Shown here: piece after piece, positions 1 to 64,000 of the stretch
How positions within the stretch are numbered: the stretch's first letter is position 1
Layout: each line of letters opens with the position of its first letter
Origin: Eledone cirrhosa
Lineage: Eukaryota
Length of the DNA: 64,000 nt
Assembly (NCBI GenBank): GCA_964016885.1
Contig: OZ024742.1
Coordinates: 334,862,001-334,926,000, forward strand
Reading direction: 5' to 3'
Notes under the pieces: generated by a model
What the model was told of the DNA's origin: nothing
The model's database searches: none
Seen by the model: only the letters and a program-made list of their open reading frames with translations
Made by a program: the position numbers and the translations under genes

Positions 1-457
1 GCGGGGTGTAGTTGAAACACCGCTCAGACTGCGGTGCAGTACCACTTCCCCCTCCCTCTCTTTCTTTCTTTCGTTGCTTTATTCTGCTTTCGTTTCTTAC
101 TCATTTTCTTATTTTCCTCACTGTTTTCACTCCTTTGTGCCATGTATATTGTATGTTGATAATTATCAACTATTTTTCATTTCCAGGTTTCTTGGACACT
201 GGAAGATATTTGTCGAATATCGCCTAGAAATACCAGCAACGTTAGCTTTGCCTTTCATTCTTACGATGTCGATAAAATACCGCACTGGGGCCGATTTAAT
301 CAACTTTCCCCTCCCCAAAAATTGCTTGCCTTGTGCCTATAGTAGAAATCGTTATTATTCACAATCTGAAGGCAGTAAATTTGTAGTAGCAGTAGAGCGT
401 CGGAGGCTCTGTTTCGTAGCATAAAGTTATGGTCCTTTACGTTGTGGGTTTTAATAT

Positions 458-585
458 CGCCGTTGTTAGCTTTGCCTTTCATCCTTACGAGGTCAATGAA
501 ATAAAGTACCAGTAATGTACTGGAGTCAATTCAATCGACTTTACCCTCCACCCCAAAAAATTGTTAGCCTTGTGCTTGAACCTTA
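458..585 (+). mobile_element. Partial tRNA-derived SINE (3' body); a more degraded copy lies at about 240-345
   Basis: Contains ctttgcctttcatccttacgaggtcaatgaaataaagtaccagt, the body shared by the full SINE at 50384-50572. Confidence 0.7.
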
Positions 586-1237
586 CACATAATATTCTAA
601 ATGTAGCTGGAATATATCCCCCGCGTCTTGAACATTCCCTTAACATAAAGGAACAACTGACAGAATCCCACATAATTTACAGTAGACGCCAACCCCTCAA
701 TCTAAAGAAACTGTTTGACTAAGGCCAAATTTACATGAGAAAAGGAATTAATGTAAGTTCGAAAGCGTGGTGACCCTCGGTGTGGGACATGCGAATATAC
801 TAGAGAGAGTGAACAAATTACTTTTAAAAACAACGAAACATAAAATTAACGCAAATAAGAATTGCAAATGAAGAAACTTGATCTATTGTGCTACTTTCAC
901 TGAATACAAAGAATGCAGAAAATGAAAGGGGAAAAGTATTGTATGACAGAATAAAGGTACATAAACAACAAATTACGTAAAACAGCGGAAAAGAGAGATT
1001 TACAATATTTGTATTTTTTAAAGATATAGTGTGAAAATGCAAAGAATATGTTATTTAAAATATTACAAGCCGAAACACAACATTTGATCCACCTGGAAAA
1101 CCATTATTCAACGATTTAAAAGTCACATAAGAATGTCAAAAGCAAACACCGCCTGGAAAACCAAATGCAGGTGAGCGTTCTTAGTTTTCAAATCTACAAT
1201 TCTTGTAGATTTGAAATGTTTCAATTTTTCCGAGTGG

Positions 1238-2291
<1,054 letters not shown>

Positions 2292-2813
2292 GGCGAAGTG
2301 CACCTTACTGCTGCTTTAGTGCCATCATATATATTTCCTATCCCATCATATATATATGATGGGATAGAAAAATGAATGTTTCAACGTATCGGACGTTAAT
2401 CTTTTATCGGGATAGACCAATGTTCGGAGAAAGAAGAGGCTGGAGGGCTGGAAAAAAATGATTTTATCAGTATGGGTGAGGTTCGCAGGTAAGTGGTCAT
2501 GTGTGATGAGTGGTGACCGAGGTGGTGTGTCTTGGTCTATCATAAGTTATGTTATGTTTGTACAGAGTGTGTGTGTCTTTGATATTATCTTTTCTGTGTG
2601 TGTGTCTGTTTTATTTGTGTGTGTATGTATGTGTGTGCTTATGGATCAGTGTATGAGAGTGTGTTTATGGATGTTATCAGTATATACTTATTTGAATGTG
2701 TGTATTTATGCGGTTATTAATGTCTATATGTGTATGTGTGTATGCGTGTATGTGTATAATCTTAAATAACTGTCTGTATCGGTGCGATCCGTGCGTGTAT
2801 ATACCAAATGAGA

Positions 2814-2859
<46 letters not shown>

Positions 2860-3542
2860 CCAAAACCTGTATTACCACGTATCAGCAGTTGGATTTCAGA
2901 AATAAGTTAAAAATGAAAAGAGTTGTTTATTTGATGTGGCTTGTGTTAATTCAGAAAATCAAGTGATAGTTGGTGGTCAACAAAAAGGAGCAGTTTGTGA
3001 GGTGGATGCGTGCATCTTACTATGTAAAAATGACAGAGTGGATGACAAAATTCTAAAGATTAGACAAGAATTGAAAAGAAATGGGAAATACATGGTTGTT
3101 TTTATGAGTCACTATAAGATCATATTTTGTTTGTCTCTGTAAAAATAGTCTCTCTCTCTCTATATATATATATATTGATATACATATACATAAACATATA
3201 CATTTATATATACATACACAAACACACACACATACACATACACACACACAAACACACACACATATATATATATACGGTGAAACCTTCGTTCCTAGTCGAC
3301 AAACATTCACTTATTGTTCCCAGCCTCAATATTGTTGTGATGTTTCACATGCACCTTTCTCGCATCATGTTCTAAGCATCCGTTTACCTGGGTGTAATAT
3401 TGTGCAATGCCATCCTTATGTACGAAATTGCGTACCCATGGGCTCTGCGGTGTGGAAGTTAGATGCTTTAATTCAATGTCCCACGTATTTCCCTTTTTTT
3501 TCGGGTGCAACCTTGCTACATACATATGTATATATGTATATA

Positions 3543-3596
<54 letters not shown>

Positions 3597-3966
3597 ACCC
3601 CGTTCTTCCCCCAACCCTCACTTTCACATACACACACGCACACACGCGCGCACACCTAACCACACACACCACCTTCAGCCCTCCCCGCTCGGACACCCCG
3701 TCTCCCTCTCCCCACTCCACCCGCCACCACCCCTACTCACCCCACACCCTTCCACCACCTGTTTACCCCCCTTTTAATTTCAGTTTATTTTGATCATGCC
3801 TTTATTTTTAAATTTTCTCATTCCTTGTATTTTGATCATGCTTTATTTTTATTTATTATATTTTTTGTCTTTATTTGTTAATTTTTCATTCGCACCGTTT
3901 CCTTTCGCTATATGTCTCTCCACCACTCCCTACACACTTTTTGAACTCTGTTCCCACACACTTCTC

Positions 3967-3998
3967 ACCTGAAGAAGGGCTTATGCCCGAAACGTCGT
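3967..3998 (+). ncRNA. Minimal type I hammerhead ribozyme motif (Penelope pLTR-like)
   Basis: ac-CTGAAGA-a-gggc(ttat)gccc-GAAAC-GTC-gt; AATAAA about 37 nt downstream, then (TA)n; stem I only 2 bp. Confidence 0.65.
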
Positions 3999-4084
3999 CC
4001 CCCACCTACCCCCCACTCTCCTGAGCGTGAATTTAATAAACATTTATTGTACTGCCTCTCTGTTCTGTCCCTGTTCAATTTTTC

Positions 4085-4129
<45 letters not shown>

Positions 4130-4179
4130 CTGTGTGTGTGTGTGTGTAGCAAGTTTGCATATATATATATATAACAAAG

Positions 4180-4312
4180 AAAGTGTGGTAAGAAACCAGG
4201 TGGGCCATAACGCACCAGAGTACTCGATACTTAGGATAGTAGAATGAGTGATAGGATCTAGCTGTCGAAACGACCGGAGCTCAGCCGTCGAGGACCGGAC
4301 TCTTTTCCTATA
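4180..4312. mobile_element. Dispersed repeat of the GAAAC-hairpin-GTC family; inverted partner at 4820-4880
   Basis: ggatctagctgtcgaaacgaccggagctcagccgtc also occurs at 28600-28815 and 48400-48592; the other half matches 46300-46400. Confidence 0.7.
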
Positions 4313-4324
4313 TATATATATAAA

Positions 4325-4795
4325 AAGAAATACACAGATACATGCGAATACATACATATACATGCATATACACACATATATCCCTGAATTTGTGTGGTGC
4401 CAACCTTAACCGTTGTTGCTCTATGATTAATAGGGACAAAATAATATGAATAAATTAGATTGACTCAATATCAGAGCTATATAGTACATTATAAAGAAAG
4501 AAGAAACATTAGACATAAATAAAAATATATATATATACCCAATACTCTTCAACATCCTCGACTGCGCAGTTTCGTGGCTACTATGCAAAAACATTACATC
4601 ATAGAGATGCAGTATTTTTGTGAGGTTTGCCAACTTATCAAGAGAATACCTCATTAAAGTTTCAAAACACGTCCGCAAGGCGTGAGAGAGAATCCCGGTA
4701 AGGCGGAGGGAGAACTTAAGACGTGATACAGCGGTCAAAAAACAGAGTTAAGCCTCTTACAACCAAGAGAAAAATACCGACGTGTTTTGAAACTT
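4325..4795 (-). mobile_element. Diverged single copy of the 592-bp hammerhead-bearing family (see 53763-55836)
   Basis: Collinear similarity to the 592-bp unit (cacagatacatgcg ... ggtgccaac ... acttatcaagag ... aaggcggaggg ... taagcctctta). Confidence 0.8.
4555..4646 (-). ncRNA. Type I hammerhead ribozyme, U3-A8 variant core
   Basis: Minus strand ttctc-TTGATAA-gttggc...gccac-GAAAC-tgcgca-GTC-gagga; palindromic stem III ACTGCGCAGT. Confidence 0.8.
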
Positions 4796-4984
4796 TCTTT
4801 ATATATATATATATGTTTATATATAGGAAAAGAGTCAGGGCCCCGACGGCTGAGCTCCGGTCGTTTCGACAGCTAGATACTCTATATAAAGGATCGATCG
4901 ACTTTCGTCAAATCGGACCGAGGAAACAATGTTTTCGTCGGTCTTTCCAGTTGCTAATACTATCTATCGGTCGCAACTCCAGGC

Positions 4985-5106
4985 AGAAGGAGCAACGTGA
5001 AATAAAGTGTCTTGCTCAAGGACATAACGCATCGCCCGGTCCAGGAATCGAACTCACAATCTCAAGATTGTGAATCCAATTCTCTAACCACTCAGCCACA
5101 CGCCTT
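4985..5106 (-). mobile_element. tRNA-derived SINE with CORE-like domain (5' part)
   Basis: Minus strand A box tggctgagtgg, B box gagttcgattcc, then tgtccttgagcaagacacttt. Confidence 0.8.
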
Positions 5107-5139
5107 ATGTATCTATCTATCTATCTATTTCTCTCTCTC

Positions 5140-5185
<46 letters not shown>

Positions 5186-5702
5186 GAGAGAGAGAAATAG
5201 ATAGATAGATACATACATTTTTCCTGAGGAGGGGGGGGGGCAAAAGAAATAATATCCATTCCTTACCAACCTGAAATGAATATATCAGTGAATAATTCTT
5301 CCATGTTCTCATGTTATTGTGTTGATTAAAGTAATTCACAGAGTACGTGGAATGGTGCCCGTGGGTAAGCGTGTGATGGTTGTAGTGGTGGTGGTGGTGG
5401 TTGTGTCAGTAGTGTTGCAGTTGATGGTGGAGGTGGTGTGGGTGTTGCTGGTAGGATCACAGGTGTATTGATTACGCATACCAGTAGAAAACGCACACAC
5501 CCTGATCATTCCATCTTGGCTCATCCCATTCTTCATACAATAACTATATTATTGACATACAGACTTCACCACATATGTACATACTCATGAAAATATGGAT
5601 GTCATATACATGCAAATAACTCTCCATCATCACATGCATTTCGGGCATACCATGATTGACAGATATGTAACGAAATACACACATAACACACTTATATATA
5701 TA

Positions 5703-5805
<103 letters not shown>

Positions 5806-5832
5806 TTATATTTATATGTGTATATATATTTA

Positions 5833-5883
<51 letters not shown>

Positions 5884-5900
5884 CTATATATATACATTTA

Positions 5901-5968
<68 letters not shown>

Positions 5969-6399
5969 TAAACACATATAGTCATAATCACAACAGATCG
6001 AATTATTCTATTTATTGAGAATGTGAGTGGCTCACCTTTAGAAAATGTTGCACTGAGTTCACCTCTTGAGCGACGATAGTGCAAACAACAAGAGAAGCAG
6101 CAACAACAACATCTTAAACCACACAGAACTGCACCACCACCAACTACCACCACCGCCAACAACAACAACAACATCAATAAGTGATCAGGCAGCAAATAAA
6201 ACAGCATTTTCAATATCAATAAAAGGAAAAAATGACATATTTTAATTATAATGGAATGTGCCACGTGCTGACATTAACAACAACGACAGCAACAACCAAA
6301 ATATTTTAAGAACTTCAACAACTGCAATGAAGACACAGCAGTAACTACCGCTGTTGTCTTCCACCACCAACAACACCACCAACATTACTACAACTGCCG

Positions 6400-7045
6400 A
6401 TATTACAAGCCCCACTACCACCACCGCCACCGTTACAACAGACGCCATTTTTACAAGCACCATCACCACCATTATTATAAGCACCATCACCACCACTGCC
6501 ATTTTTACAAGTACCATCACCACCACAACCACCATTATTACAAGCACCATCACCACCACAACCACCATTATTACAAGCACCATCACCACCACCACCATTA
6601 TTACAAACACCACCACCACCACTGCCATTATTACAAGCACCATCACCACCACCACCACCATTATTACAAGCACCATCACCACCACCACCATTATTACAAA
6701 CACCACCACCACCACTGCCATTATTACAAGCACCATCACCACCACCACCATTATTACAAACACCACCACCACCACTGCCATTATTACAAGCACCATCACC
6801 ACCACCACCACCATTATTATAAGCACCACCACCACCACCACCATTATTACAAGCACCACCACCACCACCACCACCATTATTACAAGCACCATCACCACCA
6901 CCACCACCACCATTATTATAAGCACCATCACCACCACCACCACCATTATTACAAGCACCATCACCACCACCACCACCATTATTACAAGCACCACCACCAC
7001 CACCACCACCATTATTACAAGCACCATCAACACCACCATTACAAA
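6400..7045. repeat. Minisatellite, about 30-36 bp unit (ccattattacaagcaccatc(acc)n)
   Basis: About 18 visible tandem units with variable ACC number. Confidence 0.9.
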
Positions 7046-7477
7046 ACAGACAACTATATATGCAATAACAACGTCCTCTTCTGACTTGACAACAATTACA
7101 ACAATGAACTAGTAAAGAATAGCTACCGCCTCCCCCTTTCCAGACGCAGACAGCAACAAATACGAACGGAAAAATACAAACGCTACAAACATAAACAACA
7201 ACAATATCGTGAAACAGATGGCAAAGAGAACAAGTGCAATAATTACATCTACATCAACAACAACTGCAACAACAACAAGAATAATTGCAACAATATCTGC
7301 AACCGAAACTACAATAACAACGCCATCTTGAAAACCGTTATCACCACAACAACAGCTACAAACACACCAACTTCTATGTTCCATGACAAAATATTTACAA
7401 CAACATAAGCAATATCAACAAAAACAACAACAACAACAACAGCAGCAGCAGCAGTAAGACCGTTTTTGAACAAGAGA

Positions 7478-7662
7478 TAATTGTTTCTACTTTTGGCACA
7501 AGGCCAGCAATTACCCAGTGCATTACTGGTATTTTATTTATCAATCCCGTAAGGATGAAAGGCAAAGTTAACCTCGGCGGGATTTGAACTCAGATCATAC
7601 AGGGAGGTAACTCTATGCTTCAAAGCATGACGTCCGACCCACTACCGATACTGCCAATTCAC
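7478..7662 (-). mobile_element. tRNA-derived SINE
   Basis: Reverse complement of the 50384-50572 element including A and B boxes. Confidence 0.88.
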
Positions 7663-9504
7663 TAAGAGATAATAATCACAAACACCAAATACAACAATAC
7701 AAGCTACATTAACTAAAACAACAACTGTTGTTCTATTATTACAACAACAATAACAACTTAGATGATGACAAGCAAATCATTAAGTACAACAATAAATCCT
7801 AAAACATCAAAACGACTGGAATACCGAGAGCAACAACAACAACAACAGCATCAACAGTGGCATTTCATAACAACAATAGTAGAACAATTACAAACATGAT
7901 CAGGAAGACAACGTTGACGACGACATTAGCAACAAAATTAACCACAGCACTGAGGAAGATGACATTAGCGAGAACAATAGCAACAACAACAACAACGGCA
8001 ACGACACTGTCAAAATAGCATTAGCAACAATAGCATCAACAACAACAACAACACTGACAAAATAGCATTAGGGACAATGACATCAACAACAACAACAACA
8101 ACAGCAACAACAACATTGACAAAATAGCATTAGGGACAATGACATCAACAACAGCAACAACAACACTGACAAAATGGCGTTAGCAACAATAGCATCAATA
8201 ACTATTTGAACAACATGAAAAACAGCAACGACAGTTGAACCAACAACAATAATACAATTATATTAACAATAATAGTAAATACTACAGCAAACACAATACA
8301 AAATACGACAGAAACAAATATTACAACAACTACAGCAACAACAACAAATACAGCAGCAACAACAACAATAACAACGACAATAAATTGCATAATAACAAAT
8401 ACTAAAACAACAATAAGAAATTGTACAACAATAACAAAAGCTAAAGCAAAAGAGAATAAGGGACAACATTCCAGGAATGCTGATGAAATATGGAAGACAT
8501 TTTGAAAGTGAGAAATAGAGGGAAGTGTGTGGATATGTGTGGAAGTGAGACAAAGTGATAGAAGGAGAGAGAGAGTGTGGGTAAGGGGGGAGGAGTTAGA
8601 ACAATGTGAGAGGTATAGTGAGAGGAAGGGGAGAGTGGGGGGATAGTGGGATAGAGACATTAGAACAATGTGAAAGAGATATACAGGACAGAAAGAGAGT
8701 GGGGTAGTAAAACCTAAAGTAATTAGAGATGGTATGAGAACATGGGAAGAAAGATGTTAATAATTGGAAGAGAGAGAGGGGGAGATAGAGAGGGGGTGAA
8801 AGAGAAGGATGGAAAGATAATTTGAATAGTGAGAGAGGGTGAAGGAGAGGGGAGAGAGAGAGGGTGAAGGATGGAGTGATAATTTGAATAGTGAGAGAGG
8901 CGGGTGGAGGGGGAGTTAAGAGGGGGAGAGAGAGAATGAAGGATGGAGTGATAATTTGAATAGTAAGAGAGAAGAGGAGGGGGAGGAGAGATGGAGAGGG
9001 GGGAGGGGATATGGAGAGGGGAGAGGGAGAGAGAGAGAGAAGGACGGAGTGATAATTTGAGCAGAAAGAGAGATATGATAGAGATAATTCAAAGGGAATG
9101 ATTATAAAGTGTGAAAAGTGAGAGAGAAGAGAGGGCGATAATTCGAAGAAAGATTACAAAGAGTGTTAAGTGAGAGAGAGAGAGTGAGAGAGAGAGAGTG
9201 AGAGAGAGAGAGGGGGGGGGTGAAAAGAGTGACAGAAAGAAAGAGAATGGTAAGAAAAAGATCAAAGCGGGAGTAAGAAAGAGAGATAATTTGGAGAGTT
9301 TGTGAGATATTTAAGCTGACAAATATACATTGTAAGAGTGTTAAAATAGGTGAAGGGGGTGAGAAACAGACAGAAAGAAGGGGTTAGAGATAGGAAAAGG
9401 AGAAGATTTAAGATTTGACAAAGAGAAGGATAAGATGGAGTGTGAAGAGAGAGAGGGGGGGAGAGACGGGGAGAAAGAAGAAACAGAGAAAAAAAGAGAG
9501 AAAG

Positions 9505-9545
<41 letters not shown>

Positions 9546-9574
9546 AAAAAACTGAGAAAGAAACAGAGAGAAAA

Positions 9575-10016
9575 AGTGTGTGTGTGTCTGTGTCTGTGTC
9601 TGTGTCTGTGTGTGTGTGTGTGTGTGTGAGTGCGAGTGAGAGAGAGAGAGAAAGTGTGTGTGTCTGTGTGTGTCTGTCTATCTGTGTGTGTGTGTGAGAG
9701 AGATCGAGAGAGAGAGAGAAAGTGTGTGTGTCTATGTGTGTCTGTCTATCTGTGTGTGTGTGAGTGCGAGTGAGAGAGAGAGAGAGAGAAAGTGTGTGTG
9801 TCTGTGTGTGTCTGTCTATCTGTGTGTGTGTGTGTGAGAGAGCGAGAGAGAGAGAGAAAGTGTGTGTCTGTCTATCTGTGTGTGTGTGAGAGCGAGAGAG
9901 AGAGAGAAAGTGTGTGTGTCTGTGTGTGTCTGTCTATCTGTGTGTGTGTGTGTGAGAGAGAGCGAGAGAGAGAGAGAAAGTGTGTGTGTCTGTGTGTGTC
10001 TGTCTATCTGTGTGTG

Positions 10017-10047
<31 letters not shown>

Positions 10048-10078
10048 AAGTGTGTGTGTCTGTGTGTGTCTGTCTATC

Positions 10079-10113
<35 letters not shown>

Positions 10114-10144
10114 ATGTGTGTGTGTCTGTGTGTGTCTGTCTATC

Positions 10145-10175
<31 letters not shown>

Positions 10176-10206
10176 AAGTGTGTGTGTCTGTGTGTGTCTG
10201 TCTGTC

Positions 10207-10279
<73 letters not shown>

Positions 10280-10332
10280 GAGAAAGTGTGTGTGTCTGTG
10301 TGTGTCTGTCTATCTGTGTGTGTGAGAGAGAG
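9575..10332. repeat. Compound (GT)n/(GA)n minisatellite, about 60 bp unit
   Basis: Repeated aaagtgtgtgtgtctgtgtgtgtctgtctatctgtgtg..gagaga. Confidence 0.9.
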
Positions 10333-10839
10333 GGGGTAGTAAAGTTGATAAACACGAAACATTAGAAAGAGGAATGACAAAGGTAGATAGAGAGAAATGA
10401 AAGAAAGATAATTGTGTTAGAGAATGAGGAAGAGATTAAAATCAGTGAGAATTGAGAAAGAGAGAAAGAGGAGTGAAACGACCTGACAAATATAAAGATT
10501 ATAAATCTTAATATAATTAAAAACAAAGAGAAAGAAAAGAAGAGTAATGAAAGAAAGGACTTAAAACAAAGAAAGAGAGATTCCAGAGCGAAGTGTCAGA
10601 TAGAAAGAGGAGAAAAATGATAACCGTACAGCAAAATGGAAGGTCTCTTTTCGCCATGATTGGATATTGGTTTGCTACCAGAAAGTTCCTCTCCAGGGTG
10701 CCAACCTCGGCAAGATGGTTTGTGGAAAACAATCAGTCGCCCATGTATGGAAAATGTTTCTCTACATACCCGCCACCAATGTTGCCCCAAGGGAAAGCTA
10801 ATGCAGCTTGGCATCAGTACCGTCACAGTTCATTTCTTT

Positions 10840-10958
10840 CCATTAAGTGGACTGGAACTGCAAGAAATAAAGATGTCACGCTATTCGGTCCTTGAATTGA
10901 ATTCTCGAACCTGCGATCCTCAGTTCAACACCCTAACCACTAAGCTACGCATCTTCAC
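10840..10958 (-). mobile_element. Degraded tRNA-derived SINE head (CORE-like family); related degraded body at about 11180-11345
   Basis: Minus strand gtgaagatgcgtagcttagtggttagggtgttg...ggttcgag. Confidence 0.55.
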
Positions 10959-12354
10959 TAAGAGAACCAATGTCATAAATTATGAAGTAGTGAAAATGAG
11001 AGGGAAAGAAAGAGAAAATACTAGAAAAATGTGTTCGTGGAAACGAAGTTTACACATGCAAGTCAGTAAGTATTCAAGATATTGGAGTTTATATGTTGGA
11101 CCTACGTCGCTTCCGATGCCGGCTGCTGCACTTGATAGGATCAAGAGAAGAAACTGCTTATGAAATGAAAGTCCAAATGGCCGAGCATTCCACAGATAAA
11201 TATACAATTAACGTAATTCCCTGAGATATTCATGACACGGTGGGTGACATGGCTAGCCATTTGAATTACAGGTACAACTCATTTTCCCAACTTTGGACAG
11301 CTACAGCGTAAAATAAAGAGACTTGCCTAAGGACAAACACTCCTCCGGAAATTTAAATGCACAACCTATTTTTACTGTTTATTATCACTTTTGTTTCTAT
11401 TTCCTACTATAATTTTTTCTATATTTTCCTTAAATTTTCGGTTCTATATTTTTCCAGTTTTTTTCCACATTTTAACTGTTTTCTGTGTTTTTCTTCTCTT
11501 TTTCAATGTTTTTTCTGTTTACTTTACATTTTCTCTAAGTTTTCCATCTTTTATTTCTGGTTTTTTTTTTGGTTTTTTTGTATGTGTTAGTTTTTCTACA
11601 GTTATGGCATTTTCTCTGTATTTTTTTTAATATTTTTCAAAATCTTTCTTTATTTCGGTATTTCCTCCGCTCTGTTTTTCTGTATTAGAAAATAGAAACA
11701 ATGGAAAATAAAAGAACAAAAACTAGTGAAAATAGTGAAAACGTTATAAAAAAAAAAAATAACAGAAAGAATACAGAAAAATAAAAATAAAAGAAAATTA
11801 GAACAATATAGAAAAAAGAACAAAGGAAAAAATAGAAAAAAGTCGTAAAATTGAAAATAGAAAAACAAAACAGATAAGAATCCCAGAAAAGTAGAATAGA
11901 ACTAAATTGAAAATGTAGGAAAATAGAGAAAAAGAAATGCATAGAAAAAATAAAACAGAAAATACAGAAAAGGAAATTACTGATACAACAGTAAATATAC
12001 AGAAAACAGAAACAAATAGTAAAATATATTTTTATTTTTATTCTATTTTTATCATATCTGCTCTAAAAAAATAGAGAAAATATGAAAACCGAATAACAAT
12101 AGATAAAATAAAACAAATACAGAAATAGTAAAGAAAACAGCTAAAAATTAAAAATCGCAAATATTCGGAAACAGAAAATAGGAAAATATAAGAAAGCAGA
12201 AAAATAAATAAAAAAATAAAAAAAAATATGAAAACAACGTTTATACTTTTTCTGATTTTTTTTCTAAATTGAAAAACTTAGAAGAACAGTAGAAAATAGG
12301 AAACAGGGAATATAGAGGGTTTGGAAATGTAAATAAAAATATAGACAAGAAAAA

Positions 12355-13209
12355 CCTCCAAACAAACCTGCAAACACAAATATAGTACGACACAACTACA
12401 CAGGACCAGGAGGGACCGATATCCCCGTGTCAAAATCGATACGAGACCTGGGCATAGACATGAGCGATGATGCATCTTTTTCTTCACACATCATGAAAGT
12501 GGCGACAATGTGCAGACGACTTGCTGGCTGGATCTTGAGGACTTTCCGGACAAGAGATCGAGACACCATGTTGACACTATGGAGGACATTTGTCCTAAGC
12601 CTCCTGGACTACTGCTCCCAGTTGTGGTCACCCCATAGTGTCAAACTAACCACGGAGCTTGAGGCAATCCAGCGAAGCTACACCAAGAGGATTGCCACGA
12701 TGAAGGAGACAAGCTACTGGGAGAGGCTAAAGGAACTGAATCTCTACTCCTTGGAACGAAGACGGGAGAGATACGCAGTGATCTACGTGTCGAAAATCCT
12801 GGAGGGACTAGCACCAAACTTTGGCATTGGGAGCTGGACCAACCGTCGAATAGGACGTCACTGTGTGGTGCCAAAGGTCCCGTCTTCCACGTCTAAAATA
12901 AGGAACAGGTATTGCAATAGCCTGGGATTCAAGGGCCTCAACTCTACAACAGGCTGCCGAGGCATCTGAGAGATTTGCATGACGTGGAGGTGGATGTCTT
13001 CAAGAAACATCTCGACACCTTGTTATCCAGGATCCCGGATGAGCCCACAGCAAGGCACGAGGGAAACCTAAGGGCAGCAGCAACAAACTCCCTCTTACAC
13101 TAGTTGCCAACCTATACAGACTGGAGATAAAATGTGTAGCAACAAGGGCGGTGCCCCAGCGTGGCCTCAGCCGGATGGCTGAAACAGGTAAAAGAGTAAA
13201 AGAGTAAAT
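12355..13209 (+). mobile_element. 5'-truncated CR1-group LINE (C-terminal part of RT ORF, 3' UTR, tandem-repeat tail)
   Basis: ORF 12427-12969 has RDLGI...LDYCSQLWSP...LEAIQR...SYWERLKELNLYSLERRRER; ends in a (gtaaaaga)n tail. Confidence 0.88.
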
Positions 13210-14722
13210 TGGAACAATTGAGAAGTTGTAAAAATAGGTGGAATTATGAAAAATGGAAACAATATAGAAACAGAGAAAAATAGACAGTGAAAACAGAAAA
13301 TATGGGAGAGGGTGTAAAAAACAGAAACAATAGGAATATTTGAAAAGATAGAAAAAGATTAATGGAAAATATAGAAAACAGAAAAAAGAAAAACAGAAAA
13401 TATAGAAAAATATAATAAATATAAATACACAAAAAATGGAGGAAAATAGAAAGAAAATTGGAAATATTGCAAAACTATAAACAATGGAGAAACAATTGAA
13501 AATATATATATAGAACATGTAATGGGTCTTCCAGCGCATCTCCCTTACTATCCTCCGGAGAAACGCCTTCTCTATTTTATCCGCTGGGACTGTGGGGAGT
13601 CCAGCACATGGGACCCCATTTGCTCACCATACAGAGAGATGTGGAGGGCGAGAGAGATGGAGGCGATGACAGTGGGAGTTCAGCTCTTCCGTGTTCGGAC
13701 CCTATCCTTGTGGTTGTTTTTTATCATCCCTTAAAAAGAAGGAATACAACTATAGAGGAATGGCAAATATAGGAGAGACAACATAGAATGTTCAAGAAAA
13801 AGTTGTAAATTGTGGAAAATGGGGAAATTTTTAAATATAGGAAAGAAAATGAAAAGTAGAAAAGGAGGAAATATAGGAAATATAGTAAAATATAGTAAAA
13901 TACAAAACAATACCCCCAAAATTAGGAATAATATTAATGAAAATTAGAAGAATTAGTGGAAATAAAGAAAGCTTAAATATAGAGGAATATGAAAAAATAG
14001 AGAAATAAATATAATTGGAAAGATATATAAACAGAAAAAATGTTTTAAATGAAGAAACTATACAGAAAATGTAGGAAGAAAAACAGAAAAAAATATGGAG
14101 AAAAAATAGAATTAGAAAATATTTTACAGACAGAAAAATATAAAGAAAATAGAAAAAATTAGAAAAATGTAATCAGAAAATTGAGAAAATATCAAAAGGA
14201 AAATAAAACGTAATATACGAAAAATATAGAAAACGTTATTGAAAAATATGCAAAATATAAACTAATAGAAATATATTGAAACAATATTGAATATATACAA
14301 AATAGAAAAAAAAGATAAAAGATAAAAGTGAATAAATAGAGGAAAATTGAAAATTATGGAAAATATATATTAAAACAACGTATAAATTATTTAGAGAAAT
14401 ATAGAAAAAACAGTTATATATTTGTAGTTTAAACAATACGTAATTTGAAATATTGATTTTTTGGCTCCTTGGCGAAATTAAAAGATAAACGTATAGTTTT
14501 ATTTTCTAATATCGTTAATAAACGATATGGTAGTAATTTATGTTGAAGTATCATGTATTACGAAATTATAGCTCTATTATCACTTTCAATATTGGCCTTG
14601 TGACCATTTCTACAAAAAGAGAAAGGATGTAATCTTTTTAAAGACTAAATCACGTAAATAATATGTATACACTTTACAAATACGTATTGAGTATGAATTT
14701 AAATCGGAGCTGTCTTGTAAGC

Positions 14723-14820
<98 letters not shown>

Positions 14821-14971
14821 ATTTAGTGCCCTGAGACATTTCTTGGTGGTTAAATTCTGCTGAATTAAAATAATCAGCAGAAAAAAACGGCTGTTGCATC
14901 GAATCCTTACTATAATAGAATGTAAAACTATGAAGCAAATACACTAGCGCTCACATACAAACATATACACG

Positions 14972-15060
<89 letters not shown>

Positions 15061-15136
15061 ATACACACATGATGATGGCTGCCCCCTCGTTATCGAGTAT
15101 GGCCATTGCAAGATATAGCCTTATTAATTAATTATA

Positions 15137-15240
15137 TCGCCGAGGTTAACTTTGCCTTTCATCCTTACGGGGTCGATAAAATAAAGTACCAGTAATGTAC
15201 CGGGTAATTGCTGGCCTTATGCCAAAAGTAGAAACAATTA
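15137..15240 (+). mobile_element. 5'-truncated tRNA-derived SINE
   Basis: cgccgaggttaactttgcctttcatccttacggggtcgataaaataaagtaccag...agtagaaacaatta, flanked by attaattaatt-like repeats. Confidence 0.85.
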
Positions 15241-15792
15241 ATTAATTCTATCGTGCAATGCCTGTGCGTGAAGATATTTTTTTAAAGTGAGGACTGTGCA
15301 CTGAGCCAATTCCACTCTCTGAGCGACAGTAGCTATAATCCGAAAAGAAGAAAAGATCAACATCATCGGCAACTACTGAGCAATAGGTTTTATATCGGAG
15401 TTACTCCTGTTTCCTGAGTTGCTCTCTCCTAGAAGAATACCCTAACAAAGGCTAGGGGTCCTTCACTCCCAGTGGTTTAACCGCGCGATCGGGTGTCCAG
15501 CCCGACTATTTCTATGTCCCCGCGCATATACATACACATGCACCCATGTATATACACATATACATACATATGTACATGTGTATATACATATTTACACACT
15601 TTTGAATGGCCGTTGACTCTTATGAGTTCTTCCGCCCTTTGTCACGTTTTGTTTTTTGTCCTGCAGGGTGTCCAAAATCACCCTCCTCACCAAGTAAACT
15701 TGGTGGGGTTGCCGGTTTAGTCGCCGACGACCAGACCATGTGACAGGTTGTACTGGGTTACATGTTACCAGTAGCACTCAAGAGTGACCCGA

Positions 15793-15973
15793 CATACATA
15801 CATACATAATATACATACATACATACATACATACATACATACATACATACATACATACATACATACATACATACATAACATACATACATACATACATACA
15901 TACATACATACATACATACATACATACATACATACATACATACATACATACATACATACATACATACATACAT
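15793..15973. repeat. (CATA)n microsatellite
   Basis: Direct observation. Confidence 0.95.
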
Positions 15974-16504
15974 GATGATGGCTGCAACTTGGTTTCGAGT
16001 AAAGCCATCGCTTGATACTTAAGCAATACCATGCATCACAAAAAATGTCACATATCAAGAGATGCCTCTGCTTGAAGCTTTTTTAAGTGAGGAAAGGCTT
16101 TGAACGGAGCCAATCCCATTCTCTGAACATCGAATGCATTTTCCCAAAAAGAACTGTTCTACATCATTGGATGCAAACGAAGTCGCAGTTTTTTTTTTTC
16201 ATCAGAGTGACCTTCTAGAGAGATGTCTTAATGAAGAATAGGAATCTTTCGCTCCATAAAAAAAATGTTATATAGAAAACAATGTAAAAATCATTCAATA
16301 CGTGTTTTAGAGTAATTTAATATATATGGCCATTAGTGAAAGATGTAACCACGGAAAGTTTTCATCCGATGACATTTTAAATAAGGAATCTTTAAAAAGG
16401 AACCAATTTTGTCAAATGTCATTTAATGACTACCAAGCGGTGCGAAACACTTGGTAATAACTATGATGAAAGAATAACCAGTCTTAACCAAATATAGAAT
16501 TACT

Positions 16505-17145
16505 CAATTACGCCTCACTTAACGGCAATCTCCTTTAACGACCGATTACACTTACGACTGTGATTCTTTTGAATACATATTTAAGTTATGTATCTTTTTT
16601 TCAATTTCATTTAAGTATATATTTATGTCATGTACATTTTAATGTTCTTTATACAGAAAACTGATTTTTCAATGTTTCAATTTCTTTCTTTTTTTTTTGT
16701 AAAAGGGCTTTGCAAGATAAAACAAATTTTCAATTACTGAGATAGTACTCCCATCAAGCCTTTAATATAAAACATATACTTGGTAGTATTTCATATCGTC
16801 ATGGACTATCTGTCGTGAAACAAACGATATCTAAAGATATTTAACGACAGGGTTCCAGAGATTGAACCAGGTTGTTAAGTGAGGTGTTTGTTTACCGAAT
16901 AGGATACTGGATCAGAAGCTAGTCGTTAAGCAGACATGTCAACTTTCCCCGTCCGACTGGGAGATCTCCCACACACTTTGGGGTGGGTGAGAGATGTCTT
17001 TTCTTGTGAAAATGAGTATAGTTATAATTATGTAAAATCTACCCATTTTGCCTCATTTTTCCCCGTTTTGGGAGACTTTTTTCATGGTACTCCCCGTTTG
17101 GGTTTTTAGAGGTTGGCAGGTCGGCGTTAAGTGAGGTGGCAGTAT
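16505..17145. mobile_element. Possible MITE (cctcacttaacg / cgttaagtgagg ends) with a nested second MITE at 16931-17124
   Basis: Inverted 12-mer near both ends; the inner element has imperfect TIRs cagacatgtcaac/gttggcaggtcgg flanked by a cgttaag direct repeat. Confidence 0.45.
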
Positions 17146-17435
17146 ATCGTAAGTATATAAGGCAGAATTTATTTTGTTAAAAAAACTTCGACATGCTGCA
17201 AATATTTGATGTCAATTATATTCATTTCAGCATTGCCTACTACAAAGACTTCCAACGTTGTCTGTGGGTTGTTATATGTCTAATAAAAAACACTGACAGT
17301 GTGTTTTAAATAATTGTTTTAATAATCATGAAATCAATCAAGAACCAAGGACTGTTTGGTAACAAAATGGTTAAAAGTTACCTTCTACGGAGATTTTAGT
17401 CATAATAAGTGCGATATGTAATCGTCCATTTATAT

Positions 17436-17740
17436 AATTGTTTCTACTTTTGGTACAAGGCCAGCAATTACCCAGTGCATTGCTGGTACTTTATTTTATC
17501 GATCCCGTAAGGATGAAAGACAAAGTTAGCCACGGCAGGATTTGAACTCATAATGACAAGGGTCGTAACTCTATGTGTCCGACTCTCTACCGATACTGCC
17601 AATCCACCGCCCTTATATCGTCCATTTATATAATTGTTTCTACTTTAGGCACAAGGCCCGCAATTACCCAGTGCATTACTGGTACTTTATTTTATCGACC
17701 CCGTAAGGATGAAAGACAAAGTCAACCTCGGCGGGATTTT
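17436..17740 (-). mobile_element. Two tandem tRNA-derived SINE copies
   Basis: SINE body twice; 18-bp atcgtccatttatataat at 17421, 17617 and 17741. Confidence 0.88.
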
Positions 17741-17937
17741 ATCGTCCATTTATATAATGATATTCAAATATATATAGAAACATGAGGTGCTGATTTTTTA
17801 AACCTTAACTATATAGATGTATAATTCTTCCACAAGAATGAGTTTTCTTCGAACCTTTCAGTATTCGAACTACTACACTAATGATGCGTGTGTGTATGTG
17901 ATGCCTTCTTCTTCTTCTTCTTCTTCTTCTTCTTCTT

Positions 17938-18080
17938 CTTGCGGCTATTCAAAGCAACGGTTGAATCCATTTTACTCTATGGATGCGAGTCTTGGACACT
18001 AACAAAAAAACTCATAAAGAGGATTAATGACACATTCACTCGGATGCTGAGAAAGGTTGAGAACATATTCTGGATAACAC
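17938..18080 (+). pseudogene. RTE-clade LINE fragment (region downstream of RT core)
   Basis: LRLFKATVESILLYGCESWTLTKK...TRMLRKV matches the LLYGxExWTL motif of RTE elements. Confidence 0.8.
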
Positions 18081-18339
18081 AGCAAAGAAATCGCTCTACG
18101 GCTCACAACTTCGACTTTCTGACGATCAAAAATGCTTAAGTACTTGGCCTTGCTACATTCACAAACAGAGTAGACGTTGGAGATGTAATCCACAGTTCTC
18201 TGTCCAAGGAAGAAGCCACGAAATTTACAGCTGAAATATCTTTGATGGTAGGTCGTCACAGTCAGTGTTGTGACTAAACGACAACACCAACAATGTTGTT
18301 GAATAAATTTACGATCTCTGGTTTTACACTGTGAGCTTG

Positions 18340-18605
18340 TGAAGGTGTATGGTTATAGGTTCATACGACAGTGAAATCGATTCTCGTTAATGCGTCGGGC
18401 CCTTGGGCATCACAGTTTATTTCATTTTGTTCCCGTCCACTGATGACAAAATTTACTTGTACGTATCTGTAATTCAAAGAGACAACCATTTTACACACTG
18501 TTTGCTGAATCTCCCTGAAAATTACGTTAAAGGGGCACAAGCCAGTAGAATGTTCAGACACTTGCTCGTTAGTTTCATGAGCAGGCAATTCCATTGTTCG
18601 AATAA
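18340..18605 (+). mobile_element. Degraded CORE-like SINE
   Basis: cccttgggcatcacagtttatttcatt...tgtaattcaaag...aattacgttaa resembles the copies at 4985 and 11180. Confidence 0.5.
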
Positions 18606-18640
18606 CTTAAACACATGAGGTCGAAACTGACGGAATTCCA

Positions 18641-18699
<59 letters not shown>

Positions 18700-19371
18700 C
18701 ACACACATACACGCTCACACACACATATATCCACACACGCTCACACACACATACACACACTCACATACATACACGCACACACGCACATGCACACACACAC
18801 ACACACACTCACATACATACACGCACACACGCACATGCACACACACACACACACTCACACACACACACATGGCAATTTAAAATTTCACATACATTGTGTA
18901 TCAATCAAGTTAACATATCGTCTTCAGCCATGTATGAGTTCTTTATAGAAATGTCAAGTATTCAGTGTGATGCGAGGTGAAGATAGACTGGACCTTGTTG
19001 TGGGGGGAGAGGGTAGTAGTTCTCTACAGTAATGGGGAGTAGTCGGGGGTGACAACAATATAGTGGAGAGGGGGGAGAAAGGAGAGAAGGGGAGAAGATA
19101 AGGTGAAGAGTGAGAAGGGGGTGAAGGAGATGAGAAGGGAGAGAGGAGAGATTGAGGAGAGGGAGAGGGCAGTGGAGAGAGATGAGAGGAGGTGGAGGAG
19201 GAGGAGGAGGAGATAGGGAAGAAGAGGAGACGAATGTGGTGGGGAATATAAAGGGGCTGAGGAGGGGAAGGGGGATAGGAAGAGGGAAAGGGAGCATGAA
19301 GCGCAAAGAAGGAGAGCGGAGGCGGAGGGGAATCGGGGGGAAAGAACAGAGTATTTAGAGATATGAGTGGC

Positions 19372-19402
19372 AGTAGTAGTAGTAGTAGTAGTAGTAGTAG
19401 TT

Positions 19403-19445
<43 letters not shown>

Positions 19446-19470
19446 ATGCAGCAGCAGCACCAGCAGCAGC

Positions 19471-19541
<71 letters not shown>

Positions 19542-19543
19542 AT

Positions 19544-19610
<67 letters not shown>

Positions 19611-19650
19611 CAGCAGCAGCTGTAGTAGTAGTAGTAGTAGTAGTAGTAGT
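19372..19650. repeat. (AGT)n/(AGC)n trinucleotide repeat
   Basis: Direct observation. Confidence 0.95.
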
Positions 19651-20317
19651 ATAATTGGAGAAAATGAAAAAGAAAATAGGGCAATAGACATACAAAAAGG
19701 GGTGGCAATAATAATTGTATGTATGTATGTGTGTATGTATGTATATAAGTATGTATGTATATATGTATGTAATTATATATGTATGTATATAAGTATACAT
19801 CTATGCATGTATGTATGTATATGTATGTATGCATGCATGTAAGTTAATATGTATGTAGTTATCTATGTATCTATGTATTTATCTGTGTATGTATGTATGC
19901 ATGTATGTATGTATATATGTATATATGTATGTATATAAGTATGTGTAAGTATGTATGTATATGTATGTATGCATGTAAGAATGTATGTATGTATGTATTT
20001 ATGTATGTATGTATGTAAGTATGTATGAATGTATTTCTGTATGTATATATGCATGTGTATTTATGTTTTTCCACTTAGTGACATATGAAATTCGAAGTTG
20101 GCTGCAGGCAGTAAAACAATATATAAAGTTTGAACAGCTGTAAATACTGTGTGTGTGTGTGTGTGGAGGGGGGGGGGGGGGGCGTGCGTGTGTGTGCGGC
20201 ACGTACAATTAGGAAATGTTTCAAGTCTTCGAACGGTATAGAACAATCATTCGACATATATATATATATATATATTGTGAACAATTTGTCAGCATTTTCT
20301 TTTCCGTTTACCAATAT

Positions 20318-20428
<111 letters not shown>

Positions 20429-20607
20429 AGATATATGTGAGTGTGCATAGAAATAGAACGAAAGTTCCATTTTTATGCACACTAACAGACAGCCATAAAA
20501 ACGTGTGTATGATATATTATTATTACTAATATATGCCCTGCGGTTGAGCTTTTACTGTTTCGAGAGCAAAGTCTCTGTAAAAGCTTAACCTTAGAATACT
20601 TACAATA

Positions 20608-20790
20608 ACAGTTTCTGATTTAGGTGCAAAGATAACAATTTAGGGGTGAGAGGAAAGTTGACCTCAGTGTATTACTGGTGCTTTATTTTATCGAACCCGT
20701 AAGGATGAAAGACGAAGCTAACAACGGTAGGATTTGAATTCAGAACGCATATGTTCGTAACTAAATAGTTGAAAGGGATTTTACACAGCA
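20608..20790 (-). mobile_element. Degraded tRNA-derived SINE
   Basis: tttattttatcgaacccgtaaggatgaaagacgaagc...ggatttgaattcag. Confidence 0.7.
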
Positions 20791-20837
20791 GGAATATAAA
20801 TTACAGAATAATCAAAACTATGTTCAAATCATTTTAT

Positions 20838-20884
20838 TGCTGACAATCGTTTCTTCCAAACTTTCGTTTGAAATCATCGGAGCA
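20838..20884 (-). ncRNA. Compact type I hammerhead motif with U4C core change
   Basis: Minus strand tgct-CCGATGA-tttcaaac(gaaa)gtttggaa-GAAAC-gatt-GTC-agca, with AATAAA overlapping its 3' end. Confidence 0.7.
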
Positions 20885-21324
20885 CAAGCAAAGTTTAGAC
20901 ATATAATTAACTTCCTATTCCACAGAACAATCGTAAAGATACATAGATATTAGTGTTATCATTAACAGTGTTATATTTACAGAGTGGAGATGATGTGGTC
21001 AGTATCAGTGGATGCGACAAAGATTTTTAAAGAATAATATAACACTTATAAAGGAATTAAAGCAGAACGTTACTCGCAAAACGAGGACATTAACAGTACA
21101 TATGCAAGCGTATATAGAGAGTGCAAATACGTTAGGCATGTACAGAATAGCTAGATAAGAAACAAGCAATGGCACTAATTATATATATCATAGTATGGCA
21201 AAGGTAAAATGGGCTGCCAACAGACCTAATCGTAGAAAAACTGTATGCCTGGACAATATGTAAAGAAAATAAACCGAATACTCTGATGGCTGGATAATTT
21301 TTAAGATTTTCCTCGATGAAGCAG

Positions 21325-22088
21325 GAAAAATGCAGGTTTTCACCTAATGCGGGCCGTAGAGGATCAAGAAAATTATTCTTTTTTCATGTGCATATGCCTT
21401 GAAATTTCGGGAAAATGGGCTAGACGTAACGCCTCAAAAAACCCTAAAAAGCTGAAAAAATGAAGTTTTTCATCTAATGCGGGCCCTAAGCCATAAAAAA
21501 GTTGGATTTTCTTTGCTCACGGTATGAAGAAGAGGCTGACTAATATATAGTTACAATTTCAAGGAAATCGGTCTGGGGTAACGCCTCAAAAAACCCTAAA
21601 AAGCTGAAAAAACTCAGTTTTTCACCTAATGCGGGCCCTAGGGGATGAAAAAGTAGAATTTTTTATGTGCGCAACACTCACTGAAACATAAGTAATACAC
21701 ATGTAAAGTTTGCAAAAAGTTGGTTGGGTACTTCTCGAGTTTTAGGGATTCAAACTCACAGACACATACACACAAACACACACACAGACATCCTCAGGGA
21801 AGTGACGTAATGCAGACAGCCAGACATACAGACAGATATTATAAGGGCGCGACCTTATATGTATGTATCTATCTAAAAAGAGAAAGACTAAGAATTATAG
21901 AGAGAGATCGCTAAATCGCCTAATGCGGTACCTAAGGCATTGAAAATGTTAAATTCTTTTTGCTCAGAACACTCCCTGAAACATAAGTATTACATGTGTA
22001 AAGTTTGAAAACAGTCGGTTGGGTGCCTCTCGAGTCTTAGGGATTCAAACTCACACACACACAGACATCCTTAGTTTTATATATATAT
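21325..22088 (-). mobile_element. Helitron-like non-autonomous element (5' part) with internal repeats of about 130-160 bp
   Basis: Recurrent ttttcacctaatgcgggcc and aaaaaccctaaaaagctgaaaaa; minus-strand start atatataaaactaaggatgtctgt resembles the start of the 44806 element. Confidence 0.5.
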
Positions 22089-22091
22089 ATA

Positions 22092-22651
22092 CTAGCAGAA
22101 AACCACCCGGTGGGCGATTTTCTGCTAGCAAATATAGTGTATATACTGATATTGTTGAGATTTGGATGAGAAACGTTTTTGTCACCACATGTTCACCGTC
22201 TCTCGGTGTGTCTTTTATGCATGTATAAATATATATGTTATCTATACGGTTAAATCTTTGAAATAAATATATGTTAAAACGAAAAAGGAGAAAAAGAGAT
22301 TAGTGACGGAAATATAAACGTTATGATACATAAACGTTATGATATAACGATGGAAATATATCTTCAAATGGTCCTTGGCATGGTGTCAAATCCGAACCGC
22401 CTCGAACTGGTTACTTCTGGCTTGTGCAAGGTGTCTCTATAGCAACCAGCGAATCCCTCGGCCTCAGTGACCAAAGTCAGTGGAGAGGGGAAGGTAATGT
22501 TTCTATAGCGACAGTGTTTCTCTTGGTAGTACCAAAGTGGAGAAAGGAAGGGGAAGGTAATATTTCTGTAGCATCTACATTTGAGTTTTAGGGAAGGACA
22601 GACAGACAGACAGACAGACAAACAGAGAAATGCCCACATATTTCTGTGTGG

Positions 22652-22741
<90 letters not shown>

Positions 22742-22769
22742 TACACACACAGAAATGTATATATATTTC

Positions 22770-22820
<51 letters not shown>

Positions 22821-23518
22821 TACACACACAGAAATGTATATATATTTCTGTGTGTATATATATATATTTCTGTGTGTGTATATATATATATATTACACAC
22901 ACAGAAATGTATATATATTTCTTAGAACAAAATTATTATTAATGTTTTGCTGTTCATAACAATTGGAATTGAAAAAATACTTTTCAAATTATTAGTTATT
23001 TTACTAATGCTTAGATATGTAAAAATGAAGCAATGGTTCTAATAATTGTTTCTACTTTTGGCACAAGGCCAGCAATTACCCAGTACATTACTGGTACTTT
23101 ATTTTATCGACCCCGTGAGGATGAAAGGCAAAGTTAACCTCGGCAGTATTTGAACTCAGACCGTAAAGGGACGTAACTCCATGCTATGAAGCATGGTGTC
23201 GGACTCTCTACAGATTCTGCCAATTCACCGCCCTAATGTCTGTACGTAATGAGGGAGTGAGAGGGGAGAGAAAGAAAGGCAGAAGTGAAGTGACGAAGTG
23301 ACTCTCTCCTCCACCTCCTCCTCCATCTCCCCATTCGTCACAGCGATAGAGGGGAGGAATGTTAGTGTGTTACAAAGAGAAAGAGTGAGAGTGAGAGAAA
23401 CAGACAGACTAAAAGAGAGGGATAGCTGGAGAGAGAGAGAGATAGCAACCACGCGCGCACGTGTTTCCACTGTCGGACAGACAGACAGAGAAATTGGTGG
23501 TTATATATTATAAGGAGA
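22092..23518 (-). mobile_element. Helitron-like element, interrupted by (TA)n and a SINE
   Basis: Minus strand A|TCTCCTTATAATATATAA 5' end, (ctgt)n tracts, 3' end ...ttttctgCTAG|T preceded by a GC-rich subterminal segment; joining of the two ends is inferred. Confidence 0.55.
23044..23233 (-). mobile_element. Full-length tRNA-derived SINE
   Basis: Reverse complement of the 50384-50572 element. Confidence 0.9.
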
Positions 23519-23521
23519 TAA

Positions 23522-23972
23522 GGGATAACAAGTTATCGTTATAGGTAATCCAGTTAGAGGTTGTGAATACTCCGTATTGTGGATAGTTTTAGCGTACGGC
23601 GTTGTTTGACTCAACAAGAGTTTTTTTAGGTAGCGAGTATATGAGTTCTCGGGAGTTCCTATATAAGTTAATCTTGGAGTAATAATAGTGAAAGAGTGAA
23701 GAATAACATGGTCAACAGTACAAAAAGGGTTTTATTTACAGTATTAACAATTGTTTAATTGGTTAAGTTGTCTTAAAATTGCTAATCACTTGAAGTTGTG
23801 TCACTCAATTTTAAATACGATGTATGCTTAACCAAAACATCAGAAAAATTTTAAAAATTATACACAGCGTTTACAAATTCAAATTACATTATTAATAAAG
23901 AAGGAAAAAGAATCACTACTTTTATTTTTTCTCCCTATTTTTCTTTTCTTTATCTTTTTCTTTATTCTTTTT

Positions 23973-24032
<60 letters not shown>

Positions 24033-24323
24033 TCATTCTTTCTTTCTTTCTTTCTCTTTTTTTCTCTCTATTATTTTCTTTTTTCTTCTTTTTCTTTTTC
24101 CTTTATTAATGATGTCGTAATTTGAATTTGTAAACGTTGTGTATAATTTTATTTTTTCAGTTTTTCTGATGATTTGGTTAAGCATACATTGTATTTAAAA
24201 TTGAGTGACACAACTTCAAGTGATTAGCAATTTTAAGACAACTTAACCAATGAAACAATTGTTAATACTGTAAATAAAACCCTTTTTGTACTGTTGACCA
24301 TGTTATTCTCCACTCTTTCACTA
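23522..24323 (-). mobile_element. Hammerhead-bearing element with inverted arm (23686-23905 vs 24100-24323)
   Basis: Inverted repeat of about 220 bp around a (CTTT)n spacer; diverged homolog at 47724-48020. Confidence 0.75.
24158..24270 (+). ncRNA. Type I hammerhead ribozyme motif
   Basis: CTGATGA-t-ttggttaag...cttaaccaa-t-GAAAC-aatt-GTT; 9-bp stem II, palindromic stem III ACAATTGT, weak stem I. Confidence 0.65.
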
Positions 24324-24331
24324 TATATATA

Positions 24332-25475
<1,144 letters not shown>

Positions 25476-25489
25476 ATATATATATATAT

Positions 25490-26482
25490 ATAAACAAGGT
25501 TTAGTAAATAATGAAAAAGTTTCAAAATAAATTTTAAAAAATTGACTTTACCTACTATAGTTACCTTTACCGATCGGTTTCGAATCCCAAAAATAAAACG
25601 TAGGCCATACGGCCTTCGTTGCAAAGAGAGATTCTCGTCAGAAGGTTCTTTTCATTCAAAGAATATAAAATTCCTGAATTTAAATCACAAACTAGCGCTA
25701 TCAAAGACTGTTCCTGGGATGAGAGTGGATGATGTAGAACAGGTTTATCAAGGGCCGTAGTAAAGATAGAGGCAAAAGGAGGTAGGTCGAACTAGCCACC
25801 GCGATTCGAAACCGATCGGTAAAGGTAACTATAGTAGGTAAAGTCAATTTTTTAAAATTTATTTTGAAACTTTTTCATTATTTACTAAACCTTGTTTATA
25901 TTTGTTCTGGCTCGTTAATTTATTAACCCGCCATTGAACCACACTGGCACTTGGTTGGACAATACATGCGTACCTTGGCGCCTTGTGCGTGAAAGGACGT
26001 ATTTCATATTACTACTACCTCCACATACGTTGAGAACAAACCGGGTCATTCCGACTGCTGCTGATAACAGCGGTGGCTAGTTCGACCTACCTCCTTTTGC
26101 CTCTATCTTTACTACGGCCCTTGATAAACCTGTTCTACATCATCCACTCTCATCCCAGGAACAGTCTTTGATAGCGCTAGTTTGTGATTTAAATTCAGGA
26201 ATTTTATATTCTTTGAATGAAAAGAACCTTCTGACGAGAATCTCTCTTTGCAACGAAGGCCGTATGGCCTACGTTTTATTTTTGGGATTCGAAACCGATC
26301 GGTAAAGGTAACTATAGTAGGTAAAGTCAATTTTTTAAAATTTATTTTGAAACTTTTTCATTATTTACTAAACCTTGTTTATATTTGTTCTGGCTCGTTA
26401 ATTTATTAACCCGCCATTGAACCACACTGGCACTTGGTTGGACAATACATGCGTACCTTGGCGCCTTGTGCGTGAAAGGACG

Positions 26483-26490
<8 letters not shown>
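25490..26490 (+). mobile_element. Retrozyme-like element: 1.4 tandem copies of a 483-bp unit (25803-26490) preceded by an inverted segment (25490-25802)
   Basis: gattcgaaaccgatcggt at 25803 and 26286; identical 72-aa ORFs on opposite strands; (TA)n on both sides. Confidence 0.88.
26226..26309 (+). ncRNA. Type I hammerhead ribozyme, canonical core (mirror copy on minus strand at 25563-25646)
   Basis: acctt-CTGACGA-gaatc...gattc-GAAAC-cgatcg-GTA-aaggt; all three stems pair. Confidence 0.92.
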
Positions 26491-26554
<64 letters not shown>

Positions 26555-26559
<5 letters not shown>

Positions 26560-26609
26560 AGTATGTATGTATACGTACATACATATATGTATACAGACGT
26601 ACAGTAGCA

Positions 26610-26645
<36 letters not shown>

Positions 26646-27130
26646 CAGGTACACATACATATATGTACGTATCAGTTTAGCGGACGCTTATTATAGCGCC
26701 CGCTTTGTTCGTTTGTAAACAAACTGAACAGCCTGAATTTATGCCGTACGGTGTTAAGGCAACCACGTCACCTTTTTGTTCAACACTGACACAGGAACGA
26801 TGTACTAGTTTCAAACTTGTTAGCTATCATCAGCACCGTATACCCTTCTGCCAGATGGTTGAACGTTCGAAAGTATATACTTTCCTTATGAAAATTAACG
26901 GCTGAGCAGCCTAATTTGCATATCGAGTGAGTTCGGCCAGGCGTACCGAGAACGACAAGTTGTAATAAAATGAAAACGAAATTTCATTTCTCACTCTTAG
27001 TACGGCACTTACTTAAATGTAAGTATGTATGTATACGTACATACATATATGTAAGTGCCGTACATACATATAAGTAAGTGCCGTACTAAGAGTGAGAAAT
27101 GAAATTTCGTTTTCATTTTATTACAACTTA
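26555..27130 (-). mobile_element. Retrozyme-like element: about 462-bp unit with terminal redundancy and inverted end (26958-27015 vs 27071-27129)
   Basis: atgtaagtatgtatgtatacgtacatacatatatgta at 26555 and 27017; inverted arm visible. Confidence 0.7.
26797..26839 (-). ncRNA. Compact type I hammerhead ribozyme
   Basis: Minus strand acggtg-CTGATGA-tagct(aaca)agttt-GAAAC-ta-GTA-catcgt; 6-bp stem I, palindromic ACTAGT stem III, weak stem II. Confidence 0.8.
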
Positions 27131-27141
27131 TATATATATAT

Positions 27142-28551
27142 TTGAATCATAGACAACCTATGTATTTCTGGGGGTACCTAGTATCCCTGGACATATTAAC
27201 TTCAATCTCTTTCTCCGTCCGTTGAGAACAATTCTGTTGCTCTATTTAGCTGCTATTTTTTTAGTAGTAATTGTAGACAGCAAGTCTTTGATTTTCCCGC
27301 TTTTACTTCGGTCCAGTTTACATACGGGTCACTTTTACGACCTTTCAGACCTTTATTTGCTGGCAGGAGGTTATATATTTTGTCGTTCCTGGGACGTTTA
27401 GCCCTAGGAAGAGAAAATGCTTCCTGATGAGCTTTGGTTTTCCATCATAAATCCATCGGATTTATGAGGTTTTACAAAGCGAAACTGATCAGTAAGGGCC
27501 ACTAGGAGAGGTAAATATTTATATTATATTTTTTAATGTATTTTTAGAAAATTGATTGAATTTTACTTGTTCTGCTTATCTTAATATTAAAGTTCTGGTG
27601 TATCAAATTAATACCATTGAACAACCTTGAATCATAGACAACCTATGTATTTCTGGGGGTACCTAGTATCCCTGGACATATTAACTTCAATCTCTTTCTC
27701 CGTCCGTTGAGAACAATTCTGTTGCTCTATTTAGCTGCTATTTTTTTAGTAGTAATTGTAGACAGCAAGTCTTTGATTTTCCCGCTTTTACTTCGGTCCA
27801 GTTTACATACGGGTCACTTTTACGACCTTTCAGACCTTTATTTGCTGGCAGGAGGTTATATATTTTGTCGTTCCTGGGACGTTTAGCCCTAGGAAGAGAA
27901 AATGCTTCCTGATGAGCTTTGGTTTTCCATCATAAATCCATCGGATTTATGAGGTTTTACAAAGCGAAACTGATCAGTAAGGGCCACTAGGAGAGGTAAA
28001 TATTTATATTATATTTTTTAATGTATTTTTAGAAAATTGATTGAATTTTACTTGTTCTGCTTATCTTAATATTAAAGTTCTGGTGTATCAAATTAATACC
28101 ATTGAACAACCTTGAATCATAGACAACCTATGTATTTCTGGGGGTACCTAGTATCCCTGGACATATTAACTTCAATCTCTTTCTCCGTCCGTTGAGAACA
28201 ATTCTGTTGCTCTATTTAGCTGCTATTTTTTTAGTAGTAATTGTAGACAGCAAGTCTTTGATTTTCCCGCTTTTACTTCGGTCCAGTTTACATACGGGTC
28301 ACTTTTACGACCTTTCAGACCTTTATTTGCTGGCAGGAGGTTATATATTTTGTCGTTCCTGGGACGTTTAGCCCTAGGAAGAGAAAATGCTTCTCTGATG
28401 AGCTTTGGTTTTCCATCATAAATCCATCGGATTTATGAGGTTTTACAAAGCGAAACTGATCAGTAAGGGCCACTAGGAGAGGTAAATATTTATATTATAT
28501 TTTTTAATGTATTTTTAGAAAATTGATTGAATTTTACTTGTTCTGCTTATC

Positions 28552-28558
<7 letters not shown>
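27142..28558 (+). mobile_element. Retrozyme-like tandem array: about 2.9 near-identical copies of a 485-bp unit
   Basis: ttgaatcatagacaacc at 27142, 27627 and 28112; TA tracts at both ends. Confidence 0.92.
27419..27499 (+). ncRNA. Type I hammerhead ribozyme (repeated at 27904-27984 and 28389-28470)
   Basis: CTGATGA-gctttg...caaagc-GAAAC-tgatca-GTA-agggc; internal 10-bp hairpin tcataaatcc/ggatttatga in loop II. Confidence 0.88.
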
Positions 28559-28599
<41 letters not shown>

Positions 28600-28604
<5 letters not shown>

Positions 28605-28815
28605 TATGGTGTGATAAAACCCAGCTAGACCATAACCCACCAGAGTCCTCGATTATTGGGGTAGTAGGGTCAGTAATATGAAAAAATTCAGCACCCCGAC
28701 GGCTGAGCCCCAGCCGTTTCGAAAGCTAGATCCGAACTCATTTACATGCTCACCAGTTCGGATCTAGCTGTCGAAACGGCTGGGGCTCACCCGTCATAGT
28801 CCTGGATCTTTTCAT
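28600..28815. mobile_element. GAAAC-hairpin-GTC family repeat with fold-back end
   Basis: gacggctgagccccagccgtttcgaaagctagatccgaact ... agttcggatctagctgtcgaaacggctggggctcacccgtc. Confidence 0.75.
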
Positions 28816-29332
28816 AAATATATATATTTGATTTCGATCCACTGAATAGGGTGACGTCACAAAACCCTGCAACTCAATGGCAGCCATTGATGTTGACCTG
28901 TCCTTCTTTTTGCATATGTGTTGCTCTTGTTCAGAAAGTTTCCAGTGCAAGGTCTTTTACGCATAAAAGCGTTATATGCACTGGCGTCATATGATTTAAA
29001 CATGTTTTACGTGTGTTGCTGAAATGGATGGTCGTATCCGAAAAAAGTTTTTTCTTTCGATGCTAAAAAATCGCGTTCGTACCACTATGTGTGAGAAAAG
29101 ACTTGAAAACCGAGTAAAATACATATATTTGTTATATTTACATGGCTATATATTTAAAAACTCTAAATGTATATACATTTATAGACACATGTATGCAGCC
29201 ATAGCTATTTCTTTTTCTTTACTGTATATACGGATTTAACTTTGCCAAATAATATATATATATATATATGCCTACATACTTACATACATACACACACACA
29301 CACAAACACACAAACAGACACACACACACACC

Positions 29333-29420
<88 letters not shown>

Positions 29421-29431
29421 TATATATTATA

Positions 29432-29466
<35 letters not shown>

Positions 29467-29479
29467 AATATATATAAAT

Positions 29480-29510
<31 letters not shown>

Positions 29511-29512
29511 GA

Positions 29513-29565
<53 letters not shown>

Positions 29566-30057
29566 TGTCCTCGTGTTGCATGCCGTACTGCATAAGTGCT
29601 TACACACTCACACGCATATCTGTGTGTCTGTGCTTATATGTGCATATTGATATGATTGTGTGTGTGTGTTTGTGGGCGTGTGTGTGCGTGTCGCTGTGTA
29701 TGTCTGTGTGTGTGTGTATGTGTGGTGTGATCGATACAATTATAGTTTTCACTCGTGTGATTAAGCGGTGTCTTTTATAGAGGTTAACGTCATACTAATG
29801 CGTGAGGAGTGGTTGGGGTGGTGGGGAGGATAAGAAGGTGAGGTTGTGTGATAGAGTAATATATTGAAGGCGAGTGACAGAGAGAGAATTAGAGAGAGAG
29901 TGGGTATAGTGGCGTGATGGAGTAAGGGCATACATGATAGTGTAACAAATTGATGATGTTAAGCAAAAGGTGAGGGTGAGAGCAGAAAGGGAAGAAAGAG
30001 GTTGATGACAGGGAGGAAGGGTCGGCGTGAGTATAGTGTGAATCGTACGGTGGAGAT

Positions 30058-30116
<59 letters not shown>

Positions 30117-30212
30117 AGAGAGAGACAGAAGAGGGGAAACAGAGATATCAAGATGGTTAGACAGATAGTGGGAAAGACAGAGAAATAGAGAGAGAGAGAA
30201 AGAGAGATAGAA

Positions 30213-30243
<31 letters not shown>

Positions 30244-30487
30244 GATAGATAGATTTCTTTATTAGCCACAAGGGCGCAACAAGAAAGGGGACAATACAAA
30301 GACATGCCGGGGATTTTACATACAGTCGTGTAAAAAATATAAAAACAAACAATTTCAACAATCGAAATCCCCAATAGGGGGCAGGCGCCACAAATGGGTT
30401 GTTTAATACCCCGTCGATAGAACAACCCTCAACTCGAGGAGCGTGTTGTGCAAGTGCTCCTTTCTTCCTTTTGCTCTCTTCCTCAAC

Positions 30488-33400
30488 CTACAGGCTTATA
30501 AACAGAGAAGGCCCAATCACTCGGGCCATTTTCGCTTCATTCACCCACCTTTCAGTAAATTTACTGGGGTGCAGTGCCTCTCTCTCCACCCTGATTCTCC
30601 TTCTAAAGTGATACTTAAAGAAGGGAATCAATTGTTGTCCGGAGAGAAAGGCATCTGTCCTCAGTCCTCTCAACCTCGTCCACCATATAACTTCTTTCAC
30701 CATAGCCACCGTACAGAGGAAAACCGCCTCTCTTTCGTTTTTGAAAGAGTCTGGCGGTTTGATCCTTACTATGAACTCGGCAGTCAACTGTATTTGTCCC
30801 ATACGCGACAGCAGTTGTTCTGCATAGTTCCACAGGTCGCTTACGCCCGGGCAGTGTACAATTGCGTGCAGAACTGTTTTAATGTCCTGCGCACATCTTG
30901 GACACGTCCTCTTGGAAGGATCCCTGCCAGGGCGTCCGTGCCTGTAGATCTTGTCACGAACCGGTAGAGCTCCTCAGTAGCACTGCCAGGCAAGGGACCT
31001 CTGGAAGTTGTCCATAGGTCCCGGGCGGAAAGTCCTACCAAACATACTGGTGAGCTCATCGTCTTCGACGCCCAGAGTCTCTCCGAGCACGTCGTCGCCC
31101 TTGTAACGTACAATCCCTCTATAGAATGTCGAAGTGGAGTCTCCACTGATTGCTGCGCCCGCTTGCCAGAGGACTGTGAGCGCCTGAGCGCATTCAATGT
31201 GCCAGGCGCCCATCGTTTTCGGTCTTTTCTTCACCCAGGACTGCAGCTCCGTTAGCGAGACGAGCTGTGGGAAAGCCTGTCTCACAAACGGTGCACACAC
31301 CGGTTGGGGGTCGGTGACGAATACCTGGAGATGCCGCAGCCTCAGCGCATGTTTGCGCATCATCAGCCACGGCATTCCCAGCCCTCCGTTGGAAGGGTGC
31401 TGACAGCAGACGGATCTCCTCACCAGCGGAGCCTGCTTCTTCCACAGAAACTGGAAGAGCATGCGTTCCATCTTGGCGAGGTGTTCACGGGGACAAGGCA
31501 CGACAGTCAAGCGGTAGTAGATGACGGACGCTATGAAAGTGTTCGCCACCTCCGCTCGACCTTTCAAGGACAGTTTGCACTCTGCCCATTTCTGAGTGAG
31601 TGCAAACACCTTGGCCGTGACCTCGTTCCAGTTTTTCTCCACCTGGAGGTCTGGACCGAACCAGACCCCGAGCAATTTCACCGGTCCGGCCGTCCAGCGT
31701 CCAACGACGCTGTCGGATGTCATCGGTTTGCCTCTCCACGTACCGAGTTGCAAACCGACAGACTTGTCTGGGTTTAGTTTTGCTCCCGTCAGCGTTTCGT
31801 ATTCTTTCAGTATGTTGCCGATCACCCCGATTTCCGAGGTGCTCGACACCATTACTGTCACGTCGTCGGCATAAGCCGACGCCGCTTTGCGCAGTCCCGG
31901 TTCTAGGGGGATGCCCTTCAACAGCTCCAATTTCCGCAGTAGTGGCTCTAGAGTCAATACATACAGAATGGAGGAGAGAGGGCATCTCTGTCGAATGGAA
32001 CGCGTGATTGCGAACGGCTCCGATAGGTAGCCGTTCACCTTGACCCTCGAGCAGATGCTGGTGTGCATCGCCTCGATCCATCCTCTGAACACGGGACCGA
32101 AACCGGCCGCCTTGAGAACCGCTTCCAAGTATCGATGGTCGACCCTATCGAATGCCTTAGACTGATCCAAGTTGATCAGAGCCCCACCGAAGCCGGGTTT
32201 ACTACCCACCCTCTCTATGATGTATCGCATGAGGTAGAGGTTGTCGTGTATGGACCGGGTCGGGATTGCACACGTTTGCGCTTTCCCTACCAGGTTCTCG
32301 ACGACAAGCGCCAACCTCGTCGCTAGCACCTTGGCCAAAATCTTTAACTCTGTGTTGAGCAGAGTTATGGGCCTGAAGTTGTTAATTTCGTCCCCCTTGT
32401 TCTCGTCTTTCCTGATCAGCGTTACTACGCCCTTGCCTGCAGAACTGGGAATTCTCCCGTTCTGCTGCCAATTGCAGTAGACGGCTTCGAGGACGCCAGA
32501 GAACAAGTCCGGCATGCCTATGTAAAATTCGTAGGGTAGACCATCTAGACCGGGTGACTTGCGTTTCCCGCAGCGGCCCAGAGCGTCCCGTATCTCAGTG
32601 TCCGTGATCGGTCTTTCGCAGAACTCGGCGTCCGTGTTCGAGAGACGCGGCAGGCCGTCGAGGTATGAACTAAAGTCCATTGCCCCGTTCGGCTCACCGT
32701 CGTTCTGCTCAAACAGTCGCGCAAAGTGCCGCTGAAAGGCCGCGCACATTTGCTTGGGGTCAAGTAGCACGCGTCCGTTTTGGTCTTTCAAAGACCGAAT
32801 CGTGGACTTGTTGCCACTTTTTGCCTCCGCCACTCGGGCCCAGCTGACAGCTTTCGCTCCTTCGTTTCCTAGAGCACGTGTTTTGCTTCTGACCACGCAG
32901 CCTTCGTGTTTCGCATCGAAGAACTGGTCCAGTGCCGTTCTCGACGCTAACACTCTAGCCGCGTTGCCACTTCTAAGTGCCTCCTCTACCTTGGCTACTA
33001 GTTCTCTTTCTATTCTGTTTTTCTCTAAGGCTAACTCTCTGCTATACCCTATCGATTCTATTCTAATTGCTTTCTTGAGAGAGTACCACCATCTATTGTT
33101 GACGATGGCTTCCGTTAACTGTTGCTTGACTAGTTTACTTATCCGTTCACTGTAAGCTTTACGTGCCGGCAACGACACGTTCAGCTTCCAGTATCCGGGA
33201 CCCTGTCTATGTATTCTATCACGGTTGACTAAGCAGACGACTAACTTGTGATCTGAATAGGCAACCATGTGCATTCGTGGACAGCTTAACATATCCTTGT
33301 CCCTTTCTCTAATGAAGAACCTATCTAAATACGATCTAGATGTCCCACTGCGGTTTACCCACGTCCACTGTGGTGCAGTCGGGAAATCCAGTCGATACCT

Positions 33401-33934
33401 ATCGGCCAGTTGGAATTGGCCGATTAAAGTTTTGAGGCTGTTGCACCCCGCTCTACTGGGACATGCTCCCACATAGTCCCATCGTGCATCTAGGATACCA
33501 TTCCAGTCCCCCACTAAAAGTAAGGAGCGAGACGTTCCCAGAAAAGACTCTAGATGCTTAAAGAAGTCTGGCCGTGATTGCGATTGCCCGGTCGGGGCAT
33601 AAACGGCCACCAGTCTGAAGGCTCCACCTCCGATACTGTTCACGTCTAGGACTACCAGTCTACCCTCCGGGTCCAAGTGTACTTGCTGTACTCCGACGTC
33701 CAGGTTCTTCCGAAACATAACAGCCACTCCACCTCCACCTCCTGGCTGACAGAGAGATGCGTAGATCTCAAAGTCGTCGAAGATGGGGGTTAGTTGCTGC
33801 CTGTTGTGGATTCTGGACTCGGTGATGGCTATCACATCCATACTGTGTGACCTAAGGTCGTTTAAAAGTTGGCCCTGTTTCCAGGGCATCCCTAGGCCAC
33901 GCACATTCACGGTTCCAACTCGTAAACCAGCCAT
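30488..33934 (-). pseudogene. Tx1 ORF2 (AP endonuclease, reverse transcriptase, C-terminal zinc finger); open for 986 aa (33934-30974), then a nonsense codon and frameshift
   Basis: NVRGL, GDWN, YLDRF, SDHK, GYWKLN, KSPGLDGLP, FRPITLLN, DQSKAFDRV, RQRCPLS, YADD; TGA where copy 2 has an Arg codon. Confidence 0.93.
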
Positions 33935-33975
33935 GTTGGTGAAGAAAAGTTGGAGAAAAAGGACGAAAGGTGCAC

Positions 33976-35851
33976 TTACCTTTTCGTTTGCTGGAGATCG
34001 GGTTGTTCAATCTCCATTTGGGTGCTGGATGGGGTGTTGGGTGGGGCGGGGAAACCTTTCAACAGGACGCGGTTGATGGGTTTGTGGCAGGGGTTGCCCA
34101 CGTCCTGTGAAAATTTAATTTTCAGGTCTTTATAGGTTTCCATAGAAACCCTTATAAGTTTAAGGTGTGGAGACGATTCTGCCTTGACGAAAGTTTTGCC
34201 CTCCGTCTCCACCTTGGGGTTTGGGGAGATGACCTCCATCAAACTCTTGTTGTTTGTGTTGATGTATGCGTATTGTTGTTTGTGTTTTTGTTGTATTGTT
34301 TTAGTTTGTTGTTCATCCGGGAGTTTTCTTTTTATGGTGGGTGCTTGTGTTTGGGGTGGTGTTGGTGCTGGTTTTGCTGATAGGGGATGTTTGACTGTGG
34401 TGTTGTTTGTGTTGTTGTTTGTGTGTGTGGTTGTGTGTTGGTGTTGGTGATTGGAGTTTTGGGGGTTTTGTGGTGTCTCTTTTTTTGTTTTTTGGATTTC
34501 CGCGGTTCTCCCTCTTCTTCACTTAAAGAAGGAGAAGCAGCTTCATCCGTCGATGAATAATCATCGTCAGGTGTGTGGGGTAAGGGTATGTTGTGTGGTG
34601 GTGGTGGTGTTTCGGTATGTGTGTTTGTGGTAGTGTTTGATGGAGTGGGATGGAGTGGGGATGCGTTCTTCAGGGGTGTTGTCTCTGTTTTTTCTGTTGT
34701 TGTTGGTTGAGTGTCTGTTTGTTTTGGTGTGGTTGCTCGTTTCGTCTGTCGTTGTACTTGTGGTGGTGGTGGTGGTTGTTTTGGTGTTGGTGTTGGTAAT
34801 AGCGTTTTTTTATGATGTTGCTGTTGTGTGTTTGTGGACAAGAGGCTTTTAGGTGAGATGTGCTACCACAGCGAAAGCAGTGAAATTTTCTTCCTTCTAC
34901 CGAAATGTTTATTTTGTTTTTATTATCAATAACGACTCTTTCGGGTATTTTGGAGATTCTCTCCGGTTTCATTTGCAACAGAATCTCCAAATCGGTGCCC
35001 GCCCACCTTTGTCGAATGGATTTTCGTATCGAAAGTATTATGTCTGTTTCTGGCTCTACGAAGCCAGCCAAGATCCACCAGATGTTAATGCTTGGAGGTA
35101 TGTTTTTTATTTTTATTTTTTGTGTCCTTTTCCCCATGTATGTAGGGAAAAAGGTGTATGCTTTTGACACTATTGGTGTCACAGAGTTTTTTTGGGCCAG
35201 TGCCTCGCTTTTAAACAGTACGGAAACACTTCTGTACTGTTTTCCTCGCTGGAGAAAATCGACATTTCCTAGAATCTCCTTGAAAGAATCTTCTATATCT
35301 GACTGATTAACAAATGTCGGTTTTCTTGACGAATTTGACACAGTCCTAAAAGTGACTGATCGGCGGTTTGTGTCTTCCTTTATTTCAAGGGGTGAGTTAA
35401 TTCTAAACCCACCTCTTTCTTCGAAAGTTACAAATTTTCTCCCTTGCTGGAGCATATCTCTTGCGTTGGAGATATCAAGATTTATAAAATCTTGTTTCTT
35501 GTTGACTGTGTCAGCGAAAGACATTTTCTTTTTTTGTGTGATGTTGTTGTTAATAATGATGTTATCGTTGTTGGAAATTTTATGTGTAGATGTATCTGTA
35601 GAGTTGTTGATGTCTTTTTCATGTGTATGTATATCAATGGGTTTTTTTGCCGTGTTTTCCCGTGTGTTATTGTCATTTTTCTCCGCTTCGGCGGTAGAAA
35701 TTGTAACATTTTCAAATGTTGATATATTTTTTTCTTTTGTGACAGTATCTATGGCAACGTCCATAGCAGCAGAAGCAGATATAACGTTAATATCTGCCTC
35801 TTTCTCTCTCTTTTCTCTATTAACGTTCTCCAGCGTTCTAGTGTTGCTCAA
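33976..35851 (-). pseudogene. Tx1 ORF1 (nucleic-acid-binding protein with CCHC knuckle), frameshifted
   Basis: CFRCGSTSHLKASC in ORF 35851-34670; continues in 34841-34332 and 34242-33976, the latter homologous to copy 2 ORF 40044-39499. Confidence 0.85.
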
Positions 35852-36067
35852 GTTTTTTTACTTTGTAAAATTTGATATTTTAAAACAAACTTTTAAATAA
35901 AATTTTCGCCCCTACAGGGGCGAAAAATGGGATTACCACCCAGCTGACAATTCAGCTTGGGGGTTAATCTACAAAGTGTTGTATTTTTTTCAAACAATTA
36001 GATCGGTTTTTTGCATAGAAATTAACAAAAAACTTACCGGCGATATTCCACACGTTAGACAGAAAGA

Positions 36068-36068
36068 G

Positions 36069-36152
<84 letters not shown>
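36068..36152. repeat. (GATA)n tract between Tx1 copies (also 30213-30253, 40397-40466, 40910-40975, 57393-57416)
   Basis: Direct observation. Confidence 0.95.
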
Positions 36153-36153
<1 letters not shown>

Positions 36154-36155
36154 TG

Positions 36156-39100
36156 TTTCTTTATTAGCCACAGGGGCACAAAAGAAGGGGACAAATACAA
36201 AAGGGGAAGTTTACATACAATAAAAACGTGTAAAATATTATCACAAATACAATTTAAAAATTAGTCGATTTTCCCCAATAAGGGGAGACATTACATATGG
36301 GTAACACATACCCCCGAAAAAAATGTGCAACCCTCATCTCCAGGAGTACAAAGAGTTTGTACTCCTTTCCTCTCCTCCTCTTTTTCCTCAACCTACAGGC
36401 TGATATAGAGAAAAGGCCCATTCACTCGGGCCATTCTCGCCACTTTCACCCACCTTTCATAAAACTTGATGGGGTACAGCACCTCTCTCTCCATCCTGAT
36501 TCTTCTTCCAATGTGGTATTTGAAAAAAAGAATCAGTTGTTGGCCGGAGAGAAAGGTGTCTGATCTCAGCCCTTTCAACCTTGTCCACCATACAACCTCT
36601 TTCGCCATAACTATTACACAAAGGAAAACCGCCTCTCCTTCGTTTTTGAAGAAGGGTGGCGGTTTGATCATGACAATGGACTCGGTGGTCAACCGGATTG
36701 GTCCAACCCGCGACAATAGTCGTTCTACATAGCCCCACAGGTCGGCGACGCCCGGGCAGTGTATGAATGCGTGCGCGACGGTTTCTTCGTCTTGCATACA
36801 CCTCGGACAGATCTTTTTTGCAGGGTCCCTGCCCGGGCGCCCATGTCTGTAGAGCTTGTCTCGAACTGGTGGACCTCCTCGGTGGCACTGCCAGGCCAGA
36901 GACTTTTGGAAGTTGTCCACCGGTCCCGGGCGGAAGGTCCTACCGAACAGACTGGCCAGTTCGCCTTCCTCTACGCCTAGAGTTTCACCGAGCGTGTCGT
37001 TGCACTTGCTGCGGACCAACCCTCTATAGAATGTCGAAGTGGAGTCTCCACTGATCGCCGGTCCGTTTGCCAGAGGACTGTGATCGCCTGAGCACATTCA
37101 ATGTGCCAGTCACCCATTTTCCTCGGTCTTTGCTTGACCCAGGACTGCAGCTCGGTCAGTGACACGAGTCGTGGGAAGGTTCGCCTCACGAACGGGGCCC
37201 ACACCGGTTGTCCGGTGAGGAATACGTAGAGATGCCGCAGCCTGAGCGCGTGTTTGCGCATCGTCAGCCACGGCAACCCCAGCCCTCCGTTGGAAGGGTG
37301 TTGGCAGCAGATGGATCTTCTCACCAAAGGAGCCCGCCTCTTCCAAAGGAATTGGAAGAGCACGCGCCCCATTTTGCCGAGCGTTTTGGCTGGACAAGGC
37401 ACTACGGTCAAACGGTAGTAGATGGCGGACGCTATAAAAGTGTTCTCCACATCCGCTCGACCTTTCAAGGATAGTTTGCACTCGGCCCACTTCTGGGTGA
37501 GTGCAAACACCTTGGCCGACACCTCGTTCCAGTTTTTCTCCACCTGGAGGTCCGGACTAAACCAGACCCCAAGTAGCTTTACCGGTCCTTTCGTCCAGCG
37601 TCCGACGACGCCATCGAAAGGCATCGGTCTGCCTCTCCACGATTGCAAACTGATGGACTTGTCCCGGTTCAGCTTCGGCCCTGTGAACCTTTCGTATTCC
37701 TTCAGTAAGGTGCTGACTTACGCGATTTGCGAGGCGCTCGACACCATTACTGTCACGTCGTCGGCGTAGGCCAACGCCGCTTTCCGCAATGCCGGTTCCA
37801 GAGGGATGCCCTGCAATAGCTCCAACTTCCGCAGTAGTGGCTCGAGAGTCAGTACGTACAGAAGGGAGGAGAGAGGGCATCCCTGTGGATCGCGTGATAT
37901 GGAACGGCTCCGCGAGGTTGCCGTTCACCTTGACCCTTGAGCAGATGTTGCTGTTGTGCATGCAGCAATCCAGCCCCTGAACACGGGTCCGAAGCCTGCC
38001 GCCTCGAGCACCGCATCCAGGTAACGATGGTCAACCCTAGCGAAAGCCTTAGACTGATCCAAGTTGATCAGTGCCCCACCGAAGCCGGATTTACACCCTA
38101 TCCTCTCTATGATGATATCACATGAGGCGGAGGTTGTCGTGTATGGACCTGGTCGGGATTGCGCATGTCTGCGCTTCTCCCACCAGGTTCTCGACGACAA
38201 GCGCCAGCCTCTTTGCCAACACCTTGGCCAAAATCTGTAACTCTGTGTTTAGCAGAGTTATGGGCCGGAAGTTTCCTATGTCATCGCCCTTGATCTCGTC
38301 CTTCCTGATTACGCCCTTGGTCACAGAACTGGGAATTCTTCCATTCTGCTCTCAGTTGCAGTAGACCGCCTCCAGGAGACCGGAGAATAAGTCCGGCATT
38401 GCTACGTAAAATTCGTAGGGTAGACCGTCGAGACCTGGAGATTTGCGTTTGCCGCATTGGCCCAACGCGTCCCCTATCTCAGCGGCTGTGATCGGCGTTT
38501 CACAGAACTTTGCCTCGCCGTCCGAGAGTCGCGGTAGGCCGTCGAGGTATGAACCGAAATCCATAGCCCCTCCCGGCGCGCCGCCCTGCGCGAACAGTTG
38601 AGCAATGTGCCGCTGAAAGGCCGCACACATCTGCTTCGGCTCACGTATCACGCGTCCGTTTTGATCCATCAAAGACCGAATCGTGGACTTGTTGCCACTT
38701 CTTGCCTCCATCACTCGGGCCCAGCAAACAGCTTTGGTTCCCTCGTTTCCCAGAGCCCGTATTTTGCTTCTGACAACGCAACCTTCATGCTTTGCGTCGA
38801 AGAACTGGTCCAAGGCCGTTCTCGTTGCTAGCACGCTGGCTACGTTGCCACTTCTAATTGCATCTTCTACTTTATCTACCAGTTCCTTCTCGGTTCTATT
38901 TCTATCTAATGCTAATTCTTTACTAAAAACTAACGAGTCTAATCTAACTGCCCTCTTGAGAGAGTACCACCATCTGTCATTGACAATGGCCCCTGTGAAG
39001 TACCGTTTAACTAAAGTGCTAATCCGTCTACTGTAGGCTTTGCATGTCGGTAACGACAAATTCAGCTTCCTGTAGCCGTGTCCTTCTCTATGGGTTCTAT

Positions 39101-40243
39101 CCAGGTTGACCATGCAGGTCACTAGTTTGTGATCTGAATAGGCAACCATGAACATTTGTGGACAGCTTAACATGTCCCTATCCTTATTTCTAACTAGAAC
39201 CCTATCAGCAAAACGGCAACCTCGCCCCCACCCCCCGGCCGACAGAGAGATGCGTAGATCTCAAAGTCATCAAAGATGGGGGCAGCTGTCGCTCGCTGTC
39301 GATCCTGGACTCGCAAATGGCTACTACATCCATACTGTGCAACCTGAGGTCGTTTAAGAGTTTGCCCTGTTTCCAGGGCATCCCCAGGCCGCGAACATTC
39401 ACACATCCAACTCTTATATTTGCCACGTTGGTTCTGAAAAGTTAAAAGAGAAGAAAACACTCACCTCTTCGTCTCCCGGGGATCAGGCCGCGCGGTTTTC
39501 AAGGGGGTGTTAGAGGGGCTGTCTGGGTGGGAGGTGGTTTCCGGCGAGGTCGGAACGGAGATGTTTGGTGGGGTGGGGGTGTCTGGGGTGGGGGTGTCTG
39601 GGGTGAGGGTGGAGAAACATTTAAAAGGGCGCGGTTAATGGGTTTAACACAATGATTACCCACGTCCTTAGGAAAGTTTTCCTTTAAAGACTTATAGGTG
39701 TCCGTAGGGACCCTAATCATCTTTAAATTAGGTTTGTCTACACAGTTCGAAAAGGTTTTCCCTTCGGTTTTCACCGAAGGGTCGTTGGAGATGACCTCCA
39801 TTAAAGTTTTGTTTTTACTGTTTATGTATGTGTAATGTTCTTGTGTTGCGGTGGTTTTTGTCTGTTCTTGTGGGAGCTTTCGTTTTGTTGTAGGTGTTTG
39901 TGTTTGGAGTGATGTCGTGGTTTTGTTTTCGGGACGGGGGGTTTTTGTTTGTAATGTTTGTGTTGTTTGTGTTGGTGGTTGTATGTTTGTAGTGATGTTT
40001 GTTGTTTTTTTGTTCTTGTAGTGTCTTTTCTTCTTTCTTTTCAAACGGAGAGGCTCTCCCTCATCGTCACTTGGTGATGATGTGGGGGCCTCGTCCGTTG
40101 TGGCGTCTGTGTTATTTGGAAGGGGTATGTTTTGGGGAGCTGTTGTGTTTGTGGGTGTTTTTGCAGTGGTTTTAGGTGGAGTGGGACTGGGTGGGACTGT
40201 GCTTGCAGGTTGGTTTGTTGTTCTTATTTTGGTTGTGTTTGCG

Positions 40244-40291
<48 letters not shown>

Positions 40292-40390
40292 GGTGGTGGT
40301 GGTGGTGGTGGTGGTGGTGGTGGTGGTGGTGTTGGTTGTGTTGTTGTTTTGGGTGTTGGCAGTAGTGCCTCTTTTTTTTTTTAATACGTG
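36156..40390 (-). mobile_element. Tx1-type retrotransposon copy 2, different subfamily, 5'-truncated in ORF1, degenerate ORF2
   Basis: ORF2 fragments 39426-36393 homologous to copy 1, deletion in the APE domain, several frameshifts, intact CPRC...H...C zinc finger. Confidence 0.93.
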
Positions 40391-40408
40391 ATGGCAGATA
40401 GATAGAGC

Positions 40409-40466
<58 letters not shown>

Positions 40467-40467
<1 letters not shown>

Positions 40468-40909
40468 TTCTTTATTAGCCACAGGGGCACAAAAGAAGGG
40501 GACAAATACAAAGGGGGAAGTTTACATACAATAAAAACGTGTAAAATGTTATCACAGATGGAATTTAAAAGTTAGTCGATTTTCCCCAATAGAGGGAGAC
40601 AGTTTATATGGGTAACACAGACCCCCGAAAAAAATGTGCAGCCCTCATCTCCAGGAGTACGAAGAGCTTGTACTCCTTTCCTCTCCTCCTCCTTTTCCTC
40701 AACCTACAGGCTGATATAGAGAGAAGGCCCATTCACTCGGGCCATTCTCGCCACTTTCACCCACCTTTCATAAAACTTGCTGGGGTACAGCACCTCTCTC
40801 TCCATCCTGATTCTTCTTCCAAAGTGGTATTTGAAAAAAAGAATCAGTTGTTGGCCGGAGAGAAAGGTGTCTGACCTCAGCCCTTTCAACCTTGTCCACC
40901 ATACAACCT
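40467..40909 (-). mobile_element. Tx1-type 3' fragment, copy 3 (same subfamily as copy 2)
   Basis: Nearly identical to 36156-36598; (GATA)n on both sides. Confidence 0.93.
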
Positions 40910-40975
<66 letters not shown>

Positions 40976-41250
40976 GGCGAGAGATAGCGAGTGGTTGTGA
41001 GACAGCGAAAGGCGGCGAGAGAGGGAGAGATAAAGAAATGGTTGGAGTATGGAGAGACTATAAAAATGAATGAAAATTGAGACAAGAAGATGAAAGTGGT
41101 GTAGAAGCATGAGTAGAGTGGAAAGATGGATAGTGGGAAGTCATAGTATGGGAGAGGGTGAGTTAGGAAGAGAAGTAGAGAAAGACATAGTGAGAGAAAG
41201 AGAGGAGAGGGATAGGTAGATAGATAGAGAGAGAGTGTGAGAGAGAGAGA

Positions 41251-41300
<50 letters not shown>

Positions 41301-41321
41301 GAGAGAGATGTTTATTGAAAT

Positions 41322-41490
41322 AATGTTTCTACTTTTGGCACAAGGCCAGCAATCACCCTAGTGCATTACTGGTACTTTATTTTATCGACCTCGTACGCAA
41401 AGTTAACCTCGGCGGGATTTGAACTCAGAAGGTAAAGGGTTGTAACTCTATGCTGCAAACATGGTCTCTGAGGCTCTACCTATACTGCAG
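41322..41490 (-). mobile_element. tRNA-derived SINE
   Basis: tgtttctacttttggcacaaggccagcaat...ggcgggatttgaactcag. Confidence 0.85.
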
Positions 41491-41538
41491 ATAGACAGGC
41501 AGAGAAAAAGATAAATAGATAGAGAGATAGATTGATTG

Positions 41539-41570
<32 letters not shown>

Positions 41571-41737
41571 GGGTAGGTAGATAGAGAAAGGGAAGGAGAA
41601 AGAGAGAGATGCTGGGATGGAGAGAGAGAGAGATAAACATATATAGATAGCTAGAGATAGGTAAATAAAGGTGAGAAACAAGATAGAGAGCAATGAGAGT
41701 TTGGAAGAGATTTTGAGAGACAATTAGTGAAAATAAT

Positions 41738-43560
41738 TGGTGGTGGTGTTGGTGGGCATGGTGGGAGTGGTGGTGGCTATGGTGGTGGGGCGGGGTGGTT
41801 ATGGTGGAGTGGGGATGGGGATATTTGTGGTGATGGTGGTGGTAGTGGTGTTGGTGGTGGGAGTGGTGGTAGTGGTGGTGATGGCTGTGGTGGTGTTGGT
41901 GGTAGTGATGGTGTTGGTGGTGTTGGTGGTGGTGGTGGCGGTGGTGGTTGTGATGGTGTTGGTGGTGTTGGTGGTGGTAGTGATGGTGGTAGTGGTGGCG
42001 GTGGTGCTAGCGGTTCTGTTGAGATGGGATGATATTGAGTAGGATAATGGTCATAGTTGATGCTGGATGGTCAGTGGTGGCGGAGGTGGTGGTGGTAGAT
42101 GTGGTGGTGGAGCTGGTGGTGGAGTTGTTGGTGGTGGTGGTGGTTGTGGTGGAGGTGGTGGTGGAGGTGGTAGTGGAGGGGAGACTATTGTGTTAGTGTT
42201 GGGGTTAATATGATGCGGTTGGAGGCGTTAAATGCTTATAACGGTATTGTTCACGTTGGAATTGCTGGTGGGGTTGTAGCTATTGTAATAATGATGGTGG
42301 TGGTGGTGGTGGTGGTGATGGTGGTGATGGTGGTGTTGGTGGTGGTGATGGTGGTGGTGGTGGTGGTGGTGGTGGTAGTGGTGGTGGTAGTGGTGATGAT
42401 GATGATGATGGTGGTGATGATGGTGGTGGTGGTGGTGGTGATGGTGGTGATGGTGGTAATGGTGATGATCATGATGGCCCGTGGTCGGGGAGTGGAAGTG
42501 ATGTGACGGTGGTGTGGGGGTGGTGGGGTGATGTTGATCGAATTGTTGATGGAAGTAGCTGTGCTAGCAATAGTGATGATTGTGATGATTGTGATGCAGA
42601 TGATAACTACGGCGGCGGTCGATGGGCGGGGGTGTAGGTGGGATGGTGGTGGCGGTGGTAGTGGAATGTTTAAAAATCGATTAAGCACTGATTGACCTTT
42701 CAAAAAAGATCAAACAGTCATGCTCTCTACGATTACTTTTTCTTTTTTTTTCGTAAATTGAATCAAAGATTATCCGGTGCATGGGTGGGTGTGTGGGTGG
42801 TGTTGAGACTAAACAGTGTGGGGTGGGAGAGGAGATTCGGGGTGGGTGAAGTTCCCCCTGGTTGGGGGTTCGAACGTACAATGACAAAATATGCAGTTGA
42901 AAACAAAGTATTGCATAATTAGTGGTGGTGGTGGTGGTGGTGGCAGTGGGTGTGGGGTTGTAGGTGGTGATGGTGATGGTGGCGGTGTAGGTGGTGGGGG
43001 TGTAGGTGTTTGTGTCGATTGTGGTGGATGTGGTGGTGATGGTGGTGTAGCGGTGGTGGTGCTGGTGGTGGAAGTGGTGGTGTAGGTGTTGGTGTAGGTG
43101 GAGGTGTAAGTGGTGGCAGTGGTGGTAATGGTGGTGGGCATGGGGGATGTAAGTGTTTATGGTGGTTGTGATGGTGTTGGTGGGTGCGGTGGTGGTGGCA
43201 GTGATAGTTATGGTGGTTGTCGTTGTCGTGGTGGTGGTGTTTGTGCTTGTGGTGGTGGTGTTGGTGATGGTGGTGGTGCTGGTGTTGTTGATAGTGTAGG
43301 TGGTGGTGGTGGTGGTGGTGGTTATGGTGGTGGTGGTGGTGGTTGTGATGGTTATGGTGCTGGTGGTGTTGTTGGTGCTGTTGATAGTGTAGGTGGAGGT
43401 GGTGGTGGTGTGGTGGTGACAGTGTTGCAGGTGATGCTGCTGCTGAAGGTGGCATGGCTTGTGGTAATTGCGATAATTGTGGATCCAATGATGGAATCGC
43501 TGAGGTTGCTGGGCAAGTGGGGGGGGGGGGGGGCGATGGTATAATGGTAGTGGTGGCTTA
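41738..43560. repeat. Degenerate (GGT)n low-complexity region
   Basis: Direct observation. Confidence 0.85.
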
Positions 43561-43830
43561 TGTAAAGCTTATAGCAACAGTAAAGTAGTTAGACTAGTAG
43601 TAGTAGTAGTACTTATTGTAACAAAAGAGTGAAGTCAACTAAGTGCTTTATATACACACACATATACATACACGCACACAGACACATAAAAAATATATTT
43701 ATATGCATATATATATATATATATGTATCTACATGTATATATATTTATATATACAAATGAAGCATTTATATATGTATATATATGTGTGTGTGTGTATGTA
43801 TATATATATATAATATTATATATATATATA

Positions 43831-43877
<47 letters not shown>

Positions 43878-43917
43878 TATAAATGAAAGGTATAGAATGT
43901 ATTGTAGCAAGTATTCC

Positions 43918-43960
<43 letters not shown>

Positions 43961-44099
43961 CATATATATATATACAATTGAAGCACTTAGATATATATAT
44001 GTATGTATATACAATTGAAGCATTTTATATATATATATACTCACACTTGAAGCACTTAATATATTTGCGTGTGTGCATGTGTGTGTATGTCTAGGTGCA

Positions 44100-44152
<53 letters not shown>

Positions 44153-44344
44153 ATGTTACATATGTATGTATAGCAGGTATATATACGTGATTCCTTAGAA
44201 AGATAAAAGACGATGCCATTTACCATTTACCATTTTAATGATTGCTCTAGAATAGCATGATGCAACGTAGATTATTTCAAATACCAATAACGGCACACTG
44301 CATCACTGAATCCACTATATGAATTTTAATATATACTTCTATAT

Positions 44345-44384
<40 letters not shown>

Positions 44385-44521
44385 GTATGTATGTATGTAT
44401 GTATGTATGTATGTATGTATGTATGTATGTATGTATGTATGTATGTATGTATGTATGTATGTATGGACGTATGTTTGTTTATAAACATATATATATGTAT
44501 ACATATATATATATACGAGTA

Positions 44522-44690
<169 letters not shown>

Positions 44691-44805
44691 TTAAACTTAT
44701 ATATACGCATATATATCCAAGGTATATATTGAGTTAGAAACTCAAACTAGTCTCTTACAATAAAATAGCTCTAGGAAAGAGATTTTTCCGAGCCGTACAT
44801 TATAA

Positions 44806-45650
44806 TCTATATATATAAAACTGTGGTTGTCTGTCTGTCTATCGATTTTTGGCACACATCTTGCTCACGGAATTGCACCGAATTGCACTTTGGCTCACGG
44901 AATTGCACCGAAATTGCTATACTTGTACATTGAGCCCTAGCGAAGACATCGGAAAAAAAATATTTCAAATTGACCCACCCTATGTGACGAAATCGAATAT
45001 AATGTATCGATTTTTGAGCGTAAGTTATCAGTTATTTCCCTTTGTTCTGTTTACATTGAGCGTCTTACGTAACAAATTACGCTGGCTTTCTCACACGAAC
45101 AGTTGTCGAGCCAGCAAAATATTGACCTGCAAAATTCATCAGTTCGAACACTAAGCTTCCGTTTTGCTTCATTTCCATTTAAAAGCATTTTAAAACAATA
45201 TTTTTACTTGAAAACAAGTCTATTTAAAGACTACGTAAAACAAGCAAATATTTCAGGCGTGCAGACAGACAGTCGTGCAGAGAGGTGATATAGGCGTGCA
45301 GACAGACAGTCGTGCAGAGAGGTGATATAGGCGTGCAGACAGACATAACTGATAATTTGGTTACGCTAATGTTTTTCTCTGCGTTGCAGTGTTTACATTT
45401 TCGATCTTTGTTAATAAATAACCAGTGCAGTTTTTATCCCCAGCATCCTCTTTTGTTATAACATTCGGGTTATCGTTATGTTTTCTTAACTTCATAAGGC
45501 ATATTGTTGGTTGAGGGAATATTAATCAAAAACACCACATGCAAGTCTGCACAGTAGACATTACAGTTTTTAAGCCAAAAAAGAAACTTAACATTGTAAC
45601 TTTAACACAGCTACTGAGCGACTCCGAGCAACGCCGGGCTTTACTGCTAG
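44806..45650 (+). mobile_element. Non-autonomous Helitron-like element
   Basis: A|TCTATATATATAAAA 5' end, (tctg)n, internal 37-bp tandem repeats at about 45255-45345, subterminal hairpin ccgagcaacgccgg, CTAG|T 3' end. Confidence 0.8.
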
Positions 45651-46076
45651 TTGAATATAAAAGAAAAACTAACACAGATATATACATATATGTGTTCAAA
45701 TCGCAATGGACCAGATTCGCTAAGGTGAAAAGAATACTAACTATAAACAATAGTTTCTAACTCAATATATACCTTTGATATATTCAGCTCCGTTAATTTG
45801 TTGAGCTAATTCAAATGCCAGATAAACCTGGCTGCTATTTTTAGTGGTGTGAGATGTGAGACACGCTAACTTCAGATACCATGTGCCTTATTATATATAC
45901 GCACACTATTCAGTTTTTTCTGATATACTTAGAAGTGACCAGGATACTAATAATTCTTCACCCGCTGATGAGCAAGAATTGGTATTCCTCTTATATATAC
46001 ATATATTTGCATATACATAAATATATATATACACATGTATATACATATATATGCATACGAATGTGTATGTTAATAG

Positions 46077-46137
<61 letters not shown>

Positions 46138-46419
46138 TATTAAAATAACAGATTAAAGTTTAAGCAAAGAAAAGCTGCTTTCACTCTTAACAGGATCTTC
46201 TGAAACTTATATATTTGATATATATTTATCCTTATCGAGCCCTCTTTGGATTTTAGTCTTCACATTTATTATTATTATTATTACTATATACATATATATA
46301 TCAGAATGGAGGCGGTAAAAACCAGTTAGACCATTACTCACCAGAGTACTCGATACTTGGGGTAGTAGAGTGGTAAATATGAAAAGCTTCAGGAGCCCGC
46401 ATGAATATATATATATGCG

Positions 46420-46457
<38 letters not shown>

Positions 46458-46789
46458 TGCATAAATAGATAGATGGTTTGATAGATAGAACAACATATGT
46501 ACTGTAGCGATATTTCAAAAGAACAATGTTCAGCATTGTCGCAAATTGTGTTACGTTGATTTGTTTCGGGAATCACCTTAAATGTACACGTGTCTGTGAA
46601 TTTTCACCATTTACACGACAATACAAGATACCTGAAATTTCAAACTCTCAGTCTTCTCACATAATTTTTGACACCGATTCTGCTCTAAGTCTATGGAATA
46701 CACAACCACTTATGTTTTAATTCACGAGTGGCACGTTCACTTAATCAGACAACTGAATAATAATCGTCGAAATCTACGGAGTCTCCATT

Positions 46790-46965
46790 ATTTGGCAGTA
46801 TCGGTAGCGGGTCGGACGCCATGCTCTCCAGCATAGTTACGTCCCTTTACTGTCTGAGTTCAAATCCCGTCGAGGTTAACTTTACCTTTCATCCTTACGT
46901 GGTCGATAAAATAAAGTAATTCACTGGGATAATTGCTGGACTTGTGCCAAAAGTTGAAACAATTA
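46790..46965 (+). mobile_element. tRNA-derived SINE; partial copy also at 48050-48166
   Basis: A box tggcagtatcgg, B box gagttcaaatcc, shared body. Confidence 0.88.
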
Positions 46966-47390
46966 TTTGTACCACATCCATCTGTAGCGTTCATCTATTA
47001 GCATCATTCTAATTATTCTCAGCACCATTATGGAATATCAGATTCTTGTACAGTTATCTCATTGAGGATAGTGCATTGTATTTTAGTGCACGAAATAATG
47101 ACTAAAACTGTTTCAGTTATTCTAAGTATTTCAAGAGCTATAGATATACACTTACGTACATGTAAGAGTATTTATGCATGTGTGCATGCAAGCGTGCATG
47201 TGCAGGTATGGATGTTATTGTATATATGGATGTGTATATGTATATACGGTTATGTAACATTTATATATATATTTATATATGTATATGTGTGTGTATATAT
47301 ATATATATATATACTTGGGGAAGGTCATATTTGTGTAATATTGCCAGAATTAATAACAGAACACACTCACTGTTTGGTTCATCGCCGTTT

Positions 47391-47495
<105 letters not shown>

Positions 47496-47646
47496 GGAAG
47501 CAGGAAAATGCTTATTGTGATCCAATTCGTGGTTAAGAAAGCCAGTTTCGTTGACGGTTTCATGCACTTACCAATGAAACGGTCGTAAGTACCTGGAAAA
47601 ATCCTTTTCTTAATGCTTACCTGTGTTTTCTCTTTTATACTATATA

Positions 47647-47723
<77 letters not shown>

Positions 47724-47725
<2 letters not shown>

Positions 47726-48020
47726 GATAACAAGTTATCGTTATAGATAATCCACCTAGAAGTTGTGAGTACTCTGCCTCGTGAATAGTTTTAACGTACG
47801 GCTTTGTTTGACTCAACAAGATGTTTCCATAGTTAGACAGCGACTTCGTGGGAATTCCTATGTAAGTTATACTGGGAGTAATAATAGTGAATGAATGAAG
47901 AGTAACATGGTTGGCTGTACAACAAGTGGCTTTATTTCAGTTATTAACAATTGTTTCATTGATCAGGTGAGTCTAGAGGCCGCTAATCGCTCGAAGTTGC
48001 GTCACTCGATCTCCATTACA
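47724..48020 (-). mobile_element. Truncated diverged homolog of the 23522-24323 element
   Basis: Starts with the same gggataacaagttatcgttatag; retains minus-strand atGAAACaattGTTaata but is cut before the CTGATGA half. Confidence 0.75.
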
Positions 48021-48184
48021 TTATTTACCTCTGACCAAATCCTCAGAATATGAGTTCAAATCCCGCCGAGGTTTACATTGCCTTTCATCCTTAAGAGGTC
48101 GATAAAATAAAGTACCAGTAATGTACTGGGTAATTTCTGGCCATGTGCCAAAAGTAGAAACAATTATTTCACTATATATATATA

Positions 48185-48246
<62 letters not shown>

Positions 48247-48247
48247 C

Positions 48248-48342
<95 letters not shown>

Positions 48343-48399
48343 CACATATACATATATACATACATACATATATATATATTTATATATATATATATATTC

Positions 48400-48585
48400 A
48401 ATTCAGGACCCCGATGGGTGAGCTCCGGCTGTTTCAATAGCTAGATCCGAACAGTTAGGATCTAACTGTTGAAACGGCCGGAGCTCAACCGTCAGGTTAC
48501 TGAATTGTTCATATTATCCACTCTACTATCCCAAGCATCGCGTATTCTGGTGAGTAATGGTCTAACTAGTAATCACCGCCTCCAT

Positions 48586-48592
<7 letters not shown>
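48400..48592. mobile_element. GAAAC-hairpin-GTC family repeat with fold-back
   Basis: gtttcaatagctagatcc..ggatctaactgttgaaacggccggagctcaaccgtc...cctccattctgat. Confidence 0.7.
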
Positions 48593-48620
<28 letters not shown>

Positions 48621-48621
<1 letters not shown>

Positions 48622-49515
48622 GAGGTGTGTCAGAAAGCTCCAGGACTGATGTCACAAAAGATTTATTTCAAACCCAAACTTCACACTAAGAATTTTCTCC
48701 TTCAAAGTAATTCCCCTGGAGTCTAATGCACTTTTACATCCTTTTCTGCCACGCTTGCATGCACTCCTGGAAGGATTTTTCCGGGATCCTCCGCAGTTCC
48801 GTCGTCACGGGCTTTTTGATACGTCCACGTCTTCAAAACGGGTCCCCTCCGGGTCGTACTCGAAGATACATGACTCATTACCGATGATGACTGTCCCTAG
48901 CAAGTCTGGATCGGTTTCAAGACGCTCGAGGATGTCCTGGGACACTTGCATGCGTCGACCCTTCTAGTCATCGTTCAGCAGTTTTGGCACCATCTTCGCG
49001 CAGACTTTCCGCATGTCCAAATCTTCAGTGAGAATCTTCCAGACGCTGTGCCGATTCATGCCCAGCTCATTTGCCATCAGTCGAACAGTCAGCCGACGAT
49101 CGCTACGCACCATCTGCCTGACGCGCTCAACGTTGACCTCAGTCCTGGTTGTTGAGAGCCTTCCGCTCCTGGGGTCATTTTCCACGTCCTCGCGTCCTTC
49201 TTTAAACCGTTTGTACCACTCAAAAACACGTGAGACATCGTCTCATCTCCACACAGTTGCTGCAGCAATCCCAGTGCTTGCTTCTGACGGAGTTTTCCCC
49301 AACCGTACCAGAAACTGTGCTCATTGCTTGACGACCTGAACCAGAAGTCATGTATATAAAATTATGAAGAAAAAAGTTTGATCGCTGCAGAGAGCTAAGA
49401 TTACAGTTACATACTCCAGGGGAATTACTTTGAAGGAGAAAACTCGTTGTGTGAAGTTTGGGTTTGAAATAAATCTTTTGTGACATCAGTCCTGGAACTT
49501 TTCTGACACACCTCG
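48621..49515 (-). mobile_element. Internally deleted mariner (Tc1/mariner) DNA transposon
   Basis: Terminal inverted repeats of about 100 bp starting cgaggtgtgtcagaaa, TA flanks; remnant PRSGRLST...DRRLTVRLMANELG...RKVCAKMVPKLL (mariner HTH and WVP-like motif). Confidence 0.93.
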
Positions 49516-49524
49516 TATATACAG

Positions 49525-49690
<166 letters not shown>

Positions 49691-50082
49691 AGTTAATATA
49701 TATTAATATATGATAAACACATACGTGTTTGTATTGCAAGAGACAAAGTTAGCTAGAATGAAATAAACTATTTCATTCTAGCTAACTTTGTCTCTTGCAA
49801 TACAAACACGTATGTGTTTATCATATATTAATATATATTAACTTGTATTTCACTGCTCGGAAATGCTTCTTTCTTTGAGCTGATTAATTGTAAATGACTT
49901 TGAGTTTAAACTCTAAATATAATATAATATTATTGCTCCTTAACTGTAGAGCTAATTTTTAATCCCATATAAACGGCTGTTATTTCTATCACTGTGAGTA
50001 TGGGATGGCTAGTATAGATGGTTATACCACGTGTGAATCAGTCCTACAAAATTTTTGGAGGTGAAATGTACTAATTTTACTG

Positions 50083-50232
50083 GATTCCTGTTGATAAGCA
50101 CAGAAGATTTGAATATTTCACTTTTTATATTTCACTTTTTATACCATCGTTGCGAAACATATTTAGGTTTCGGATTTCAAATTCATCTACGGAGCAGGTT
50201 TGGATTTTGAAATTTAAATTTGTCCAGGAATC
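50083..50232 (+). ncRNA. Type I hammerhead ribozyme, U3-A8 variant core, long stem III
   Basis: gattcctg-TTGATAA-gca...tgc-GAAAC-(about 27-bp GU-rich stem III)-GTC-caggaatc; perfect 8-bp stem I. Confidence 0.87.
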
Positions 50233-50383
50233 ACGGCTTTTGCCAATATAAGCTTGCCTTTATTGACTTATATCGAGACAGACAAATTGTATTCTTTTTA
50301 ATTAGTTTATTTCATTCTAGCTAACTTTGTCTCTTGCAATACAAACACGTATGTGTTTATCATATATTAATATATATTAACTT

Positions 50384-50572
50384 GGGCGGTGGATTGGCAG
50401 TATCGGTAGAGGGTCGGACGCCATGCTTTCCAGCATAGTTACGTCCCTTTACGATCTGAGTTCAAATCCCGCCGAGGTTGACTTTGCCTTTCATCCTTAC
50501 GGGGTCGATAAAATAAAGTACTAGTAATGCACTGGGTAATTGTTGGCCTTGTGCCTAAAGTAGAAACAATTA
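50384..50572 (+). mobile_element. Full-length tRNA-derived SINE with target-site duplication
   Basis: A box tggcagtatcgg, B box gagttcaaatcc; TSD of about 17 bp (taatatatattaacttg); empty site visible at about 49828-49850. Confidence 0.93.
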
Positions 50573-50663
50573 ATATATATTAACTTGTATTTCACTGCTC
50601 GGAAATGCTTCTTTCTTTGAGCTGATTAATTGTAAATGACTTTCAGTTTAAACTCTAAATATA

Positions 50664-50701
<38 letters not shown>

Positions 50702-51037
50702 TAAAGTATCTCAACTTATGTAATATATGATAATAATTATGCTTCATAAAGAGAGAGAGGGGGGGGGGGAGAAAGGCGGAGGGGAGAGAGAAAGCCATGT
50801 ATCATTAGAGAAACACATAGTATTGTGTACATATATATATAAAGCATAAAATATTTAGTAAAAAGTACCTATTTTAATGTGTATATAATATGTATGATAT
50901 TTATGTTTCTCTGTAAAAAAAAACAACCTTTAAGTACATATTTCAAGGTTTATATATGTATGAAAATTTTGTTTCTCAGTGTACTTTTTCCTAAATACTA
51001 TGTTTTATATACATATATATATACAAAATACTATGTG

Positions 51038-51237
51038 NNNNNNNNNNNNNNNNNNNNNNNNNNNNNNNNNNNNNNNNNNNNNNNNNNNNNNNNNNNNNNN
51101 NNNNNNNNNNNNNNNNNNNNNNNNNNNNNNNNNNNNNNNNNNNNNNNNNNNNNNNNNNNNNNNNNNNNNNNNNNNNNNNNNNNNNNNNNNNNNNNNNNNN
51201 NNNNNNNNNNNNNNNNNNNNNNNNNNNNNNNNNNNNN
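51038..51237. other. Assembly gap (200 N)
   Basis: Run of N. Confidence 1.
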
Positions 51238-51397
51238 CATACAGATATTTATATAAAATCTCACACATATATATATAACTATTATCGTTATATCATAATG
51301 TGTTTATATGTAAGTTTATGTTGTCTACGTGTGGATACATGTATGTTATTATTTAACAGTGACAATTTGTTTCACGAAAATAATTTATATATATATA

Positions 51398-51469
<72 letters not shown>

Positions 51470-51584
51470 CATGTATATATATACATATATATATATATAC
51501 ATATATATATTATATATTATATATAAATATATATATGTATATATAAATATATATATACATATATATAATATATATAAATATATT

Positions 51585-51712
<128 letters not shown>

Positions 51713-51731
51713 TGTATATATGTATATATAA

Positions 51732-51787
<56 letters not shown>

Positions 51788-51849
51788 CATATATAATATA
51801 TATATAAATATATATATACATATATATATATATATAAATATATATATAC

Positions 51850-51935
<86 letters not shown>

Positions 51936-51936
51936 C

Positions 51937-52001
<65 letters not shown>

Positions 52002-52062
52002 CATATATATATATATATAAATATATATATACATATATATATATATATAAATATATATATAC

Positions 52063-52208
<146 letters not shown>

Positions 52209-52316
52209 CCTAACAAATCTCCTTAAGTTATAATTAACGACTTAAAAATAGTTATGTATATATGTGTGAGATTTTATATAAATATCCATCTGTATGTGTA
52301 TGGTAGAGTGCGTATG

Positions 52317-52742
52317 GGTGAATGTGTGTGTGTGGTTGTATACCAGATGAATGTGTGTGTGTGGTTGTATACCAGATGAATGTGTGTGTGTGTGGTTGTA
52401 TACCAGATGAATGTGTGTGTGTCTGGTTGTATACCAGATGAATGTGTGTGTGTGGTTGTATACCAGATGAATGTGTGTGTGTGGTTGTATACCAGATGAA
52501 TGTGTGTGTGTGTGGTTGTATACCAGATGAATGTGTGTGTGTGGTTGTAAACCAGTTGAATGTGTGTGTGTGTGGTTGTATACCAGATGAATGTGTGTGT
52601 GTGTGGTTGTTATACCAGATGAATGTGTGTGTGTGTGGTTGTATACCAGATGAATGTGTGTGTGTGGTTGTATACCAGATGAATGTGTGTGTGTGGTTGT
52701 ATACCAGATGAACGTGTGGTGGTGTGTGGTTGTTATACCAGT
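52317..52742. repeat. Minisatellite, 29-33 bp unit ((tg)n-gttgtataccagatgaa)
   Basis: About 14 tandem units. Confidence 0.92.
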
Positions 52743-52894
52743 GTGTGTATTTGTGTTTAAAGGCACAACATAACCCAACGGTGTAAGGAAATGTATTACA
52801 TTTGTATATTTACAATGGTTATATACATTTGTAATGCTAACTTCATAGAAATACACGCATATCATTTGTAATATACATGCATACGCATACGCAC

Positions 52895-52964
<70 letters not shown>

Positions 52965-53145
52965 TTATATTTATATATGCATATATACATATATATATAT
53001 AAATGTGTATGTATATATATATATACACACACATATATATATATACATATATATACATATATATACACACACATATATATATATATATAAACATATATAT
53101 ATATATATACATATATATAATATATATACATATATATATACACAC

Positions 53146-53206
<61 letters not shown>

Positions 53207-53253
53207 AACATATATATACATATATATATACACATTTATATAAATATATATAT

Positions 53254-53288
<35 letters not shown>

Positions 53289-53675
53289 CAGAGAGAGAGA
53301 AAGAGAGACAGGCAGACAGAGAGATAGAGAGAGAGTAACATAGAAGGAGAAAGGGGTATAGTGAGAGAGAAGGGGGAGAAACATTGTCATACATTGCACT
53401 GTAAAATAAAAATGAAAATATTTTTATATTTAATATTTTATCTGGAGATATGTGTGTTGAGAAGACGGGAATTAAGTTGCACTTAATTCAAAGTGTTTTC
53501 TATTGAATAAAGGTCGATAGAAACTAGGTTAAACTACAGATTTCCAATCGATATTGACATTATATACGCTCACATGCTGCAGGAAGGTTGCCTATGTATA
53601 TGTGTACACATACCTATGTACAGTATATACATACACATACACACACTGAGCGAAAGCGAGAGGAACGTTAGTATG

Positions 53676-53759
<84 letters not shown>

Positions 53760-53762
53760 GTT

Positions 53763-55836
53763 ATATATTTAGAAACACACAGATACATGCGGACACACAC
53801 ATATATACATGAATGCATCCACACCCAACTGTGAGTTAAGGGTGCCAACTTCACCGATGTTGCTCAATGAATGACTGGGACAGACCAATTCAGTTTGAAC
53901 CAGACTGAACCAGTATCAGAGTTAAAAATACATTATGAAGAGAGAAGAAACATTTAGATATAATTAGTAATAAAATGTATCATACCTAAACTGTTCCTAA
54001 ATTCCTCGACTACGTAGTTTCGTGGCATAAACAAAAACAATATATCAAAGATATAGAGTCCTTGCGAGGTCTGCCGACTTATCAAGAGGATACCTCATTT
54101 TACTAGTCCCAAGAACGCGTCTACACGGCGTGAGAAAGAATCCCAAAAGGCGGAGGGGGAGATAGTCACGCGATATAACGGTCGAGAAACAGAGCTAAGC
54201 CTCTTATAACCACGAAGAAAATACCACGGAGGCGGAGGGGGGTATTCATATCGAGGCCGTAGAAGAGGTAGTGAAGAAGGCGAGAAGTATGAGTAATGGA
54301 AGCTTTCCAGTTGTCCCCACACCTCAAAGATTGCTCGACCAGAGGGAGTTATTAATATATTTAGAAACACACAGATACATGCGGACACACACATATATAC
54401 ATGAATGCATCCACACCCAACTGTGAGTTAAGGGTGCCAACTTCACCGATGTTGCTCAATGAATGACTGGGACAGACCAATTCAGTTTGAACCAGACTGA
54501 ACCAGTATCAGAGTTAAAAATACATTATGAAGAGAGAAGAAACATTTAGATATAATTAGTAATAAAATGTATCATACCTAAACTGTTCCTAAATTCCTCG
54601 ACTACGTAGTTTCGTGGCATAAACAAAAACAATATATCAAAGATATAGAGTCCTTGCGAGGTCTGCCGACTTATCAAGAGGATACGCTCATTTTACTAGT
54701 CCCAAGAACGCGTCTACATGACGTGAGAAAGAATCCCAAAAGGCGGAGGGGGAGATAGTCACGCGATATAACGGTCGAGAAACAGAGCTAAGCCTCTTAT
54801 AACCACGAAGAAAATACCACGGAGGCGGAGGGGGGTATTCATATCGAGGCCGTAGAAGAGGTAGTGAAGAAGGCGAGAAGTATGAGTAATGGAAGCTTTC
54901 CAGTTGTCCCCACACCTCAAAGATTGCTCGACCAGAGGGAGTTATTAATATATTTAGAAACACACAGATACATGCGGACACACACATATATACATGAATG
55001 CATCCACACCCAACTGTGAGTTAAGGGTGCCAACTTCACCGATGTTGCTCAATGAATGACTGGGACAGACCAATTCAGTTTGAACCAGACTGAACCAGTA
55101 TCAGAGTTAAAAATACATTATGAAGAGAGAAGAAACATTTAGATATAATTAGTAATAAAATGTATCATACCTAAACTGTTCCTAAATTCCTCGACTACAT
55201 TTTATTACTAATTATATCTAAATGTTTCTCTCTCTTCATAATGTATTTTTAACTCTGATACTGGTTCAGTCTGGTTCAAACTGAATTGGTCTGTCCCAGT
55301 CATTCATTGAGCAACATCGGTGAAGTTGGCACCCTTAACTCACAGTTGGGTGTGGATGCATTCATGTATATATGTGTGTGTCCGCATGTATCTGTGTGTT
55401 TCTAAATATATTAATAACTCCCTCTGGTCGAGCAATCTTTGAGGTGTGGGGACAACTGGAAAGCTTCCATTACTCATACTTCTCGCCTTCTTCACTACCT
55501 CTTCTACGGCCTCGATATGAATACCCCCTCCGCCTCCGTGGTATTTTCTTCGTGGTTATAAGAGGCTTAGCTCTGTTTCTCGACCGTTATATCGCGTGAC
55601 TATCTCCCCCTCCGCCTTTTGGGATTCTTTCTCACGTCGTGTAGACGCGTTCTTGGGACTAGTAAAATGAGGTATCCTCTTGATAAGTCGGCAGACCTCG
55701 CAAGGACTCTATATCTTTGATATATTGTTTTTGTTTATGCCACGAAACTACGTAGTCGAGGAATTTAGGAACAGTTTAGGTATGATACATTTTATTACTA
55801 ATTATATCTAAATGTTTCTTCTCTCTTCATAATGTA
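53763..55836 (-). mobile_element. Retrozyme-like element: about 2.4 tandem copies of a 592-bp unit (53763-55198) plus an inverted copy of about 1.1 units (55197-55836)
   Basis: agaaacacacagatacatgcgg at 53771, 54363 and 54956; reverse complement follows; (TA)n on both flanks. Confidence 0.92.
55675..55762 (+). ncRNA. Type I hammerhead ribozyme, U3-A8 variant core (minus-strand copies at 54003-54090 and 54595-54682)
   Basis: tcctc-TTGATAA-gtcggca...tgccac-GAAAC-tacgta-GTC-gagga; palindromic ACTACGTAGT stem III. Confidence 0.88.
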
Positions 55837-55861
55837 TATATATAGTTATATGTATATATAC

Positions 55862-55939
<78 letters not shown>

Positions 55940-55952
55940 ATATAGTTATATC

Positions 55953-56013
<61 letters not shown>

Positions 56014-56019
56014 ATATAG

Positions 56020-56089
<70 letters not shown>

Positions 56090-56153
56090 TTATATTTATA
56101 TATGCATATATACGTATATATATAGTTATATGTATATATACATATATATATAG

Positions 56154-56188
<35 letters not shown>

Positions 56189-56247
56189 CATATATATATA
56201 GTTATATGTATATATACATATATATAGATATATATATATATATATAG

Positions 56248-56484
<237 letters not shown>

Positions 56485-56660
56485 CATATTGACATATATA
56501 AATACGTATATAAATATATATTAACAGAAATAAATACATTACATACACACATGTATAGATATAGTGATACGAACATACAAAGAGACACACACTAACCTGT
56601 ACTACAAACAAGTGTATATAGACACTCCAGACACACACTTGACAAATACATGTATATATG

Positions 56661-57392
56661 TTTCTTTATTTGCCACAAGGGGGCACAAGAAAGGGGACAT
56701 TAGAAAACGAGACGGCGGGGGTTTTACATAAGAAATGTGTAAACTTAATAACATTAATAAATTAAAATGATTTTAATTGTTATTTTATTTTAATATATAG
56801 TTAAAATAAAAAACAATTGAAATCCCCAGTAGTGGGGAACGTTACTGCACGGTTGTTTATATAGAACAACCCTCAACACCAGGAGCACGTTTTGTAGGTG
56901 TTCCCGTCTTCCCTCTGTTGTCTTCCTCAACATACAGTTTTATATACAGAGACGGCCCATTCACTCGAGCGATTTTTGCCACATTCACCCACCTTTCAGC
57001 GAATTTACTGGGAGGTGATGCAGCACCTCTCTCTCCACTCTCACCTTCCTTCTGAAATGGTATTTAAAGAAGAGGATGAGTTGTTGTCTGGAGAGGAAGG
57101 TGCTTCCCCTTAGTCTTTGCAACCTCATCCACCATATTAACTCTTTCGCCATAGCCACCAGACAGAGGAAAACCGCCTTTCCTTCATTCTTTAATGAAGG
57201 CGGTGGGGTGATCCTCACGATGGACTCGGCTGACAACGGGATGTGTCCCACACGTGACAGTAGCTGGTTGACATAATTCCACATGTCGGTCCTCCCTGGG
57301 CACTGAACAATTGCGTGCAGAACGGTTTCAATGTCCTGCTCACATCTTAGACGGGTCCTTTTGTCAGGATCCCTGCCAAGGTGTCCGTGCCT
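56661..57392 (-). mobile_element. Tx1-type 3' fragment, copy 4 (third subfamily)
   Basis: Encodes RCEQDIETVLHAIVQC...FFKYHFRRKVRVERE; 3' end gtggcaAATAAAgaaa; 5' junction in (GATA)n. Confidence 0.9.
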
Positions 57393-57396
57393 ATAG

Positions 57397-57438
<42 letters not shown>

Positions 57439-57452
57439 GAGGAGGAAGAGAA

Positions 57453-57511
<59 letters not shown>

Positions 57512-59931
57512 TAAATAGATAGATAGATGAATAGATTGATATCAGTGAAAAAAATAATTGAGCAGAAGGTTGCATGCAAGAAAAAAAAATGAGGCGCTAC
57601 GGGCCGTGTTCAGCCGCTGTGTCAAATGACCAGTTGTTTTGTTGTTTATACGTGACCGCCAAAGGTCTAACAAAAAACGGATAAAGTCTGACATGGGCGA
57701 AGTTGCTGTTCTTGCATTAAATGTTAATGGTAAGCGTTGTACCAGTAGCTGTGAACGAAGCTATTATGGTAGTTTACCAGTGCTGGCGAGAAAATGATGG
57801 CCCCCAGATGTATTGTCGAATGTGCTGTGGAGCCAGGAAAAAATGGCTGGTTGCTTTGTAAAGAACAAAAGGCAAGTTTAATCTGTAGGATGGGTTGCAG
57901 TGTAAATTCCATAATTCGGGCGAATCCACAGAAGTGGCCGAAATGCTAACAAGTCCAGTTCAATTTGTTGCTTTCCCAGCGAGTCGGGCAAAAACAACAA
58001 GACGGATGGCCGTCATGGACGATCAGTGTGCAACGAGATGCGAAGCTGTTTGAGTTCAGCGGCAATTAGTATTCCCGTGTTGCGGTGCCTGTATGAATCC
58101 AGTGGACTAAGCTCTGTGAGCTGCTAGCATGTGACAGCATCTCAACCAGGTGAAAAGGGACTCGCAGAATATTACGCTTGAAGAACATATACCAAGAACA
58201 TGTTGGTGTGTGATAAAAAAAATGTGTGCATATGCAGGCATGTAGGCATGTAAAACAGCAAAGAATGTGAATGAACAAAAACCATGAGCAAACAAATAGC
58301 AAAAGAGCACCAAACAAGTAAATGCATTCTACAAAGAAATATGTGAATGTAACAAACTGATAATTCAAAGTCAATCTAGGGGAGCAGAGAAATTGCTCAA
58401 TAAGGTCAAAGTTTTTCAAAGTCAAATAGTTCACACATCACTAGTGTACAGACACTAGTTCTATCTGAAAACTGAAAAAGAAGTTTGTTAATGCCGTTAG
58501 GGGTTAGATGTATGGTGTTTTTGTGAGATTTCGTGGCCATTTTTCCGTCCCGCCACACGGTTGTGTTGCTTCTTGTTAAAGCAAAGTCAAAGAATCTTCT
58601 GTAGAGTAGGAGTCACCAAATATGGCAGTCACGTCTGACGCCATAATGGTGAGAAAACTACTGTCTCAATTTCTCGCGTCCCTGTGGTAACGAGACAGAA
58701 GGTATGGTGGTTGCGTCGGTAAAGTTACAAGCCGTTTTGAAATTTCCGATGTGTGGTGGTTGGCGTCGGTAAGGTTATGAAGCTGCCACTCACTGTTCCC
58801 TGTATTGGTCAGTGGTTAAACAACGCTGTCGCTGCTGCTGTCATTGTTGTTATCCAGCGTAGCCATGACATGTCGGTAGCCATCTTGAAATTTTTTCGTG
58901 GCGAAAAAGTTTTTGAAATACTGCTAATTTTTCAAAAATCTTAAAAGGAATATTCTGGATTTTCGCAAGTTGCGACGTGGCAATAAAAGTTAAACTGAAT
59001 GAATAAGAAGGGCTGCGTGATATTCTTACGTCGGTCACCACTTTAGCAGTATTGGTTATAGATGTTATCGCCACATTAGCAGGGTGGTAGAATGAGTGGT
59101 CGTTAGTTGCCAGTGTGGTAAGTGATAGTATCCTCGTTGGATTATCTTGTTGACATAGACGTGAGGGAAGATCCCTCGATCTATTTACCATCTATTTACA
59201 ATATTCCTTTCGTCAGGTCGTCAATTCCAGCAGCATGGATTAAAGATGTCATTGAGACAAGAGTAAACATAATAACGACTTCAACCGCAGTAATTAGAGA
59301 TGAGATGTTTGTTTATTTATATGGTTGAAGTTACAGATAAAAAGAGGTTACATTAGGGAATGTGCCATTGCGCCGTTAAGCCGGCGAGGCTAGGGGTGCA
59401 ATATCTCACTGTTACATTATGCGTGTTGCTGGCTTGAAGTTTCCGGTACAAGAGCGAGATTTTTCAAATCTTCGCGGTGAATTTCTTCCTCAGGGCGCGT
59501 AGGGATACATCCTCTTCTACTGGCGCTGATTGGCTGAACTGAGCCAAATCACGCACAGAGAATGTATGTGAGCCCGCGGAATGTAGGTCACTACAGATAG
59601 ATATAGAGTATAAAAGAATTACTCTATAATAGAGATACTGCGAACGTAAGACAGGTTGGTAAGTTATAGGTGAGACGCTTTTGACAAGATCAGCTAGATA
59701 AGATGCGATATAATAGAAACCGTATTGAAACAATTGTAATATGAAAATAAAGTTTCTACGCAAGCTGCATATCCGACTTCAAATATTCTGGTGAGTAATG
59801 GTCTAACCAGTTTATAACTGAATCCATCCTGAGATGTCAACATGAATGGACCTGTTATTTTTTTATCTAAAGACATTTTTTTCCAATTCCAACCCGCCTG
59901 TCCCCTCAATCTATCTTATTTCTCATTCTTT

Positions 59932-59965
59932 CTTCTGAAGAAGGACTAGCGTCCGAAACGTCAAG
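59932..59965 (+). ncRNA. Minimal type I hammerhead ribozyme (Penelope pLTR-like)
   Basis: ctt-CTGAAGA-a-ggac(tagc)gtcc-GAAAC-GTC-aag. Confidence 0.78.
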
Positions 59966-60418
59966 CCCCTCTTCCTGCTATTTCAAACGTTAACCTTCCA
60001 TATACTGTACCGATGGTGTTGTTATTTCTGTTTCCCTTTTATAAACTTATATATATATATAATATATTGTTATACTTTGGGAGGGTCATGTTGCCAATAA
60101 GAAACACACGCACCAGTAGCTTTCACTCCAATTTATTATAAATTAAAACATTTTTTGTTTTATTTTTCGTAAAAAAAAAAAAAATTATAAATTTCCGGTT
60201 GGCTGGTTGCTTCCACAGCCGGACGGTTGTTCATATATATTGTCAAAGTTCTGTCGTCACACATTCTATAACCTCTTCAGTGACTGGGGATTCTTTTCTT
60301 TGTTTTGTGCCTCTCCTTTGTTCTGTCCTACGCCATCTTGTTTATTTGTGTGTGTTGTGTCATATATATATATATATATATATATGCATCAGCTGTGCTA
60401 GGGCGAGAAATAAAATTC

Positions 60419-60476
<58 letters not shown>

Positions 60477-60929
60477 ACATCTACTTTATTTCTCATAAAA
60501 TTTACAACTATCTATATACTATATGTCAAACTATTTATCAATTTATTTAGCAATCTCTCTCCCAAATGTTCGTTTGTCAAAACAAATAACAGTTTTCCCA
60601 TCATGCATCCGTGCTATTTGATTCTGTGCAAGGTGCAGTAGGTACACGTGAGAGATTTCAATGGCTATACAATAGTATCTTTTATAGATATTTCTTGTTG
60701 GTGCTCCACTTACTGGCTTATTTATTGCACAAATCTACGTCATATCAGTGTTCTATATACATTTCATACTTGTGCCGTCAGTTTTATGTGATTATATATA
60801 TATATATTATTATTATTATTATATATACATGTTTTTTTATGAATATATATATGTATATGTATGTTTATATATATGAATATGTATATGTATATATATATAT
60901 ATCTATATGTATGTTTATATATATGAATA

Positions 60930-61035
<106 letters not shown>

Positions 61036-61036
61036 A

Positions 61037-61117
<81 letters not shown>

Positions 61118-61181
61118 GTATATATATATATATATTTAAATATACATATATATATATATAAATATATATATATATAAAGAC

Positions 61182-61867
61182 TTAGTGTATCTACCAACAT
61201 ATATATATACAGATGTATACCCATGCAAGCAAATATATAGGTTTTGTCTTAGTAACTGTGTGGTTCAATGCAAGGGGATGCAGAACAATTATATGAAAAA
61301 CGTCAAATAAGAAAATTATTGTAATTAGCTTACTTACTTAAATTTCACTCCAACTAATTAGTTTCTGAAAGGCAATATACATGGAGAGCATGGAGAAAAC
61401 TTTTCGTCATCAGGGAGTCATTCTTAGCTAAGATACCTGGCAATGCGTGGACACAGGGAACTTAAAATAAAAAATATTCAGTGGATGGAAAAAAAGCAAG
61501 CGGGGACTAAATTCCAGGACACTGAAAAATTCACTGCCTTCTTGTTCGGTGGCAAATTCAAAAGAATCAATCACGTGACATCGAGGTTAATCAGTGAGGA
61601 GTGGGGTGTTAAAAAGACCGTAGCCAAGCTGTTACTATGAACTATAGTAGTAATTTTGGCAAATTTTTGCTCAACAAAATAATTTGGAGATAATTATAAA
61701 GAATTAGTATATCTACCAACATATATATACAGATGTATACCTATGCAAGCAAATATAGAGGTTTTGTCTTAGTAACTCTGTGGTTCAATGCAAGGGGATG
61801 CAGAACAATTATATGAAAAACGTAAAATAAAAGTAAGCTAATTACTATAATTTTCTTATTTTACGTT

Positions 61868-61875
<8 letters not shown>
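61182..61875 (-). mobile_element. Retrozyme-like element: 522-bp unit plus partial second copy and short inverted end
   Basis: ttagt(g/a)tatctaccaacatatatatacagatg at 61182 and 61704; 61831-61875 is the reverse complement of about 61291-61335; (TA)n flanks. Confidence 0.85.
61347..61418 (-). ncRNA. Type I hammerhead ribozyme
   Basis: Minus strand actcc-CTGATGA-cgaaa...tttca-GAAAC-taatta-GTT-ggagt; palindromic ACTAATTAGT stem III; mismatch at the first pair of stem II. Confidence 0.78.
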
Positions 61876-61916
<41 letters not shown>

Positions 61917-62116
61917 TATACTTATAAACATGTATATATATATGTATATATGTAATAATATGTATGCACGTATTATATATATATATATTTATTGAAAGAA
62001 ACAGATAGATAAATAAATAGATAGATAGATAGACTTCCACGTAGGTACACTTGTGAAGATAAGTGTTCCTATGTTTATATATAATAACTTATACTGTCTA
62101 TCTATATAATCTGAAG

Positions 62117-62158
<42 letters not shown>

Positions 62159-62165
62159 TGTGTGA

Positions 62166-62209
<44 letters not shown>

Positions 62210-62245
62210 CGTAAATATGTACGCATATGTTAGTAGATATACTAA

Positions 62246-62447
<202 letters not shown>

Positions 62448-62883
62448 TGGTTCTGTTTGTATGTATCTAGCCACCATCCACGCAATGGCGCCGTTCCAAG
62501 CTGGAAAGTTGCTTTATTCTCGCATTACTTTAGATACCCGCTGTTGAAAAGTCTTTTATTTATACTGTCCCTTGTCTCCAGGGTCTAGCAATTCTTTACA
62601 ACGTTTGTAATTGTTATATATAAACACCGACTTCTGCAAACTCTCGCATTCTCATACTGATGAACTCAGACCAACATATTAAGGCAGGAATACGTGTGAA
62701 TACAGTTACACACTCACAACAACGCATACCAACACACAATGATGCAAATACAGGCACACAAACACACACTAACACATACACATACATAGATGAAGAAAAT
62801 TAGTATAAAGTATACATAACACACTTTCATATGTCTTAACAACACTTTCATATGTCCAGGTTTAGCGCAAACATATGACTGTG

Positions 62884-62924
<41 letters not shown>

Positions 62925-63101
62925 AGTGTATATATATACATATATATATATATATAAATACATATATGTGTATATATAAACATATAAATATATAAAAACA
63001 TATATGTGTGTGTGTATATACATATACATATATATATATATTTATTTATTTATATACATATATATATACACACATATATATATACACATATATATATATA
63101 T

Positions 63102-63138
<37 letters not shown>

Positions 63139-63617
63139 TATCATATGTATATATATACATATATATCATATGTATATATATACATATATATTTGTATATA
63201 CGTATATATTTATACAGACACAGACACATATATATGTGATATATATATATATAGACATACACAGACACACATACACACACACACACATATATATATATAT
63301 ACATATAAACAACAAAGAGAAAGACATGAAAACAGACACAATTTAATACAAACACATACACACCCATACACACACATACACACACATATATATATACATG
63401 TGTGTGTGTGTGTGTTTGTGTGCTTGTGTGTGCGTGCGTGTGAAGCTTGCATGTGTGTGTGTACCTTTATACGTATGAGTGAAAATGTGTCTGTTTGATG
63501 CCTATGTATATACACACACTTCATCATACACACTTGATACTCAAAATATTTATTTCATGGACATTCTTCTATTGACACGCATATATATATAGCTATACCA
63601 ATCGCTCTCTCTATATG

Positions 63618-63655
<38 letters not shown>

Positions 63656-63679
63656 ACACAGAGAGAGATAGAGAGGCAG

Positions 63680-63795
63680 GAGAAGGCCTACGGCATAATG
63701 GTTAGAGTGCTGTACACACGATTGTAGTTTCGATTACTAGGCCGTGCAGTGCGTTGTGTCCTTGATCAAAGTACTTTATTTCACCTTGCCTCTTC
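63680..63795 (+). mobile_element. Degraded CORE-like tRNA SINE
   Basis: ggcataatggttagag...gtttcgattac...gcgttgtgtccttgatcaaagtactttatttcac. Confidence 0.7.
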
Positions 63796-64000
63796 TGCCA
63801 GGAGTTACGGACGGCACATGATATCAAGAATGGTAACACTAATTGAAACATTGTTTCTTTGATCCGACCTAACGAGTGGCACTTTTTCTTTTATATATAG
63901 ATAAACACACATACAGAAGACAGAATGCACACCTACCAATTTTACCCCTTCGGCATACACACAGCCGCACCCATGACACACCTATGACACATCTGGACCC

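Follow-up and report, generated by a model that had tools for sequence, protein, structure and literature searches.

Is the hammerhead-like motif near 4.6 kb on the minus strand of this Eledone cirrhosa DNA a ribozyme whose structure has been under selection, and how would a motif with a variant core, a palindromic stem III and a long loop II cut RNA? The window referred to below is the whole stretch of 64,000 nucleotides. At a probability of about 0.7, we read the motif as a type I U3-A8 hammerhead within a 592-bp, likely non-autonomous Penelope-derived retrozyme, in which two motifs paired via the palindrome would cut the RNA and a pseudoknot likely joins stems I and II.

Architecture of the motif and its host repeats

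Minus-strand positions 4653-4555 have the sequence of a type I hammerhead, with a predicted cut at 4560/4559. Read 5' to 3' from 4653, the order is UGAGGU, A, UUCUC, UUGAUAA, GU(U)GGC and a 50-nt insert, after which GCCAC, GAA, the palindrome ACUGCGCAGU, C17 (4560) and GAGGA complete the minus-strand hammerhead. The initial annotation had delimited the motif as 4555..4646, which leaves out 4653-4648, one strand of the predicted pseudoknot.

4648..4653, minus strand: UGAGGU, predicted 5' strand of the pseudoknot, 1 nt 5' of stem I
4642..4646, minus strand: UUCUC, 5' strand of stem I, partner of 4559-4555
4635..4641, minus strand: core box 1, UUGAUAA, the U3-A8 form of CUGANGA, same in both family A lineages
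4629..4634, minus strand: GU(U)GGC, 5' strand of stem II with a single bulged base
4621..4626, minus strand: ACCUCA, 5' side of the stem II internal loop, predicted 3' strand of the pseudoknot
4586..4620, minus strand: hairpin IIb, extending stem II, with 14 pairs, one mismatch and a 5-nt loop; present in the MFE structure
4574..4578, minus strand: GCCAC, 3' strand of stem II
4561..4573, minus strand: GAA and the 10-nt palindrome ACUGCGCAGU (A15.1 to U16.1), stem III
4555..4560, minus strand: C17 and GAGGA, the 3' strand of stem I; predicted cleavage 3' of 4560

Cleavage is placed 3' of 4560 because the hammerhead consensus puts it there. The type I core is present as UUGAUAA, GAAA and GUC with a U3-A8 pair, and all three helices can be drawn: stem I with 5 bp, stem II with 5 bp and a bulge, and stem III with 3 bp in a monomer or 10 bp in a dimer. 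The five stem II pairs are the same in both family A lineages and the bulge alone varies, while one stem I pair occurs as U-G, C-G and U-A.

Nine motifs in the window, and none in any of 20 block shuffles, combine box 1, GAAA, a palindrome and stems I and II; the complete motif is not a product of chance. Four of the nine belong to family A (U3-A8), two to family B and three to family C (both C3-G8), and four different perfect 10-nt palindromes occur among these long-loop motifs. Rfam returned three matches up to E 10 on 4400-4800, with no hammerhead among them, which is expected given the 50-nt loop II and the variant core, and an Rfam match does not define the class. On the full window, the Rfam matches listed (150 of 244) were microsatellite-driven and of miRNA type. 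A type III reading via a small GAGG-UAU-CCUC hairpin was rejected, as the preceding UH triplet is absent.

The three families are distributed in the window as follows:

4317..4778, minus strand: solo family A copy, 5'-truncated, about 460 of 592 bp, located by blastn
53760..55198, minus strand: head-to-tail family A array of two 592/593-bp units and a 251-bp part
54085-54008 and 54677-54600, minus strand: family A hammerheads of the array
55196..55837, plus strand: inverted continuation of family A, which ends in (TA)n and has its hammerhead at 55680-55757
25488..26492, both orientations: inverted and partial tandem insertion of family B, with palindrome ACCGAUCGGU and the long stem II layout
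25641-25568 (minus strand) and 26231-26304 (plus strand): C3-G8 hammerheads of family B
27142..28558, plus strand: 2.9 tandem family C units of 485 bp, with palindrome ACUGAUCAGU and the long stem II layout
27424, 27909 and 28395, plus strand: C3-G8 hammerheads of family C

The family A unit has 592 bp, a GC content of 42% and no recognisable coding frame. Its positions 3-466 match the solo copy at 73.6% in blastn, and the RNA-sense 3' end of that copy adjoins (TA)n exactly where the 54-kb array does. The region 53760-55837 comprises 2.4 tandem units and the inverted continuation, flanked by (TA)n tracts, and two consecutive complete units, each with a complete type I hammerhead, lie at 53760-54944, a tandem arrangement as in non-LTR retrozymes. 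Core, helices, palindromes, tandem and inverted layout and (TA)n joins can all be read directly from the DNA, and non-coding copies in tandem and inverted orientation, with (TA)n at their joins, resemble retrozymes and the terminal repeats of Penelope elements. Neither an autonomous partner nor a Penelope ORF linked to the unit was found, with no Pfam family matched by eight short frames of families A-C, so a Penelope origin of family A, which we consider likely, rests on layout and ribozyme type. A coding explanation of the repeats was rejected, given the lack of Pfam matches in the frames tested, and a 74-aa frame of family B had no Atlas match.

Family A patterns had no match in metagenome contigs and none in viral contigs. 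Generic long-loop patterns matched 74 + 12 viral loci and 15 metagenome loci, which were used solely as chance controls; palindrome, stem I and stem II occurred together in 0 of 59 distinct viral and 0 of 15 metagenome loci.

Several details of these repeats were observed in passing. In family C, the units at 27424 and 27909 have one base fewer at the 2.1 position and a C-A mismatch beside the cut site, and the unit at 28395 has a U-A pair there. The family A inversion junction (55196-55198) falls on the midpoint of the stem III palindrome with a 3-nt overlap, and that of family B (25803) lies about 19 nt before the cut site; possibly, reverse transcriptase switched template at the paired ribozyme. 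A near-perfect 426-bp inverted repeat at 24432-24857 has one hammerhead-like motif per arm (24764-24808, plus strand; 24525-24481, minus strand) with a C3-G8 core, a short loop II, the palindrome AUAUAUAU and a G-U at the base of stem II, and no pseudoknot was seen in these motifs. At 59935-59962 (plus strand) lies a classic minimal hammerhead (CUGAAGA, 4-bp stem II, GAAAC GUC, 3-bp stem I), which is the sole match of the minimal descriptor in the window and has no upstream open frame.

Conservation between lineages and variation in public runs

Window positions 4561-4570 read ACTGCGCAGT, and the equivalent positions 54009-54018, 54601-54610 and 55747-55756 read ACTACGTAGT; on the ribozyme strand, stem III is thus ACUGCGCAGU in the 4.6-kb copy and ACUACGUAGU in the three full 54-55 kb copies. 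The initial annotation saw here two compensatory changes that keep the palindrome. The palindrome is indeed kept, but by two transitions that swap a single pair from G-C to A-U, not by two events. As the 54-55 kb units are 99.5-100% identical to each other, the swap is one event and the comparison contains two independent lineages only. In a neutral simulation at the flank rate (400,000 runs), a perfect palindrome was retained in 6.4% of runs, and in 2.1% of those with any palindrome change, and the swap taken alone is weak evidence.

The claim of selection on RNA structure finds better support than the single swap in core conservation against the flanks, in the four different palindromes of the window, in the matched variant depths of a public run, in the simulations and in the cofolding described below. 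Identity between the lineages is 77/95 in the motif and 242/358 (0.676) in the flanks. UUGAUAA, GAAAC..GUC and stem I (UUCUC or UCCUC with GAGGA) are kept as originally described, and the core is identical at 13 of 13 positions against a flank identity of 67.6% (P 0.006); it does not vary as freely as the flanks, which supports the view that the U3-A8 core is inherited rather than decayed. Multiplying the simulated rates gives about 5e-6 for the joint retention of core, stems I and II and palindrome. For 13 named pairs, pairing across families A-C reaches 97.4%, and eight of these pairs have a double-sided change (2 of 500 shuffles), in a test that ignores relatedness among sequences representing about four lineages.

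The 592-bp unit was present in 20 of 24 listed runs, none of them recorded as RNA, which says nothing for or against expression. Family A is very abundant in run X1, where 1069 contigs matched the unit, as compared with 4 in X13, 1 in X2 and no reads in the raw-read run X22. The 592-bp period is visible in X2 and X13 too, and near-identical units occur in runs labelled with 17 organisms, at trace depth in X2 and X13. Presence in the runs of other organisms is as likely to reflect diet or contamination as transfer, and the low-depth runs X2 and X13, like the other listed organisms, were counted neither as hosts nor as showing horizontal transfer.

Four runs were compared with 4380-4800 at 82% likeness, and the variants considered here are the 40 listed of 66, which are unphased. 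None of the 39 positions with listed variants falls within the 35 positions of core, stem II and pseudoknot (P 0.024); core box 1 contains none of the 40 listed variants, and the 12 pseudoknot positions none of those listed. Both listed stem I variants keep the pair. Five of the seven variants listed in hairpin IIb keep or create a pair, and two (4593, 4617) break one on their own; when run X1 was set against the 592-bp unit, the two listed changes inside the motif were both in this hairpin. Stem III variants in X1 have matched depths at 4564/4567 (413/398), the same pair as in the lineage swap, and at the central pair 4565/4566 (327/394). The central two bases of the palindrome are unpairable in a monomer hairpin, and a linked change there would thus point to an intermolecular duplex, while part of the central-pair variation could be CpG decay.

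Predicted pseudoknot and dimer folding

Loop II had been described as diverging along with the flanks, which does not hold, as it includes a hairpin with covariation and a strand able to pair with 4653-4648. Compared with the 54-kb lineage, hairpin IIb has one double-sided change (C-G to U-A), four pair-keeping single changes and one broken pair. UGAGGU pairs with ACCUCA in six of six Watson-Crick pairs (4653-4648 with 4626-4621), and RNAalifold selects this helix unprompted. The 54-kb lineage reads ACCUCG, changing a U-A pair of the pseudoknot to U-G, and an insertion disrupts the helix in one of the three full 54-55 kb copies. Families B and C share this layout but have different sequences (AAAGA/UCUUU and GAAAAU/GUUUUC), and complementarity at the equal place is thus found in all three long-loop families. 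These predictions suggest that the stem II arm likely forms a pseudoknot with the bases 5' of stem I.

A dimer-type ribozyme in which the UGAGGU/ACCUCA helix is instead a competing fold, closing core box 1 and damping cleavage, is unlikely. RNAalifold, which is unable to draw pseudoknots, does put this helix in place of stems I and II, and its predicted stability reaches -7 kcal/mol in family A. However, constrained folds leave the loop strand free beside intact stems I and II (unpaired in three of four sequences), the stability of the helix in families B and C (-1.2 and -1.9 kcal/mol) does not suffice to displace the stems, and position and length match those of stem I/stem II pseudoknots that raise rates elsewhere (PMC3088659).

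That the pseudoknot is a chance complementarity of short purine and pyrimidine runs, and the motif otherwise a usual dimer-type Penelope hammerhead whose long loop II is structured, is quite improbable. The pseudoknot idea arose from inspecting family A, and the shuffle statistics are modest, with P 0.069 in family B and 0.13 in family C. Among the phage-contig pattern matches used as a chance control, complementarity of at least 5 bp occurs in 5 of 59 and of 4 bp in 10 of 59; family C scores 4 rather than 5 if its stem II is drawn one pair longer, and the upstream strand of family B also pairs over 5 bp with the family C loop. This explanation is opposed by the shuffle P of 0.006-0.013 in family A, by the lack of listed variants in the pseudoknot and by families B and C, which were not used to form the idea and both have the helix in place, with a joint chance of about 0.007-0.014 given the control rates of 5/59 and 10/59.

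The palindromic stem III had also been taken as a sign of dimer-type cleavage, an association already published for Penelope-element hammerheads (PMC4209133) and one with which cofolding predictions agree. In a monomer, stem III has 3 bp and a 4-nt loop at a predicted +1.5 kcal/mol in three of four sequences, including the 4.6-kb copy, and the monomer MFE structure differs from the hammerhead fold in all four. The stem III self-duplex is predicted at -12.9 to -16.9 kcal/mol (-16.9 in the 4.6-kb copy), and mixing the two family A palindromes gives a predicted heteroduplex of -8.2 kcal/mol, as compared with -12.9 and -16.9 kcal/mol. Unconstrained cofolding of two copies predicts a double hammerhead with a 10-bp intermolecular stem III and a swapped stem I, favoured over two monomers by 11.9 and 13.7 kcal/mol, and a palindromic, unstable helix III would thus pair between copies. 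The double-hammerhead fold is, like the pseudoknot, a prediction. Compared with shuffles, unit RNAs of families A and C have z-scores of -5.3 and -6.1 on the ribozyme strand and -0.4 and -0.9 on the other strand, and six of eight control windows are near zero while two are also low (z -3.5 and -4.6). The ribozyme-strand RNA of the 592-bp unit (z -5.3) is 62% paired, that is, self-paired as in retrozymes.

By analogy with published relatives, tandem units would be transcribed through. Two motifs in this RNA would pair by the 10-nt palindrome and cut the repeat RNA, with the stem II arm pseudoknot likely keeping stems I and II together. As in those relatives, cleavage after GUC would release a unit-length RNA, which may be circularised and could be copied in trans by a Penelope reverse transcriptase/endonuclease. 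The solo copy at 4.3-4.8 kb, with no neighbouring copy in cis, is probably inert, and selection acted on its source lineage.

Palindromes can be corrected by template switching. It is very unlikely that the motif cuts as a monomer (a 3-bp stem III aided by the pseudoknot) or needs no cutting, its palindrome being kept for RNA dimerisation in reverse transcription or by DNA-level correction: 3 bp and a tetraloop exceed most metazoan hammerheads, both examined inversion junctions fall in the ribozyme 3' half and an Anolis Penelope element inserted in vitro without needing cleavage (PMC11167929), but the monomer stem III is predicted to be unstable, core bases outside the palindrome are conserved equally with it and the folding signal is strand-specific.

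Relation to published ribozymes

The mechanism preferred here, cleavage by paired motifs, is largely known, as the U3-A8 core, palindromic stem III and dimer cleavage have been published for Penelope-like ribozymes, and dimer cleavage is reviewed in PMC6765202. Hammerheads of Penelope-like elements have a palindromic helix III, a dimer model and low in vitro activity; U3-A8 cores occur in Cercyon elements of S. mansoni (about 1,300 matches), 10-nt palindromes in Aedes and Saccoglossus and a bulged helix II in D. virilis (PMC4209133). The motif shares with them the type I topology, short stem I, G10.1-C11.1, palindromic helix III and U3-A8 core. It differs from those described in the available text of PMC4209133 in its loop II, which spans 37-50 nt and comprises an internal loop and a hairpin as well as a predicted pseudoknot, and from the elements described there in that the short frames tested revealed no linked RT/GIY-YIG ORF. 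The descriptor of Cervera and De la Pena 2014 allows a loop 2 of 3-10 nt, and its listed representatives are equally short (PMC4209133), so it would miss the long-loop families of the window. This suggests that counts of animal hammerheads by short-loop descriptors miss whole families.

Retrozymes are tandem non-coding units with a proposed origin from Penelope terminal repeats (PMC7229834; bioRxiv 10.64898/2026.07.22.740005). Family A resembles metazoan non-LTR retrozymes in its tandem non-coding units, one type I hammerhead per unit, GC content, self-paired RNA and occurrence as monomers or short multimers. Its 592-nt unit is larger than invertebrate circRNAs of 170-400 nt and within the 51-972 bp range of the preprint (10.64898/2026.07.22.740005), and its inverted segments resemble Penelope insertions, unlike retrozymes, from which the ribozyme periphery also differs. 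Penelope-like elements have themselves been described as occurring in tandem and inverted copies, with a bias towards microsatellites (bioRxiv 10.1101/2021.04.23.441226).

Pseudoknots joining stems I and II were predicted in about 40% of the set of Perreault et al. 2011 and raise rates (PMC3088659), and the same study describes natural U3-A8 covariation in hammerheads. The predicted helix is like types I-III of that study in being a Watson-Crick helix between stems I and II. The published motifs are mostly monomeric, of bacterial or phage origin, and use a terminal loop, whereas here the strand belongs to the internal loop of a long stem II and is combined with a dimer-type palindrome. No long stem II with such a pseudoknot in a dimer-type motif was found in the literature searched, including the available text of PMC13725137 and PMC10085705, while long-loop variants may already be in print; the available text of an Octopus vulgaris repeat paper (PMC13282606) does not mention ribozymes. 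The novel part thus appears to be the structured stem II extension and the predicted pseudoknot. On balance, we lean towards a subclass characterised by obligate dimer cleavage via a 10-bp palindromic stem III and by a Watson-Crick pseudoknot that links the 5' extension of stem I with an internal loop in a long stem II; no fewer than three abundant retrozyme families of this genome would use it, and a descriptor limited to a 10-nt loop II would not see it.

Penelope-type hammerheads have been described as cutting poorly in vitro (PMC4209133), and what the motif adds is the periphery. Eight of nine Xenopus retrozyme dimers failed to cut (bioRxiv 10.64898/2026.07.22.740005), and one Penelope hammerhead is protein-assisted and dispensable for insertion in vitro (PMC11167929). 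If the reading is correct, a ribozyme combining dimer and pseudoknot would cut fast, unlike the slow minimal Penelope motifs, and would make it possible to test directly which function the cut has in the elements.

Other repeats were observed in the window. The (TA)n that contains the solo family A copy is flanked by one inverted pair of a 60-bp repeat (4253-4312 and 4822-4881), and this repeat also occurs at 28676-28816 and 48403-48496. A non-LTR retrotransposon lies at 30974-34006 (minus strand), with a 1010-aa frame containing endonuclease/exonuclease/phosphatase and RVT_1 domains; upstream of it, at 34670-35857 (minus strand), is a 395-aa frame with a CCHC-like motif, and fragments of decayed non-LTR copies extend to 39260 and occur near 57000. 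A short repeat with a tRNA-like B-box motif, which we take to be probably a SINE fragment, is found at 4986-5105 and 63720-63795.

What the first reader, a model, noticed from the sequence alone, without database searches (positions are those of the whole stretch)
25490..26490. 483-bp element with a fully canonical hammerhead and an inversion junction inside the ribozyme
Seen: perfect stems I (acctt/aaggt), II (gaatc/gattc) and III (ACCGATCGGT). The tandem part begins at 25803, only 19 nt upstream of the predicted GUA cleavage site. This is the best candidate for an active ribozyme in the window.
Basis: partly seen in the sequence, partly recalled or inferred. Interest (0 to 1): 0.7.

Follow-up and report, generated by a model that had tools for sequence, protein, structure and literature searches.

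The report
Young hammerhead retrozyme, two-armed Penelope-type insertion
This is one copy of a young 483-base non-coding repeat that carries a predicted self-cutting RNA motif and sits in TA microsatellites as two back-to-back arms, a known kind of animal element likely pasted in by a Penelope-type retrotransposon enzyme; the join inside the ribozyme is likely just where copying stopped.

Summary
A 315-bp inverted arm (25488-25802) abuts a 690-bp sense arm (25803-26492, 1.43 units of 483 bp) inside (TA)n. A type I hammerhead is intact at 26226-26309 (cut predicted after 26304) and again on the minus strand; the copy at 25803 is 5'-truncated. Stems covary across 16 related motifs. The genome holds 1,196 exact copies of the 27-nt core. 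In 60 of 62 two-armed insertions, one arm ends at site A (unit ~80) and the other at site B (~188-193). An intact Hydra-clade Penelope-like element in this genome follows the same rule (10 of 10). This is a non-LTR retrozyme, likely mobilised by such an element; no direct partner was found. The junction is the 5' end of an arm that ran through the cut site, so cleavage did not make it, and its position is no hotspot. Family-wide, 5' ends do pile up from the cut to 7 nt upstream (30 vs 5). The ribozyme is predicted to work as a dimer and to be trapped by the inverted arm in read-through RNA. The scan has found this architecture before, here and in other genomes. Known kind; modest interest.

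The parts
25488..26492 (.). Whole insertion: two arms joined 5' to 5' (head-to-head) inside a (TA)n tract
25488..25802 (-). Inverted arm, 315 nt, unit positions 249 to 80 across the cut site; 3' end at site A (unit 80) with ATAT overlap into the TA tract
25803..26492 (+). Sense arm, 690 nt = 1.43 units, unit positions 465 to 188; 3' end at site B (unit 188) with ATAT overlap into the TA tract
25802..25803 (.). Inversion junction: blunt join of two 5'-truncated ends (unit 249 and unit 465)
25822..26304 (+). One 483-nt unit, cut site to cut site; 39.5% GC; no open frame spans it
26226..26309 (+). Complete type I hammerhead: stem I 26226-30/26305-09, CUGACGA 26231-37, stem II 26238-44/26284-90, GAAA 26291-94, palindromic stem III 26294-26303, predicted cut after 26304
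25563..25646 (-). Second complete hammerhead, identical, in the inverted arm; predicted cut between 25568 and 25567
25803..25826 (+). 5'-truncated hammerhead (3' strand of stem II, GAAA, stem III, GUA, 3' strand of stem I); predicted to pair with stem III of the downstream copy, so it could be cut after 25821 by that copy's core
   Evidence: fold of 25803-26492 pairs 25811-25820 with 26294-26303; cleavage inferred
25897..25901 (+). Site A inside the sense arm (also at 26380-26384): fixed 3' end of one arm in most insertions
26005..26014 (+). Site B inside the sense arm (unit 188-193): fixed 3' end of the other arm
25472..25487 (.). Left (TA)n target flank
26493..26557 (.). Right (TA)n target flank

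Best explanation
This is one insertion of a young, non-coding, hammerhead-bearing tandem repeat (a non-LTR retrozyme), likely pasted into (TA)n by the reverse transcriptase-endonuclease of a Hydra-type Penelope-like element, with each cut DNA strand likely primed at a different fixed site of the RNA. Shown: the motif and its covariation, the copy number, the TA flanks, the two fixed 3' ends with one per arm, scattered 5' ends, one haplotype across all units and both arms of an insertion, and the same end rule in an autonomous Hydra element here. Inferred: the protein cuts both strands of a TA tract; one end primes at site A and the other at site B on short ATAT matches; each reverse transcription runs 3' to 5' through 0.1 to 10 units of a circular or multimeric RNA; the two cDNA ends are then joined, often on 1-5 nt of microhomology. 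The junction at 25803 is where the site-B arm stopped. The ribozyme would cut multimeric transcripts into 483-nt units, mainly as a double hammerhead through the palindromic stem III (untested).
For: 1,196 exact matches of the 27-nt core, 0 for the reversed control; 215 matches in the 40 scored of 1,629 candidates, those listed mostly 99-100% identical. End rule: 28 of 28 twins among 40 insertions; 13 of 15 twins among the first 40 of 44 loci listed on C1; 19 of 19 twins among 35 further loci; 60 of 62 in all, p=4e-16 against a free 50:50 choice. Autonomous element: 785-aa frame with RWK, DKT, YRDD, CxCx5C, CxxC and CxH, the Hydra marks in Craig 2021 (PMC8557442 section 11). It has 146 scored matches at 97-100% identity, flanks in (TA)n, and two fixed ends 114-118 nt apart, one per arm in 10 of 10 twins with both ends in view among 20 loci; the unit's sites are 108-113 nt apart. 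Haplotypes: 0.16% within an arm, 0.18% between arms of one insertion, 0.66% between insertions (set 1); 0.53%, 0.91% and 5.9% (set 2); rare variants are shared by all 7 units (L061) or both arms (L067, L069). Microhomology at 16 of 28 junctions (about 45% expected by chance, so only slightly raised). Double hammerhead -65.2 kcal/mol against -54.6 for two monomers. Frangieh 2024 (PMC11167929, parts 1-2 read): a Penelope-like protein cuts and extends both strands of AT-rich DNA, starts at two adjacent internal RNA sites and is predicted to be a dimer.
Against: No autonomous element sharing sequence with this unit was found: blastn against 30 Hydra loci hit only a neighbouring copy of the unit, a local alignment scored 33 against shuffles of 25.7 +/- 4.0, and a profile search of the fetched loci found only sister non-coding families. 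Two older twins break the end rule (L076 A+A, L095 A+41); later deletion into the TA tract is my untested explanation. 12 of 40 insertions in set 1 are single-armed. Most 5' ends are not at the cut: 0 of 68 within 2 nt. Shared haplotypes also fit a uniform linear multimer or later homogenisation. In Li 2026 (bioRxiv 10.64898/2026.07.22.740005, parts 1-3 read) 8 of 9 predicted retrozyme dimers did not cut in vitro, and Frangieh 2024 found a Penelope hammerhead that cut only with protein.
Confidence: 0.85

Rival explanations
1. Same element and enzyme, but the template is a linear multimeric transcript (or linear monomers joined by template jumps), not a circle.
For: Four insertions start exactly at the first base after the cut (L110, L114, L115, L116), as a cut linear RNA would give. 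Source arrays of 9-10 units exist. Frangieh 2024 found uncut RNA to be the main substrate in vitro.
Against: Arms cross up to 10 cut sites with no scar, and rare variants recur in every unit and in both arms. Linear copying with 5' truncation should shrink arrays over generations (inference). Circles are shown for coral, mussel and axolotl retrozymes (PMC7229834, passages).
Confidence: 0.4
2. The junction is caused by the ribozyme: cleavage, re-ligation or the folded hammerhead stops reverse transcription and so places the inversion there.
For: Family-wide, 5' ends are denser from the cut to 7 nt upstream than just beyond: 30 ends in 8 positions (477-483, 1) against 5 in 9 positions (468-476), p=2e-6 (55 non-minisatellite rows on C1-C4; 30 read by script, 25 by eye; test). 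17 of 68 ends lie within 30 nt of the cut, 8.4 expected (window chosen after seeing the data). The junction opens exactly at the GATTC strand of stem II.
Against: Position 465 lies outside the dense zone, with 1 other true end. The arm retains 19 nt upstream of the cut, so that RNA was not cut there. The partner end is at unit 249, far from the ribozyme. A 40-nt scan over all 68 ends gives p=0.07.
Confidence: 0.2
3. The unit is only the terminal repeat (pLTR) of an autonomous Penelope-like element not yet found, so these are truncated copies of it.
For: Penelope-like insertions show the same tandem, inverted and tail structure (PMC8557442). Li 2026 derives retrozymes from pLTRs. Many Hydra families exist here (42,280 first-look candidates, 146 scored).
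Against: The unit follows itself head-to-tail up to 10 times. In none of the 79 fetched loci did I see it run into an RT frame in the same sense. No open frame spans the unit.
Confidence: 0.07
4. The inversion is an assembly artefact or a DNA-level fold-back of a tandem repeat.
For: The arms are 100% complementary.
Against: 62 twin loci have different junctions but the same two outer ends, on many contigs, including copies 10-15% diverged. The two arms are not mirror images: they start at unit 249 and 465.
Confidence: 0.02

Closest known systems
Metazoan non-LTR retrozymes (Cervera and de la Pena 2020, PMC7229834, passages seen; Li, Clavereau and Pollet 2026, bioRxiv 10.64898/2026.07.22.740005, parts 1-3 of 5 read)
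   Same: Non-coding tandem units each with a type I hammerhead, low GC (39.5%), dispersed in many copies, co-occurring with Penelope-like elements; palindromic stem III that favours dimers, as in amphibian retrozymes.
   Different: 483 nt is above the 170-400 nt of the 2020 paper (inside the 51-972 nt of Li 2026). Long structured loop II. Head-to-head arms with two fixed ends were not in the text I saw ('inverted' occurs 0 times in PMC7229834). Expression and circles are not shown here. This locus has only one complete hammerhead per strand, so it fails Li's 'active' criterion.
Hydra-clade Penelope-like elements (Craig et al. 2021, PMC8557442; passages and section 11 read)
   Same: (TA)n targets, canonical hammerheads, partial tandems, an inverted 5'-truncated copy at the 5' side, and a tail at only one end; a Hydra family in this genome shows the same one-A-one-B ends.
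   Different: No reading frame. The 'tail' is about 110 nt, not 30-40. No detectable sequence link to the one Hydra family I examined.
Poseidon element PAc of Anolis (Frangieh et al. 2024, PMC11167929; parts 1-2 of 4 read)
   Same: Two internal start sites for reverse transcription downstream of the hammerhead; both DNA strands cut and extended; AT-rich target.
   Different: In PAc the start site is not homologous to the target and the paper saw no difference in start site between strands; here both sites carry ATAT matches to the target and the two arms almost always use different sites.
L1 twin priming (recalled; no call)
   Same: Two primers from one target cut give a 5' inversion joined on microhomology.
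   Different: In L1 the second primer site is variable and the first cDNA stops near it; here both sites are fixed and arms run past the other site for several units.

Membership tests
Type I hammerhead ribozyme | Core CUGANGA, GAAA, A15.1-U16.1 and UH cut site | tested here: met
   0 hits in 60 shuffles
Type I hammerhead ribozyme | Three helices with open stem I, supported by covariation | tested here: met
   92.3% paired, 13 of 16 pairs change on both sides, slid controls 26-51%. The 16 motifs were picked by core pattern from loci where my scanner had found stems, so the test leans towards the structure.
Type I hammerhead ribozyme | Match to a curated Rfam hammerhead model | tested here: not met
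   no hit on this motif; the long loop II is the likely cause (inference)
Type I hammerhead ribozyme | Loop I-loop II tertiary contact | not tested
   loop II is 39 nt with an inner hairpin; contacts not modelled
Type I hammerhead ribozyme | Self-cleavage | not testable with these tools
   only indirect: 4 insertions begin exactly at the cut
Non-LTR retrozyme | Tandem non-coding units of a few hundred nt, each with a type I hammerhead | tested here: met
Non-LTR retrozyme | Dispersed, recently mobile, GC under 50%, no protein | tested here: met
Non-LTR retrozyme | At least two consecutive complete hammerheads (Li 2026 'active' copy) | tested here: inconclusive
   not met at this locus (one per strand); met in many other copies
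Non-LTR retrozyme | Expressed as linear and circular RNA | not testable with these tools
   needs RNA of this animal
Penelope-like insertion (works like) | Partial tandem plus inverted 5'-truncated copy, tail at one end only | tested here: met
Penelope-like insertion (works like) | (TA)n target as for Hydra and Naiad | tested here: met
Autonomous Penelope-like element (membership) | RT plus GIY-YIG-type endonuclease frame | tested here: not met
Non-autonomous derivative of a Hydra element | Sequence shared with the pLTR of an autonomous partner | tested here: inconclusive
   none with the one family examined; other Hydra families not examined

The most novel reading that the evidence does not exclude
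The genomic footprints record a Penelope mechanism I did not find in print: one protein dimer copies one hammerhead-made 483-nt RNA circle from both cut DNA strands at once, each subunit held to its own start site about 110 nt apart, and the ribozyme's cut or re-ligation point stalls the enzyme often enough to mark the genome (5' ends dense from the cut to the centre of stem III). That would be genomic evidence that a retrozyme hammerhead acts in the germ line and that Hydra proteins mobilise such circles in trans.
Probability: 0.35. Interest if true: 0.6.

Novelty: new member of a known kind. Interest (0 to 1): 0.3.

Why it matters
The element itself is ordinary for this genome and its kind is published. 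Its value is as a test system. How Penelope-like elements make inverted insertions and one-sided tails, and whether they move retrozyme circles, are stated open questions (Craig 2021; Cervera 2020; Li 2026). A young 483-nt template with two mapped start sites, beside intact 785-aa Hydra frames with the same end rule, makes these questions directly testable in vitro. The strict one-A-one-B rule and the pile-up of 5' ends at the ribozyme did not appear in three library searches or in the passages read, but earlier notes of this scan already report the end rule, and supplements of the four papers were not opened.

Tried and rejected
Rfam: no hammerhead hit on the motif; microRNA-hairpin hits are to palindromes and TA runs nearby. 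ARAGORN: no tRNA head in 24000-29000, so no sign of a tRNA-derived SINE. Pfam did not recognise 4 Penelope-like frames; clade assignment rests on motifs. Expression: no RNA holder listed; this says nothing on expression. Contigs of four public runs hold the family, but no listed piece bridged 25802/25803; a hole proves nothing, and the animal may differ. One contig in X1 showed another inversion joint at the cut site (25567 to 25829, depth 9.75), a single record, not counted. Search for the autonomous partner by blastn, profile and pairwise alignment failed. A sharp single-base hotspot of 5' ends at the cut was rejected: 4 true ends of 7 matches at position 1, and ends are spread over positions 1-15 with at most about 5 per position (48 rows, read by eye; detection differs between the patterns, so cannot be compared exactly). 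Rows left out of the 5'-end count: 9 internal variants, 11 rows at 466-467 (3 of 5 checked were true ends, 2 were variants), and the minisatellite rows; 355 of 455 matches were not listed. Left out of the end-rule count: L088 (end broken by another insert), L053 and L079 (stubs of about 10 nt). The circle folds only moderately better than shuffles (-112.7 vs -97.8 +/- 5.3), so it is not viroid-like rod RNA.

Full report
1. Observation. The window is microsatellite-rich animal DNA; its genome G000 has 3.0 Gb in 1,796 contigs. At the finding, 25488-25802 is the exact reverse complement of 26070-26384, and 25803-26009 repeats exactly at 26286-26492, an offset of 483. I number the unit from the first base after the predicted cut (unit 1 = 25822). 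The insertion is then an inverted arm from unit 249 to 80 and a sense arm from unit 465 to 188, joined bluntly at their 5' ends, with (TA)n on both sides. A scanner found 3 such motifs in the window and none in 60 shuffles.

2. Is the ribozyme real? Sixteen distinct motifs from this and sister families keep the core and change stems I and II in step: 92.3% of cells pair, 13 of 16 pairs change on both sides, 0/500 shuffles reach the covariation score, and slid controls fall to 26-51%. The motifs came from loci where my scanner had found stems, so this leans towards the structure. Rfam does not recognise the motif. Folding predicts stems I and II (most pairs above 0.9) but not stem III (0.03); the best fold pairs CUGA with the 3' strand of stem III and the active fold costs 2.1 kcal/mol more. 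Stem III is a palindrome. A double hammerhead of two copies scores -65.2 against -54.6 kcal/mol for two monomers; an inactive dimer scores about the same (-65.6). In the sense arm alone, the truncated copy's stem III pairs with that of the complete copy, so it could serve as substrate. In a read-through transcript the whole motif pairs with the inverted arm. All of this is prediction. Li 2026 saw no cutting in 8 of 9 predicted retrozyme dimers.

3. The family. The 27-nt core occurs 1,196 times exactly. I mapped three sets. Set 1: the window plus 39 loci from the 40 best-scored of 1,629 candidates, biased to long young copies. Of these 40, 28 are two-armed and all 28 have one 3' end at site A (unit 74-80) and one at site B (188-196); 12 are single-armed (9 A, 2 B, 1 other). 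Set 2: the first 40 of 44 loci listed on C1, 84-100% identical; 13 of 15 readable twins follow the rule, L076 (A+A) and L095 (A+41) do not, and L088 could not be read. Set 3: 35 loci picked by 5' truncation; 19 of 19 twins follow it. Total 60 of 62. Both sites carry a short ATAT or TA match to the target. Arms run from 31 nt to 10 units. All units and both arms of one insertion share a haplotype: 0.16% and 0.18% difference against 0.66% between insertions in set 1; 0.53%, 0.91% and 5.9% in set 2, where 3 of the 15 same-locus pairs are in fact separate insertions.

4. The junction. In set 1 the 68 5' ends are scattered over the unit; 17 fall inside the ribozyme against 11.8 expected (p=0.07) and none within 2 nt of the cut. 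The window's junction keeps 19 nt upstream of the cut, so it was copied from RNA that was uncut or re-joined there. One other true end at unit 465 was found. Targeted patterns do show a local excess: on C1-C4, 30 ends at unit 477-483 and 1 against 5 at 468-476 (p=2e-6; 25 of 55 rows read by eye). Ten of them need 5-7 templated bases upstream of the cut, which suggests stalling in stem III on intact RNA. Four insertions start exactly at unit 1, which suggests some cut templates. So the ribozyme likely shapes where arms end in the family, but this junction lies outside the dense zone.

5. The likely enzyme. Flanks of the fetched loci hold many Penelope-like frames. One family has an intact 785-aa frame with RWK, DKT, YRDD, CxCx5C, CxxC and CxH, the marks of the Hydra clade, which Craig 2021 describes as (TA)n-targeting and hammerhead-bearing. 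Its insertions have a unit of about 3.6 kb and the same geometry: two fixed 3' ends 114-118 nt apart, one per arm in 10 of 10 twins with both ends in view among 20 loci. It shares no detectable sequence with the 483-nt unit, so the actual partner is not identified; only 146 of 42,280 candidates were scored.

6. Mechanism. Shown: items 1, 3, the distributions in 4 and the parallel in 5. Inferred: a Hydra-type protein, probably a dimer as predicted for the Anolis element, cuts both strands of a TA tract, primes one at site A and one at site B, copies a circular or uniform multimeric RNA through several units, and the two cDNA ends are joined. I put the circle slightly ahead of a linear template, because arms cross many cut sites unscarred and share rare variants; four ends at the exact cut argue that linear cut RNA is used at times.

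7. Comparison and verdict. The element fits the published non-LTR retrozymes (PMC7229834, passages; Li 2026, parts 1-3), and its layout fits published Penelope-like insertions (PMC8557442, passages and section 11; PMC11167929, parts 1-2). It is not an autonomous element. The strict end rule and the 5'-end excess at the ribozyme were not found in searches; supplements were not opened and may bear on this. Earlier notes of this scan describe the same architecture and end rule for other families in this and other genomes; I had the rule before reading them. Verdict: a real, new member of a known kind; interest 0.3.

Noticed in passing
window 27142-28558: Sister retrozyme, 485-nt unit, 2.9 copies, single arm ending in TA; remotely homologous to the 483-nt unit over about 230 nt (nhmmer E=2e-4). 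Stem III ACTGATCAGT keeps the palindrome by a double change. Two of its three motifs have a mismatch next to the core.
   Followed up: partly
window 24432-24857: Near-perfect 213-nt palindrome with a short type I hammerhead (stem III ATATATAT) on both strands; relatives in 2 of 79 fetched loci.
   Followed up: partly
window 25040-25475 and 26660-27129: Two more repeat families with inverted arms in the same TA cluster, each with relatives in 15-16 of 79 fetched loci; no type I hammerhead by my scanner. Earlier notes of the scan report rearranged hammerheads in abundant repeats of this genome; not tested on these.
   Followed up: no
window 61343-61422 (minus strand): Another type I hammerhead of a further family (stem III palindrome ACTAATTAGT, cut after GUU), related to tandem copies in L062.
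   Followed up: partly
G000:C4:374307021-374313554 (L112, L113): A 19-nt minisatellite of many copies made from the bases right at the ribozyme cut site of this family.
   Followed up: no
L121, L127, L150-L169: Very young Hydra-clade Penelope-like family with many intact 785-aa frames, a unit of about 3.6 kb with microsatellites inside the untranslated part, and two hammerhead-like cores; twin insertions follow the A/B rule.
   Followed up: partly
window 30488-40380: Several non-LTR retrotransposon copies on the minus strand: a 1,010-aa endonuclease-RT frame at 30974-34006 with a zinc-knuckle ORF1-like frame at 34670-35857, and broken copies at 36393-39260.
   Followed up: no
window 23685-24324: 174-nt inverted repeat around a (TTTC)n tract; relatives in 2 of 79 loci.
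   Followed up: no
single-armed copies in sets 1 and 2: Single-armed insertions end mostly at site A (9 A and 2 B of 12 in set 1; a similar lean in set 2 by eye), and some carry a stub of about 10 nt of the opposite arm (L053, L079); site A priming may come first.
   Followed up: partly

What the first reader, a model, noticed from the sequence alone, without database searches (positions are those of the whole stretch)
27142..28558. Three-copy 485-bp tandem array with one hammerhead per unit
Seen: near-identical units starting about 350 nt upstream of the cleavage site, so the array is permuted relative to a cleaved monomer. Copy 3 has one extra T before CTGATGA, which restores the first stem I pair (T-A rather than C-A). 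Inference: rolling-circle reverse transcription of a circular RNA; transcription would release exact 485-nt monomers.
Basis: partly seen in the sequence, partly recalled or inferred. Interest (0 to 1): 0.8.

Follow-up and report, generated by a model that had tools for sequence, protein, structure and literature searches.

The report
Hammerhead retrozyme array in TA microsatellite
This is a real three-copy, non-coding repeat with a hammerhead self-cutting RNA motif in each copy, one of many copies of a family that likely spreads with the enzymes of Penelope-like retrotransposons, a known kind of animal mobile element whose ends are unusually easy to read here.

Summary
In detail: 2.92 units of 485 bp at 27142-28558, identical except one T at 28394, each with a type I hammerhead core, inside a TA microsatellite. 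Public data show a multi-copy family with head-to-tail joints and compensatory ribozyme changes. This is an animal non-LTR retrozyme, a known kind.

The T is the family's normal state, so copies 1-2 lost it, which one pass around one circle does not explain. The 3' end does not look random: another locus ends at the same point before TA repeats. So does one arm of a homologous 483-bp sister element 650 bp upstream, which shows the Penelope inverted-plus-tandem layout. That end lies 80-95 nt past the cut, just 5' of a conserved hairpin, like the internal priming site reported for an anole Penelope-like element. Folding predicts a mostly locked ribozyme, so release of exact monomers is unproven. 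Stem I may use a distant register with an inserted hairpin (about 20%). The scan noted similar TA-targeted tandem repeats, and hairpin-inserted hammerheads, on other DNA.

The parts
27142..28558 (+). Whole array, 2.92 units of 485 bp, non-coding, 35% GC
27142..27626 (+). Unit 1 (lacks the family's T before the core)
27627..28111 (+). Unit 2 (identical to unit 1)
28112..28558 (+). Unit 3, 447 nt, with the T at 28394; stops just before the conserved hairpin
27424..27494 (+). Hammerhead core 1; predicted cut after 27494
27909..27979 (+). Hammerhead core 2: long stem II 27916-27965, palindromic stem III 27969-27978; predicted cut after 27979
28395..28465 (+). Hammerhead core 3; predicted cut after 28465
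27886..27908 (+). Two candidate 5' strands of stem I (copy 2 numbering): distant, 27886-27890, a perfect 5-bp match to 27980-27984; and adjacent, ending at 27908, weak. The letters between can form a hairpin
27849..27895 (+). Upstream helix predicted to occupy the distant stem I strand and to pair with the first core bases (predicted lock)
27989..28058 (+). Long AU-rich hairpin after the cut, also present in the sister family
28059..28076 (+). Single-stranded linker holding the shared 3' end point (28072-28074 in unit 2; 28558 in unit 3); inferred start of reverse transcription
28077..28107 (+). Hairpin conserved in sequence and fold with the sister family (also at 27592-27622); present only between units; inferred protein-binding or priming signal
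27130..27141 (.). (AT)6 left flank, inferred target microsatellite
28555..28600 (.). (AT)23 right flank, overlapping the unit's last four bases
25488..26490 (.). Homologous sister element, period 483: inverted partial copy 25488-25802 (-), partial unit 25803-26009 (+), full unit 26008-26490 (+), own hammerhead, TA repeats on both sides

Best explanation
The array is an insertion of a multi-copy, non-coding, hammerhead-bearing repeat family (an animal non-LTR retrozyme) that was likely copied into a TA microsatellite by the reverse transcriptase-endonuclease of a Penelope-like element. Shown: tandem units, a hammerhead with compensatory variation, other copies, TA flanks, a 3' end shared with another locus and with a sister family, and a conserved hairpin just past that end. 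Inferred: the borrowed protein binds the conserved hairpin on a longer-than-unit RNA, nicks (TA)n DNA and starts cDNA in the unpaired linker just 5' of the hairpin, about 93 nt past the ribozyme cut. It copies more than one unit and stops five bases short of a later copy of the same hairpin. The template was more likely an uncut tandem transcript than a single circle, or one unit was duplicated locally after an insertion of about 1.9 units. The ribozyme would cut weakly, as a dimer or with protein help.
For: Family and tandem state: 352 reads of run X13 and 302 contig records of run X1 lay on the unit at 85-100% identity; 47 + 41 X13 reads and one X1 contig join unit end to unit start. Ribozyme under selection: a double change at 27973/27974 keeps the stem III palindrome (10 of 29 X13 reads, one X1 contig), and the pair 27933-27949 changes from U-A to G-C (X5; 6 of 9 and 5 of 9 X13 reads). 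Ends: 60 X13 reads leave the unit at 28074 into TA then TG repeats, a flank unlike this locus. The sister's inverted arm ends at the homologous point, 80 nt past its cut, in TA repeats. Sister homology: 290 of 526 columns identical, score 55 against -61 +/- 15 in 500 shuffles (maximum -5), with the same hairpin-linker-hairpin fold. The hairpin motif occurs 4 times in the window, all in these two elements, with 0.00 expected. Literature: partial tandems, inverted 5'-truncated copies, a 30-40 bp tail and (TA)n bias are Penelope-like hallmarks, and the Hydra clade has both hammerheads and (TA)n insertion (Craig 2021). The anole element primes internally 111-118 nt into its ORF with the cut at +26, that is 85-92 nt past the cut, on uncut RNA in vitro (PMC11167929).
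Against: No autonomous Penelope-like partner was found: the unit has no other match in the window and no genome is held. The shared-end evidence is three insertions only, and the 60 reads probably come from one locus. The sister's other end lies 106 nt further on (186 nt past its cut), so there is more than one end point. All ends fall on AT-rich microhomology, which could also arise by chance priming. This array has no inverted copy. Some variants break stem II pairs unless unlisted changes compensate (27916, 27935, 27953; 23 rows of the table were not shown). No RNA evidence was obtained. The missing T in copies 1-2 could be an assembly error, which would remove the argument against a single circle.
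Confidence: 0.72

Rival explanations
1. Rolling-circle reverse transcription of one circular 485-nt monomer from an arbitrary start made all three copies in one pass (first reader; model of Cervera and de la Pena).
For: The monomer folds as a stable circle (-137.9 and -134.1 kcal/mol, z -6.5 and -4.5 against 60 shuffles each). The array is non-integer and starts 353 nt before a cut. Retrozyme circles are shown by northern blot in coral, mussel and axolotl (PMC7229834). The sister family has two different 3' ends.
Against: Copies 1-2 share a loss of the family's T while copy 3 keeps it. The same 3' end recurs at another locus and in the sister family. The core's first bases are predicted paired in context: P(unpaired) 0.00-0.01 in copy 2 and 0.04-0.37 in copy 3. 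Eight of nine Xenopus retrozyme dimers did not cut in vitro (Li 2026 preprint).
Confidence: 0.15
2. A short copy inserted once and the array then grew only by local tandem duplication, as ordinary satellite DNA.
For: The copies are identical and share several letters that differ from most organism A copies (for example 27843, 27897, 27991). The shared T loss in copies 1-2 fits one late duplication. Li 2026 proposes local amplification of terminal repeats.
Against: The 38-nt segment with the conserved hairpin exists only between units, so duplicating a 447-nt monomer could not create it; the first insertion had to span about 1.9 units. Head-to-tail joints occur in other members of the family, and the sister element is also a partial tandem.
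Confidence: 0.1
3. The hammerhead is a decayed or chance motif and the repeat moves by some other route.
For: Rfam gives no hammerhead hit on it. The adjacent stem I is weak (-2.9 kcal/mol). Folding predicts an inactive state.
Against: Only 5 of 5000 shuffles hold such a core. Compensatory changes occur in stems II and III. The sister family has the same core with a perfect adjacent 5-bp stem I.
Confidence: 0.03

Closest known systems
Animal non-LTR retrozymes (Cervera and de la Pena 2020, PMC7229834; Li, Clavereau and Pollet 2026, 10.64898/2026.07.22.740005)
   Same: Non-coding, low-GC tandem units with one type I hammerhead each; short palindromic stem III; multi-copy; a self-paired predicted circle; a few units per array.
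   Different: The unit is longer than the 150-450 bp of the 2020 paper, though within the 51-972 bp of the 2026 preprint. Stem II is very long and stem I is ambiguous. The parts of those papers that I read describe neither a shared 3' end at a conserved hairpin nor (TA)n targeting. Expression and circles are untested here.
Terminal repeats (pLTRs) of endonuclease-bearing Penelope-like elements, especially the Hydra and Neptune clades (Craig 2021; Cervera 2014, PMC4209133)
   Same: Hammerhead with a long stem II and palindromic stem III, partial tandems, microsatellite insertion without a readable target duplication, and an inverted partial copy in the sister element.
   Different: No RT/GIY-YIG ORF is attached or was found. 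This array has no inverted copy. The sister's two ends differ by 106 nt, not the 30-40 bp tail.
Poseidon element of Anolis carolinensis, PAc (Frangieh 2024, PMC11167929)
   Same: The element's end lies at an internal RNA site about 85-92 nt past the hammerhead cut, at a stem-loop, with AT-rich targets. Here it is 80-95 nt.
   Different: [quoted passage not shown] Here the end lies in an AU-rich linker just 5' of a hairpin and is inferred from DNA. No sequence comparison with PAc was made.

Membership tests
Animal non-LTR retrozyme | Tandem units of a few hundred bp with a type I hammerhead in every unit | tested here: met
   485-bp period, core in 3 of 3 units
Animal non-LTR retrozyme | Non-coding and GC below 50% | tested here: met
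   35% GC; six frames full of stops; two open stretches scanned, best Pfam E 0.22
Animal non-LTR retrozyme | Dispersed multi-copy family | tested here: met
   352 reads in X13 and 302 contig records in X1 at 85-100% identity; a locus with a different flank
Animal non-LTR retrozyme | Monomer predicted to be highly self-paired | tested here: met
   64% paired, z -6.5 and -4.5
Animal non-LTR retrozyme | Expressed as linear and circular monomer RNA | not testable with these tools
   No run on record as RNA was laid; needs northern blot or RNase R RT-PCR
Non-autonomous Penelope-like element | Partial-tandem arrangement | tested here: met
   2.92 units here; partial plus full unit in the sister
Non-autonomous Penelope-like element | Insertion into (TA)n | tested here: met
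   Both flanks here, both flanks of the sister, one further locus
Non-autonomous Penelope-like element | Inverted 5'-truncated copy at the 5' end (frequent, not obligatory) | tested here: inconclusive
   Absent from this array; present in the homologous sister, 315 nt at 100%
Non-autonomous Penelope-like element | 30-40 bp tail on one end | tested here: inconclusive
   The last unit lacks 38 nt that the inner units have; the sister's two ends differ by 106 nt
Non-autonomous Penelope-like element | Homology to the terminal repeat of an autonomous RT/GIY-YIG element in the host | not testable with these tools
   No genome held; no other match in the window
Type I hammerhead ribozyme | Core boxes, stem II and stem III | tested here: met
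   compensatory changes; 5 of 5000 shuffles
Type I hammerhead ribozyme | Stem I directly adjacent to C3 | tested here: inconclusive
   Adjacent register is weak (2 Watson-Crick + 2 wobble pairs with the T; mismatch at the base without it); a stronger register lies 18-19 nt away
Type I hammerhead ribozyme | Site-specific self-cleavage | not testable with these tools
   Needs an in vitro assay; folding predicts a locked state

The most novel reading that the evidence does not exclude
The ribozyme is a four-way-junction hammerhead: stem I is the distant perfect helix and a 19-nt hairpin sits between it and C3, a place where a 2023 survey said known hammerheads have insertions of no more than 1-2 nt. 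The conserved hairpin downstream is the cis-signal at which a Penelope-like protein starts copying retrozyme RNA, which would give direct anatomy for how animal retrozymes move.
Probability: 0.2. Interest if true: 0.65.

Novelty: new member of a known kind. Interest (0 to 1): 0.38.

Why it matters
Animal retrozymes are known, and their link to Penelope-like elements has been argued from co-occurrence and terminal-repeat homology. How they are copied (circle or uncut multimer, random or fixed priming) is still open. This locus offers two diverged families (55% identical columns) side by side that keep the same fold and end point, plus a one-base mosaic that separates the template models. That makes a short, protein-free substrate for testing Penelope-type internal priming. 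If the distant stem I is real, it would add an animal example of a hammerhead with a hairpin inside the core.

Tried and rejected
No genome is held, so no genome-wide end survey was possible. Rfam: no hammerhead hit on the array; the microRNA hits are hairpins in flanking elements, below their cut-offs. No RNA holder was listed. Exact hammerhead patterns found 0 matches in metagenome and viral contigs. A two-motif pattern gave 9 + 1 loci. All 10 were rejected as chance: 44-59% GC, best blast matches to the two units only 14-25 nt. A 37-nt GT-AG intron after the cut (27996-28032) was considered. It was dropped because the GT lies in a hairpin arm kept in both families, the sister has no AG nearby, and no such joint appeared (none of those runs is on record as RNA). 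A remnant of an endonuclease C-terminus at 28045-28119 was considered from a recalled resemblance. It gave no Pfam hit (weak test at 25 aa), and the stretch is conserved as an RNA hairpin instead. Four of five X13 pile-up ends (27757, 28044, 28091, 28094) have mixed loose letters and lie at or beside AATT, and the fifth (28022) lies in a T/A run; I treated all five as library artefacts. The X5 loose end at 27630 looks like a Hi-C ligation junction (enzyme motifs recalled). The 6 X10 reads and the short X5 matches at 28002-28035 were treated as chance AT-rich matches. RNAalifold on the two families failed through misalignment of two sequences. An X1 depth drop after 27677 matches the sister's second end, but X13 shows no drop there, so I did not count it. 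Literature searches for octopus + hammerhead ribozyme + Penelope, Penelope-like + non-autonomous + TA microsatellite and retrozyme + microsatellite listed no paper on this family; most subscription papers are not searched.

Full report
Observation. Tandem Repeats Finder reports 27142-28558, period 485, 2.9 copies. Units 1 and 2 are identical. Unit 3 has one more T, at 28394, and ends after 447 nt. The array begins directly after (AT)6 and runs into (AT)23, with four bases shared between unit and microsatellite. Each unit has a hammerhead core with a long stem II (27916-27965 in unit 2), a self-complementary 10-nt stem III region and a GUA site. Five of 5000 shuffles of the unit hold a comparable core. 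Rfam does not recognise it. The unit is 35% GC and shows no credible ORF. The window looks like an AT-rich, microsatellite-rich animal genome with LINE fragments; the host was not identified and no genome is held.

A family, not a one-off. The run search listed 15 runs, 9 of them holding part of the unit. I laid 4 of the 15. In organism A, 352 of 12.5 million X13 reads and 302 X1 contig records fit at 85-100% identity. Unit end joins unit start in 47 + 41 X13 reads and one X1 contig. An organism B contig matches 209 nt with 2 differences; the 6 raw reads from B are short AT-rich matches that I discount. A double change at 27973/27974 keeps the stem III palindrome (10 of 29 X13 reads), and the stem II pair 27933-27949 turns from U-A to G-C. 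Against this, changes at 27916, 27935 and 27953 break pairs unless unlisted changes compensate; 23 rows of that table were not shown.

The T. X1 contigs break at this exact point with loose ends that carry the T, the X5 contig has it, and 4 of 5 X13 reads have it. So copy 3 has the family's state and copies 1-2 share a loss. All three copies also share letters that most organism A copies lack (for example 27843, 27897, 27991), so they come from one source. One pass around one circle would read the same template three times and should not give this pattern. A multimeric template from a mixed source array, a late local duplication, or an assembly error would. A pure duplication of a 447-nt monomer is excluded, because the 38-nt segment 28074-28111 exists only between units.

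The ends. Sixty X13 reads leave the unit at 28074 into TA and then TG repeats, a flank unlike this locus; they probably represent one locus. Summed X1 depth falls from 46,596 to 17,558 across the same point, which is weak support because contig depth is uneven. About 650 bp upstream lies a second element with its own hammerhead and a 483-nt period: an inverted 315-nt copy, a 207-nt partial unit and a full unit, between TA runs. Its monomer aligns end to end with this one (290 of 526 columns; z 7.9 against 500 shuffles; a local alignment away from the core scored 44, reached by 0 of 1000 shuffles). Both fold after the cut into a long hairpin, an unpaired linker and a second hairpin with conserved arms. 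The sister's inverted arm ends in the linker, 80 nt past its cut; this array ends in the linker 93 nt past its cut. The array's left end lies five bases beyond the second hairpin. Against a single fixed end, the sister's other end is 186 nt past its cut, and every end falls on AT microhomology.

Mechanism. Craig et al. list partial tandems, adjacent inverted 5'-truncated copies, a 30-40 bp tail and microsatellite bias for Penelope-like elements, and both hammerheads and (TA)n insertion for the Hydra clade (10.1101/2021.04.23.441226; passages and sections 11 and 15). Frangieh et al. show that the anole element primes internally 111-118 nt into its ORF with the ribozyme cut at +26. Uncut RNA was the main substrate in vitro, and the ribozyme cut only with protein present (PMC11167929, parts 1-2 of 4). 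I infer the same here: a Penelope-like protein in trans binds the conserved hairpin, nicks (TA)n, primes in the linker and copies more than one unit. Priming 93 nt past the cut needs an uncut multimer or a circle, since a cut linear monomer would give only 93 nt. The T mosaic tips me towards the multimer or a later duplication. No helper element was identified.

Ribozyme state. The adjacent stem I duplex is -2.9 kcal/mol, against -15.5 for a distant, extended register that starts with a perfect 5-bp helix. Constrained active folds favour the distant register by 4.5-6.5 kcal/mol, with the intervening 18-19 nt as a hairpin. That 5-mer occurs in 74 of 5000 random 30-nt windows of shuffled units, and it matches the sister's adjacent stem I with two compensated pairs. 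Against it: the outer part of the distant helix is broken by the family's common letter at 27991, two variants (27987, 27989) would extend the adjacent register, and the family keeps the T that the adjacent register needs. Eckert et al. state that known hammerheads have no insertion above 1-2 nt there (PMC10085705, part 1 of 8 and passages). Perreault et al. found that a 2-nt insertion there impairs cutting (PMC3088659, passages). In wider context both registers have probability 0.02 or less, because an upstream helix takes the 5' strand and the first core bases. Equilibrium folding ignores dimers, tertiary contacts and co-transcriptional folding. Stem III can self-pair between two copies at -13.6 kcal/mol, as in dimer-type hammerheads (PMC4209133, parts 1-2 of 4; PMC6765202, passages).

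Comparison. It meets the tested features of animal non-LTR retrozymes (PMC7229834, parts 2-4 of 6). Li et al. already argue that these derive from Penelope-like terminal repeats, and found cleavage in 1 of 9 dimers tested (10.64898/2026.07.22.740005, parts 1-3 of 5). It works like a non-autonomous Penelope-like element; strict membership needs the autonomous partner, which I could not look for. Supplements of these papers were not seen. Earlier scan notes hold nothing on this sequence or genome. They report TA-targeted tandem repeats with a tRNA in place of the ribozyme and prokaryotic hammerheads with inserted hairpins; these are unchecked leads, not support.

Verdict. A real, well-formed new member of a known kind, with a mechanism that leans towards fixed internal priming rather than random rolling-circle starts. 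Interest 0.38.

Noticed in passing
window 25488-26490: Sister retrozyme family, 483-nt period, with a canonical adjacent 5-bp stem I and the Penelope-type inverted plus partial-tandem layout between TA runs.
   Followed up: yes
window 24333-24857: Near-perfect palindrome of two 213-nt arms (24432-24644 / 24645-24857), each with a hammerhead-like core (24764+, 24525-), and about 100 nt extra on the left arm only, between TA runs; likely a third Penelope-type family.
   Followed up: partly
window 26672-27129: Minus-strand element with a minimal hammerhead at 26833-26803 (weak Rfam HH9 hit, 15.8 bits, E 2.8) and a 69-nt inverted repeat at 26957-27025 / 27061-27129, directly left of the array.
   Followed up: partly
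window 24300-28830: At least six different elements lie in a row, separated by (TA)n runs: a pile-up of insertions into TA microsatellite.
   Followed up: partly
window 28601-28830: Hairpin-forming repeat with relatives at about 4183-4321, 4818-4878, 46316-46399 and 48384-48567 (70-84% identity).
   Followed up: no
window 25057-25475: Element with 115-nt inverted arms (97%), MITE-like or an inverted retro-insertion.
   Followed up: no
window 3969-3996 and 59935-59962: Minimal hammerhead-like cores on the + strand with short stem II and almost no stem III, as described for Penelope-like terminal repeats.
   Followed up: no
window 30974-35857 (-) and 36393-40380 (-): Two tandem LINE copies: a 1010-aa ORF with Exo_endo_phos and RVT_1 domains, a 395-aa upstream ORF without a Pfam hit, and a second, broken copy.
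   Followed up: partly

What the first reader, a model, noticed from the sequence alone, without database searches (positions are those of the whole stretch)
53763..55836. 592-bp variant-core element: 2.4 tandem units plus a full inverted unit, with the junction in stem III
Seen: three complete UUGAUAA hammerheads. The tandem ends at 55198 within the stem III palindrome, 6 nt from the predicted cleavage site, switching strand through a tac microhomology. The inverted arm is itself longer than one unit. Inference: a circular or multimeric template, with RT switching at the ribozyme or ligation junction, as also seen at 25803.
Basis: partly seen in the sequence, partly recalled or inferred. Interest (0 to 1): 0.8.

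Follow-up and report, generated by a model that had tools for sequence, protein, structure and literature searches.

The report
Retrozyme inserted head-to-head, Penelope-style
A young 2.1-kb insertion made of a repeated 592-base non-coding unit with a predicted self-cutting ribozyme sits head-to-head in a TA microsatellite of an animal genome; its two outer ends fall on two fixed family-wide sites, so it was likely copied in from both sides of the cut by a Penelope-type retrotransposon, whereas switching at the ribozyme is not the rule.

Summary
There are 2.42 tandem 592-bp units (53763-55198) and a 642-bp inverted arm (55196-55837), joined through 'tac', with three complete type I U3-A8 hammerhead motifs. 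A 10-17-bp target duplication flanks the whole. This is a non-LTR retrozyme-type element in the known tandem-plus-inverted layout of Penelope-like elements (PLEs).

New here: contigs of related runs show (TA)n joined at two fixed 3' ends, +80 and +245 from the cleavage site. This insertion uses one site on each arm, which points to priming from both target strands.

Only 1 of 14 other arm starts lies within 10 nt of the cleavage site (P 0.38), and summed depth shows no step there. That one start does hit the same palindrome centre.

The hammerhead has a 57-nt stem/loop II, a likely pseudoknot and an 8-nt palindromic stem III, shared with two unrelated families in the window, and Rfam misses it. 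Expression, cleavage and circles are untested. New variant of a known kind.

The parts
53672..53768 (.). Left (TA)n microsatellite flank
53750..53766 (+). Left copy of target-site duplication (17 bp at most, 10 bp without the bases shared with the element ends)
   Evidence: the GTTA-bearing motif occurs once in the left 370 bp, at the junction
53763..55198 (-). Tandem arm, 2.42 units; 3' end at +245 and 5' end at -6 (-3 to -6) relative to the cleavage site
54003..54097 (-). Type I hammerhead (U3-A8 core at 54085, cleavage predicted after 54008), with putative pseudoknot strand
54595..54690 (-). Type I hammerhead (core 54677, cleavage predicted after 54600); a private 1-nt insertion breaks the pseudoknot strand
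55188..55198 (-). Fourth, truncated hammerhead: only half of stem III, GUC and the stem I 3' strand
55196..55198 (.). 3-nt overlap (tac) at the head-to-head junction
55196..55837 (+). Inverted arm, 642 bp; 5' end at +29, 3' end at +80
55668..55762 (+). Type I hammerhead (core 55680, cleavage predicted after 55757)
55758..55826 (+). Predicted long hairpin +1..+69 that sequesters the stem I 3' strand and ends about 10 nt before the +80 end
55835..55851 (+). Right copy of target-site duplication
   Evidence: the motif recurs 7 times in the right microsatellite
55835..56521 (.). Right compound (TA)n microsatellite flank

Best explanation
This is a young insertion of a high-copy, non-coding 592-nt hammerhead-bearing repeat (a non-LTR retrozyme type) that was likely mobilised in trans by a Penelope-like RT/GIY-YIG protein, which would nick both strands of a (TA)n tract and prime reverse transcription from both target ends at two fixed internal sites of the RNA. 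Steps: (1, inferred) staggered cut of 10-17 nt in the microsatellite, seen as the duplication. (2, ends shown, priming inferred) one end starts cDNA at +245 and the other at +80 from the cleavage site, each helped by 3-6 nt of AU/TA pairing. (3, inferred) RT runs around a more-than-unit template, most likely a ligated circle, reading through the cleavage junction twice on one arm (and 3-6 nt into a third) and once on the other. (4, inferred) the two cDNAs stop at variable places, here -6 and +29, anneal through TAC/GTA and are filled in, giving the head-to-head layout. The ribozyme likely makes unit-length RNA, probably as a dimer through the palindromic stem III, but it does not dictate where the arms join.
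For: Fixed 3' ends: (TA)n loose ends at +80 in 3, 11 and 7 contigs of X1, X2, X4 (one sample), and at +245 in 2, 4, 5 and 1 contigs of X1, X2, X4, X6 and at +246 in X10. They include the most-supported loose ends shown; 85 and 140 rows were not shown. Summed depth jumps at both sites and decays towards 5'. The +80 end has only 3 nt of TA homology, while longer TA runs at +46, +201 and +555 are not among the ends shown, so homology alone does not choose the site. The diverged copy A2 ends near +242, and unrelated families end at +80/+188 (B) and +93 (C). The Anolis PLE starts RT internally 85-92 nt past its hammerhead cut (my subtraction from PMC11167929), cuts and extends both strands, and is predicted to be a dimer. 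Target duplication. An inverted 5'-truncated copy and (TA)n bias are PLE hallmarks (PMC8557442, PMC3846280). The unit is closed: one 621-nt contig = unit plus 30-nt overlap in X3, and depth is continuous round the unit. Hammerhead: 32 of 32 proposed pairs hold in both A1 and A2, with 7 changed pairs (two sequences only). Circular fold z -6.3 against 40 shuffles.
Against: No autonomous partner found: no genome is held, the one long ORF of the window that I scanned is an APE-RT LINE, and I ran no dedicated search for PLE proteins. In copy A2 the inverted arm is only 18 nt and ends at -97, not at a fixed site, and X4 shows a perfect fold-back at +20/+22; both fit snap-back synthesis better. The two start sites are 165 nt apart, not the 30-40 nt of PLE tails. 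In the full context stem I is predicted to form with probability 0.03 (0.55 if cut at +8), so cleavage may be weak. Only 1 of 9 Xenopus retrozyme dimers cleaved in vitro, and PAc uses uncleaved RNA. The shuffle control for covariation is uninformative with two sequences (244 of 500). Contig depth is not a copy number.
Confidence: 0.65

Rival explanations
1. Same element and partner, but the inverted arm arises by snap-back: one cDNA folds back on itself through TAC/GTA (28-nt loop) and copies itself, or self-primes on an antisense template as proposed for rotifer Penelope elements.
For: The junction geometry allows it. A perfect fold-back at +20/+22 in X4. The short A2 arm. Self-priming is argued in PMC3846280.
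Against: A self-copy has no reason to stop exactly at +80, the family's commonest end. Family B also ends at +80 on its inverted arm. Private variants do not link the inverted arm to the adjacent unit: the one shared base is the family-majority base.
Confidence: 0.2
2. One reading: RT switches strand specifically at the ribozyme or ligation junction of a circular or multimeric RNA.
For: Arm starts at -6 (this locus), -7 (X1), -18 (family B) and +20/+22 (X4).
Against: 1 of 14 independent starts within 10 nt, P 0.38; P 0.13 for one hit in -8..-3. Short arms primed at +80 would crowd this zone anyway. No depth step at the site. Families A2 and C start at -219 and -353.
Confidence: 0.12
3. The template is an uncleaved linear multimer transcribed from a tandem source locus, or cleaved monomers joined by RT end-to-end jumps; no circle is involved. 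This changes step 3 only.
For: Stem I is predicted to be sequestered. PAc inserts from unprocessed RNA and no reads ended at its cut site. DNA alone cannot tell a circle from a multimer.
Against: The hammerhead is kept intact across 27% divergence. Coral, mussel and axolotl retrozymes make abundant circles (PMC7229834).
Confidence: 0.35
4. The unit is just the truncated end of an autonomous PLE, repeated by DNA-level events, or the inversion is an assembly fold-back.
For: An earlier scan note reached this reading for another genome (e1-7908855). One X6 contig leaves the unit at +22 into at least 255 unrelated bases. No contig shown spans this junction.
Against: The unit is closed in the runs. 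A direct target duplication flanks both arms, and the flanks are not mirror images. Other head-to-head junctions with different coordinates exist in the runs.
Confidence: 0.08

Closest known systems
Animal non-LTR retrozymes (Cervera and de la Pena 2020, PMC7229834; Li, Clavereau and Pollet, bioRxiv 10.64898/2026.07.22.740005)
   Same: Non-coding tandem units each with a type I hammerhead, GC under 50%, target duplication over 4 bp, strongly self-paired predicted circle, rolling-circle RT model, PLE proposed as partner.
   Different: Unit 592 nt (170-400 in the 2020 paper, up to 972 in the preprint); non-canonical hammerhead; head-to-head insertion and two fixed 3' ends, which I did not see described for retrozymes in the passages read ('inverted' has 0 hits in the 2020 paper).
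Endonuclease-positive Penelope-like element insertions (Craig 2021 PMC8557442; Arkhipova 2013 PMC3846280; Frangieh 2024 PMC11167929)
   Same: Partial tandem plus inverted 5'-truncated copy, variable 5' ends, (TA)n target, two RT start sites, first start about 80-90 nt past the hammerhead cut.
   Different: No RT or GIY-YIG ORF; the spacing of the two ends is 165 nt rather than a 30-40-nt tail; the whole unit is repeated.
PLE hammerhead variants with U3-A8 core and palindromic helix III (Cervera and de la Pena 2014, PMC4209133); pseudoknotted hammerheads (Perreault 2011, PMC3088659)
   Same: U3-A8 covariation is known (about 1,300 hits in Schistosoma); palindromic helix III is read as a dimer signal; pairs of motifs on opposite strands 100-700 bp apart were noted; pseudoknots between stems I and II occur in all three types.
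   Different: Loop II here holds a pseudoknot strand plus an extra hairpin (stem/loop II 50-61 nt) and helix III is an 8-nt perfect palindrome; Rfam finds no hammerhead even at E 10.

Membership tests
Non-LTR retrozyme | Tandem units, each with a complete type I hammerhead | tested here: met
   two consecutive complete motifs in the tandem arm, one in the inverted arm
Non-LTR retrozyme | No protein coding | tested here: met
   Longest ATG ORF 99 aa, no Pfam hit, and a 1-nt deletion inside it is common in the family and present in the inverted arm
Non-LTR retrozyme | GC under 50% and target duplication over 4 bp | tested here: met
   GC 0.38 for 54001-56000; 10-17-bp duplication, with the caveat that the motif recurs in the right microsatellite
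Non-LTR retrozyme | Canonical hammerhead with loop 1-loop 2 contacts | tested here: not met
   U3-A8 core, 57-nt stem/loop II, no Rfam match. Mussel retrozymes also lack most of these contacts, so this is not strictly defining.
Non-LTR retrozyme | Highly self-paired predicted circle | tested here: met
   -170.4 kcal/mol, 62% paired, z -6.3 against 40 shuffles; branched, not rod-like
Non-LTR retrozyme | Self-cleavage and expression as linear and circular monomers | not testable with these tools
   No RNA holder listed; only contigs and Hi-C reads could be laid
Penelope-like element (autonomous) | ORF with PLE RT and GIY-YIG endonuclease | tested here: not met
   no such ORF in the insertion
PLE-type insertion | Partial tandem with inverted 5'-truncated copy at the 5' end | tested here: met
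   definition
PLE-type insertion | Two internal RT start sites giving a one-sided tail of 30-40 bp | tested here: inconclusive
   Two fixed ends are present but are 165 nt apart
Non-autonomous PLE derivative | Homology to the pLTR of an autonomous PLE in the same genome | not testable with these tools
   No genome held
Helitron/Helentron (features recalled, no call) | No target duplication; no ribozyme | tested here: not met
   Duplication and hammerheads present

The most novel reading that the evidence does not exclude
The 8-nt palindromic stem III is a dimerisation signal, like a retroviral DIS, that pairs two circular 592-nt RNAs and hands them to a dimeric Penelope RT. Both target strands are then primed at once at +80 and +245, RT tends to stall at the palindrome centre, and this is the general origin of the unexplained head-to-head PLE insertions. 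Support: different perfect palindromes in all four hammerheads examined, predicted dimer duplex -12.9 to -16.9 kcal/mol against +1.5 to -0.9 for the hairpin, and 2 of 8 family junctions at -6/-7.
Probability: 0.12. Interest if true: 0.75.

Novelty: new variant of a known kind. Interest (0 to 1): 0.42.

Why it matters
Which enzyme moves animal retrozymes, and how PLE inverted ends arise, are stated open questions. A short, young, very abundant non-coding family with PLE-type ends gives insertion-signature evidence for the PLE partner, beyond co-occurrence and phylogeny. It also offers many natural events on which two-ended priming can be counted against snap-back. The long-loop hammerhead architecture, shared by three unrelated families in 64 kb and missed by Rfam, suggests that current descriptors undercount such elements.

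Tried and rejected
Rfam: no match at gathering score in the window; at E 10 only hairpin and low-complexity noise, no hammerhead. No whole genome held. Pattern scans: 4 metagenome matches were all chance 20-23-mers without the rest of the unit; 0 in viral and 0 in prokaryote contigs. Sequencing runs: no RNA holder listed, which is no evidence on expression. Two Hi-C runs of another organism code gave 0 and 3 reads, no test. I considered the 621-nt cyclic contig in X3, and the many organism codes that hold the unit, as signs of a free or infectious circular RNA, and dropped this: X10 branches into (TA)n and foreign flanks like trace genomic DNA, and a tandem repeat also collapses to a cycle. 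The 99-aa ORF is rejected as coding. L1-style twin priming on one RNA is rejected because neither arm starts where the other ends (-6 vs +80, +29 vs +245). My first hammerhead scan missed the three motifs through a non-greedy pattern (fixed). One search used a mis-registered structure and is void (redone). Pseudoknot chance test: shuffle fractions 0.006 (A1), 0.008 (A2), 0.196 (B), 0.063 (C), context fractions 0.02-0.13; windows were chosen after seeing the sequences, so this is suggestive only. Lunse 2016 (PMC5785218) is not held. Earlier scan notes: none by sequence, by place or by the first word set.

Full report
Setting. The window is microsatellite-rich animal DNA with LINE fragments. I suspect a cephalopod from recall only; this was not tested, and no whole genome is held. 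Positions below are relative to the predicted cleavage site on the ribozyme strand (+1 = first base after GUC).

Observation. Self-comparison gives a tandem of 1436 bp (53763-55198, 2.42 units of 592/593 bp) and an inverted arm of 642 bp (55196-55837); each arm differs from the reference unit at 3 positions. An exhaustive scan finds three complete type I hammerheads with core UUGAUAA, cleaving after 54600 and 54008 (minus) and 55757 (plus); none of 200 shuffles gave three. The ribozyme strand points outwards on both arms, so the layout is head-to-head with both 3' ends in (TA)n. The tandem arm spans -6 to +245 and the inverted arm +29 to +80, overlapping by tac. A 17-bp string at 53750-53766 recurs at 55835-55851; 7 of its bases are shared with the element ends, so the duplication is 10-17 bp. 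Its distinctive motif occurs once on the left, at the junction, but 7 times on the right.

The ribozyme. Stem I has 5 bp. Stem II encloses a loop with a strand complementary to the bases just 5' of stem I, followed by an extra hairpin. Stem III is an 8-nt perfect palindrome. A copy 73% identical at 4318-4778 keeps all 32 proposed pairs, 7 of them changed, and its palindrome differs but stays perfect; with two sequences the shuffle control says nothing (244 of 500). Two unrelated families in the window (B, 25488-26492; C, 27142-28558) share the architecture with CUGANGA cores. The pseudoknot is suggestive only (shuffle fractions 0.006-0.196, windows chosen post hoc). In two of three family C units stem I has a mismatch at its base, and stem I is not predicted for C at all. 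Predicted dimer duplexes are -12.9 to -16.9 kcal/mol against +1.5 to -0.9 for the hairpin. A long hairpin at +1..+69 competes with stem I (probability 0.55 falling to 0.03 in A1). Rfam finds no hammerhead. Cleavage is untested.

Family-wide ends. Twenty of 24 listed runs hold part of the unit, none on record as RNA; I laid 8 of the 24. In X1, X2 and X4 (one sample) summed depth is about 1e5 to 6e5, against 6-24 for single joints, which suggests thousands of copies, though the tool warns that this is no copy number. (TA)n loose ends recur at +80 (3, 11, 7 contigs) and +245 (2, 4, 5 contigs; 1 in X6; +246 in X10) (85 and 140 rows not shown). Depth rises at these two sites and decays towards 5', with no step at the cleavage site (3.6-4.7e5 in the three bins around it). 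These are the two ends of this insertion. A2 ends near +242, B at +80 and +188, C at +93. The +80 end has only 3 nt of TA homology, while longer TA runs in the unit are not among the ends shown.

X1 gave five head-to-head joints, with arm starts (+98, -7), (+86, -95), (-163, +256), (-251, +179) and (+225, -254). X4 gave a perfect fold-back (+20, +22), and A2 has (-219, about -114; entered as -112 in the script, no effect on the counts). Leaving out the discovery locus, 1 of 14 starts lies within 10 nt of the cleavage site and 3 of 14 within 30 nt (P 0.38, 0.16). The X1 joints have only 21-28 nt on the short side. The -7 start is at the same palindrome centre as here (chance about 0.13 under a uniform null, more with 5' truncation from +80). 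The ribozyme is therefore at most a weak hotspot.

Mechanism. Shown: layout, motifs, duplication, fixed 3' ends, variable 5' ends. Inferred: a PLE protein acting in trans cuts (TA)n, primes from both target ends at +245 and +80, reads a more-than-unit template, and the two cDNA ends anneal through 3 nt. The Anolis PLE cuts and extends both strands, starts RT internally at two sites about 85-92 nt past its hammerhead cut, and does not need cleavage. Snap-back is the main rival: it fits A2's 18-nt arm and the X4 fold-back, but not an arm that ends exactly at +80. Circle versus uncleaved multimer cannot be told from DNA.

Comparison with known systems. It meets the sequence criteria of a non-LTR retrozyme and has the insertion layout of PLEs; it is not an autonomous PLE. 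The U3-A8 core, palindromic helix III, opposite-strand motif pairs and the circular-template idea are in PMC4209133. The inverted 5' copy and (TA)n bias are in PMC8557442 and PMC3846280. The PLE origin of retrozymes is argued in the 2026 preprint. I found no report of such a family in cephalopods, nor of two-ended priming for PLE inversions, in searches; the library lacks most subscription papers, including Lunse 2016.

What I read. Preprint 10.64898/2026.07.22.740005: parts 1-3 of 5 (supplements closed; its family tables may bear on novelty). PMC11167929 and PMC4209133: parts 1-2 of 4. PMC8557442, PMC7229834, PMC3846280, PMC3088659 and PMC6765202: passages only. No supplements were read.

Verdict. 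A real, young insertion and a new variant of a known kind. Its value is the fixed-end evidence tying a retrozyme to PLE-type priming, and an unusual hammerhead architecture, not the junction position. Interest 0.42.

Noticed in passing
window 4318-4796: Older copy of the same family (73% identical) with an 18-nt inverted piece, lying between 86-bp inverted repeats (4253-4338, 4796-4881) of another element.
   Followed up: partly
window 25488-26492: Unrelated 484-bp hammerhead family (CUGACGA), head-to-head, ends at +80 and +188, arms 100% identical.
   Followed up: partly
window 27142-28558: Unrelated 485-bp hammerhead family (CUGAUGA), 2.9 direct units, end at +93; two of three units lack one base next to the core.
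   Followed up: partly
window 23502-24324 and 47703-48048: Another head-to-head repeat with CUGAUGA, a loop of about 80 nt and a palindromic stem III-like motif (24166 plus; decayed copies 23756 and 47956 minus).
   Followed up: partly
window 24432-24857: 426-bp near-perfect palindrome with minimal-hammerhead-like motifs on both arms, like a PLE end. Further palindromes at 26957-27129, 28677-28816, 48399-48507 and 49686-49848.
   Followed up: no
window 53986 (run X6): One contig leaves the unit at +22 into at least 255 unrelated bases; the 30 letters shown hold an ATG with 8 open codons. A weak lead to an autonomous partner.
   Followed up: no
window 30974-34006, 36054-39206: Two related LINE copies (80% identical); the first has a 1010-codon APE-RT frame and an upstream frame with a CCHC-type knuckle (34670-35857, read).
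   Followed up: no
window 7477-7662, 15138, 17434, 23042, 41317, 46792, 48048, 50389: Dispersed repeat of 100-190 bp, SINE-like.
   Followed up: no
window 48590-49549: Segment with inverted ends of about 135 bp, mariner-like by recall only.
   Followed up: no
runs listed: The unit's words occur in runs of 17 organism codes (3 of them only as a small share), probably as trace DNA of a very high-copy repeat; only X3 and X10 of the other codes were laid as contigs.
   Followed up: partly
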